Part shown: positions 1-44,284 of the stretch, piece by piece
How positions within the stretch are numbered: position 1 is the first letter of the stretch
Layout of the letters: each line of letters starts with the position of its first letter
Origin: Planctomycetota bacterium
GTDB taxonomy: Bacteria; Planctomycetota; Phycisphaerae; WQYP01
Reading direction: 5' to 3'
NCBI GenBank assembly: GCA_021780285.1
Contig: JAJXZA010000134.1
Coordinates: 1 to 44,284, forward strand
Length of the DNA stretch: 44,284 nucleotides
Notes under the pieces: model-generated
Told to the model about the DNA's origin: nothing
Database searches by the model: none
Seen by the model: the letters and a program-made list of their open reading frames with translations, nothing else
Made by a program: the position numbers and the translations under genes

Positions 1-8
1 GCTGGTTG

Positions 9-1313
9 TCAGACGGCGACGGCAGCGGCGCTTAGCGGCGTTGGGCGGTTTTCGCCGGTGGCATGCACCTCAATGTGCGGCAGAGGAAAGCTGCGCGTAA
101 ACTCGGTGACTTCGGCGTTTATGCGGGCGAGTGTGCCGGCATCGCCGGCGCTGGAGGCGGCGCGGTCAAACCATTCGGCGACGCGCTGCATTTCGGCTTC
201 TTTAAGGCCGCGTGTGGTAAGCGCGGGGGTGCCGACGCGAATGCCGGAGGTTTCCATGGCTTTGCGGGTATCGAATGGGACCATATTTTTGTTGACAATA
301 ATGCCCGCGGTTTGCAGCCAGCCTTCGACGGCCGCGCCGGTGAGGTCGGGGCTTTTGGCTCGCAGGTCAATAAGCATGAGATGGTTGTCGGTTCCGCCGG
401 AAACCAGGCGATAGCCACGTCGGGTAAGCTCGCCGGCAAGAGCCTGGGCGTTGGCGATAATCTGGCGGCAATAGGTTTTGAATTCGGGCTTGAGCGCCTC
501 ACCAAATGCCGCGGCCTTGGCGGCGATAATGTGCATGAGCGGGCCGCCCTGCAGGCCGGGGAATACGGCGGAGTCAATCTTTTTGGCCCAGTCGGCCTTG
601 CACATGGTCATGCCGGAGCGCGGGCCGCGGAGCGTTTTGTGTGTGGTGGTGGTGACGAATTCGGCATGGGGCACCGGCGAAGGATGTAAGCCGGTGGCAA
701 CGAGGCCGGCGATATGGGCGATATCAGCCATCTGCACCGCGCCGACTTCATGGGCGATTTCAGCGAAGGCGGCGAAATCCCACTGGCGCGCATAGGCGCT
801 GGCGCCGGTGATGATGAGCTTGGGCTTGCATTCGCGGGCGATGCGACGAACCTCGGCAAGATTTATGCGTTCGGTTTTGGGGTCAAGCGTGTAATGGAAT
901 GGCTTAAACCACTTGCCCGACATATTGACCGATTTGCCGTGTGTAAGGTGCCCGCCATGATCGAGGTGCAGTCCGAGGATGCTGTCACCGGGTGTAAGTG
1001 CGGCCAAAAATACCGCTTGGTTGGCCTGCGAACCTGAGTGCGGCTGGACGTTGACATGGTCGCAGCCAAAGAGTTGCCTGGCGCGGTCGCGGGCGAGGTT
1101 TTCGACAATATCCACATATTGGCAGCCGCCGTAGTAGCGTTTGCCGGGGTAGCCTTCGGCATATTTGTTGGTGAGCGGGGTGGCGGCGGCGGCGAGTACA
1201 GCGGGGGAGACATGGTTTTCGCTGGCGATAAGCTCCAGCGTGTTTTCCTGCCGGTGCTGTTCCTGACAAATCGCCTGCCAGAGTTCAGGGTCATTTTTTT
1301 GGATAGGATTCAT
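9..1313 (-). CDS. glyA: Serine hydroxymethyltransferase
   Basis: 434-aa ORF. The N-terminus ([31 protein letters not shown]), the [14 protein letters not shown] block and the PLP-lysine region [12 protein letters not shown] are textbook SHMT. ATG at 1313 with GGAAG about 8 nt upstream. Confidence 0.95.
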
Positions 1314-1484
1314 GCTGTAACTTCCACGCTCAAGCCAGAGCCGGTCTCAACGCCGGCGAACTAAAAATTATACCAGTTAGGGCCGCATTTGAAAAAGAAT
1401 GGCGCGGCTGCATGAAGCCCTTTTTTGATTTTGAGGGTTGGTGGCGCTTTAGGCGGCGCCCAAGGGAGGTGAAACAGAGGATTA

Positions 1485-2384
1485 TCAGCCGCCGGCCTTG
1501 CGGGCCAGGACGCAGCGCGGGTGGCCGGCCGCATCGGTGACAATGCGCATATCGCCGAGTTGGGTGTTGGTCTGAAAAAGCTGCCGTACCTGTTCGGTCT
1601 GGTTAAAGGCCGTTTCGACTATAAGAAGGCCACCAGGAATTAAAAACCCGGCGGCCTCATCGCCGATGCGGCGATAGAAGTCCAGGCCGTCGGGGCCGCC
1701 ATCCAATGCCAACGTTGGCTCATGATCGCGCACCTGCGGCATAAGCTCGCGCAGTTGGCCGGTGGCAATGTAGGGCGGATTGGCGGCAATAACATGAAAA
1801 GCGCCGGGCGTTGGCGGCTGGACGAGGGGCGCAAACAGATCGCCCTGGATAAATCGGATGCGATCAGCGACGGCCAAGGAGTCGGCATTGGCGCGGGCCA
1901 TGGTTAAGGCCTCCGGGCTGACGTCGCTGGCGACGAGTTGTGCCCCCGGCAGGCTTTTGGCCAGGGCAATTGCGATGCATCCGCTGCCGGTGCCAAGATC
2001 GAGAATATTGGGTGTTTCCCACCCCGGAATTTGCCGAACAATGCGAATGACCTGCTCGACGAGCGTTTCGGTATCAGGCCGGGGAATAAGCACCGCGGGC
2101 GAAACGGCAAGGTCGAACGAAAAAAAAGAGGTTCGACCTATGAGGTATGCCACGGGTGTGTTTTCGCGGCGGCGTTTGACAAGCTCGCGGAATGCTGCGG
2201 TTTGTTCGGTGGTGGGCACATGCTCATAACGCGTGTAAAGGGCCATGCGGTTGCAGCCAAGTGCATGGGCGAGCAGGAGTTCAGCTGAGAGGCGAGGCTC
2301 GTCAATGTTGTTGCGCGTAAAAAAATTGCTCGTCCATTGGAGGAGATCGCCGATGGTCCAGAGTTTTTCCGCAGCTTGTGACAT
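1485..2384 (-). CDS. prmC: Peptide chain release factor N5-glutamine methyltransferase (HemK/PrmC)
   Basis: SAM-binding LDLGTGSGCIAIALA and catalytic NPPY (IAANPPYI). The track ORF runs to 2549, but the conserved protein begins at ATG 2384 (MSQAAEKLWTIGDLLQW). The upstream 55 codons overlap the divergent DoxX leader. Confidence 0.9.
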   Translation of the reverse strand: MSQAAEKLWTIGDLLQWTSNFFTRNNIDEPRLSAELLLAHALGCNRMALYTRYEHVPTTEQTAAFRELVKRRRENTPVAYLIGRTSFFSFDLAVSPAVLIPRPDTETLVEQVIRIVRQIPGWETPNILDLGTGSGCIAIALAKSLPGAQLVASDVSPEALTMARANADSLAVADRIRFIQGDLFAPLVQPPTPGAFHVIAANPPYIATGQLRELMPQVRDHEPTLALDGGPDGLDFYRRIGDEAAGFLIPGGLLIVETAFNQTEQVRQLFQTNTQLGDMRIVTDAAGHPRCVLARKAGG

Positions 2385-2493
2385 GGCGCATCTTGTATCA
2401 TGCCGCGTTAAAATGTCCAAGCGCTCTGTGGCGGAGCGGCGGAACTTGGCGGGTAATCTCGAGGCGGCCTCATCAACATCAGGAGAAACATGT

Positions 2494-3003
2494 ATGACGC
2501 AACAAGCAGGCGCGACTATGCCGAGCGGCGCCGGCCGCGATGGCAACAATGGTCTGGCGATAAGCCTTGGGCTGCTGGTGCTGCGGCTGGCGCTGGCGAC
2601 GATATTTATTTATCATGGCGGGCAGAAGATATTTGGTTGGGCGCATGGGCCGGGGATGCACGGCTTTACCGGGTTTATCGCCATGCAGCATTTGCCGTTG
2701 CTGCCGGCATCGGTTTGGGCCTGGATGGCGGCTTTGGCGGAGTTTGGCGGCGGTTGTCTGACGGCACTTGGGCTGTTGACGCGGCTGGCGCAAATTCCAC
2801 TGCTCGTAGATATGTTTGTCGCCACATGGGTTGTGCGAGCCAACGGGTTTGCGGGTGCGGCGGGCCATGCGGGATACCAATGGCATTTGCCGCTGATGGC
2901 GATCATGACGATGCTTTTATTGGCGGGAGGCGGGTTGGTATCGGTGGATCGGCTGATATTTCGGCGCGGGTTTTGGTCTTACGGCCCGCAACCGCTGGCG
3001 TGA
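2494..3003 (+). CDS. DoxX family membrane protein
   Basis: Four hydrophobic segments with the DoxX-like signature LRLALATIFIYHGGQKIFG ... AALAEFGGGCLTALGLLTRLA. ATG at 2494 is in frame with track ORF 2245..3003 and follows AGGAGA (2481-2486). Confidence 0.8.
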   Translation: MTQQAGATMPSGAGRDGNNGLAISLGLLVLRLALATIFIYHGGQKIFGWAHGPGMHGFTGFIAMQHLPLLPASVWAWMAALAEFGGGCLTALGLLTRLAQIPLLVDMFVATWVVRANGFAGAAGHAGYQWHLPLMAIMTMLLLAGGGLVSVDRLIFRRGFWSYGPQPLA

Positions 3004-3276
3004 AGTGAGAGCATATTGCGTGTGCGTCCCAAAACGCAACCATTCGCATAACCCAGCTTTAAGAATGGCCGCAGCCCCGCCATTTCATCACATTTAACCG
3101 ACTCGCGGGCGCCATGTCGAACTGCTCTTGCCCCGCTGAACACCCATGCCCTGTGCGACGCGGCTCATCCTTTTATGTGAGTTGCTGGAGCTTTTAACAC
3201 TCCAGGCCTTTTGAACTTATACAAACGGTTGGGCCTATTTTCTGCGTTGAGGTCATTACCACCGGTTTGCGGGCGT

Positions 3277-3462
3277 GGCAATTTTTCCGGGCGGCCCCGA
3301 GATCATGCCTATTTTATTGGCATCCCTAGGCGTTTTTGCCGGGTACAAGGCGCTGGCTGCCTGCCTTTCTCTGAATCGGAACGCAGAATCCCACACTCGG
3401 GGCGATGCAGACAAGATGTCTGCGTTACCGGCGCAGCCGGCTGGCCGCCCGGAAAAATTGCC
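3277..3462. repeat. 186-bp element bounded by a perfect 20-bp (21 with the flanking T/A) inverted repeat
   Basis: GGCAATTTTTCCGGGCGGCC at 3277-3296 is the exact reverse complement of GGCCGCCCGGAAAAATTGCC at 3443-3462. The 14-nt direct repeat CCACCGGTTTGCGG lies just outside both arms (3259-3272 and 3466-3479). Confidence 0.6.
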
Positions 3463-3586
3463 AGGCCACCGGTTTGCGGACCGAGCTGCACAAACTGCAA
3501 AACTTTCGCGCTACAAGCTATACTGGTGCTAACTGGTACGCGAATTGCGTGCGGGCGGCGGCTCGCCTTTTGTACATAGAGTGGCC

Positions 3587-5098
3587 ATGAGACTGGATAC
3601 TTCCCATCACATGCGACTGGAACAGCGAATGAAGCTGGCCCCACGCATGATTCAGTCTATGGAAATTCTGCAGTTGCCCACCATGGCGCTCGAAGAACGC
3701 ATAGACCAGGAGCTCTCCGCCAACCCCATGCTTGAAAAGCAGGAATCGCCATTTGACCGCGGGCCCGACCTCGACCCGATTGGCGGCACCGCAGCCGAGG
3801 CGGCCGCGCCCGCGACGCCGGCCGCGAACGATGCCGGCGGTACGGCTGCTGCGGACGCGGTGGACCCGGCTGTGGCCGCCGACGCGGCACTTACGCGATT
3901 TTTGGAAGACCAGCGCTATCTTTCGCAGGGCAGCTCTCGCCGCATCGCATCGGGCGATCATGACCCCAAAATGGAAGCCATGGCAAACGCCGCCGCCCGT
4001 GGCATTTCTCTGCAGGAAGAACTGCTCCAGCAATGGAGCCTTGTGGATGTTGACGATCGCATTCGCCGCGCGGGCGATATTCTCATAGATTGGGTGGATC
4101 AGGACGGGTACATCCGCGATTCGCTCGATACCATTTGCCGCACCCTGCCCGCCGGCGTTCGCCGGCAGGACATTGCCGAGGCGTGGCCCATTTTGCAGCA
4201 GCGCCTAGAGCCTGCGGGCATTGCCGCCCGCGACCTTCGAGAGTGCCTGATCCTGCAGATAGATCGCCTTAACCGCGAGCAGGGGATGGATGTGGCCGTG
4301 CCGCGACTGCTGGTAAGCCGCTATCTTGAAGACCTGGAGATGAATCGTCTGCCGCAGATTGCCCGACGCGGCGAGCTTACGCTTGAGCAAATAAATCAGG
4401 CGCGGCAGTTCATGGCGCGGCATCTTTCGCCGCGGCCCGGCCGAATGCTTACCGAGTCGCAGGTGCCTGTGATCATGCCTGACGCCATCATTCAACCCGA
4501 TGAAGAAACCGGCAACTATGTCATTCGCCTCACCGATGACCGGCTTCCACGCCTGTACATCAATGAAGCGTACGCCCGCATGGCCCGCAACCGCGGCGTA
4601 GACGAGAAAACCCGCCTGTTTCTATCCAACAATTTGCGCAATGCCCGCTGGCTTATAGAAGCTATTGAACAGCGCCGCTCCACGCTGCTAAGGGTGCTGA
4701 AGGTGGTGGTGGAAGCGCAAAAAGACTTTATTGAACATGGCCCTGAACAGCTAAAGCCGCTGCCCATGACCGGCGTTGCGGAGCAATTGGGCATACATGT
4801 GGGCACGGTGAGCCGGGCCGTGGCGGACAAATATGTGCAAACGCCGAGAGGCATTTTTGCGTTGCGGCAATTTTTTACCGGCGGCATGGCCAACGCCGCC
4901 GGTGAAGAAATGAGTTGGGATGCCATCAAGGCCGTACTGCTGGATGTTATAGAAAAAGAGGATAAAAAAAACCCGCTCAACGACGATCAAATTGTGGAAG
5001 AACTTCGAAAACGCGGCATTAAACTCGCGCGGCGTACCGTGGCTAAATATCGCAAAATCGGCGAAATCCCGCCCGCTCGCCGGCGACGTGAGTTTTAG
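3587..5098 (+). CDS. rpoN: RNA polymerase sigma-54 factor
   Basis: Region I (MRLEQRMKLAPRMIQSMEILQLPTMALEERIDQELSANPMLE). C-terminal HTH (VAEQLGIHVGTVSRAVADKYVQTPRGIFALRQFF). RpoN box ARRTVAKYR. First ATG in frame at 3587; the track start 3545 is a TTG. Confidence 0.92.
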   Translation: MRLDTSHHMRLEQRMKLAPRMIQSMEILQLPTMALEERIDQELSANPMLEKQESPFDRGPDLDPIGGTAAEAAAPATPAANDAGGTAAADAVDPAVAADAALTRFLEDQRYLSQGSSRRIASGDHDPKMEAMANAAARGISLQEELLQQWSLVDVDDRIRRAGDILIDWVDQDGYIRDSLDTICRTLPAGVRRQDIAEAWPILQQRLEPAGIAARDLRECLILQIDRLNREQGMDVAVPRLLVSRYLEDLEMNRLPQIARRGELTLEQINQARQFMARHLSPRPGRMLTESQVPVIMPDAIIQPDEETGNYVIRLTDDRLPRLYINEAYARMARNRGVDEKTRLFLSNNLRNARWLIEAIEQRRSTLLRVLKVVVEAQKDFIEHGPEQLKPLPMTGVAEQLGIHVGTVSRAVADKYVQTPRGIFALRQFFTGGMANAAGEEMSWDAIKAVLLDVIEKEDKKNPLNDDQIVEELRKRGIKLARRTVAKYRKIGEIPPARRRREF

Positions 5099-5212
5099 CC
5101 CGGCTTTCGCGTTATACACACGCCTTCCGGAGTTTTGGCCCTCCTCTGCGGCGCGGCTGCTCGGAGTACCATCTGCGTCAGGTACGCTGGCGCCAACGCC
5201 TCTTGTGGAGTG

Positions 5213-5237
5213 CCAAAAATTCCCGGCGCACGCCGGG
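5213..5237 (-). terminator. Candidate intrinsic terminator between the convergent rpoN and MFS genes
   Basis: CCCGGC (5222-5227) / GCCGGG (5232-5237) forms a 6-bp GC stem with a 4-nt loop. On the minus strand it is followed by AATTTTTGG. It lies 118 nt downstream of the MFS stop. Confidence 0.4.
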
Positions 5238-5354
5238 ATCGCAACGCGGCGATTACTTGGACAGGCTCCTGGCAGGTAATGCGGATCAGCCGGCGATCAA
5301 GGGCGGTGTATGGACATCCGCTGGTTCGCGTGAAGGCGGCGGCGTTTTCGGCGA

Positions 5355-6686
5355 CTATTTGGGTTCAATTGCACGATCACTGTGCTGCGCTGCATGAGCT
5401 GTGTCTGGCCCGCTGGCGGCCGGCAGGGCCCCGTGTGGCTCGTGCTGGCCGAAGAAACGCATGTACAGGTATATATTGGCACCCATGACGGCGGTGTATA
5501 TGAAAAAGGGGGTCTCGACGGCCGCTATGTCAAAGAGCCATCCGGTGCAGATAATCGCCAGCGACGCGGCCGAGAGCCGCGCAACTTGATTGGCCGCCAA
5601 GGCTCGGCCAATATCATCTATATGTACGCGGCTGGTAATGGCCGTCTGCTGAGCGGGGAGGGCCGCAATTCGCAAAGCCGGGGTAATGATGTAGATAAAT
5701 AAAGCGACGGGCAGAAAATGCCAAACCGCCATCAGCAGGAGCAGTACTGTTCCAAGTGTGCGTGTAAGCACAATGCTGCGGGCAAAGCCAAAGCGTCGCT
5801 CAAGCAGAGGTGCGGTAAGCAGAGCGACAGCCCCCAAAATATTGGCGGCGGCGGTGTACCAGGCCATCTGCCTTTTGCCCATGTCAAAGACGATCATAAA
5901 AAACGGTATCAAAAACGGCGTGATCAAGCCCTGCGAAAAGCCATTGAGGGCCCCGGTGATGGTGAATTGCTTCATCACTTTGCGTGAGCCATGAGGAGGC
6001 CGTGGCGGCGATGGGTGGCGCGGTATTTGCAGCCACAGCAGAGGCAGGGACCCTGCGAGGCTGATGGCTCCTGCGAAGAGGAATACCCGATGAATAGAGG
6101 CAAAGCCAACGAGCATGGAACCGAGCGATCCGGCAACGCCGCCTAGAAACGCCAAGAGCGAAAAGTAAAGCGTCCGCCGATGGGGCGCGGCTAAATCAGC
6201 AATGACCGCGCTTTGCACCGGCTGGGCGGCTCCGCCAACGCCGCCGCCAATGAGCGAGCCGGTCGCAGCAAACCCGCCGATGATCGCTGCGGCAAAGATC
6301 ATGGGCAGGCTGGTGAACAAATAGAGCATAAATGCGCTCATTGGCAGCATGGCGGCGCTGAGCAGAAGCGTTCCCTTGCGGCTCCAGCGATCGGCGAGCT
6401 GCCCGATTATAAGCCCCAGAACCGCGGTGGAAGCTACCCCCACCATGTAAATGGCTCCAAGGGTGAGGCTTCCAAAGTGCAGCTTTTTAAGCACCAGATA
6501 GGGCAGGTCTACGGCGATCATGGCGCCTGCGATGCCGCGAGCCAGCCTGAATAAGATCAGCATGGCCAGGCTGAACTTGTGCGGCGTGGCCGGCGGCCAG
6601 CTTGGGGCGGGCGCGGCCGCTGTGCCGGCGTCAGCGGGTGTTGGTGAGTGATGAGCCTCTGGTGCGGGTATTACCGGCGTAGTCAT
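5355..6686 (-). CDS. MFS transporter
   Basis: 443 aa with about 12 hydrophobic helices. MFS-like loop motif GQLADRWSRKGTLL between TM2 and TM3. ATG at 6686. Substrate not inferable. Confidence 0.85.
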   Translation of the reverse strand: MTTPVIPAPEAHHSPTPADAGTAAAPAPSWPPATPHKFSLAMLILFRLARGIAGAMIAVDLPYLVLKKLHFGSLTLGAIYMVGVASTAVLGLIIGQLADRWSRKGTLLLSAAMLPMSAFMLYLFTSLPMIFAAAIIGGFAATGSLIGGGVGGAAQPVQSAVIADLAAPHRRTLYFSLLAFLGGVAGSLGSMLVGFASIHRVFLFAGAISLAGSLPLLWLQIPRHPSPPRPPHGSRKVMKQFTITGALNGFSQGLITPFLIPFFMIVFDMGKRQMAWYTAAANILGAVALLTAPLLERRFGFARSIVLTRTLGTVLLLLMAVWHFLPVALFIYIITPALRIAALPAQQTAITSRVHIDDIGRALAANQVARLSAASLAIICTGWLFDIAAVETPFFIYTAVMGANIYLYMRFFGQHEPHGALPAASGPDTAHAAQHSDRAIEPK

Positions 6687-6960
6687 AACCGGATTCTAAC
6701 AAAACCCAGCCTGAATGTCCTGCCGCCGGCGTGTGAATTGGTTAGAAATTGCAACCTTTTATGTGATGCTGCGTGTAATGCTATTGAAGGCCAACACCGG
6801 CCCAGCGGAACCTGGCACCGCAGCTATTGCCGTATGAGTCGCTAAACGCTAACATTTTAGCTGTTTGTAAGGGCGTGGTACATGTAGATGCGACAGATGC
6901 GCAAACGCTATCTTCCAGGAACGACGCGCTTTGCCGTACACCATGTGAAAGAATAGTTCA

Positions 6961-7536
6961 ATGAAGCAAGTAGTTTTACAACCCGCCGCCGGCTCGCTCA
7001 ACCGGGCCGAAGCCAGCGCCGAATCGCTGGCTCTTGGGTTTGTAACGCTTATTCCGCAAATGATGGGGGTGTTGCGAAGGCATCTGCGGGCCGGCCCGCA
7101 ACTGGAGTTGCGGCCGGGGCAATTCCGGATGCTGCTGCTGCTGCAGATGTTCGGCCCCGCGTCGCTTTCAGATGTTGCCGATCGGCTTGGGCTGACCCTG
7201 CCCTCGGCTTCCAAACTGGCTGAAGAACTGGGCAAAATCGGTTTTATCGCACGTCGGACCGATCTGGCCGACCGCCGACGCATTGTGCTTTCGCTGACGC
7301 CCAGCGGTGGCTCTGCGCTGGATGCGGTGCAGCGCGAGGCGCAGCGCCAACTCGCCGAACTGTTTGAGCCGCTGACTGCGGCAGAGCGTAAATTTCTGGC
7401 ATGCGCGGTGAGCGTTATGCGGCCACTGTTTGCCGCCAAGCCCGGCCTGGCGGTCGGTGCGGCATCTGGTGCGCAGGCCGTGACGAAAAAGCCGGTTCGC
7501 AAAAGGTTGCAGAATTATCAAAAGGTGACTGTATGA
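6961..7536 (+). CDS. MarR family transcriptional regulator
   Basis: Winged-helix core: GQFRMLLLLQMFGPASLSDVADRLGLTLPSASKLAEELGKIGFIARRTDLADRRRIVLSLTPSG. Its stop overlaps the next gene's start (ATGA at 7533-7536). Confidence 0.85.
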   Translation: MKQVVLQPAAGSLNRAEASAESLALGFVTLIPQMMGVLRRHLRAGPQLELRPGQFRMLLLLQMFGPASLSDVADRLGLTLPSASKLAEELGKIGFIARRTDLADRRRIVLSLTPSGGSALDAVQREAQRQLAELFEPLTAAERKFLACAVSVMRPLFAAKPGLAVGAASGAQAVTKKPVRKRLQNYQKVTV

Positions 7537-8828
7537 AAAGTGTGATTACATGGTTGGTGGTGTTGTGCGTGCTTGCCGGCGGCGGCTACTGGGCCTGGCG
7601 CACCTGGGGCGGCAAGGCGGCTGTAACGTCTACCTTTATGACCGCTCCGGTTCAGCAGGGGGACTTGGCGGCGACGGTCAGTGCCACCGGTACGCTCGAG
7701 CCGCGGGAAGTTGTGGATGTCGGCTCGCAAGTCAGCGGCACTATCATTGCGTTCGGCAAAGATGCCGGAGCCAAAGAGGTAGATTACGATTCGCCTGTAA
7801 ACCAGGGTACTGTGCTGGCACGCATTGATCCGGCATTGTTTCAGGCAAGCGTAGAGCAGGCAACGGCAAACCTCGCGCAGGCAAAATCCAACGTGTTGGT
7901 GGCCCAGGCGCGGCTCCAGCAGTATCAAGCCGCGCTTGTGGATGCCGCCGCCGACTGGCAGCGAGCCCAAAAGCTGGGCATTGGCAGCGGTGCGCTCTCG
8001 GCGACGCAGTACGATGCGTACAAATCCACCTTCGATCAGGCTCAGGCCAATGTGGGCGTGGGGGATGCTTCACTGACGGCGGCTAAAACCGCTGTGGAGG
8101 CTGCCACGGCCACGCTTGATACCGCCAAAATAAACCTTGGCTACTGCACCATAACTTCGCCGGTCAAAGGTGTTGTTATAGACCGCCGGGTGAATATCGG
8201 CCAAACTGTTGCGTCGAGCTTCAGCACGCCGAGTCTGTTTTTGATTGCTGAAAATCTTAATCGTATTCAGGTGTGGGCCTCGGTAAACGAGGCGGACATC
8301 GGCCGGATAAAAAAGGGCGATTCAGTGACATTTACGGTAGACGCATTCCCGCACGAAACATTTAAGGGTGTTGTATCGCAAATTCGCCTCAATGCCACCA
8401 TGGTGCAGAATGTGGTCACCTACACCGTGGTGGTGGACACCGACAATCCCAAGGGTAAATTGCTGCCTTATTTAACGGCGCAAATGGATTTTCTGGTTGC
8501 CAATCGAAAGAATGTGATGTACGTGCCCAACGCGGCGCTGCGATGGGTACCGCGGCAAACGCAGATAGCGGGAGCGGCTCCTGCGCACCAGGCTGTTTCG
8601 GGTAAAGGCGTGCTGGGGCAGGGTGTTGTATGGATTGAAGCCGGTAACAACCAGGTTCGCGCCATTAACGTCGGCACCGGCCTGGCCAACGACTTTAATA
8701 CCCAGATCATCTCCACTGAAATTAAGCCCGGTATGAAAGTGGTTGTGGGTGAGCGCCAGGCCGGCAGCGGCAGCGCCCAGGGTGCGGTTAACCCATTTAT
8801 TCCGCAGCCATTTAAGAAAAAGAGCTAA
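7533..8828 (+). CDS. Efflux periplasmic adaptor subunit (MacA/HlyD-type membrane fusion protein)
   Basis: N-terminal anchor MKSVITWLVVLCVLAGGGYW. Lipoyl/hairpin regions (GTLEPREVVDVGSQVSGTI ... long QA-rich coiled coil ... CTITSPVKGVVIDRRVNIGQTV). The real start ATG 7533 lies inside track ORF 7401..8828. Confidence 0.88.
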   Translation: MKSVITWLVVLCVLAGGGYWAWRTWGGKAAVTSTFMTAPVQQGDLAATVSATGTLEPREVVDVGSQVSGTIIAFGKDAGAKEVDYDSPVNQGTVLARIDPALFQASVEQATANLAQAKSNVLVAQARLQQYQAALVDAAADWQRAQKLGIGSGALSATQYDAYKSTFDQAQANVGVGDASLTAAKTAVEAATATLDTAKINLGYCTITSPVKGVVIDRRVNIGQTVASSFSTPSLFLIAENLNRIQVWASVNEADIGRIKKGDSVTFTVDAFPHETFKGVVSQIRLNATMVQNVVTYTVVVDTDNPKGKLLPYLTAQMDFLVANRKNVMYVPNAALRWVPRQTQIAGAAPAHQAVSGKGVLGQGVVWIEAGNNQVRAINVGTGLANDFNTQIISTEIKPGMKVVVGERQAGSGSAQGAVNPFIPQPFKKKS

Positions 8829-8857
8829 GCACACGGCGGCCTTGGAGCTTGACGGTG

Positions 8858-9604
8858 ATGAACCTGATAGAAATTGAGAATGTCGTGAAGACCTACCACC
8901 TCGGCGGCAGCGACGTGCCGGTGCTCAAGGGGGTGAGCATGGCGGTACAACAGGGAGAGATGGTTGCGCTGATGGGCGCAAGCGGTTCGGGCAAAACCAC
9001 GCTGATGAATATTCTCGGTTGCCTCGACAGGCCGACCTCCGGTCGCTACATGCTTGATGGTCAGGAAGTGTCGCGCATGAATCCGAATCAGCGGGCGGAG
9101 GTGCGCAACGCCAAAATCGGGTTTGTGTTTCAAAACTTTAATCTCCTGCCGCGGACTTCGGCGATCGAAAATGTATTGCTGCCTAGCACCTATGCGGATG
9201 GCTCGATTCCATCGGCGAAGTTGCGCCGGCACGGGCGGCAACTGCTCGAACGCGTCGGCCTTGCGGATCGGGCCGATCACGAGCCTTCGCAGCTTTCAGG
9301 CGGGCAGCAGCAGCGGGTGGCCATTGCGCGGGCGCTGGTCAACAGCCCGCGGCTTCTGCTGGCTGACGAGCCGACGGGCAACCTCGACTCCCGCACCAGT
9401 GAAGATGTTCTGGCCATGTTTCAGAATCTGAATCAGCAGGAGGGGCTTGCCATTCTGCTGGTAACGCATGACGCCAATGTTGCTTCGCATGCGCAGCGCG
9501 TCATTCACATACATGATGGCATGATCGCGGCGGGCGCATTTGAATCGGCATCGCCGGCAGCCTCTGCGCCTGCAGATGCCGCCAGCCGAAAGGAAGGCCG
9601 TTGA
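8858..9604 (+). CDS. ABC transporter ATP-binding protein (MacB/LolD-type, stand-alone NBD)
   Basis: Walker [10 protein letters not shown], signature [14 protein letters not shown], Walker [13 protein letters not shown]. MacB-type N-terminus [27 protein letters not shown] 8858 follows GGAG (8844-8847); the TTG at 8849 is the track alternative. Confidence 0.9.
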
Positions 9605-9607
9605 TCT

Positions 9608-10975
9608 ATGCATAAGTTAGCGTCTACCAGCATTACGGCCTTAAGGGCGCTGCAGCGCAATTTGATGCGCTCGGCGCTGACCACTTTGGGCATCGTCATC
9701 GGTATTGCGGCCGTTATTGCGATGGTGCAAATCGGCGAAGGATCGTCGGCGGCCATTAAGGCCACCTTTGAAAGCATGGGCGCCAACACGCTTATTGTAT
9801 TTCCGGGTCAGGCGGTGAGCGCGGGGGTTAGTTTCGGCGGCGGCAGCGCTGTTACGCTTACCTCGCAGGACGCCGCGGCTGTGGCCCGCGATTGCCCATC
9901 GGTTTTAGCGGCGGCTCCGCAGGTGAATGGGCGCATGCAGCTTGTGCGCGGCGGCCACAACTGGGTGCCGCAGTTTATTGCCGGCACCTCGCCCGCGTAT
10001 TTCACCATACGGGACTGGACTATCGCCGAGGGCAGGGCGCTTACGAATGGCGATATTTTGGGCGCCAACCAGGTGTGTGTGCTGGGCCAAACCGTGGTGA
10101 AGGAACTGTTCCCCAGCGGCCAGGCGGTGGGGAAAACCATTCTTGTACAGAATGTGCCGCTGCGCGTGGTGGGCACGCTGGTGCCCAAAGGCGCCAATAT
10201 GATGGGCATGGATCAGGATGACATTTTGGTGCTGCCATGGACAACGCTGAAGTTCCGCATTTCGGGCACTGCGCTGCAGAATCAAAATCAGAGTCAGACG
10301 TCGTCCAGCACGGCGGCGGTTTCAACCGATCAGCTATTTCCTGAAACGTCGCAGAGCCTGTATCCAACGCCGTCAACATCCGAACAGACCGACACCCCGC
10401 AGCCGGTGAGCTTTCCTAATGTGAACTCCATTTTGGTGGCGGTGCCCAGCACCCAGCAGATTCCGCAGGCTATTGAGGAAATCACGGCGCTGCTGCGGCA
10501 GCGGCACCATCTGCAACCCGGCCAGCCGAGTGATTTTAACATACGCAACCTTGCGGAAATTTCGCAGGCGTTAAGCTCCACCTCCAGCCTGATGACTAAT
10601 TTGCTAACGGGGGTAGCGCTCATTTCGCTGATGGTGGGTGGCGTGGGCATCATGAACATTATGCTTGTTTCGGTAACCGAGCGGACCCGCGAAATCGGTT
10701 TGCGTATGGCGGTGGGCGCCAAGCCGCGCGATATTCTCGGGCAGTTTATTTTGGAGGCCATCGTGCTATGCCTTTTTGGCGGGGCGATGGGCATCGTAAT
10801 AGGCCAGGGTCTTTCCAAACTCGTACAGGCCATTTTTCATTGGCCGATTGCGGTCTCTATTCCGGCGGTCGTGGCATCGGTTGCGGTGTCGGCGGCGGTG
10901 GGGTTGATTTTTGGGTATTATCCGGCGTGGAAGGCTTCGCGTCTGGATCCTATTGAGGCGTTGCGTTATGAATAA
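9608..10975 (+). CDS. ABC transporter permease (MacB/FtsX-like, large periplasmic domain)
   Basis: MacB_PCD-type architecture: TM1 (ALTTLGIVIGIAAVIAMV), a ~270-aa periplasmic domain, then the FtsX 3-TM bundle (VGGVGIMNIMLVSVTERTREIGLRMAVGAKPRDIL). Confidence 0.9.
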   Translation: MHKLASTSITALRALQRNLMRSALTTLGIVIGIAAVIAMVQIGEGSSAAIKATFESMGANTLIVFPGQAVSAGVSFGGGSAVTLTSQDAAAVARDCPSVLAAAPQVNGRMQLVRGGHNWVPQFIAGTSPAYFTIRDWTIAEGRALTNGDILGANQVCVLGQTVVKELFPSGQAVGKTILVQNVPLRVVGTLVPKGANMMGMDQDDILVLPWTTLKFRISGTALQNQNQSQTSSSTAAVSTDQLFPETSQSLYPTPSTSEQTDTPQPVSFPNVNSILVAVPSTQQIPQAIEEITALLRQRHHLQPGQPSDFNIRNLAEISQALSSTSSLMTNLLTGVALISLMVGGVGIMNIMLVSVTERTREIGLRMAVGAKPRDILGQFILEAIVLCLFGGAMGIVIGQGLSKLVQAIFHWPIAVSIPAVVASVAVSAAVGLIFGYYPAWKASRLDPIEALRYE

Positions 10976-12539
10976 GCTTGAACTAGTGCTGGGTCGCACC
11001 CCAAAATTAGGATTGACAGAGGGCCAAGGGGTTGGAGGCGCGAAGCGAGGCGGTCGCGGGGCGGGGCGTGCCCTGTTGGCGCTTGCGGTTGTCGGGGTGC
11101 TGGGCGCAGCGGGCTGCGCGGTGGGGCCGAACTATAAAGCGCCTGATACGACCATGCCTGCGTCATGGCCTGCCACGGCGCCGGCCGCCGAGGGCCCCGC
11201 GCCTGCTACGCAAGTTGGTGCAAAGACCCTGGCCGCAACCTATGTCACGAGCGGTGCAGCTCATCTTGCCGGCTGGTGGAGCAGCTTTCACGATCCTATT
11301 TTAGATTCGCTTATTGTGCGTTCGCTGAAGCAGAATCTGAGCCTGCAGTCGGCTTTGGCGGCCGTGCGGCAGGCGCGCTATCAGCTTAACAGCACCGCGG
11401 CCAACCTGGGGCCGTTTGTAACGGGCAATGCGTCTTACAACCACAGCCGCAGCAGCAACAACCTGAGTAAAGAAGGCGGCACCAAGTCGGAAGGCGATTT
11501 ATTTCAAAGCGGTTTCGACGCCACCTGGCAGCTCGATATTTTCGGCGGCATTCGGCGGAGCGTTGAGCAGTACAAGGCCCTGTTGCAGGCCGCGGAAGAT
11601 AATCGCCGGGCGGTGATGGTAACGCTGGTATCGGAGGTGGCGAGCGATTACATCACGCTGCGCGGTGTACAGTCGCAAATTGCCGTTGCCGACAGAAATA
11701 TTGTTCTGCAGCGCCAAACCGTAAAGCTGACACAGCAGCAGATGCAGGCGGGTTTTAACACCGGCCTGGATTTGGCCAACGCCCAGGCGCAGCTCGCCAC
11801 GACCGAAAGCCAGTTGCCGCCGCTTAAAACGCAGGAGCAACAGCTTATTTATGCGCTGGGCATTCTTTTGGGCCAGGCGCCGGACTCGGTGGCGTCGGAA
11901 CTCATCGTGCCGCATCCCATTCCACCTACACCGCCTAGCGTACCGATTGGTCTGCCGGGCGATTTGCTGCTGAACCGGCCTGATGTGCGTGCTGCCGAGC
12001 GGCAACTGGCTGCCGCCACGGCCGGCATTGGCGTTGCCGAAGCCGACTTGTACCCGAAGTTTGTGATTAACGGCAACATTGGGTTTTCTGCAGTGGATGC
12101 CGCCAAGTGGTTTGATGCCAATAGTCTCACATGGGGCATCGGCCCGAGCGTAAGTTGGAATATTTTGAGTTCCGGGCAGGTGCAATCAAACATCAATGCG
12201 CAAAAAGCCGTGCGCGATCAGGATTTTTATACCTATAAGGAAACGGTGCTTCAGGCACTTGACGATGTGGACTCGGCCCTTGCGGCTTACAACCAGGAAC
12301 ATGCTCATCGCCGGGCACTCATGGCCGCCGTAGCCGACAACGAACGTGCTGTCGCGCTATCCACCAAATTGTATCGTAACGGCCTTACCAGCTTTTTGAA
12401 CGTGCTGCAGGCTCAGGGCGCACTGTACGCGACTCAAAACTCTTTGGTGCAGAGCAACCTCGCGTTATCCACCGACCTTGTGGCGCTTTACAAAGCGATC
12501 GGCGGAGGTTGGCAGGTGGGCAAGACGATGGCAAAGTGA
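10968..12539 (+). CDS. Efflux outer-membrane factor lipoprotein, NodT family
   Basis: Lipobox LGAAGC followed by the NodT hallmark GPNYKAPD. Two OEP repeats (WWSSFHDPILDSLI..., NRPDVRAAERQLAAA...). ATG 10968 overlaps the permease stop by 8 nt. Confidence 0.88.
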   Translation: MNKLELVLGRTPKLGLTEGQGVGGAKRGGRGAGRALLALAVVGVLGAAGCAVGPNYKAPDTTMPASWPATAPAAEGPAPATQVGAKTLAATYVTSGAAHLAGWWSSFHDPILDSLIVRSLKQNLSLQSALAAVRQARYQLNSTAANLGPFVTGNASYNHSRSSNNLSKEGGTKSEGDLFQSGFDATWQLDIFGGIRRSVEQYKALLQAAEDNRRAVMVTLVSEVASDYITLRGVQSQIAVADRNIVLQRQTVKLTQQQMQAGFNTGLDLANAQAQLATTESQLPPLKTQEQQLIYALGILLGQAPDSVASELIVPHPIPPTPPSVPIGLPGDLLLNRPDVRAAERQLAAATAGIGVAEADLYPKFVINGNIGFSAVDAAKWFDANSLTWGIGPSVSWNILSSGQVQSNINAQKAVRDQDFYTYKETVLQALDDVDSALAAYNQEHAHRRALMAAVADNERAVALSTKLYRNGLTSFLNVLQAQGALYATQNSLVQSNLALSTDLVALYKAIGGGWQVGKTMAK

Positions 12540-12599
12540 GCGCAAGGCGTCCCATTTGGCATCGGCGTTCTCGCCCCATGACAGCCATTGCGGCGCGGC

Positions 12600-12830
12600 T
12601 TATCTGTTGAGCGGGCGTTTGCGGCGGTGGCTGCTGCCGGGCTTCCCCGGTGCTATATTTACCACCTTGGGATGCACCAGCAACGTGGCATTTGCGCTGG
12701 ATTGGCTCGCAGTGCCGACTTGTCGGTCGGTCGTCTCCTTTCGTATAAATGCAGATTCATCTTCAATAATAATCTTAATGGCCATTGGCGTCGTAGGTGA
12801 CGAACCGTTAAATGTTACATAAGCCTGCAT
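12600..12830 (-). CDS. Hypothetical small protein (76 aa)
   Basis: ATG at 12830 (MQAYVTFNGSS...) follows GAGGAA with 5-nt spacing. No recognisable family. Lies at the edge of the AT-rich island. Confidence 0.3.
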   Translation of the reverse strand: MQAYVTFNGSSPTTPMAIKIIIEDESAFIRKETTDRQVGTASQSSANATLLVHPKVVNIAPGKPGSSHRRKRPLNR

Positions 12831-13581
12831 GACATTCCTCACTTATAAAAATAGTGTTGCGCTTGCCGCTCGATGATAGAGCTGCTTTCCTGGCCGCAAG
12901 ACGGTGCATCGAGGAACGTCCATGTTCAACCGCGTTGGTGCCCTGCAGGACGACAGTGCGGCTACGGCCCGCTGGGTTGAAATAGTTGCCGATATTTAAC
13001 GATAACCTCGGAGAAAGCTATGTTTAAAATACATGATCTCATAGGTAAAACTCCTTGATATTTACTTACAGGCGACCTTTTTACAGGTGTTTAGTGGGCA
13101 TGAACGTCGTGATTTACGACTCATGTGCAACCAGCAGTACGTCAATAGCCATCCATGACAATTCTTACTCGCGAAGCAGATATCTTCACGAAACGATAAG
13201 AATAGTTTGACGCATTGGATAACAAATTTAAATACGGGGTTGTATACTTTTTGGCTCCAATTATTTCCGCAATACAGCATAAGAAATACACCTATATAGC
13301 CATCAGATGTTTTGGACTTTGGCTGTTCTATTGTGGCCACAAAGCGCAAGGGAGTTGTTTGGTGAAGAAGTCAGAATTTGGTACGAGTTGGTGAAGGGAT
13401 ATTGCGAAAGTTCATTGCACGGGTGTGCCAAGAACGGGTCGTAAAACTTGGATGTTCTTGTGCCAGCGTTGCTGGCGGATGAGCTGCGCCCAAAGGCCGC
13501 GTGGTGCTTGGCAAACAGGTAATTGGTTTGGCGAGGTTGCCTCGTTGCGGCGAAGTATAGTCGTAGGGGGATAGTCCATTT

Positions 13582-13881
13582 TCAATGGTGGCAAAAGCGT
13601 TGAGGATCGCGGGCATAATCAGCGAGGCACTCTGCTGAGCAGAAATACAGTACCAAGTCACGCTCGATGGCTTGGGCCATTGCTGTAGTGGGGGTGAGCG
13701 TCGTTCCGCACACGGGATCTACCATTTTGCGATGATTGCGAGCCTTTGTAGCGACTTTGACAACCGCAGGGAGGGCGGCAGGGCTTAGACTTGTTGTGGC
13801 ATGTTCAAGGATACGCTGCCTGCGAGCCTGCTTGCGCGTGGCTATCTCTGCAATTATTTTGACATAAGGTTGTTTATTCAT
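13582..13881 (-). CDS. YHS-domain small protein (99 aa from the internal ATG)
   Basis: The C-terminal VDPVCGTTL-x16-LYFCSAECLADYARDPQRF fits the YHS/TRASH-type pattern (DPVCG...YFCS..C...F..dP). The N-terminal half is basic (IATRKQARRQRILEH). Start uncertain: track start 13917, ATG 13881. Confidence 0.5.
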   Translation of the reverse strand: MNKQPYVKIIAEIATRKQARRQRILEHATTSLSPAALPAVVKVATKARNHRKMVDPVCGTTLTPTTAMAQAIERDLVLYFCSAECLADYARDPQRFCHH

Positions 13882-14334
13882 CGCCAGACCCAATCCATAC
13901 ATAACACCATTATCCACGCCACAGGCAACTCGCCTCCGTACAGGTATTCATCATGGCAGATACCGAATGGAAAAAAATCGGGAAATGACGGTAAAATCCA
14001 TGGGATGGGAGCGGTTTAATGGATAAGGTCATACCCTACCTTTTGTAGGGATAAATCCGATAGTCAAGCCGGCGCGTGGCAACAAAACCCGGCGACAGTT
14101 AAGTGGTGCCCTTTTTAGCTAAACTTAGCACTCGTCAAGCTGATTAAATCAACTTAGGCCAGATATGCCTTGGCCCGTTCACTGAGACTGCCGCCGTTCT
14201 GAACGTTCAAATAATTTGATGATGGCTATAATGAGCCGCTGCGGCTGTTTGGATCAGCATTTGCCAACAGTTGGCCGCTGCATTAGTTTGGGCAGTGGTT
14301 GAGGTGGGTTGATGGATTTGGGTTTTTCGCCATC

Positions 14335-16347
14335 ATGGGTTTAATGTTTCGTTTATTTGGCCGTGGCAGGCGGGCAAAGGGCGAGGTGCCTGCGGGTCAA
14401 TCGTCAGAGGTGGCGCCGCCGCGCGGGGCCAGACAGCCTGGCATGAACTCTCAGAGCCAAGACAGCTTGCCGGAGGGTGGCGGCCTGACAAATGCCGAAC
14501 TCCTCAAACGCATGTTTCAATTTGTGCGCCCCGTAAAAGCGACGGCCATTGTGGCCTGCGCGCTGGTAGCCGTGGCGGTACTGCTGGATACCTCGGCGGC
14601 CAATTTAACGCGCATTATTATTGATCAGGTAAAAGATCATCTACACACAGCTAATGTCGCCGACGCCGTCGGCCGGTCTGCGGGGCAATTGTTTGCCGGG
14701 CCGCTGCGGCACGTGGTGCTGCTGATAGCGGTACTGACGGCACTGGTAGTGGGTTCGAGCTTTAACGGGCTTCTGCGAAATATTGTCAACACGCGTCTGA
14801 GTATGGATATGGTGTATCACATGCGGGCCGCCGTGTACGACCAGCTTCAACGGGTGGGCTTTGGCTTTCATGACGTGCACCCGAGCGGGCAATTGATCAA
14901 CCGCGCTTTATCTGATCTGCACAATATCCGCTTTTTTGTAAACCTATCGCTGGTGCAAATTACTGAAATTGTTCTGTATGTTATCGGTTATGATATTCTC
15001 CTATGGAGCATCAACCCGTGGATTGGCCTTGTGGCGCTCTTGCCCACGCCTTTTTGGTTTATGTACCTGCGGCATTTCAGTCGGCGGGTGCAACCCATTC
15101 AAAAGCGGTTGATGGCGTCCGGCGATGAACTCGTAACGGTGCTAAGCGAAAATGTCGCCGGCGTGCATGTGGTTAAGGCATTCGCCACTGAAACAACCGA
15201 AGTAAAAAAATACAATCAGACCGCGGACGTATTTTACGGTCATGTTATGCAGAATGTGGGCATGTACAGCAACTTTGTGCCTATTTTTCGGGGCATTGCC
15301 ATTGCCTCCAGCCTTACATTGTTCTGGCTGGGAAGTATTTTGGTGGTGCGCAAAAGCCTGCAGGTCGGCGACCTGATTGTGTTTGGCGTGGCGATGGGCA
15401 ATATTCTCAGCCGGCTGCAGCAACTCAATCAGATCAGCACGCAGTATCAGCAGGCTATTGTGTCGGCCCGGCGATTTTTTGAAATCCTCTGTGCGCCGCC
15501 CACCATTGAGCAATTGCCCGACGCTCCACCGCTGCCCGCCGGCGAAGGATCTATTGAGTTCAGAAACGTCACCTTTGGCTATTCGAGCCGGCATCCGGTG
15601 CTGCACGATGTTACGTTTTCTGCGCCGGGCGGCTCGGTGATTGCCCTGGTCGGGCCTACCGGGGCAGGTAAATCCACACTGGTGCAATTGCTGGCCCGCT
15701 TTTACGACCCGCAAAGCGGCGCTATTTGCATTGATGGCTGCGACATCAAAACCGCGCGGCTGGCAAGCGTTCGCGACAGCGTCGGTTTTGTATTTCAGGA
15801 AACGTTTTTATTTTCTGATACGGTCGCAGCCAATATCCGCTACGGACACGCGAGCGCCACCGATGGGGAAATAGAAGCCGCGGCACGCATTGCCCAGGCA
15901 CACGAATTTATTATGGAACTTCCGTACGGGTATGAGACCATTTTAGGCGAGCGCGGCGCCACGTTGTCCGGCGGGCAGCGGCAGAGGCTGGCCATAGCCC
16001 GCGCAATTGTGGCCAACCCGCGTATTCTGGTTCTTGACGATGCCTTGGCCGCGGTAGACCCCGAAACTGAAAAGCACATCCGCCGGGCGCTCGCACTGGT
16101 TATGGCACATCGTACCGTCATGGTGATTGCGCACCGGCTCAGCACGGTAAAGGCCGCCAATATGGTTCTGGTGCTTGAAGACGGCCGCATTACCCAAATG
16201 GGCACCCATGCGCAGCTTATAAAACAGGCGGGGCATTACCGTGACATCGCCCGGCTGCAGCTTGCCGGCGATGAAAACTCGCTTCTGGCTGAAACGCGGC
16301 CGCGTCTGGGTGCGGCCACCGGTGTTGTGCCGGAGATTTTGCCATGA
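14335..16347 (+). CDS. ABC exporter subunit, fused TMD-NBD, carrying the degenerate Walker B
   Basis: Six-helix type I exporter TMD followed by the NBD: Walker A GPTGAGKST, signature LSGGQRQRLAIARA, Walker B ILVLDDALAAVD (Asp where the catalytic Glu normally sits). ATG 14335; the track TTG is at 14299. Confidence 0.88.
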   Translation: MGLMFRLFGRGRRAKGEVPAGQSSEVAPPRGARQPGMNSQSQDSLPEGGGLTNAELLKRMFQFVRPVKATAIVACALVAVAVLLDTSAANLTRIIIDQVKDHLHTANVADAVGRSAGQLFAGPLRHVVLLIAVLTALVVGSSFNGLLRNIVNTRLSMDMVYHMRAAVYDQLQRVGFGFHDVHPSGQLINRALSDLHNIRFFVNLSLVQITEIVLYVIGYDILLWSINPWIGLVALLPTPFWFMYLRHFSRRVQPIQKRLMASGDELVTVLSENVAGVHVVKAFATETTEVKKYNQTADVFYGHVMQNVGMYSNFVPIFRGIAIASSLTLFWLGSILVVRKSLQVGDLIVFGVAMGNILSRLQQLNQISTQYQQAIVSARRFFEILCAPPTIEQLPDAPPLPAGEGSIEFRNVTFGYSSRHPVLHDVTFSAPGGSVIALVGPTGAGKSTLVQLLARFYDPQSGAICIDGCDIKTARLASVRDSVGFVFQETFLFSDTVAANIRYGHASATDGEIEAAARIAQAHEFIMELPYGYETILGERGATLSGGQRQRLAIARAIVANPRILVLDDALAAVDPETEKHIRRALALVMAHRTVMVIAHRLSTVKAANMVLVLEDGRITQMGTHAQLIKQAGHYRDIARLQLAGDENSLLAETRPRLGAATGVVPEILP

Positions 16348-18356
16348 TAAGCACTGTTTCATCACCAGCACGTCTTACCGTGCCGCAACGCATCCTCAAC
16401 TGGGTTGCCGGTGGGCGGTTATACCCTGGGGGCATTGGCGGAGGCTCGCGGGCGCAAAGCGGTTCGCGCGACCCGGCGGCCGGGCCTGAGCATGAAGCCG
16501 ACTACAAGCCGCTCGATTGGAAGGTTATTCGCGGCATTTTGGAATGGATGCGGCCATACTGGCGACTCTATGCGTGGACGACGGTGGTGGGCTTTCTGGT
16601 GAACTTTCTGGAAATGATTACCCCGCGGTACATGCAGCAACTCATAGATACCGACATTCCCGGCAAGGTGGCTAATCTGCAGGCGAGCCTTGCGGCCGCT
16701 GTATTGGGATATGTTCATGCGCCATGGGGGCATGAGCTTCAGCAGCTTTCAGGCCATTCGCTGGCGTATCTGAATATAGCGCTCACCATTGCGCTGTGGG
16801 CCGTCACCATGCTGCTATCGCTGCTGCTGCAGCGCTATGGCATCGCGACCACCTGCCGCATCGGCGAAAATGTACTTTTCGCCCTGCGAAAGCGCGTTTT
16901 TAATCACCTTCAGGCGCTTTCGATGAGTTACTATGATCGCACCAAATTCGGCCGAATTTTAACCCGCGGCACCAGCGATATAGATTCGATGTATCAAACC
17001 ATTGTATGGGGCATCAACACGCTGATCGGCAACGTACTTCTCATGCTGATTGCAGCGGGCATTCTGCTGCTGCTCGATTGGCGCATTGGCCTGGCTGTGC
17101 TCTGGCTTGGGCCGGTGTTGTATGTGCTTAACAACGTCTATCGCCGGCGTATTGGGGCGGCATGGCGGCGCTCGCGTGAGGGCTTTACACGCGTGAGCAC
17201 CAACCTGGCCGAAAATATTTCGGGTACGCGCGTGGTGGCGGCTTTTAACCGCCAGGACGAAAACCTGGAGGCTTTCAACAATCTTCAGGAAATGAACACC
17301 GCCAACAACCTGCAGGTGGCGGTTATCAACGGTGTGTATCAGCCGTTGTTGGGGGTTATCGGCTTTTTGGGCAAAGTCATTATTCTGCTTTTTGGCTCGT
17401 ACCTGGTGCTGCATACGGCGCTGCACGCGGCCCCGCATCCATTTACGGTCGGCAAACTTGTCGCCGCCTATATTTACTGGGATTGGTTCATGGGGCCGGT
17501 CATAAACTTCGGCAATTTTTACAACGACAGCATGATGGCCATGGCGTGTGCCGAGCGTGTGCAGGCGCTGTTGGCCCTGCAGCCGCAGGTCAAAGATATG
17601 GCCGATGCAACTGTGCTGCCGCCGCTGCGCGGCGATGTCGAGTTTGACCGCGTAAACTTCAGCTATTCACCCGATAAGCCGGTGCTGCATGATATTTCGT
17701 TCGCCGTGGCTGCCGGGCAAACCGTGGCGCTGGTGGGCCATACGGGGTGCGGAAAATCTACTATTGTGAGTTTGATCTGCCGCTTTTATCAACCGCAAAG
17801 CGGACGCATACTTGTGGATGGGCGGGACATCGCCGCGGTTACCGGCGAAAGCCTGCATAAGCAGATGGGCATTGTTTCGCAGAATAACTATTTATTCAGC
17901 GGAACCGTGCTCGACAACATTCGTTATGCCCGGCCGCAGGCCACGCGTGCCGACGTGATTGAAGCAGCCCGGCAGCTTAACAGTTACGAGGCGATAGAGC
18001 GGCTTAAAAACGGATTTGACACCGAAGTGGGTGAGCGCGGCGGATCGCTGAGCCTTGGCCAGCGGCAGCTCATTTGCTTTACGCGGGCGTTTTTGGCCAA
18101 CCCGCGCATTTTGCTGCTCGATGAAGCCACAAGTGCCGTAGACACTCATACCGAACTGCTGCTGCAGCAAGCCATCGAAAAGCTTGTGGCCAACCGCACC
18201 ACGTTTATTGTGGCCCATCGGCTAAGCACGATTGTCAATGCCAACCTGGTGCTGGTACTGGATCATGGCCGTATTATTGAAAGGGGCAGCCATCGTGAAT
18301 TGCTGGCGCTCAATGGCCGCTATGCCGCACTGTACCGGGAGTTTACGCAAACATGA
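16344..18356 (+). CDS. ABC exporter subunit, fused TMD-NBD, carrying the canonical Walker B
   Basis: ATGA overlap with the upstream partner, and GGAG 8 nt upstream. Walker A GHTGCGKST, Walker B ILLLDEATSAVD, non-canonical signature LSLGQRQLICFTRA. Confidence 0.9.
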   Translation: MISTVSSPARLTVPQRILNWVAGGRLYPGGIGGGSRAQSGSRDPAAGPEHEADYKPLDWKVIRGILEWMRPYWRLYAWTTVVGFLVNFLEMITPRYMQQLIDTDIPGKVANLQASLAAAVLGYVHAPWGHELQQLSGHSLAYLNIALTIALWAVTMLLSLLLQRYGIATTCRIGENVLFALRKRVFNHLQALSMSYYDRTKFGRILTRGTSDIDSMYQTIVWGINTLIGNVLLMLIAAGILLLLDWRIGLAVLWLGPVLYVLNNVYRRRIGAAWRRSREGFTRVSTNLAENISGTRVVAAFNRQDENLEAFNNLQEMNTANNLQVAVINGVYQPLLGVIGFLGKVIILLFGSYLVLHTALHAAPHPFTVGKLVAAYIYWDWFMGPVINFGNFYNDSMMAMACAERVQALLALQPQVKDMADATVLPPLRGDVEFDRVNFSYSPDKPVLHDISFAVAAGQTVALVGHTGCGKSTIVSLICRFYQPQSGRILVDGRDIAAVTGESLHKQMGIVSQNNYLFSGTVLDNIRYARPQATRADVIEAARQLNSYEAIERLKNGFDTEVGERGGSLSLGQRQLICFTRAFLANPRILLLDEATSAVDTHTELLLQQAIEKLVANRTTFIVAHRLSTIVNANLVLVLDHGRIIERGSHRELLALNGRYAALYREFTQT

Positions 18357-18548
18357 TACGGGCCATTGCGCCGAGTTTTAGCCCCGCCGATATGGTAAAA
18401 TCTTCAAGCTGCCAAGTCGGGGCGATACGCAAAGCGCGAACCCCTGGCTTACCGGGGTAATTGCCCTGCGTGAGTGGTGCGCTGTGGCAGGCGAAGGCGG
18501 CAAGAGGCCCATTGATGCAACAAAAACTTTTGGTAAAGCGTGCCGACA

Positions 18549-19724
18549 ATGTCCAATAAAAAAACAGTCGTGGTTGCCATGTCGGGCGGGGTAGATTCTT
18601 CCGTGGCGGCGGCGCTTTTGCAGCGCCAGGGCTATAACTGCATTGGTGTATTCATGCGACTCGGCGGCGAACTGGGCGGACAGACTCTATCAGAACAGCC
18701 GGAGCTGGTGGCCTGCTCTCCGCAGAAGGCTAAAGCAGCCAAGGCGCATCATCAAGGGTGTTGTTCCACCGGTGATGCCGCTGACGCCCGCTATGTTGCC
18801 GGGCTGCTTAACATTCCATTCTATGCGCTAAACTTTCAGAACGATTTTGGCCGCATCATTGATTATTTTGTCGGCGAGTACAATCGCGGTCGCACGCCCA
18901 ACCCGTGCGTGCGGTGCAACGAGTACCTGAAGTTCGGGAAATTGGCCCAGTACGCGCGTGCCGTCGGGGCCGACTATGTCGCCACCGGCCACTATGCCCG
19001 CATCGTGCACGATGCCGTCGGCGGGCCGCAAATATTGCGCGGCATAGACAGCGCCAAAGACCAGAGCTATGTACTTTTTGGCGTGCCCCCGACGGAACTG
19101 CCGCGTATGCTGCTGCCCATCGGTGATTATCCAAAGTCAGAGGTGCGGGCCATGGCTCGCGAACTGGGGCTGCCCGTTTTCGACAAGCCTGACTCGCAGG
19201 AAATATGCTTCGTGCCCGACAACGACTATTTTGGGTTAGTTAAGCGAAAGTCGCCGCAAACCGTGCGGGCCGGCGATATTGTGGATGGCTCGGGCAATGT
19301 GGTGGGGCGGCATGAAGGGCATCAGGGCTTTACCCTGGGGCAGCGGCGGGGGGTGGGCGTCGCGTTTGGCTACCCCATTTATGTGACCAACATTGATGCC
19401 GGCGCTAACACGGTGCAGGTAGGCCCTCGCGATGAGTTGCTGCATCGGCGGCTCCTGGCGCGCGAAGTTAACTGGCTGGCCCCCCATGCCGACGGCCCCA
19501 TCGCGTGTACGGCCAAGGTGCGATACAACTCCCCGGCGCAGCCGGCGCGAGCTTATCTGAACGGTTCGGATGAACTCATGGTGGAATTTGATCAACCGGT
19601 TGCGGCGATCACGCCGGGGCAGGCCGTGGCGTGTTACGACGGAGATCGCCTGTTGGGCGGTGCCTGGATTGACCGTATTTGCGACGAGGCGCCCGCAGCA
19701 GAAAAGGCGGAAGCGGCCTCGTGA
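18549..19724 (+). CDS. mnmA: tRNA 2-thiouridine(34) synthase
   Basis: PP-loop VVVAMSGGVDSSVAA. Catalytic Cys region NPCVRCNEYLKFG. GADYVATGHYAR and DSAKDQSYVLF. ATG at 18549. Confidence 0.92.
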   Translation: MSNKKTVVVAMSGGVDSSVAAALLQRQGYNCIGVFMRLGGELGGQTLSEQPELVACSPQKAKAAKAHHQGCCSTGDAADARYVAGLLNIPFYALNFQNDFGRIIDYFVGEYNRGRTPNPCVRCNEYLKFGKLAQYARAVGADYVATGHYARIVHDAVGGPQILRGIDSAKDQSYVLFGVPPTELPRMLLPIGDYPKSEVRAMARELGLPVFDKPDSQEICFVPDNDYFGLVKRKSPQTVRAGDIVDGSGNVVGRHEGHQGFTLGQRRGVGVAFGYPIYVTNIDAGANTVQVGPRDELLHRRLLAREVNWLAPHADGPIACTAKVRYNSPAQPARAYLNGSDELMVEFDQPVAAITPGQAVACYDGDRLLGGAWIDRICDEAPAAEKAEAAS

Positions 19725-20662
19725 CGTTCACCCTTGCATCGCCTGAAACTGTTAACAGCATTAGTATTGTGCATGCCGGGGCGCTCGGCGATACGCTGCT
19801 GCTGTGTCCGCTCTTGCGGGGCATAGCCAAGAGGTTTCCGCAGGCGCGGCGGCACGTCGTAACCCGCAGCGAGTTTGGTCGGTTATTGGTTTACCTGCAG
19901 TTGGCCGAAGACTTTGCCAATGGCGATGCGCCCGAGGCAACGGCGCTTTTTGCTGCTGGTGCATTGGAGTACGCACCGCGCCGTCCAACCTGGCTGAATT
20001 GCGATGTGCTCATCAGTATGGTCGGCAGCGGCAGCGATGCCTGGGCGGAAAATGTCCGTGCGATCTACAAAAGTGACAGTATATTATTTGTAAACCAGCG
20101 CCCGCCATCAAACTGGCAAGGGCACGCAGTTGAGTTTCTGCAGGCCCAACTGCAGCCGCTGGATATACCCACGGTTGCCGCTGTGCCGCAGTTTAATATC
20201 AATGGCCCTGTGCTGCTGCACCCAGGCAGCGGAGGGCGGGCGAAGTGTTGGCCTGCGGAACGATTTTTAACCCTGGCACACAGGCTCGCATCCGCTGATA
20301 TTGCCGTTGAAATTATTTTAGGCGAAGTGGAATTGGATCGTTGGCCTTGCGGGGATATTGCCGCGTTTACCGCTGCTTTTGCGGTGCATCTGCATCCGTC
20401 TTTATGCGAATTAGCCGACAGGCTGGCTGCGGCGCGCGCCTACATCGGCAACGACAGCGGTGTAAGCCATCTTGCCGGCGAAATGGGCATACCGTCACTG
20501 GTGCTCTTTGGCCCAAGCCCGGCAAATGTATGGCGTCCGCTGGGGCCGCAGGTGCAGGTTGCGCAAGCGCCTGCGGGCGATTGGGCCGCGCTTTCCGTGG
20601 CCGAGGTGCAGGCGCGCGTGCAACGCCTGCTGGCAAAGGCTGGCACCAGGACCGCCATGTAA
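19721..20662 (+). CDS. Glycosyltransferase family 9 (heptosyltransferase-like)
   Basis: GT9 hallmarks: ISIVHAGALGDTLLLCPLL, LLHPGSGGRAKCWPAERF, YIGNDSGVSHLAGEMGIPSLVLFGPS. The probable GTG start at 19721 overlaps the mnmA stop (GTGA). Confidence 0.75.
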   Translation: MTFTLASPETVNSISIVHAGALGDTLLLCPLLRGIAKRFPQARRHVVTRSEFGRLLVYLQLAEDFANGDAPEATALFAAGALEYAPRRPTWLNCDVLISMVGSGSDAWAENVRAIYKSDSILFVNQRPPSNWQGHAVEFLQAQLQPLDIPTVAAVPQFNINGPVLLHPGSGGRAKCWPAERFLTLAHRLASADIAVEIILGEVELDRWPCGDIAAFTAAFAVHLHPSLCELADRLAAARAYIGNDSGVSHLAGEMGIPSLVLFGPSPANVWRPLGPQVQVAQAPAGDWAALSVAEVQARVQRLLAKAGTRTAM

Positions 20663-20850
20663 GCATTGCCAAAGCCTTTCAGCCGGATATCCGCCGTTTT
20701 ATAGGCCATTTTCAATATTTTCGCCGCTATTTTTTGAAAATAATCGCCAATTTTGTTGCTTGTCGCCGGTATGCTTGTGTTATACTTGTATAAGCGGCCG
20801 ATGAACCATTGGCAAAGCGGGGTGTTAATTTGCTGGTGCGTGAGGTTGAT

Positions 20851-21561
20851 ATGCGTGCGAAACTCACAGTTGGTAAGGGTAGTCGGGGTGGTTTTACCAT
20901 CATCGAAATGCTGGTGGTGATTCTGGTAATCGTGGTGCTCATTGCCATTGTATTGGCCGTGGGTGAGCAGGTACGCGTAAAGGCCAGGTTGGCGGTTACG
21001 CATACCGAACTGCGCAACCTGCAGGCGGCGCTGCTGCAGTTGCATCATCAGACGAATACGTACCCGGTGGATATGGCGCACTTTTTGGTGGCGTACCAGC
21101 AGATGCACGCCTACGCGATTACCGGTGGAAGCATCTGGCAGCAACATCCCAACATCATAACGCAGTTGCCTGCAACCGCGACGGTGATGGGCCAGATTCC
21201 GCCGCCTGGAGGCGTCTCTGGCCAGTTTACCGGCGTGGTTGAAGTGCTTGATGGTTTTGGCAATCCCATTCAATACATGCCGCCGACTCAGCCAAGTATC
21301 TCGAACGCTTTTTATCCGGTATCGGGTCAATCTTATACAGTGGACTCCACGACGATAATGCCGTTGCCACTACCACCACCCGCCCCACCCATTCCGCCAG
21401 TATATGTGCCCAGTGGGATAACCTCGGTAAGCAATGCCGTGCCCGCAGCCGCGCCTCATGCTCCCTATTTTTACAGTTTTGGGGTAGATGGTCCGGCGGG
21501 CGCTATCGCCAACATCAACAACAGCCCGACAGCGCAGTACATCTACTCCTACGAGCCATAA
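20851..21561 (+). CDS. Prepilin-type N-terminal cleavage/methylation domain protein (GspG-like pseudopilin)
   Basis: Class III signal ...GKGSRGG|FTIIEMLVVILVIVVLIAIVLAV with Glu at +5. GspG-like LDGFGNPIQY and YFYSFGVDGPAG blocks. ATG at 20851. Confidence 0.8.
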   Translation: MRAKLTVGKGSRGGFTIIEMLVVILVIVVLIAIVLAVGEQVRVKARLAVTHTELRNLQAALLQLHHQTNTYPVDMAHFLVAYQQMHAYAITGGSIWQQHPNIITQLPATATVMGQIPPPGGVSGQFTGVVEVLDGFGNPIQYMPPTQPSISNAFYPVSGQSYTVDSTTIMPLPLPPPAPPIPPVYVPSGITSVSNAVPAAAPHAPYFYSFGVDGPAGAIANINNSPTAQYIYSYEP

Positions 21562-21749
21562 GATCGGTTTCCGTTGTATCGCGTCAGCTTGTGCGCACAA
21601 GGTGGGGGCGGCTTGCACAAGCCTATCGCCTGCTGCTAATCTTTAGTTCTTACTGATGGCGTTTATCCTGGTTCGCTGAACCCGCCGCCGGTCAGGTGCT
21701 TGATGCCAGCATGGCAGCAAGACTCGTCAACTTTTTTCGAGGTAGCAGC

Positions 21750-23555
21750 ATGGGTAACATCCGCCGAGTAATTTCACAAGTTGTATCCATGGCATTGCCG
21801 CTGGCTGGCCTGCTGGCGTTTGGGCCTACGGCCACCGCCGCCGCACCTAAGCAGGTTGCCGAGCTTACTCTTAGGGGGGCGCTGGCCAATTACCCCAGCG
21901 GCTTCTCGCTGACGCTTTCGTCGCTGCTATCCGGCGGGCAGCAGCGGCCATCGTCGCTGACGGGGTTGATTCATCGGCTTACCGCTGCCGAACACGACCC
22001 GCAACTCGCGGGCGTCTTTTTAAATTTACGCTCGTTTTCGTTGAACCTGACGCAGGAGCAGGAACTCGGCAATCTGCTCGATACGCTTAAAACCCATGGC
22101 AAACAAGTGGCGGTTTACGCAAGCGATTTTGACACCAACACCTACTTGCTCGCCTGCCATGCAGATACCGTGCTGATGCCGCCGCATGGCAACGTATTTT
22201 TACCGGGCGTGCAGTTGCAGCTTATGTTTTTTAAAGGGCTGTTGGATAAGCTGCACGTGCAGGCCGACATGGTTCAGATCGGCAAATTCAAAGGTGCTGA
22301 AGAGCCTTTTACGCGCCAGCAGGCAAGCAAGGCCTTTGCGTCACAGGTGCAGGGGCTTATTCAGGGTTGGTATGGGCAAATTGTCAGCACCATTGTGCAT
22401 CATCGGCCTGCACTGACTGCGGCCAAAGTTAAAGCCGCCATAGATCAAGGGTGGTTTGATGGTGTTGCCGCCAAAAAAATGGGCCTGGTGGATGTGCTGG
22501 TAAACCCGCAGCAGGCGGGCAAGTATGTGCAGGCGCATTTTGCAGGCGGCTGCACGCTGCTGACTGATTATGCCGGGCCGAAAAAGGCCAAGGTTGATTT
22601 GAGCAGCCCTTTTGCGCTATTTCAGTTATTGGGTTCGCCGCCGCGGCATCGTGTGACCCACACGCCGGCGGTCGCCGTTATCTTTGCGGATGGCGTTATT
22701 TCCGATGATTCAGCCGACTCCATGGCAGATGACCAGGGCGTAACTCCCGCCCGTATAGAACGCAATGTAAAGGCCGCTTTGGCCAATCCACGCATTAAGG
22801 CCATTGTGCTGCGGATAGATTCGCCCGGCGGCTCTGCCGAAGCCAGCGAAGATATCTGGCAAATACTACATGCGGCTGGTAAAGAAAAGCCGCTGTTGGT
22901 TTCGATGGGTAGCGAAGCGGCCAGCGGCGGCTACTACATTGCCACCGCGGGCGAAAGCATAACGGCCGATCCCGCGACTATCACCGGCTCGATTGGGGTG
23001 GTGGGGGGCAAAGTGGTGATGCAGGGCCTGTTTAATATGGTCGGTCTTAAGCTGCAAACATTTGCCAAGGGCGAGCACGCAGACCTTTTTAACAGTACGC
23101 AGCCCTTCACACCGGCCGAGCGGCAATATGTGGAGCAGCTTATGCGCCAAACATACCATTTATTTACGCGGCGCGTGCTTGAGGGCCGCGGAAAAAAAAT
23201 CGCCGACATCAGTGCTGTTGCCCGTGGGCGGCTTTTTACCGGCACCGCGGCCATCAAAGCCGGTCTGGTAGACAACGCCGGTTCTCTGCAGGATGTTATT
23301 GCCATGGCCGCCCGACAGGAGCATTTGCCGGCGCATTATGATCTGGTTATTTACCCCAAAGCCAAGAGCCTGGTGGAGTTGCTGCGCGAGCGGTTTAATG
23401 TGGAATCGAGCCTGCCGGCGGGGCTGCAGGCGGTGTTTGCCGGGCTGCCTCGGCAGTACCGCAGCGCGGCCGACGAAATGCTGCAGATGCTGCACCTGAT
23501 GCGCCAAGACCGCGTGCTGCTGGCACTGCCGGTTGGGATTATTCAAAGCAAATAG
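21750..23555 (+). CDS. sppA: Signal peptide peptidase SppA, 67K type (tandem S49 domains)
   Basis: Signal peptide MGNIRRVISQVVSMALPLAGLLAFGPTATAAA. Second S49 domain IVLRIDSPGGSAEASEDIW ... SMGSEAASGGYYIATAG ... TGSIGVVGGK. Confidence 0.88.
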   Translation: MGNIRRVISQVVSMALPLAGLLAFGPTATAAAPKQVAELTLRGALANYPSGFSLTLSSLLSGGQQRPSSLTGLIHRLTAAEHDPQLAGVFLNLRSFSLNLTQEQELGNLLDTLKTHGKQVAVYASDFDTNTYLLACHADTVLMPPHGNVFLPGVQLQLMFFKGLLDKLHVQADMVQIGKFKGAEEPFTRQQASKAFASQVQGLIQGWYGQIVSTIVHHRPALTAAKVKAAIDQGWFDGVAAKKMGLVDVLVNPQQAGKYVQAHFAGGCTLLTDYAGPKKAKVDLSSPFALFQLLGSPPRHRVTHTPAVAVIFADGVISDDSADSMADDQGVTPARIERNVKAALANPRIKAIVLRIDSPGGSAEASEDIWQILHAAGKEKPLLVSMGSEAASGGYYIATAGESITADPATITGSIGVVGGKVVMQGLFNMVGLKLQTFAKGEHADLFNSTQPFTPAERQYVEQLMRQTYHLFTRRVLEGRGKKIADISAVARGRLFTGTAAIKAGLVDNAGSLQDVIAMAARQEHLPAHYDLVIYPKAKSLVELLRERFNVESSLPAGLQAVFAGLPRQYRSAADEMLQMLHLMRQDRVLLALPVGIIQSK

Positions 23556-23756
23556 CGCGGCCAGTTCACAACCACTCCCGATCGCGCCGTATGGTCAGAG
23601 CTGCAAAGGTTCGGGCGTAACACGCGTAACGCCCTCACCTTAGTGGTTGCGGGCTTCCAGCCTGCTTGACCGGCCGTTTGTGACGAGCTACACAACAGCA
23701 TGCGGCCAAGACTGCGGCCGCACGGCGGCACGGTCGTTAATCGCCCGATACCACCG

Positions 23757-23790
23757 CGCAAAAAATACCCGCCCGGCATGCGGGGCGGGT
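23757..23790 (-). terminator. Rho-independent terminator of the rpsP-trmD-rplS operon
   Basis: ACCCGCCC (23767-23774) / GGGCGGGT (23783-23790) forms an 8-bp GC stem. On the minus strand it is followed by TATTTTTTGCG. It lies 50 nt downstream of the rplS stop. Confidence 0.6.
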
Positions 23791-23839
23791 AGAAACTATA
23801 TCATGAACCAATGCGTCGTTGACGGCCATGAAGCCGCGC

Positions 23840-24274
23840 TTAAGCTAACGCCGGTTGGGTGGCTTGAGCTTCTGTTTTGGCTTTCGTCGCGCCGGCTGCC
23901 GGGGCGGGAGCATCCGATGGAATAATCGGAGCGCCTTCCTTCAGGCGGGTGGCCTTACCCGACAGGTCGCGCAGGTAGTACAACTTGGCGCGGCGGACCT
24001 TGCTCTGACGCTTTACCTCAAGCTTTTCAATTTTGGGCGAGTGCACCGGAAAAATACGCTCCACCCCTTCGTTGTTTACAATGCGCCGCACCGTAAAGGT
24101 TGAATTGATGCCTTCGCCCTTACGGCTGATAACGGTGCCCGAAAACACCTGAATACGCTCTTTGTCGCCCTCGACGATGCGGCAATGTACGTCCACAAGG
24201 TCGCCAACTGAAAACTGCGGCGGGGTCGCCTTAAGGTGCTTTGATTCTACATGGCTCAAAAGTGCGTTCTTCAT
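23840..24274 (-). CDS. rplS: 50S ribosomal protein L19 with Ala/Pro-rich C-terminal tail
   Basis: [45 protein letters not shown]...[18 protein letters not shown] is canonical L19. GGAG lies 5 nt upstream of ATG 24274. Confidence 0.95.
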
Positions 24275-24385
24275 AAATGCTCCAAATAGTTACGTTGTTT
24301 GTTGTGTCTTTAACTTCCTGCCGCCGCAGCGGCGGTTGTACATCCTCTTTTACCGTAACACGCGGCAAGCCGCGGGCTACACTGC

Positions 24386-25090
24386 TTAAGCCTGCGGCTT
24401 AAGTAAATCCGGCCGTCGGGCCGCTGTTTTTCGCCGCGACTCCGCAGCTCGCCACTTTTCTATCGCGGCATGGTCGCCGGAGAGCAAAATCTCCGGTACA
24501 GCCAAGCCCGCAAACTCCCGCGGGCGCGTATACTGCGGGTACTCCAACCCGCCGGCGATGGCGCCATCGTTCGCCGCAAACGATTCTCCCGCAGCACTGT
24601 GCTCGTGGCCGAGTGCCCCCGCCAGCAGGCGAACCACTGCATCGGTTACGGCCATGGCGGGAATTTCACCCCCCGAGAGCACATAGTCGCCTATGCTGAC
24701 CTGCAGCGGATCTAGCAGCGTTATGAGCCGCTCGTCAAACCCCTCGTAGTGCCCGGCCATCAGCAGCAATCTGGGCTTGGCGGCCAATTCCGCGGCCATG
24801 GCCTGATTAAACTGCCTCCCTTGGGGGCAAAGCATCACCCGTGTTGCGGCCAGGGAACTTTGCTGTTCGATGGCGCTAACCGCATCAAAAAGCGGTTGGC
24901 ACATCAGCACCATACCCGGCCCGCCGCCATAGGGGCGGTCGTCTACTTTGCGGTGCGGGTCGCGGCTGTAATTGCGCAGTTGATGGAGGTGGTATTCCAC
25001 CACACCGGCTTGTGCCGCCCGCTTGAGAATGCTGCCGCCGAGTACCGCGGCAAACATCTCTGGGAACAGCGTCAAAATATCAATTCGCAT
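24386..25090 (-). CDS. trmD: tRNA (guanine37-N1)-methyltransferase
   Basis: MRIDILTLFPEMF, DDRPYGGGPGMVLM, GHYEGFDERL, SIGDYVLSGGEIPAM. ATG 25090 matches the conserved N-terminus; the track start 25105 is a TTG. Confidence 0.93.
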   Translation of the reverse strand: MRIDILTLFPEMFAAVLGGSILKRAAQAGVVEYHLHQLRNYSRDPHRKVDDRPYGGGPGMVLMCQPLFDAVSAIEQQSSLAATRVMLCPQGRQFNQAMAAELAAKPRLLLMAGHYEGFDERLITLLDPLQVSIGDYVLSGGEIPAMAVTDAVVRLLAGALGHEHSAAGESFAANDGAIAGGLEYPQYTRPREFAGLAVPEILLSGDHAAIEKWRAAESRRKTAARRPDLLKPQA

Positions 25091-25165
25091 ATTTGCCGCT
25101 GCCAATTTATTTGCTGTCCTGATCTCCTTGCGCGTCGTGGTTGCCCAAGGCGTCGCTGCAGCGAT

Positions 25166-25471
25166 TTAAGCCTGATTGGCCGCAGCTTCCGCATTTGCAG
25201 ACGCCTTTGCGGCGACCAAAGTGGCCGAATCGGTGGCGCGCTTGAGCAAGTTGGCCACGGTGGCGCTGGGCGTTGCGCCAGCCTTCATCCAATGTTCCAG
25301 ACGCTGCTTGTTAACCACCACGGTCCGCGAGGCATCGGTGCAAATCGGGTCATAAAATCCCAACTCTTCAAGCACTTTGCCATCGCGCGGCGAACGCGAA
25401 TCTACCGCGTTAATGCGCCAAAAAGCCCTGTTCTTGCGACCAAACCGTTTAAGGCGAATTTTAACTGCCAC
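25166..25471 (-). CDS. rpsP: 30S ribosomal protein S16
   Basis: VAVKIRLKRFGRKNRAFWRINAVDSRSPRDGKVLEELGFYDP is canonical S16. GTG start at 25471 follows GAGGAA. The track ORF extends 31 non-conserved codons upstream. Confidence 0.92.
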   Translation of the reverse strand: MAVKIRLKRFGRKNRAFWRINAVDSRSPRDGKVLEELGFYDPICTDASRTVVVNKQRLEHWMKAGATPSATVANLLKRATDSATLVAAKASANAEAAANQA

Positions 25472-25597
25472 GCAATTCCTCGCTCGTGCCCGGCTTTGCC
25501 CAATAGCGCTGCCGGAAAGCCCCGTTAACAGGCCGCTGCCAGGGTGTAGGTCGTCACACGACAACCTCGCATTCTTCGCCTGGGCGGCAAACCCAAT

Positions 25598-25626
25598 ATA
25601 ATATTTGAATTTTCCGCGTCTTGCAA
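25598..25626 (-). promoter_or_regulatory. Candidate sigma-70 promoter of the rpsP operon
   Basis: On the minus strand: TTGCAA (25621-25626), a 17-nt spacer, then TATTAT (25598-25603). It lies about 125 nt upstream of the rpsP GTG and just downstream of the preceding gene's stop. Confidence 0.4.
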
Positions 25627-25639
25627 GCGACGCTCGAGG

Positions 25640-26053
25640 CTAATCGTCCACCGAAAGCCGCCAGGCTGCAGTGGCCATGCTTAATATGGTGGAGCTGGAC
25701 AACAGCATCCATCGGCCAAAGGTCATTTTCCAGCCGGCAAAGTGGCTCATCAGCGATGCCCACAGCGATTGCAAGGCCCACATGGGTATCCAGCAGGCCA
25801 GCACCAGTACGATGGTAAGCAGCAGGCCGGTAAGGCCTATTTCCTGAACGGCGTTGTCGCTCATTTGCCAGCCGATTACCACGCCCGCCAGCGAGCCAAC
25901 GAGCAGATTAACGAGCATGGCCGGGCCGGTCGCCGCCCATTGCATTGCAAAGTAAATGATCGTCCACATAATGGCCACAAAGGTCATGCGCCGAACCAGC
26001 AGCACTCCCAGCCGTTTTAATTCGGGCGTAATTTCCGGCAGTTGCACAGGCAT
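25640..26053 (-). CDS. Hypothetical integral membrane protein
   Basis: 137 aa with 4 predicted hydrophobic helices. ATG 26053 follows GGAG at 6 nt. Tightly packed downstream of sixA. No family recognised. Confidence 0.55.
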   Translation of the reverse strand: MPVQLPEITPELKRLGVLLVRRMTFVAIMWTIIYFAMQWAATGPAMLVNLLVGSLAGVVIGWQMSDNAVQEIGLTGLLLTIVLVLACWIPMWALQSLWASLMSHFAGWKMTFGRWMLLSSSTILSMATAAWRLSVDD

Positions 26054-26074
26054 GGCACGCACTCCATAAGCTAT

Positions 26075-26572
26075 CTATAGCTTACGCAAGGCTCTTGGCT
26101 GAAGCAAAAATTCCAACTCGCCCGTACCGGTACGGGGGTCGAAGTCAATGGCGGCTATCGCCCCTTTTTTCATGAGGCAGCGTCCTGGGGAGTCAAAACA
26201 TATCTGGCCGATCCAGCGGGACAATATCGGTTCATGCCCGACCGCCGCAACTGAGGTCCCGGTTGCCGCAAGGCCGCGAAGTTCAGAAGCGAAGGCGTCC
26301 AAGCGTCCCGGCGGGGCCAAACTGCCGCTGATAATAACGCTTTGTTTTTCCGGGAGGTGTTCGCCAAGTTCGCGCAGCATGATCTCGGCCGTCTGCTGCG
26401 CGCGTATGAGTGGGGACGCCAGAACGCAGTTGAACCGCATATTCAGCCGTGCCAGCCCGCGCATGGCCCGCTTAAAGTCGCGGCGGCCCTGGGCCGTGAG
26501 CGGCCGGGTCGCATCCGTCCCATCGCTGCCGACATCAGCGGCGGCTGCATGGCGGCAGAGATAAAGCATCAT
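26075..26572 (-). CDS. sixA: Phosphohistidine phosphatase SixA (histidine phosphatase superfamily)
   Basis: MMLYLCRHAAA (RHA catalytic motif), TAQGRRD, LASPLIRAQQTAEI, AVGHEP. GGAGA lies 8 nt upstream of ATG 26572. Confidence 0.8.
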   Translation of the reverse strand: MMLYLCRHAAAADVGSDGTDATRPLTAQGRRDFKRAMRGLARLNMRFNCVLASPLIRAQQTAEIMLRELGEHLPEKQSVIISGSLAPPGRLDAFASELRGLAATGTSVAAVGHEPILSRWIGQICFDSPGRCLMKKGAIAAIDFDPRTGTGELEFLLQPRALRKL

Positions 26573-26614
26573 GGCGCTGGTCTCCAACGTTGGCGGGCGA
26601 CATCGCCTGCTGCA

Positions 26615-27403
26615 CTACACCTTGCGATGAATAAAAATGGTTTCACCGGAGCTTCTTCGCAGCGGCCCGGCAATGGCGCTGTATACGGCGTCGGCCACAT
26701 CTTGCGGCGAGAGTATTTCTTCGGTGGCCACCTGATCCGCTGAAAACAGCGATCGGAACATGCCGGTTTCAACCGCAGCCGGTGCAATGGCGATCACGCG
26801 TATTCCCATTGGCTCGCCTTCGCGGGCGGTGACTTTGGTAAGCATGTTGAGGGCAACTTTGGCCGCGCCATAAGCGCCCAAGCCCGGAAATGGATCGCGC
26901 GACGACTCACTTGAAATATTAATAATCACGCCGCCGGCGTCTTCCGGCTCATCGCCGTCGCGCAACGATTGGCCGTGCGGGTCGGCCGCGGCATCGTGCT
27001 GGCGCGATTGCTCCTGCAAAAATTGCCGCTGAAATACCGGCCACACCGCCCGTAGAATATAAAAAGGAGCCGATAGGTTTACGTCCATAATTTCACGCCA
27101 TTGCGAAGGTGTTATGTCGGCGGTGGGAATCATGGGGCACAGGCCGGCAGAGTTTACCACAGCATTAAGTTGGCCAAACTGCTCAAGCACTCTGTCAATA
27201 AGCGCGTCCACATGATCCGCGCGGCTTACATCGGTCGGAAAGCTCACCGCCTCGCCGCCCAGACGCCGCACCTGTTCCGCGGTGGCATCCAGAGAGCCGG
27301 CGGTGCGACCCACCAATGCGAGGGCATATTGATGCTCAGCAAGGGTGAGTGCAGTGGCTCGGCCAATGCCGCTGCCAGCGCCAGTGATAAGGGCAACTCG
27401 CAT
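26615..27403 (-). CDS. SDR family oxidoreductase
   Basis: TGAGSGIG Rossmann motif, NSAG, and catalytic YGAAK (GAYGAAKVALNML). Carries an acidic ~35-aa insert (QEQSRQHDAAADPHGQSLRDGDEPED). GGAGG upstream of ATG 27403. Confidence 0.88.
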   Translation of the reverse strand: MRVALITGAGSGIGRATALTLAEHQYALALVGRTAGSLDATAEQVRRLGGEAVSFPTDVSRADHVDALIDRVLEQFGQLNAVVNSAGLCPMIPTADITPSQWREIMDVNLSAPFYILRAVWPVFQRQFLQEQSRQHDAAADPHGQSLRDGDEPEDAGGVIINISSESSRDPFPGLGAYGAAKVALNMLTKVTAREGEPMGIRVIAIAPAAVETGMFRSLFSADQVATEEILSPQDVADAVYSAIAGPLRRSSGETIFIHRKV

Positions 27404-27521
27404 AACAACCTCCGGGCACAGTGGTACACGACCATATTCGCATGGCTGGCGGCGGTTGTAAATGCCGCAATTTCTCGCGTGTAATCGTCACGCACCCGCT
27501 GCGACGGCTGGGTTTGACGCC

Positions 27522-30431
27522 TCAGTTGGCCTTGGCCGGCGCAGGTTCGGTGCGAATACGAATGGTCGCTGCCGGAAGTCCTGCACTGTGGGCCGTTACG
27601 CTGATTACCCCGGCCTGATGGCCCGTACGCACCAGCACCATGCACCGCCCGAAAAACGCCCGGCTGTACGAAGCCTCGTTGGGAATATGACTGGCGGGGT
27701 TTCCGTTGCTGGTGCCGGCAATGGTCCCTGGTCCACTGATGCTGAAAGTTACCTTTCGCATGGAATGGGTTACGACGTTGCCGGCGCCATCCAATATGCG
27801 AACAGCCACCGGAGCGATGCTTTGCCCGTCGGCTGTAAGCGTTGGCCATTGGTTAGTAAGCTTAATGGTCGCCGCCGGGCCTGGGGTGACATCACCATAG
27901 CTTGCGACCATGTGCCCATCGTTGTAGCCGCGAACCAGTAATTTGCCCGGCTTATAGGGCACCTTCCAATCAACATAGCCAAAAGGCCTAAAGGTTTTTC
28001 GACCCAGATTTTTACCATTGGCAATCAGTTCTACCTGCTGACAATTGGAAAAACAGCGAACTGTGATGGGCGAGCCAATCTTGGTGCCGGGCAAATCCCA
28101 CTGGGGCTGAATGTAGACCATCGGTCTGGTGGTCCAGGCAGCCTTGTAGTAATAGGCATCAGGCTTTGGAAAGCCGCAAATGTCGAGCAAGCCGAAGTGC
28201 GAATTGATGTCGGGCCATTGGTAGGGAGTTGGTTCGCCGCGATAGTCAAACCCCGTCCAGATAAAGCCTCCGGCAATATAGGGCCTGCGGCCGATGGGTC
28301 CCCAGGCAGCCCAAGGCAACTGTGACCAACTGCTGTGAACCGTGTACTGTGTGACCAGGCCCCTGGCTTTATTGCTTTGCATGATGCCGCGGTCACTTTC
28401 AGAACTGCCGGTTTCACTGGAGAAAATGGGCTTATGCGGCAGCGCTTGGTGCATGGGCGTGTACTGCCCAGGGGCATAGTTGATGCCGAGCAAATCTTCG
28501 GCGGTTGTAAAGCCGTGCGGGTACCCGCCGCTCATCGCGCAGGTGATGGGGCGCGTGCGATCAAGCTTATGCACCGCCTGCATGGCATGCTTGAATATTT
28601 TGGCTCCGAAGGGTGTTCCCTGAATTTTAAATTCCTCATTGCATAGCGACCACATGATAATGCAGGGGTAGTTGCGGTCGCGCAATATCATCGTCTGGAG
28701 GTTGTGAAAATCACCGTAGGGTACGCCAGGGTGAGACTTTGCCATTCCGTATTTGCCGCCGAGGCGCACATCGCCTAAAGCGCGGTTTTCATCCATAACC
28801 AGCATGCCCAGGTGATCGCAGGCGTTATAGAGCGCCGTGCCCATGGGGTTGTGCGAGCAGCGATAAGCGTTCGAGCCTATGCGCTTAAGACGGGCCACGC
28901 GCCACCACCACAAATCATCCGGCATTCCGATGCCTACCGCCGGGAAGTCCTGGTGGTTGCAGGTGCCATTAAGTTCCACATGCCTGCCATTGAGGAAGAA
29001 CCCGTGGTTTACTGTGTAGCGAATGGTCCGCACGCCAAAATGCACCGCCTTGGCGTCAATCAACTGACCATTGGTATCCATGAGTTGTGTTTTAAGCGTG
29101 TATAAATTGCAATGGTGCAGCGACCATAACATGGCGGGCTGCAGAGCCACGTGCTGCACAAACGTGGCAGTCGCGCCGGGGGCGAGGGTTTCTGATTGCG
29201 AAGTGGAAACGCTGCCGGCAGCCGAGCCTGCCGAGCTTTTTAAACCGGTCGAACGACGCCAGCTCGCTGAGCCCGACACCGTTGAACTAAGCGTAAAGTG
29301 CGCGGCATGGGCCACATGATTAACAACGGTGGTTTGGAGCGTTAAAGCCGCAGATGCGGTATCGCCCACCCCAGGTTCATGGTGTATGGGGCCGATGATA
29401 TGGGAAATAGCGTAAGTGCCCCAGCGGGTGATGTGCAGTTTATGCATCGTAACCAACGATACATGGCGGTAGATGCCTCCGCCTTCGTACCACCAGCCCT
29501 CACGAATGCGCGGGTCAACATAAACCGCCAGCGTGTTGCGATGGCCGAACCGAAGATCGCGGCTGATGTCAAACCAAAACGGCGCATAACCGTCGGCATG
29601 TTCGCCGACATATTTGCCATTGACGTACACCACCGCACCGCTCATGACGCCGCCAAAGCGTAACTGCACAATGTGTCCCTCGGCTGCGGCAGGGATCGTA
29701 AACGTTCGACGATACCAAACAGGGTATACGGGTAAGTAGCCATGAGAGCCATTGGCGTTCGGATCAAACTTGCCCTGTACAACAAAGTCGTTGGGTACAA
29801 GTACAGGTTTAAAGCCGTTGGCGGCATCTGCCACGCACGCGGGATTGGCGGCAAAGCTCTGCAGTGCATAGGCGCCAAGGGTTACGTTGCCCATGGTGGC
29901 GCCCTTTTGGCCTGGGTTGTGTACTAAAATGGTAAGCGTGTTGGAGTTTCGGCTCACGGCATTTGGCACGGCCACTTCAAACCATAGATAGCCCCCGCGA
30001 TGATCAGTGAGCAGTTTGCCATTAAGAAACACCAATGCACGGGTTCGCACCCCGGTGAACTGTAACATCACATGCGAGGCGCTCAGGTGCGGCAGCTTTG
30101 CCTGAAACCACGCGTAGCCTACCTTTCCATTAAACACATCGGCGCCGATTGTGTAACGATGCCATGCACCGCTGTTAAGATTGGCCGGCAGTGTCGTCGG
30201 TGGTTCATGCGTGCCAAGATTAGAAGTCTTCCATTGCCAGGCGGCAACGGCCATGGTGTGGCTTAGGAGTGTCGGTGCAGCGGGTTTAATTTGCCAGATG
30301 CCATCAAGCGATTGCACTTGTCGAGGCGGCAAACTTCGGCCGAGAGCTGGCATTGCGGGTGCCAACATCGCCAAGAATGCAGTCAAAAGCGCCACCGTGA
30401 TCAGGTGGCCAGGCGACTTAGGGAAAAGCAT
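27522..30431 (-). CDS. Glycoside hydrolase family 2 protein (beta-galactosidase/glucuronidase-like), secreted
   Basis: 969 aa with a signal peptide. GH2 sugar-binding region (FLNGKLLTDHRGGYLWFEV). TIM-barrel blocks RCSHNPMGTALYNACDHLGMLVMDE, acid/base MWSLCNEE, nucleophile region FSSETGS. C-terminal Ig-like domains. Confidence 0.9.
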   Translation of the reverse strand: MLFPKSPGHLITVALLTAFLAMLAPAMPALGRSLPPRQVQSLDGIWQIKPAAPTLLSHTMAVAAWQWKTSNLGTHEPPTTLPANLNSGAWHRYTIGADVFNGKVGYAWFQAKLPHLSASHVMLQFTGVRTRALVFLNGKLLTDHRGGYLWFEVAVPNAVSRNSNTLTILVHNPGQKGATMGNVTLGAYALQSFAANPACVADAANGFKPVLVPNDFVVQGKFDPNANGSHGYLPVYPVWYRRTFTIPAAAEGHIVQLRFGGVMSGAVVYVNGKYVGEHADGYAPFWFDISRDLRFGHRNTLAVYVDPRIREGWWYEGGGIYRHVSLVTMHKLHITRWGTYAISHIIGPIHHEPGVGDTASAALTLQTTVVNHVAHAAHFTLSSTVSGSASWRRSTGLKSSAGSAAGSVSTSQSETLAPGATATFVQHVALQPAMLWSLHHCNLYTLKTQLMDTNGQLIDAKAVHFGVRTIRYTVNHGFFLNGRHVELNGTCNHQDFPAVGIGMPDDLWWWRVARLKRIGSNAYRCSHNPMGTALYNACDHLGMLVMDENRALGDVRLGGKYGMAKSHPGVPYGDFHNLQTMILRDRNYPCIIMWSLCNEEFKIQGTPFGAKIFKHAMQAVHKLDRTRPITCAMSGGYPHGFTTAEDLLGINYAPGQYTPMHQALPHKPIFSSETGSSESDRGIMQSNKARGLVTQYTVHSSWSQLPWAAWGPIGRRPYIAGGFIWTGFDYRGEPTPYQWPDINSHFGLLDICGFPKPDAYYYKAAWTTRPMVYIQPQWDLPGTKIGSPITVRCFSNCQQVELIANGKNLGRKTFRPFGYVDWKVPYKPGKLLVRGYNDGHMVASYGDVTPGPAATIKLTNQWPTLTADGQSIAPVAVRILDGAGNVVTHSMRKVTFSISGPGTIAGTSNGNPASHIPNEASYSRAFFGRCMVLVRTGHQAGVISVTAHSAGLPAATIRIRTEPAPAKAN

Positions 30432-30701
30432 GGAATATCTCCGGTATTAGCGTGCATAAGCTCCACTGCGGGCAAATGGTAGTCAGAGGAGAGTCCCTTG
30501 TCTACAGGCATCTTACACGGCTGCCATGATCATTTAGAATTTATTGCGCAGCGGCGACTCTCGCTGCCGCAGTAGATGGTGCCTGCTGGGCGGTGAGGTG
30601 CTGACAACCGCACCGCGTAGCGTACATTGCCAGCGTAAGTTCCGTGCGCGGCGCTGCCGCTGGTCTATTCTATATGATAAAATGCCTTCCATCGCAGATG
30701 C

Positions 30702-31787
30702 TTGTGCTTGCGGTACGGTGGTATTGGAGATTTGCGTTTGCTGCTGACTTTAGAAATTGAACCTGATGCGCGGGTGGCGCTCTTTGGAGCGGCAGACCGT
30801 CATCTTAAGGCCTTGCGCTCGGCTTTTGATGTGCATTGTTCTGCGCGCGGCGGCGAACTTCGCTTGAGTGGCGAGCCGTCCGCAGTGGAGCAGGCCGCTA
30901 TCGCTCTTGCCGATATGCGCCGCATGCTGCGTACGCACCCCGGCTTAAGCGTGCAAATGGTGCAAGACGCAATTCGCACCGCCCGACACCACCACAAGAC
31001 CGGTAAGAGCGACAGCGGAGAAATGATGGATGTTGCCACCGGCGCCGGCCCGGTGCAGCCGCGTACCGAAGGCCAGAAACGGTACATCGAGGCCATGTTG
31101 CGCCATGACCTCGTGTTCTGCTCAGGGCCGGCGGGCACCGGCAAAACATTTCTGGCGGTGGCCTTTGCCGTCAGCTTGTTGCGGCGTGGTGCGGTGCGTC
31201 GCCTGGTATTGGTGCGGCCGGCTGTCGAAGCCGGCGAAAAGCTCGGTTTTTTACCCGGCGATGTACAGGCCAAGGTTAACCCATACTTGCGTCCGTTGCT
31301 TGATGCGCTGCATGATTTAATGCCCTTTGAACAAATTCGTCGCTTCATGGCCAACGATGTCATAGAACTGGCCCCGCTGGCCTATATGCGCGGTCGTACG
31401 CTCAATGAAGCCATCGTTATTCTTGACGAGGCGCAAAATACCACGCCCTCGCAAATGCTGATGTTTTTGACGCGGCTTGGCAGCAGCGGCAAAATGATTG
31501 TTACGGGCGACCCATCGCAGGTTGACCTTGAAGCCGGCCAAGTGAGCGGGCTGCGCGATGCCGGCTCCAAACTCAAACGTATGGGTGGCGTGGCTTTTGT
31601 TGAATTGCAAAAAAACGATATCGTGCGGCACCAACTGGTGCAGCAAATTGTTCAAGCCTATGAACGACCGGGAAGTCATCGGCGACGAGTGACGTCCGAT
31701 GCTGCAGTTTTCGCCGATGCGAGCGCAGGCCATCCAATGGCCGCCCCGGACGGCGATGGCGAAACATCGTTGGGCGTTGCAACCTGA
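30702..31787 (+). CDS. PhoH family ATPase
   Basis: Walker A GPAGTGKTFLAV, RPAVEAGEKLGFLPGD, ILDEAQN, VTGDPSQVDL. Start uncertain: TTG 30702 from the track, or TTG 30738 after GGAG. Confidence 0.88.
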   Translation: MCLRYGGIGDLRLLLTLEIEPDARVALFGAADRHLKALRSAFDVHCSARGGELRLSGEPSAVEQAAIALADMRRMLRTHPGLSVQMVQDAIRTARHHHKTGKSDSGEMMDVATGAGPVQPRTEGQKRYIEAMLRHDLVFCSGPAGTGKTFLAVAFAVSLLRRGAVRRLVLVRPAVEAGEKLGFLPGDVQAKVNPYLRPLLDALHDLMPFEQIRRFMANDVIELAPLAYMRGRTLNEAIVILDEAQNTTPSQMLMFLTRLGSSGKMIVTGDPSQVDLEAGQVSGLRDAGSKLKRMGGVAFVELQKNDIVRHQLVQQIVQAYERPGSHRRRVTSDAAVFADASAGHPMAAPDGDGETSLGVAT

Positions 31788-31890
31788 GGCGCAAAGCATT
31801 TACGGCCGGTACTTCGGAAAAGCTGATGTTGAACGCTTCAAAGCCGATGTACCGTGCATAAACCGCGCTCTGGGCGAGGTATCGCCCGGC

Positions 31891-32166
31891 TTATAAGCCG
31901 GCGCGAAGCAGACGTTCTGCCTCGGCCCAGTCCGATTCGGCGCTGCCAGGGCCAAAGCCACGGGCTAGATAAATTTTGTAGGCACGTACAGCAATCTGTT
32001 CGTGCGTCGGGTTGACGGCCGCCTTTGGCGTCGCGGCGGTTCTGGCGGGTGCGGCCAGCGTGCCGCTTCCTTTTGCTTCCGAGCGGCCGATGGGGGCGGC
32101 TGCCGCCGGCGCGGCGACTTTGGTTACAGGTGCGGGAGCGGGTGTCGTTTTTTTACGAAGTGCCAT
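31891..32166 (-). CDS. DUF2934 domain-containing small protein
   Basis: The C-terminal HEQIAVRAYKIYLARGFGPGSAESDWAEAERLL matches the DUF2934 pattern (I..rAY.i...RG...G...dDW..AE). AGGAG upstream of ATG 32166. Confidence 0.7.
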   Translation of the reverse strand: MALRKKTTPAPAPVTKVAAPAAAAPIGRSEAKGSGTLAAPARTAATPKAAVNPTHEQIAVRAYKIYLARGFGPGSAESDWAEAERLLRAGL

Positions 32167-32644
32167 TTCAAATCTCCTGAAAAAAATCTTTGGCGAGCAC
32201 CGTTTCTAAAAGCCCCAATCCGTGGGGTTTTCAGGTTGGCTACGCAGGCTGGAACTCGTGGTGCCGACCAACGGCCAACAGCCGAATGTTGCAGTAATTT
32301 CGGCCCGTTGCGCGGGGACTTGTACCCTCACGCGGTGCTCGGTGCTGACTCTCCGAAACGATTACCGAAGAATCACACTTCTGTTGTAGTAACTTATGGG
32401 ACGCGAGTCAAGCGAATGCGGGCATCCTTCCGATAGGCATGTGTGATGGGAGATTTAACGCATTTGCGAGAAATGGATGTTTTGATGCAGAGCGTGATCG
32501 GGAGTTGCTGATAATACATGGTTCCTGCGTGTATAATAGCACGTACTTAAGCAAAAAGGCCGTTTTTTTAGGGCCTGCCAAGCTTCAAGAAGGTGGATAA
32601 AAGGCTGCGGAAATTGGTTGTTTCGTACTGTTAGAGGTCGGGGC

Positions 32645-33769
32645 ATGGCTGTGCTCGCCGATGATACCCAAACAGGTGTGCAGTTTGTAGAGCCGCAATC
32701 GCCGGATGTACTGGCCTTGCAGCATGCGGTAGATGCCGCCTCCGGGCACACACCGGAGCGTTCGGGAGTGTCTTCGCTTGCCCCGGTGGTGGCTTTGCGC
32801 CCGCAACGCCGAGCTCGCCTCGGTTGGCTTAATGTATCATTTGTATGGATCGCTTCGCTGCTGATCCACGTGAGCGTATTTTTGGGCTTGTTGATCGCCA
32901 TCCGCGCTATCTCAAAGAAAATGACCCCCCAGCAGCCTCCGATGGTGGTGCCGGATTCATTTTTTCATGGCGGTAAAAAGGCTGATCGCACCGTTAATTC
33001 TGACGTCGGCGAAATGCACGCAGCTGCGCGGCATCGCGAGCAACTGGCCTCCGCGGCTTGGCAGCATTCCACATCGCCCCAGTCGCTCTCTAACTTGCTG
33101 CAGGGTGACAGCGCCAGCCAGAAGCCGGCGATTATTGGGCTTGGCTCGGGCGCTGCTGCTTCGGGTGGGCTTTTTGGGCTGCGCAGCGGTCCCGGTGGCG
33201 CGCTGGGGGTGGTTTCGCAAGGCCTGGGGCAGGGGCCCGAGACGACATTTTTTGGCGTGCGAACCCGCGCCAAAACCGTAGTTTATATTATTGATCACTC
33301 CGGCTCGATGATTAATCGGCTGCATCTGGTCAAAGCTGCGGTGCGAATTTCGGTGCATCAACTCATGCCATTTCAGCGTTTTGCCGTTATAGCGTTTTCC
33401 GATAAATATCAGGTGCTTACCGGGCGCATGCCCGTGGCTGCAAAGCCTGTTGAAGTGGCTGCGTTTGACCGAAGTCTTGATGACCTCGTAGCCGAAGGCC
33501 ATAACGATGACGAACTTCAGCCCTTCCTGCAGCCCTTTAAAGTGGCCTTTGCCATGCGACCCCAAGCTATTTACTTTCTAACGGACGGGCACTTTGACGC
33601 CCGGTTGCTTGCGCGCGTGCAGCGGTTGGAACAGACCACCCCGGTACGCGTGTATACACTCGACTTTTTGGATAGAACTCCCCGGTTCATCGCACTCATG
33701 CGAAGATTAGCCCACGAAACGGGCGGTACGTTTCATTTAATTACTCGTGCTGAGCTGGGGGGAACGTGA
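32645..33769 (+). CDS. Membrane-anchored vWA domain protein with TonB/TolA-like N-terminal anchor (intact MIDAS)
   Basis: TM anchor SFVWIASLLIHVSVFLGLLIAI (S-x3-H). Gly/Ser-rich linker. vWA fold with MIDAS residues VVYIIDHSGSM ... FLTDG. GAGG lies 8 nt upstream of ATG 32645. Confidence 0.8.
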   Translation: MAVLADDTQTGVQFVEPQSPDVLALQHAVDAASGHTPERSGVSSLAPVVALRPQRRARLGWLNVSFVWIASLLIHVSVFLGLLIAIRAISKKMTPQQPPMVVPDSFFHGGKKADRTVNSDVGEMHAAARHREQLASAAWQHSTSPQSLSNLLQGDSASQKPAIIGLGSGAAASGGLFGLRSGPGGALGVVSQGLGQGPETTFFGVRTRAKTVVYIIDHSGSMINRLHLVKAAVRISVHQLMPFQRFAVIAFSDKYQVLTGRMPVAAKPVEVAAFDRSLDDLVAEGHNDDELQPFLQPFKVAFAMRPQAIYFLTDGHFDARLLARVQRLEQTTPVRVYTLDFLDRTPRFIALMRRLAHETGGTFHLITRAELGGT

Positions 33770-33909
33770 CGCGGCTGGCACAGCTTGAGGGTTGTGTGTC
33801 AAAGTTGTCACGGTGCGGCGTATACTCCCTGGAAGGCGCCTGTGCGGCCAGCCGGCCTATTTGCTTATAAAAACGATGCTTCCGACAAAACCTGTCGGCG
33901 GGGTTTATT

Positions 33910-33927
33910 CTGGTACGCCGGTTGCAT
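33910..33927 (+). promoter_or_regulatory. Candidate sigma-54 (-24/-12) promoter
   Basis: CTGGTACGCCGGTTGCAT reads as TGGTAC-N5-TTGCA with the exact GG-N10-GC spacing. It is intergenic, about 75 nt upstream of the ATG at 34003. rpoN is present in this window. Confidence 0.5.
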
Positions 33928-34002
33928 ATAAAAGCGTCGGTGGAATGCAGGTCTCCTCCAATTTGGGCCTGCGCGCGTTAAACAACTGGCGGAGCGAATG
34001 TT

Positions 34003-35124
34003 ATGAGTCGAGCAGCTTCCGATCCTGGTGCCGGGCAGCCAAGGAAGTCAAAACCTTCCGCGAGCGGCGGCGAACCAAAGAAGGCGCCGTCAACAACTTC
34101 AAAGATGGAAAAGCTCAAGGGCGGTGCTGTTGCGGCAGGCCAGGCTTCGGATGAGTCGGAGGAGGAGGAATTAGAAACAGCCGGCAATGAATTGCCGGAG
34201 TGGGTGGATCGCTCCTTTCCGTGGATTGCATCATTTTTGATTCATGCGGGCGTGTTTCTGCTGTTTATATTTGCCTACGAGGCGATATCAACGGTGGTCA
34301 AACAACATGCCGAGCCGATTATCGTTCCGCAGGGTCTGCAGCAGAAATTCAGCAATCATCCGGGCGGCATTCCGCATCCGGGACATAACGACAACCCGAC
34401 ACGCAGCGCCCGGCAAGACCTGCAGAAGCTCACGAGCCACGCATGGAATACCAATAAGTCTCCCAAGGTTACTTCGCTGCTCAACAGTTCCAATAAATCG
34501 CTGAATATAATTGCGGTCGGCCCCAATGGCGGCACGTCATCGGGCGGCGGCCTGGCGCCGTTTGGCGTGCCCGGCGGCGGCATGGGCGACGGGCCGCAAT
34601 CAGCCTTCCTGGGCCGTGGCGGTAATGCGCGTCGTATTGTTTACATTATTGACCACGAAGGCGACATGCTCGAAAACTTCAGCTTTTTAAAGGCGCAGTT
34701 GCAAAGCTCTATAGGTAAATTGGTGCCTTTGCAATCCTTTGCCGTCATCATCTTCCGGAAAAACTACAGCATTTTGGGACCGCCGCGGCTTATGCATGCA
34801 ACGCTGCATAATAAAAATCTTTTCTACAAGCGGCTGGCTGACGTGGCGCCTCACGGACGGGCGGAGTACCGCTTTGAGCGATTTTACCGTCCATTTCAGG
34901 CCGCTTTTGAAATGCACCCACAGATTATTTACTTTTTAACCAGCGGTGCCTTTGATCCAAGGCTTATTGCCGCGGTCGCAAAGCTTAACAGTAAGCATAC
35001 GGCTCACATTTTCACTTATGCTTTTACCAACAACGATCCAACGTTTACCAAAAATCTCAAATTGCTGGCCAGTCAAAATGGCGGTGAATACCGCTATATT
35101 TCGCGTGCGGATGCGGGTGGTTAA
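34003..35124 (+). CDS. Membrane-anchored vWA-like protein, paralog of 32645..33769 (degenerate MIDAS)
   Basis: Same architecture as the upstream paralog: anchor SFPWIASFLIHAGVFLLFIF, Gly-rich linker, then IVYIIDHEGDM ... FLTSG, so the MIDAS Ser/Ser/Asp positions are replaced. GGAG lies 8 nt upstream of ATG 34003. Confidence 0.8.
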   Translation: MSRAASDPGAGQPRKSKPSASGGEPKKAPSTTSKMEKLKGGAVAAGQASDESEEEELETAGNELPEWVDRSFPWIASFLIHAGVFLLFIFAYEAISTVVKQHAEPIIVPQGLQQKFSNHPGGIPHPGHNDNPTRSARQDLQKLTSHAWNTNKSPKVTSLLNSSNKSLNIIAVGPNGGTSSGGGLAPFGVPGGGMGDGPQSAFLGRGGNARRIVYIIDHEGDMLENFSFLKAQLQSSIGKLVPLQSFAVIIFRKNYSILGPPRLMHATLHNKNLFYKRLADVAPHGRAEYRFERFYRPFQAAFEMHPQIIYFLTSGAFDPRLIAAVAKLNSKHTAHIFTYAFTNNDPTFTKNLKLLASQNGGEYRYISRADAGG

Positions 35125-35196
35125 TGGCCTGCCGCGGGCTTGTGGCACGCGGGGTTTACGACTTAAAAGATTGTTCCTACCTTTTGGAGGTTTTTC

Positions 35197-36054
35197 ATGC
35201 TTCGCAGTTTCAGGTTTGCCGGTGTCTTTCAGAAGTCTTCCGTGCGGATGGGCGCGTCGGCTGCGGCCGCAATGCTCGTCTTGGGAGGGCTTGCTAGCAC
35301 TGCGTCGGCTCAGAGCGTTGGCAGCGGCACCACGGTGTATCACCCCAATCCCATTCTTATGGGGCTGGATTACACAGTGATTGTTGTGCTGGTTTGTGCG
35401 TCGCTTGCGAGCATCGCGCTGATTATTGATGCGATCATTCACATCAAGGAATCGCGCATCGCCCCGGTCGAAACAATCGAGCATATTCGTACGCTCATTA
35501 ACGCCCGACAATTCAAAGACCTCATGGACTTTACCGCCACCGACGAATGTTTCGTCAGCAAGGCGTTGTTTGCCGGTGTGCGACGCGCTCATCTGGGTTA
35601 CTCCGCAATGCGCGAAGGGCTTGATACGGCCGCGGCCGAGCAGTCGTCAAATCTTTTCCGCCGCATTGAAATGCTTAACGTCATCGGCAATATCGGCCCG
35701 CTGATCGGTCTGCTGGGCACCGTGCTGGGTATGATCATGGCATTTATGGCCCTGCATTACACCGGTGGCAACGCCAAAGTCAACGATCTCTCGGCCGGTA
35801 TCGCCACGGCATTGTGGCATACCTTTGGCGGCCTGGCGGTGGCAATTCCATCGCTGATCGCCTTTGGCTTTTTCCGAACAAAGATTGACAAGATGGCCAT
35901 GCGGGCCACGCTGCTGTCAGAAGAATTGCTCGAATCGCTGCGCCCGCAAGATTCCAAGAGCGCTGCAACGCCAATGGGTGCTGCGGCGGCATCCGGTGGA
36001 ACGGCCGTAGCTCGCCCGGTGCCTCGTCGTGCGGAAGCTGCGAAAGAAGCCTGA
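35197..36054 (+). CDS. MotA/TolQ/ExbB proton channel family protein
   Basis: Three-TM core including IGPLIGLLGTVLGMIMAF and GIATALWHTFGGLAVAIPSLIAFGFF. Signal-peptide-like N-terminal extension. GGAGG lies 6 nt upstream of ATG 35197. Confidence 0.88.
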   Translation: MLRSFRFAGVFQKSSVRMGASAAAAMLVLGGLASTASAQSVGSGTTVYHPNPILMGLDYTVIVVLVCASLASIALIIDAIIHIKESRIAPVETIEHIRTLINARQFKDLMDFTATDECFVSKALFAGVRRAHLGYSAMREGLDTAAAEQSSNLFRRIEMLNVIGNIGPLIGLLGTVLGMIMAFMALHYTGGNAKVNDLSAGIATALWHTFGGLAVAIPSLIAFGFFRTKIDKMAMRATLLSEELLESLRPQDSKSAATPMGAAAASGGTAVARPVPRRAEAAKEA

Positions 36055-36183
36055 TCGCGCAATGTCGGTAGGCCCCCGGCCGAGCCATCGCGTGATCGCC
36101 GGGGCGGGGTTTATGCGTCCGCGGTTGTGCACGAGCCGGAAGGGACTGCTGCGGAGTCAGCGCGAATTTTGGAGTAATGCCTT

Positions 36184-36633
36184 ATGGGATTGCGTCGCGG
36201 CATCAAGCCGATGGAAAGTGAGCACGTCAATGTGACGCCGCTGATAGATGTGGTCATGTGCCTGATCATCTTCTTCCTGCTGGTTGGGCACATTGCCAAA
36301 AAGGCGGCGGTCAAGGGTGTGCATCTTCCCAACGCCAAAAACGGCGCTGATCTTGCCGACAAGAGCGGCGAGGTGATTATCAATGTCGTGCCGCGGCGCA
36401 GCGATAGTTCGGGCGTTCAGCATGCTCCAAAGATTATTGTATGGGGTCAGGATATCGGCTATGAGCAACTCAAGGCCGAGCTTCGCAAATATAAAGCGAG
36501 CAATCCTAACCTTAAACTCGTGATTCGCGCCGATAAGAGCACACACTTTAAGTATATAGCCCCGGTGCTTGAAGACTGCGCCTCGGCCGGCATTTCAAGC
36601 ATTCACTTTATGACCAAAAGGCCGAACTCTTAA
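36184..36633 (+). CDS. Biopolymer transport protein ExbD/TolR
   Basis: NVTPLIDVVMCLIIFFLL with the conserved TM Asp. Periplasmic domain LKLVIRADKSTHFKYIAPVLEDCASAGI. Confidence 0.88.
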   Translation: MGLRRGIKPMESEHVNVTPLIDVVMCLIIFFLLVGHIAKKAAVKGVHLPNAKNGADLADKSGEVIINVVPRRSDSSGVQHAPKIIVWGQDIGYEQLKAELRKYKASNPNLKLVIRADKSTHFKYIAPVLEDCASAGISSIHFMTKRPNS

Positions 36634-36666
36634 CCGGGTTCGCCGCTGTTTTATAGAAGGTGTACT

Positions 36667-37113
36667 ATGGCTGGTCGCAGAAAAGTCGGTATGCAACACG
36701 GTATGCATGTGGGGCCCAATATGACGCCCATGGTGGACGTGGTGATGGTGATCCTGATTTTCTTCATGTTAGGCAGTTCGTTTTCTTCGCCGGACTGGTA
36801 CCTTACCAACAATACCCCGGCCATCAAGGGGGGGTTAAGCAACACCAAAACCAAGCCCATGCCCGCCACCCGACTTATTATCAAGCTGGAGATGCGCGGC
36901 ACGCACACCATGGCATCGCTGCCTGGCCTACAGACCGAAGACCTTTCAGGTGAGTTGTACCATCGGCTCGAGGCTAAACGACAAGTGCTTGGCAAGGATG
37001 TGCAGGTGCTTATTAAGCCATCGGAAGATGTTCCATATCAGGACCTGATTACGGTGTATAGCGATTGCGTGGGCGCGAGGTATCAGCATGTCGCCTTTTA
37101 CGCGCCGGCCTGA
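36667..37113 (+). CDS. Biopolymer transport protein ExbD/TolR (second copy)
   Basis: NMTPMVDVVMVILIFFML with the conserved TM Asp. C-terminal VLIKPSEDVPYQDLITVYSDC. Confidence 0.88.
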   Translation: MAGRRKVGMQHGMHVGPNMTPMVDVVMVILIFFMLGSSFSSPDWYLTNNTPAIKGGLSNTKTKPMPATRLIIKLEMRGTHTMASLPGLQTEDLSGELYHRLEAKRQVLGKDVQVLIKPSEDVPYQDLITVYSDCVGARYQHVAFYAPA

Positions 37114-37241
37114 CCGGGCTGGGCATGAACTGCCGCGCGACACCCGGGGCAGCTAAGTGGCGTAGTGGAAGCTCATGTGCGGCCTGTGCCAACGGTGGAG
37201 TCGCCTGTACAGGCAAGCAACAAGGATGGAAACTCTCGGCT

Positions 37242-39812
37242 ATGAAAAATCATTTTATTGTTTGTTTAACAGGTTTGACTGCGGTAACGGCTTTGGCCGG
37301 GGCTTCCGTAGCCGCGACTGCTCCCGCCGGAATGTCGCCCCAGTCGCTTCTGCAGACGCGCTTTGTCAGTCATCTGGAAGATCTGAATTTGCAACCCTTG
37401 GTGCAGCAGGCCGCGGCCGATCATGCCAAAGGCCCCGCAGCCGGCTTGTTTCGTTCCGCTGTAATTTTCACGCAGTGGGGTAGTTACGCCAGCCATCCTG
37501 AAGAGCAGTTTAAGCTGGGCCAGGAGTTTGTCCGCGATGTGCAGGCATATTTTAAGGCCAGCGGCGGCGCGGTGGATGCCAATTGGGCGCTGGATCAGGC
37601 GAAGTTTATTTTTGCAAATATCGTTCCGCCGCTGTCAGATAAAATTGAGTATTGGTCCGGTACGCCGAAAGATTTGGCTGCTTTGCAGCCGGTGGCGCAA
37701 TTGGCGCACGACCTGCTAAAACTGGCCGCCGCCAAATTCGGCGGTACCATCGCTCGACTGAACAACGCCGTGCATTTTACCGATGCCGATGAGCAAGTAT
37801 ACATGACTGCCATGAACGGCCAAACCCAAACAGGGTATTATCAAGCCTATGGCGATTACTTTTTGGCCCTCTCGCTGCCGGCCGCCTCACCGCAGCGGAG
37901 TAAGCTGTTGGATCAATCCATAGCGCTGCTGCAACATTGGATTAAATCCGGTTCGCAGTCAGGTGTTTTATACCAGTCGCTGTTGCTGAGTGGCAAGGCC
38001 AATCTTCAAAATGGTAAATATGGCCATGCGATAAGCGACTTAACCCAAGCCCAGGCAAGCGGATCGCCCCTGTGGGTGCAATACCAGGCTAAATATCAGC
38101 AGATCGTCGCCATGCTGCGCAAGGGAGACCTCAAAGCGGCCGCTGCCAGCCAAGCCTCCTACAGCCAATGGATTCGCGATAACAAGTCCATAGACGTGCC
38201 CAGCGCACGCATGGGAGCCGAGCTTCTGCGCTACCGAATTTTGGCTCGCGATAAATCGCAGCAGCAGGCCGCTACCCAGCTTGTGCTTACTATTGTCAGT
38301 AAGGCTCCGCAGTACCAGGATCTGATCTATCAACATTTGGCGGGCGGCATCACGGGCAAGCCGAACTTCGCGGCCCTTGAGCCGATTAAAACCCTGGCCT
38401 ATGCGTGGTTGCAGGCGCACCATCGAAACAATGCACAAAGCCTCGACGCCGTCAATTACCTGCTCGCCGACAAAAGCCTTGCCCCTGATATTCGCCGGGA
38501 GGCGCTCTTGATTGGCGGCATATGCAACGGGCGGCTGGGACGGTTGGATCAATCCATTAAGATGGACGTAGAGTTTATTGAGGCAAAGCCGACCGATCCA
38601 CGGGCCAAAAATGTGCTCGATGTCGCGCTGTACCACCTGCGGCAACTCAACGAAGGCGGCGGTTCAACGCCGGGCCTTTCCAAACTCACGCTTAAGGCCC
38701 TCGATCTTGCGTACAACACGTTTCACGAAAGCAAGTGGGCGCTGCCTTATGCAACGCAGCTTGAAAAAGCCAAACAGCTTTCTCAAGCCCAGAAGGTTCT
38801 TAACACCATTCCCGGCACCAACAAGTTTTACCTGTTGGCCCATTACCAGTTGGTGCGCATAGCAACCATCGAGCTTGGCAACCTCGTGGATGAAAAAAAA
38901 TCACCGACGCAACAGCGTCAAGCGGCGCTTAACCTGATGCAGCAGTGCCAAAGCTTTCTTGCCAGTCTCGATCAGCCCCCACCCGGCACACCGCCTGATG
39001 TGATCAAAGAAGTTCGGGGCTATCGGCAGGACATTTGGTTGATCCAGGCCAGCACCGCGCTGGACCCTTTGCAGGACCCATCCGCCGCGGGCCGGGCGCT
39101 GGATAAACTGGAAGCTATCCGCAAAACGCTCTCGCCACGGCTTCAGGGCGTTGTGCTTCGGTACCGTATACGTCAGTATCAGCTCAGCAACGAACCTCAG
39201 AAGATTTTGCCGCTGGTAAAGCAATATGCCGATCAATCATCGCAAAGTGCTGATGACGTTATTCGCGGCCTGATCGGGCAATACGATTCCGAAAGCCGCC
39301 GCATTCAGAAAACCGACCCGGTCAAGGCGCAATCCATGGCCAACGACGCGGCGGCGCTGCTCAACCAGCTCATCGCGTATCTTCAGAGCAAACCGGGCAC
39401 CAAGCCGGATGAGATATACACTTATCAGCAGATTTATGCCGACGAACTGGTTCGTGCGGGCCACCCGCATCAGGCGATGGCGCTGTATAAGCAGCTTGAA
39501 AGCCAAAAGCCTCAGGACTTACGCAACTTTTTGGGCGTGGCTCGCTGCGCCTACGAAACCGCTGATTACAGTTATTCGCACAGTTTGTATGTCCGAACCA
39601 TTCCCAAGTTGACCCCCGGCTCAGAGCTTTTCTGGGGTGCGTATATCTATCTGATCAGAGGCAACCTGCGGGCGAATGCTCATCGTGATGCCACGACCAA
39701 ATCGCTTGAGCAGCTTTACGCCATTTACGGTAATCAGATCGGCGGAAAATATTACCATGCACAGTTCATGCAATTACTCAACACGTATGGCGTTTCGACA
39801 AGTTCGCAGTAA
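37242..39812 (+). CDS. Large secreted alpha-helical repeat (TPR-like) protein, function unknown
   Basis: 856 aa from ATG 37242. Sec-type signal MKNHFIVCLTGLTAVTALAGASVAA. Helical-repeat composition throughout. Co-directional with and immediately downstream of exbD2. The track ORF start 37065 overlaps exbD2. Confidence 0.7.
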   Translation: MKNHFIVCLTGLTAVTALAGASVAATAPAGMSPQSLLQTRFVSHLEDLNLQPLVQQAAADHAKGPAAGLFRSAVIFTQWGSYASHPEEQFKLGQEFVRDVQAYFKASGGAVDANWALDQAKFIFANIVPPLSDKIEYWSGTPKDLAALQPVAQLAHDLLKLAAAKFGGTIARLNNAVHFTDADEQVYMTAMNGQTQTGYYQAYGDYFLALSLPAASPQRSKLLDQSIALLQHWIKSGSQSGVLYQSLLLSGKANLQNGKYGHAISDLTQAQASGSPLWVQYQAKYQQIVAMLRKGDLKAAAASQASYSQWIRDNKSIDVPSARMGAELLRYRILARDKSQQQAATQLVLTIVSKAPQYQDLIYQHLAGGITGKPNFAALEPIKTLAYAWLQAHHRNNAQSLDAVNYLLADKSLAPDIRREALLIGGICNGRLGRLDQSIKMDVEFIEAKPTDPRAKNVLDVALYHLRQLNEGGGSTPGLSKLTLKALDLAYNTFHESKWALPYATQLEKAKQLSQAQKVLNTIPGTNKFYLLAHYQLVRIATIELGNLVDEKKSPTQQRQAALNLMQQCQSFLASLDQPPPGTPPDVIKEVRGYRQDIWLIQASTALDPLQDPSAAGRALDKLEAIRKTLSPRLQGVVLRYRIRQYQLSNEPQKILPLVKQYADQSSQSADDVIRGLIGQYDSESRRIQKTDPVKAQSMANDAAALLNQLIAYLQSKPGTKPDEIYTYQQIYADELVRAGHPHQAMALYKQLESQKPQDLRNFLGVARCAYETADYSYSHSLYVRTIPKLTPGSELFWGAYIYLIRGNLRANAHRDATTKSLEQLYAIYGNQIGGKYYHAQFMQLLNTYGVSTSSQ

Positions 39813-39942
39813 TGCGCCAACGGTAAAACCTTGCATTGCGCTTTGATCATATGCGACGCTGAATGATGTGGCGGCTGAATCCGGTTATAAGGGCTTAAGA
39901 ATCGTAGTCTTCCGGCGGTCTTTCTGTTCTGCCAACAGGGCA

Positions 39943-41391
39943 TCATTGCCCGCGGCGACGGCGTTCGCGCAGCTTGCGCTTCTGCTGGGGTGAGAGCCGG
40001 CTTACCTCGCGTGCCGGTCCTGCAGACATGCGGCTCATGGCCGAGTACTGTTCGGGCGTCATGCCGGCCATCGCCTTGGCCAGGCCAGCTTTATCGCCCA
40101 TGGTCATTCGGCTCATTTTCTTAACCATGTCCCGGGCTGATGCAAAACCCTTAACAAGTCGCGAAACATCGTCCACCTGCACCCCGGCGCCGCGGGCGAT
40201 GCGCCGGCGATGGGAGGCTTCAATCATGTCGGGATTTTGCCGCTCTTTGCGGGCCATGCTCTGGATGATTGCTTCAGCCTTATTCAACTCCTCTTCCGGA
40301 AGATGCAGGTCTTTCAGTGCTGATCCCATTCCGGGCATCATGCCAAGCAACTGCTTAAGAGGCCCCATTTTTCGCACGGATCGCATCTGATCAAGAAAGT
40401 CATCAAGGGTAAAGGTGGCATTGGCCAGTTTGGCCTGCATTTTCTGGGCTTGCTTTTCGTCAAAGTGCTCCTGGGCCTTTTCAACGAGACTCAGCACGTC
40501 GCCCATGCCTAAAATGCGCTGCGCGATGCGGTCCGGATGAAACTCCTCAAGCATCTGCAGCTTTTCGCCGACACCCATGAATTTAATGGGTTTTCCGGTG
40601 ACGCTGCGCACCGAAAGCGCCGCGCCGCCGCGTGTATCAGAATCAAACTTGGTGACAATGATGCCGTCAATTTCAAGCTGTTCATTAAATGAGCGGGCGG
40701 AATTAACCGCATCTTGGCCCACCATGGCGTCTATTACCAGAAAAATCTGATGCGGTCGCACGGTGGCATTAATCTGCCGGAGCTGCTCCATCAGCGGTGC
40801 ATCTATATGCAGTCGGCCGGCGGTATCGAGAATAACCACATCGCGTCCCGTTTGCCGGGCATGTTCAATGGCGTTGCGGCAAATCGGCACCGGGTTGGCG
40901 GTGCCATCTTCGCGATAAATGGGTACCTCCACCTGTGTCGCCAGCGTGGCAAGCTGTTCAATAGCGGCGGGCCGCTGGGTATCGGCCGCCACCAGCAGCG
41001 GGTTTTTTCCTTTGCCTTTCAGGTACAGCGCAAGCTTGCCGCATGTGGTGGTTTTGCCCGACCCCTGAAGGCCACACATCATGATGACCGTCGGCGGTGA
41101 GGCGACAAATTGCACCCCCGTCGCCGATGGCCCCATCAGTTCCACCAGTTCGTCGTAAACAATTTTGATAATCTGCTGGCCCGGCTCAAGTGAATTGAGC
41201 ACTTCCGCACCGATGGCTTTGTCCAGCACCCGGCGAGAAAACTGGTCCACCACATCGTAATTGACATCCGCTTCGAGCAGGGCGGTGCGAACGTTGGCCA
41301 TTGCATCGCGAACGTTCGACTCACTTATGCGGCCGCGCCCCGACAGCGTCTTAACCAAGCCTGAAAATCGTTCCGAAAGTGAATCAAACAT
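39943..41391 (-). CDS. ffh: Signal recognition particle protein
   Basis: N domain MFDSLSERFSGLVKTL.G. G domain GLQGSGKTTTCGKLA, DTAGRL, TKFDSDTRGGAALS. Met-rich M domain and basic tail. Confidence 0.95.
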   Translation of the reverse strand: MFDSLSERFSGLVKTLSGRGRISESNVRDAMANVRTALLEADVNYDVVDQFSRRVLDKAIGAEVLNSLEPGQQIIKIVYDELVELMGPSATGVQFVASPPTVIMMCGLQGSGKTTTCGKLALYLKGKGKNPLLVAADTQRPAAIEQLATLATQVEVPIYREDGTANPVPICRNAIEHARQTGRDVVILDTAGRLHIDAPLMEQLRQINATVRPHQIFLVIDAMVGQDAVNSARSFNEQLEIDGIIVTKFDSDTRGGAALSVRSVTGKPIKFMGVGEKLQMLEEFHPDRIAQRILGMGDVLSLVEKAQEHFDEKQAQKMQAKLANATFTLDDFLDQMRSVRKMGPLKQLLGMMPGMGSALKDLHLPEEELNKAEAIIQSMARKERQNPDMIEASHRRRIARGAGVQVDDVSRLVKGFASARDMVKKMSRMTMGDKAGLAKAMAGMTPEQYSAMSRMSAGPAREVSRLSPQQKRKLRERRRRGQ

Positions 41392-41469
41392 GCAAGGAAA
41401 ATCCCATCACGAAAACTGGATCATCGCGCAGCGCCCGTTGGTCACGGTGCTTCACCCCGCTGCAATCCC

Positions 41470-42723
41470 TCAGGCCTGCACCACCGGCAGTGTTACCGTA
41501 CTGCCGCCGGTCTCTTTGGCGGCCTGAATCTTGGCATAACCCGAACCCAGCTCCCCGATCGGATCGGGCGGAATGATGTCCACAAGCTTTTCTCCGAGCT
41601 TCGCCTGACCGGCAAGTACTTTGGTCTGGAACTTTTTACATTCAGCCAGCAGGGCTTCGAGAATCTGTTCTTCCGGCACGTTGGCGACTTTTTCGCCCTG
41701 CACGTAAATGATGCCCCGCTTGTCGCCGGCAAAAATCGCCACGTCGGCGCCTTCACATTCACCGGGGCCGTTGACCACGCACCCCATCACAGCCACCTTG
41801 ATCGGCAGCGTAATTTCTTCTTTAAGTTTGCGGTTTACCTGCTGCACCAGCGTAAAAAGATCCACCTGAATGCGCCCGCAGGTGGGGCAGGCAATCAGTT
41901 CTGCGCCCTTGCGGGTGCGCAGGCCCAGCACATACAGCAGTTCGAGGCCGTCCTGTACTTCGTAAATCGGATCGTTGGCGTAACTTATGCGCAACGTATC
42001 GCCGATGCCATTGGCCAGCAGCGTGCCCAGCGGCACCACGCTGCGAATGGTTCCCGTTTCTTTGGGGCCGGCGTGTGTGACCCCTAAATGCAGCGGATGA
42101 TCAAACCGCTTGGAAATTTCGGTATAGGCGTCTATGACCAGCAGAGGATCAATTGACTTGGCCGAAATGACAATGTCATAAAAGTCCCGCTCATAAAATA
42201 TGTCGAGATATTCTTCGAGCTTGGTGATCATAATGGCCAGGAGGTGGCCGTGGCGATTGTCGCTGAACACCGCGCCAAGCTCTTTCATGCGGCGCTGTTT
42301 GTCTTTGCGTTCCACAATCGAGCCTTCATTGACGCCCACGCGAATGGGCAGCTTGCGCTCTTTGCAGGCGTCAATAACGCTTTCAACCTGTTTGCGGTCG
42401 TTTATGTTGCCCGGATTCAGGCGAATTTTATGCACGCCCGCTTCCACCGCCTCCAGCGCCCGCTGAAAGTGAAAGTGCACATCGGCGACAATCGGCACGC
42501 TCACCTGTTTGAGAATTTCCTTTAGTGCCAGCGTATCTTTTTTTTCAGGCACAGCCACGCGAACAATGTCGGCTCCGGCGGCGGCGAGTTTGTTGATTTC
42601 GCGCACGCATCCGTCAATATCATGGGTGTAGCCGCTGGTCATAGACTGCACCGCAATTGGGGCATCGCCGCCGATGAGTACATTGCCAACCTTAACCTGC
42701 CGGGTTTTCCGTCGCTGAATCAT
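41470..42723 (-). CDS. ispG: 4-hydroxy-3-methylbut-2-en-1-yl diphosphate synthase
   Basis: RRKTRQVKVGNVLIGGDAPIAVQSMT, VRVAVP, RLNPGNI, and [4Fe-4S] Cys ligands (ACPTCGR ... MGCVVNGPGE). Confidence 0.95.
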   Translation of the reverse strand: MIQRRKTRQVKVGNVLIGGDAPIAVQSMTSGYTHDIDGCVREINKLAAAGADIVRVAVPEKKDTLALKEILKQVSVPIVADVHFHFQRALEAVEAGVHKIRLNPGNINDRKQVESVIDACKERKLPIRVGVNEGSIVERKDKQRRMKELGAVFSDNRHGHLLAIMITKLEEYLDIFYERDFYDIVISAKSIDPLLVIDAYTEISKRFDHPLHLGVTHAGPKETGTIRSVVPLGTLLANGIGDTLRISYANDPIYEVQDGLELLYVLGLRTRKGAELIACPTCGRIQVDLFTLVQQVNRKLKEEITLPIKVAVMGCVVNGPGECEGADVAIFAGDKRGIIYVQGEKVANVPEEQILEALLAECKKFQTKVLAGQAKLGEKLVDIIPPDPIGELGSGYAKIQAAKETGGSTVTLPVVQA

Positions 42724-43103
42724 TCTGTCATTGCTCCTGTGCCAGTCGCCCGACCGCCACCCTGGCGCCGTGCAAACAATTCATTTTAGAGCAATGAGCC
42801 TGAAATAGGAAATAACCGGCACAATTTGCCACACCACATTTTCGGGCCCTTGGCCGGTAACCTCTCCTGATATGGGTTGACGTACCTCACGAGTCTTTTT
42901 GAGAGGAGTTTGAGATGCGTGAACGTATAATTGAGCGGTACGATACATGTATTAAAAATTGGGTTATTTCAGAGTTGGAATCGGGTCTCTTTTCAGCAAT
43001 AAGGGCCTCTCGCCATAGGTAGCTGAAATGGCTAATATGTGGTGGCCGCGGGCTTGCAAACCGAGGCCGTCGTGTGCTAAGCCCGATTATCTATGGAGCC
43101 TTT

Positions 43104-44141
43104 ATGTCGCGTCCTGTTACCTTGTTTACCGGCCAGTGGGCCGATTTGTCGCTTTCCGATATGTGCCGACAGGCCAAAGAGTTTGGCTACGATGGCCTGG
43201 AACTGGCCTGCTGGGGCGACCATTTTGAGGTGGGCCGTTCCCTGGTAGAAAAGGACTATGTGCGCCGCAAGTGGCAACTGCTCCAAAAACATGGCCTTGC
43301 TTGCCACGCCATCAGTGCTCATCTGGTGGGGCAGGCCGTTTGTGACAACATAGACGCCCGGCACCAGGCGATTCTGCCGGTGCATGTCTGGGGCGATGGC
43401 AAGCCTGAAGCCGTGCGGCAGCGTGCCGCCGAGGAAATGAAGAACACCGCCCGCGCAGCTCGCAAGTTTTTTGATGCGGCTCCGGCAGCGCTGAAGCGTA
43501 AACTCAAGCGGCCGGTGGTTAATGGCTTCACGGGCAGCAGCATCTGGCATTTGGTGTATAGCTTTCCGCCGGTGCTGGCGGGCCAGATAGAAGATGGCTT
43601 CAAGGATTTTGCCCGCCGATGGAATCCAATATTTGACGTATTTGACGAACACGGCGTGGTCTTTGCGCTCGAAGCGCATCCAACCGAAATTGCCTTTGAT
43701 ACCGCCAGCGCCCGCATGGCGGTTGATGCGGTCGGTGGACGCAGAAGCTTTGGTTTTAATTTTGACCCATCCCATTTTGTGTATCAGGGGGTTGATTATG
43801 TTGGATTTATTCGCGAGTTTGGCGACCGCATCTATCATGTGCATATGAAAGATGCCTGGGTCAGCCCGGTTCCCCGGCGCAGCGGCGTTTTCGGTGGGCA
43901 TTTGCCGTTTGGCCATGCTCAGCGGTTTTGGGAGTTTCGTTCGCTGGGCCGCGGTTGTGTTAATTTTGAGCAGGTTATTCGCGCTCTGAATGAAATTGCC
44001 TATCACGGGCCGCTTTCCGTGGAGTGGGAAGATCAGAACATGGACCGCCGCCACGGGGCCGCTGAAGCGGCTGCGTTCGTAAAAAAACTCGATTTCGCCC
44101 CCAGCAATATCGTATTTGATGCCCAGTTCGAACGGCACTAA
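43104..44141 (+). CDS. Sugar phosphate isomerase/epimerase (xylose isomerase-like TIM barrel)
   Basis: [35 protein letters not shown] metal-ligand blocks. GGAG lies 5 nt upstream of ATG 43104. The fully overlapping 359-aa minus-strand ORF is an antisense shadow. Confidence 0.85.
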
Positions 44142-44284
44142 ATGGGCGGGAAGCACGCCTTAAGCTCGACTTTTGCCATTTTGCAGATGCGCTTTTCATG
44201 ACGGCAGACTTTAAAAAGATCGGACTCCCCCGTACATTCGCGGGTAATGACAACCATGCGAACCGGAAAGGAGTCCGATATGTT

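Follow-up and report, generated by a model that had tools for sequence, protein, structure and literature searches.

The present analysis assigned a locus from an uncultured Phycisphaerae bacterium (Planctomycetota) to the class of systems in which vWA "force transducers" accompany a TolQ/ExbB-ExbD-type motor, and a 'vWA force transducer' system is the best explanation of this locus as a whole (probability of about 0.7). Its gene content, protein folds and synteny show this membership, as do conserved motifs, N-termini that resemble those of TonB/TolA, and homology to the seed protein of the class. The locus occupies positions 32645-39812 of the window, i.e., the whole stretch of 44,284 nucleotides that was analysed, and its six co-directional ORFs, already listed by an earlier sequence-only reading, were all recovered on the + strand at the positions given there, in the order vWA-A, vWA-B, ExbB, ExbD1, ExbD2 and an 856-aa TPR-like protein.

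The vWA-transducer interpretation is not new, since the same one has been published independently by Williams-Jones et al. 2025 (Mol Biol Evol 42:msaf138, PMC12204202), whose purely computational study, which reports no deletion phenotypes, described a class from the PVC group in which an SHLS-anchored vWA gene has tolQ-like and TPR genes and two heterologous tolR-like genes as neighbours. The sequence-only reading had found no comparable characterised system; this holds for experiments but not for computational description. The published seed locus, from Tichowtungia aerotolerans (Kiritimatiellota), encodes two transducer paralogs. As judged from profile comparison, the vWA family of our locus is homologous to the seed protein: alignment A1 (18 sequences, 24-92% identity) matches Tichowtungia transducer 2 with an hhalign probability of 97.3% (E=2.4e-11), and vWA-B matches it by BLASTP (E=6e-9). 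Three details are added here: most other planctomycete members keep canonical MIDAS motifs, those of the B paralog are degenerate, and the A paralog has a linked DUF2934 gene.

Anchors, linkers and vWA domains

The vWA-A gene (32645..33769, + strand) encodes a TonB/TolA-like transducer of 374 aa with a C-terminal vWA domain, and the vWA-B gene (34003..35124, + strand) a paralogous transducer of 373 aa that is 34% identical to it from the TM helix through the C-terminus (BLASTP, E=1e-52). The anchor strings quoted earlier are present in both: the signal-anchor core of vWA-A (32840..32902, + strand; residues 66-86) carries Ser71 (32855-32857) and His75 (32867-32869), and vWA-B carries S77 (34231-34233, + strand) and H81 (34243-34245, + strand). 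The E. coli TonB string quoted with them for comparison agrees with PDB 9ddo_F. Within the first 187 residues of A1, no column other than S71 and H75 is invariant. Furthermore, among 102 related ORFs from genomes of Planctomycetota, 99 have Ser-x3-His in their most hydrophobic helix, and the motif was found in at least 90 of the 139 best representatives that have the N-terminal region, drawn from a library of 1.84 billion proteins. Of the SHLS motif, neither the Leu nor the second Ser is conserved.

Compared with TonB/TolA N-termini by hhalign, the N-terminal profile scored 24.5 (probability 81%, E=1.2e-5), in a test that is partly circular because the Ser-x3-His motif anchored both alignments. 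The alignment runs through the post-helix motor-box segment. Controls scored about 7-12 (ExbD anchors, 9.4; reversed profile, 9.9; column shuffles, 7.2 +/- 1.6; block-preserving shuffles, 11.6 +/- 2.8, maximum 21.1), and none of 60 block-preserving shuffles reached 24.5. These profile scores support an anchor likeness to TonB that exceeds generic hydrophobicity. A motor-box-like segment is conserved across the family: the candidate box of vWA-A, PPMVVPDSF (32936..32962, + strand; residues 98-106), has a hydrophobic run that begins 25 residues past His75, a His-to-strand spacing equal to that from H20 to I45 in E. coli TonB, and its counterpart in vWA-B is EPIIVPQGL (34312-34338, + strand). However, the AF2 monomer of vWA-A has coil, not strand, at this place. 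The Gly/Pro/Ser-rich linkers reported after the anchors measure 112-118 aa, with 34-36% Gly+Pro+Ser. Around the anchor helix, K+R are more frequent on the N side in 49 sequences, less frequent in 17 and equal in 28, a positive-inside bias that weakly suggests an N-in topology.

The vWA fold announced by the sequence-only reading is borne out by both AF2 and Foldseek. The model of vWA-A comprises a TM helix (61-91), a mostly disordered stretch (92-193) and a vWA fold (199-372) with pLDDT >90; Pfam VWA_2 matches at 33.3 bits, above the cutoff of 27 bits. Its top Foldseek matches are the CMG2/ANTXR2 vWA domain, ITIH1, alpha2delta and BatB, the latter (3ibs) at rank 42 among the neighbours of the vWA domain. 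In MIDAS loop 1 (D217-H-S219-G-S221; 33293..33307, + strand), D217 is invariant and S219 and S221 nearly invariant in A1, and loop 3 has TDG (33572-33589, + strand). Metal binding by vWA-A is nevertheless not certain, because in its own clade Asn-Asp (EGHND) takes the place of the loop-2 Thr; the full DxSxS...T...D set of canonical motifs is kept in most other planctomycete members. vWA-B has no Pfam match, and its MIDAS is degenerate (DHEGD, 34651-34665; TSG in YFLTSG, 34930-34947; both + strand), with loops that are kept in this form in B-type orthologs.

Motor genes, TPR-like protein and neighbourhood

The ExbB/TolQ-like pentamer subunit (35197..36054, + strand; 285 aa; MotA_ExbB, 4.4e-25) has TolQ as its best NCBIfam match (79.5 bits, under the equivalog cutoff of 221), and its GLLGTV and ALWHTF helices with the conserved Thr were located. 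It is followed by two ExbD/TolR-like subunits, ExbD1 (36184..36633, + strand; 149 aa; ExbD, 6e-23) and ExbD2 (36667..37113, + strand; 148 aa; ExbD, 3e-17), which indeed both have the expected TM Asp (Asp22, 36247-36249, and Asp24, 36736-36738, respectively). These are dissimilar, their likeness being limited to the TM region, and every motor locus encodes two dissimilar ExbDs, each with a TM Asp.

The last gene (37242..39812, + strand) encodes a secreted TPR-like alpha-solenoid of 856 aa with weak TPR matches, and the helical nature attributed to it is confirmed by an all-alpha AF2 model (40 helices, pLDDT 85) in which residues 1-32 form a low-confidence signal-like N-terminus. No sequence relative was found in the PDB. 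Foldseek retrieved long TPR scaffolds at a TM-score of ~0.2 (Ctr9, Ski3, IFT-A, 9hmf_K and SprE), among which 9hmf_K is a flagellar periplasmic scaffold of C. jejuni and SprE belongs to the T9SS. Of the 21 motor loci, 16 have a homolog after ExbD2, and the solenoid is a putative periplasmic scaffold or partner.

No TonB_C, TolA, TolB or Pal domain was detected at E<=1 in the six proteins, in line with the earlier claim that C-terminal domains of TonB or TolA are lacking, nor was any seen among the 20 other window ORFs scanned. The scan of window ORFs also showed no TonB-dependent receptor. BatA_N, MoxR and DUF58 were not found in the six-gene locus. Upstream of vWA-A lies a divergent gene for a small DUF2934 protein (31891..32166, - strand; Pfam PF11154, 48.5 bits); this divergent DUF2934/vWA pair recurs in 28 loci, some of them without motor genes, and the DUF2934 gene is an associated gene linked to the A paralog. 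A sigma-70-like promoter match (32508..32537, + strand), which fits 10 of the 12 consensus positions and lies ~108 bp before vWA-A, is weak evidence and is treated as a lead only, because the region contains only 2 such sites compared to 5.6 expected in shuffles. The neighbourhood is of housekeeping type (PhoH, Ffh, IspG) and is syntenic across genomes.

Synteny, working model and rival explanations

The neighbourhood survey proposed by the sequence-only reading showed that the vWA, ExbB, ExbD, ExbD, TPR synteny is held in Planctomycetota from 92% down to 24-27% identity. Among the 57 vWA loci whose downstream flank extends for 4 kb or more, 21 have motor genes, and the other 36 carry an anchored vWA gene without adjoining motor genes. 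Close A-type orthologs (e.g., L024) keep PhoH-DUF2934-vWA-A but have no B, motor or TPR genes in the vicinity. Therefore, the linkage of vWA-A to the motor of the six-gene locus is not obligatory.

The structural elements of the earlier proposal, in which a motor energises vWA proteins, held up; as regards motor coupling and periplasmic force transduction, including topology, physical contacts, dependence on the proton motive force, ligand and cellular process, we infer the following. ExbB/TolQ-like subunits and a probable ExbD1/ExbD2 heterodimer would form a proton-driven 5:2-type inner-membrane motor. vWA-A and vWA-B would be single-pass, N-in proteins whose anchor helices pack against the outside of the ExbB ring via their conserved Ser-x3-His face, and the ExbD periplasmic domains would capture the motor box, 25 residues past the His, in the way known from TonB and TolA. 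Motor action would then tense the linker of ~115 residues and pull on the vWA-bound partner. vWA-A may hold a periplasmic or outer-membrane partner by one of its acidic residues, through a MIDAS-type metal-mediated contact; vWA-B, whose MIDAS residues are lost, would presumably bind differently or act as a partner or regulator, and the secreted TPR solenoid would likely be a scaffold or adaptor. A further client for ExbBD-type motors is plausible.

The vWA proteins could instead be accessory or anchoring subunits, which would hold the ExbB-ExbD1/D2 complex in place (for instance, on a periplasmic structure bound by the vWA domain) or gate it, the moved element being the TPR solenoid or an unlinked protein. 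The TPR and vWA genes show roughly equal linkage to the motor, the paralog that always adjoins ExbB is the one with a degenerate MIDAS, and the Foldseek neighbourhood of the solenoid includes, at low TM-scores, periplasmic scaffolds of 5:2 motors (C. jejuni flagellar, T9SS SprE). However, the anchor shows the TonB/TolA signature, with a TonB-spaced post-helix segment, and not a stator-type transpore helix with Asp, and AF3 models of homologous systems (PMC12204202) place the anchor His at the TonB/TolA site on the motor; we consider this arrangement unlikely.

It is somewhat less probable still that the vWA proteins are passive Bat-like adhesion or assembly factors, the ExbB-ExbD-ExbD set serving another client such as a canonical TonB encoded elsewhere, so that adjacency and the Ser/His residues would have no coupling role. 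The structural resemblance to BatB and, in the relative L001, a Bat-type DUF58 + BatA pair immediately downstream of the operon fit this explanation, as do the solo vWA loci; but the latter do not argue against coupling, because E. coli tonB is unlinked to exbBD. An invariant polar Ser-x3-His in a TM helix over 22-92% identity would be hard to explain in a passive anchor, motor synteny recurs in distant relatives, and the Bat-type domains searched for are missing from the locus. A Zorya-like or other motor-based anti-phage defence module is very improbable: ExbB weakly matches ZorA in PADLOC (E=3e-4, 17.5 bits), but this comes from the fold that MotA and ExbB share, no PADLOC match was obtained for the other five proteins, ZorB/C/D-like genes are absent and the syntenic surroundings are of housekeeping type.

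Comparison with known systems

Like the Williams-Jones class, the locus combines a TMH bearing the Ser/His of SHLS, a disordered region that contains a motor or stator box, a domain II of ~100 residues, a C-terminal vWA domain that replaces TonB_C, two transducer paralogs as in the seed locus, and tolQ-like, two heterologous tolR-like and TPR genes. In that class, vWA genes are often downstream of TPR/tolQ/tolR, whereas they precede the motor here and the TPR gene is last. Both Tichowtungia transducers lack the DxSxS loop (ILDANK, IDADK), unlike vWA-A with its DxSxS and TDG, and they are ~100 aa longer, with an insertion within the vWA domain.

With E. coli TonB-ExbB-ExbD, the locus shares a single N-terminal Ser-x3-His anchor, the spacing of the post-helix segment, a flexible periplasmic spacer and an ExbB/ExbD-type motor with TM Asp. 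It differs in its missing TonB_C, in the non-conserved Leu and second Ser of SHLS, in a spacer that is Gly/Ser-rich (7-10% Pro) instead of a Pro-Glu/Pro-Lys rod, in having two different ExbDs and in the lack of a TonB-dependent receptor among the ORFs scanned. As for Tol-Pal, ExbB and ExbD1 score highest against TolQ and TolR models, TolA has the same Ser-x3-His anchor, and the motor genes are accompanied by a TPR gene, as in tol-pal operons, where it encodes CpoB. However, the TolQ/TolR scores are far under the equivalog cutoffs, the 856-aa protein is unrelated in size to CpoB, and the TolA C-terminal domain, TolB and Pal are missing among the proteins scanned; Pal has been reported as absent from Planctomycetes (supplement of PMC12204202).

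Bat operons (MoxR, DUF58, BatA/BatB, TPR) resemble the locus by their anchored vWA and TPR proteins and by BatB as a structural neighbour, but the locus lacks MoxR, DUF58 and BatA_N, has TonB-type anchors and adds proton-motor genes. Finally, the second family described in PMC12204202 (TPH-vWA + TolQ-only systems) also associates vWA proteins with a TolQ-like pentamer; it has no tolR/exbD, and the transpore helix of its vWA proteins contains an Asp, whereas here the Asp sits on the two ExbDs and Ser-x3-His on the vWA helices.

Gene content of the locus and architecture of its vWA proteins

The locus (positions 32645-39812, + strand) was described by the sequence-only reading as six co-directional genes, and all six ORFs were indeed found. 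The first two encode vWA-A (32645-33769, +, 374 aa), which scores above the Pfam VWA_2 threshold, and vWA-B (34003-35124, +, 373 aa), which has no Pfam match but is clearly paralogous to vWA-A (BLASTP E = 1e-52; 34% identity over the membrane helix and all that follows it). Genes located 3′ of this pair encode an ExbB/TolQ-like protein (Pfam MotA_ExbB, 4e-25) and two ExbD/TolR-like proteins, ExbD1 and ExbD2 (Pfam ExbD, 6e-23 and 3e-17, respectively), which are alike in their membrane segment only. As had been claimed, both ExbDs keep the membrane aspartate (D22 in ExbD1 and D24 in ExbD2). The last gene (37242-39812, +) encodes an 856-aa protein that has a signal-peptide-like N-terminus and is predicted to be an all-alpha solenoid of 40 helices (AF2, pLDDT 85). 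Foldseek related this protein to generic long TPR solenoids or scaffolds alone (TM-score around 0.2), giving no specific functional assignment, and a profile search against PDB sequences returned chance-level matches only. A promoter/terminator scan detected one plausible promoter 5′ of vWA-A and no convincing terminator 3′ of the last gene, and neither Rfam nor tRNA searches gave a match in the window. The closest genomes are MAGs of Phycisphaerae and Phycisphaerales, with 91-92% protein identity, which places the window in an uncultured member of the Planctomycetota.

In the AF2 model of vWA-A, residues 1-60 form a cytoplasmic tail modelled with low confidence and residues 61-91 a long helix; residues 92-193 are disordered for the most part, with one short helix, and residues 199-372 adopt a confident vWA fold (pLDDT above 90). 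According to Foldseek, the solved structures nearest to this vWA domain are the vWA domain of CMG2/ANTXR2, ITIH1, calcium-channel alpha2delta and BatB. The model agrees with the linker followed by a vWA fold that had been read from the sequence. The linkers are 112-118 aa long in the window proteins and 95-160 aa long in the family (median 114), about one third of their residues being Gly, Pro or Ser. The predicted N-in topology of the vWA proteins is only indirectly supported: the anchored proteins have no signal peptide and an N-terminal tail of about 50 residues (median), the anchor His lies at a TonB-like depth within the helix, and Lys and Arg are modestly richer on the N side (more in 49 sequences, equal in 28 and fewer in 17).

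TonB-like anchor and candidate motor box

Both vWA proteins carry the anchor strings and the Ser-x3-His pair that had been pointed out (S71/H75 in vWA-A and S77/H81 in vWA-B), and the E. coli TonB sequence given for this comparison proved to be correct (PDB 9ddo_F). In an alignment of 18 homologs (A1, 24-92% identity), S71 and H75 are the sole invariant positions of the first 187 residues. Furthermore, Ser-x3-His is located in the most hydrophobic helix of 99 of the 102 related ORFs from species-representative genomes, the remaining helix positions varying freely. Hydrophobic residues (F, L, A, V or I) occupy position Ser+11, and Y, I, L or W rather than Ser is found at Ser+15. Of the classical SHLS motif, the Leu and the second Ser are not conserved in the family; in a published class of vWA transducers, the full motif is ascribed only to "many" members (PMC12204202).

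The conserved segment that follows the helix, a candidate motor box, is PPMVVPDSF in vWA-A and EPIIVPQGL in vWA-B; more distant members have versions like PQPVSLLLAS or AVVEFAITT. In both window proteins, the distance from the His to the start of this segment is 25 residues, identical to the spacing between H20 and I45 (QPISVTMV) in E. coli TonB; in Tichowtungia aerotolerans, the box is found 20-25 residues past His35. The AF2 monomer model shows a coil at the proposed motor box of vWA-A. Overall, conservation across the family shows, at the sequence level, that Ser-x3-His and the post-helix segment are under strong constraint.

At E ≤ 1, Pfam and NCBIfam searches detected neither N-terminal nor C-terminal domains of the TonB/TolA type in the vWA proteins. 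Since these databases contain no model of the anchor, a custom profile-profile comparison with controls was done using hhalign. The profile of the 58 N-terminal residues of the family was compared with that of nine TonB/TolA N-termini: E. coli TonB (verified on PDB 9ddo_F), E. coli TolA and seven sequences from the supplement of PMC12204202. The two profiles align in register with a score of 24.5 (probability 81%, E = 1.2e-5), in a test that is partly circular because both alignments were trimmed around Ser-x3-His. Controls gave 9.4 for the ExbD anchors of the same loci, 9.9 for the reversed alignment, 7.2 ± 1.6 for column shuffles and 11.6 ± 2.8 (maximum 21.1) for shuffles that kept the hydrophobic block in place. 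Despite this partial circularity, the profile scores show a similarity to TonB/TolA anchors that exceeds generic hydrophobicity, as the sequence-only reading had proposed.

Relationships with known motor-associated systems

As in canonical TonB systems, an N-terminal Ser-x3-His anchor is encoded here together with ExbB and ExbD, the likeness being at the level of sequence. However, the TonB C-terminal domain (PF03544/TIGR01352), which binds TonB boxes, is lacking at E ≤ 1. More generally, and as had been stated for TonB and TolA C-terminal domains, no TonB_C, TolA, TolB or Pal was detected in the six locus proteins at E ≤ 1 (Pfam, NCBIfam), nor in the 20 other window ORFs scanned. The locus also differs from Tol-Pal systems, since no TolA C-terminal domain, tolB, pal or cpoB was found in it or in the other window ORFs scanned.

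Three other types of systems were considered and rejected. A Bat aerotolerance operon, to which the locus had been likened for its anchored vWA proteins, was rejected because MoxR, DUF58 and BatA_N are all missing from the six proteins, the absence of the first two having already been noted. The family of TPH-vWA proteins carries an Asp-bearing transpore helix and is associated with tolQ only (PMC12204202), whereas the locus encodes two ExbDs that harbor the Asp and its vWA helices carry Ser and His but no Asp. As for a Zorya-type defence system, PADLOC found only a weak ZorA match to ExbB (E = 3e-4) and none for the other proteins.

The locus belongs to a class already described computationally in 2025, the vWA "force transducer" systems (Williams-Jones et al., Mol Biol Evol 42:msaf138, PMC12204202). 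According to this work, vWA transducers begin with an SHLS TMH and end with a vWA domain; in between lie a disordered stretch that contains a motor box and then domain II, roughly 100 residues long. They are reported from Proteobacteria, Planctomycetes, Verrucomicrobia, Bacteroidetes and Rhodothermaeota; in AF3 models of homologous loci, the TMH His lies at the TonB/TolA site. The seed locus from T. aerotolerans encodes two vWA transducers and two heterologous TolR-like subunits (PMC12204202). Its transducer 2, whose sequence we took from the supplement of PMC12204202, matches both the A1 alignment (hhalign probability 97.3%, E = 2.4e-11, 158 columns) and vWA-B (BLASTP E = 6e-9). The window proteins share with the class the TMH Ser and His, the motor box, a domain II of comparable length and a vWA domain instead of TonB_C or TolA_C, and the gene set of the locus also matches, in an arrangement found in 21 loci. 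The differences lie in the gene order, in the smaller size of the window proteins and in the canonical or near-canonical MIDAS of most planctomycete members. The locus displays every defining feature of the class for which the sequences gave a clear answer. These results confirm the initial observation and support its interpretation as a motor with vWA-tipped transducers.

The statement that no characterised system has this composition holds for experiments but not for computational description. The work on the published class reports no deletion phenotypes (PMC12204202). A transcriptome paper on stress in R. baltica mentions the induction of exbB/exbD and, separately and without linking them, a vWA protein. 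According to a long-held view, proton-driven 5:2 motors reach the outer envelope through TonB and TolA only; vWA-tipped transducers are a third type that broadens this view. Our survey adds that the family is large, that its anchor and post-helix segment are constrained, that a canonical MIDAS site is present in most planctomycete members and that the genes for the transducers frequently lie apart from those of the motor. It contributes testable details rather than a new concept, the class itself having been established computationally in 2025, and it offers concrete residues and gene pairs with which genetic work could begin in a tractable planctomycete.

Distribution, MIDAS diversity and possible role of the family

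The scan of a species-representative genome collection revealed 380 loci encoding a relative, the best 80 of which all belong to Planctomycetota. When 1.84 billion representative proteins were searched with a profile, 1,552 clusters (50% identity) had E ≤ 1e-30, and with a cutoff of 1e-10 the number of clusters rose to 8,571. Among the best 146 representatives, 139 include the N-terminal region, and at least 90 of these 139 carry the Ser-x3-His helix; inspection of the flagged negatives located Ser-x3-His just beyond the scanned region in several more. About one third of the best representatives (P0028, P0030, P0034, P0049, P0050 and others) begin with a signal peptide or resemble lipoproteins at their N-terminus, and lack the Ser-x3-His anchor. 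Therefore, the same vWA subfamily also exists in secreted or lipid-anchored form.

The order vWA(-vWA)-ExbB-ExbD-ExbD-TPR protein was found in relatives from Phycisphaerae, in relatives sharing 24-27% identity and in other planctomycete lineages. For 57 non-redundant loci, the sequence extends at least 4 kb past the vWA gene. Of these, 21 encode ExbB and two ExbDs (the motor); 16 of the 21 also encode a detectable homolog of the TPR protein and 10 carry two vWA genes. The 36 other loci carry an anchored vWA gene without a nearby motor. Masked or missed motors do not account for them: they contain no N runs except a single one of 100 N (locus L027, 6218-6317), and iterated HMMs detected no further ExbB or ExbD. 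In two such solo loci, L065 (Planctomicrobium sp. SH668) and L024, the vWA gene is flanked by unrelated housekeeping genes only. L024 has the same PhoH-DUF2934-vWA-A upstream context as the window and lacks the vWA-B, motor and TPR genes. Therefore, the block composed of vWA-B, motor and TPR genes and the DUF2934-vWA-A pair are separable modules in the clade of the window, vWA-B being the paralog that always abuts ExbB. In E. coli, tonB does not adjoin exbBD, and unlinked transducer genes are normal for TonB; the solo vWA genes weaken the case for motor coupling but do not refute it.

Several other genes were observed around these loci. In the window, a small DUF2934 gene (31891-32166, - strand) is divergent and upstream of vWA-A; such a gene lies, likewise divergent, 5′ of an anchored vWA gene in 28 loci (L001, L003 and L009-L034), including motor-less ones, and PhoH-DUF2934-vWA-A is a conserved block in Phycisphaerae carrying the DUF2934-vWA pair. 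In L006 and L007, from a distant lineage, a gene encoding a secreted 372-aa non-vWA protein is located between the vWA gene and ExbB (L006, 11000-12118), in place of a second transducer, and a 1045-aa ORF is found 3′ of the TPR protein (L006, 16310-19447). In a single relative, L001 (Phycisphaerales), the operon is followed after about 1 kb by a pair of Bat-type genes, DUF58-vWA and BatA-vWA (18211-21080); this pair is absent from the window.

Most planctomycete members outside the clade of the window carry the canonical DxSxS...(G)T...TDG set of MIDAS loops, unlike the Tichowtungia transducers, which lack DxSxS (sequences in the supplement of PMC12204202). Within the clade, A-type proteins keep DHSGS and TDG, the loop-2 Thr being replaced by Asn-Asp, whereas all three loops are degenerate in B-type proteins (DHEGD, DHAGG or DRGGN in loop 1; TSG, TNG, TKG or ANG in loop 3). 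In Phycisphaerae (L020 and L025-L034), a third paralog type combines DHGGR or DHAGR in loop 1 with an intact Ser-x3-His and an intact motor box. Genes of this type are all solo and have DUF2934 upstream, and one MAG carries two nearly identical copies on separate contigs (L020 and L029).

In the mechanism that we favour, a proton-driven ExbB pentamer would encircle an ExbD1/ExbD2 heterodimer, as suggested by the conserved pairing of two dissimilar Asp-bearing copies. The Ser-x3-His face of the transducer helix would be engaged at the motor periphery and the post-helix segment via the ExbD periplasmic domains. A rotation or conformational cycle would then put tension on the flexible linker and pull on the bound partner of the vWA domain, the TPR solenoid possibly acting as a periplasmic scaffold or adaptor. 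Envelope tethering, division, uptake and surface adhesion are candidates for the process served. A vWA-type motor client is plausible in this phylum because of the context given by a 2012 paper (PMC3422733) and the reported absence of Pal (supplement of PMC12204202), and vWA transducers could explain the role of ExbBD-type motors where TonB or Pal is scarce or absent. A bolder proposal is that anchored vWA proteins are the main, perhaps the only, clients of ExbB/ExbD motors in Planctomycetota, replacing TonB and TolA. In the coupling to the outer envelope, beta-strand augmentation would then give way to a metal-dependent MIDAS contact, which may be force-sensitive by analogy with integrin I-domains; MIDAS-competent A and MIDAS-dead B proteins would split labour; and the system would serve a planctomycete-specific process, such as outer-membrane tethering or constriction in FtsZ-independent division, or energy-dependent uptake of macromolecules. 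Taken jointly, this replacement, the MIDAS coupling, the paralog split and the planctomycete-specific process make up a scenario that we consider unlikely.

Elsewhere in the window, a MacA/MacB/TolC-type tripartite efflux operon (7401-12539) encodes HlyD, an ABC ATPase, a MacB/FtsX permease and an OEP. It is followed by about 1 kb (12540-13580) devoid of ORFs of at least 100 aa and of Rfam or tRNA matches, with a GC content of 0.51 compared to 0.57-0.60 around, with a TolC-like gene on one side and, on the other, a small YHS/TRASH-like ORF (13582-13917, - strand). Beyond the efflux operon, two fused ABC exporters are encoded in tandem (14299-18356).
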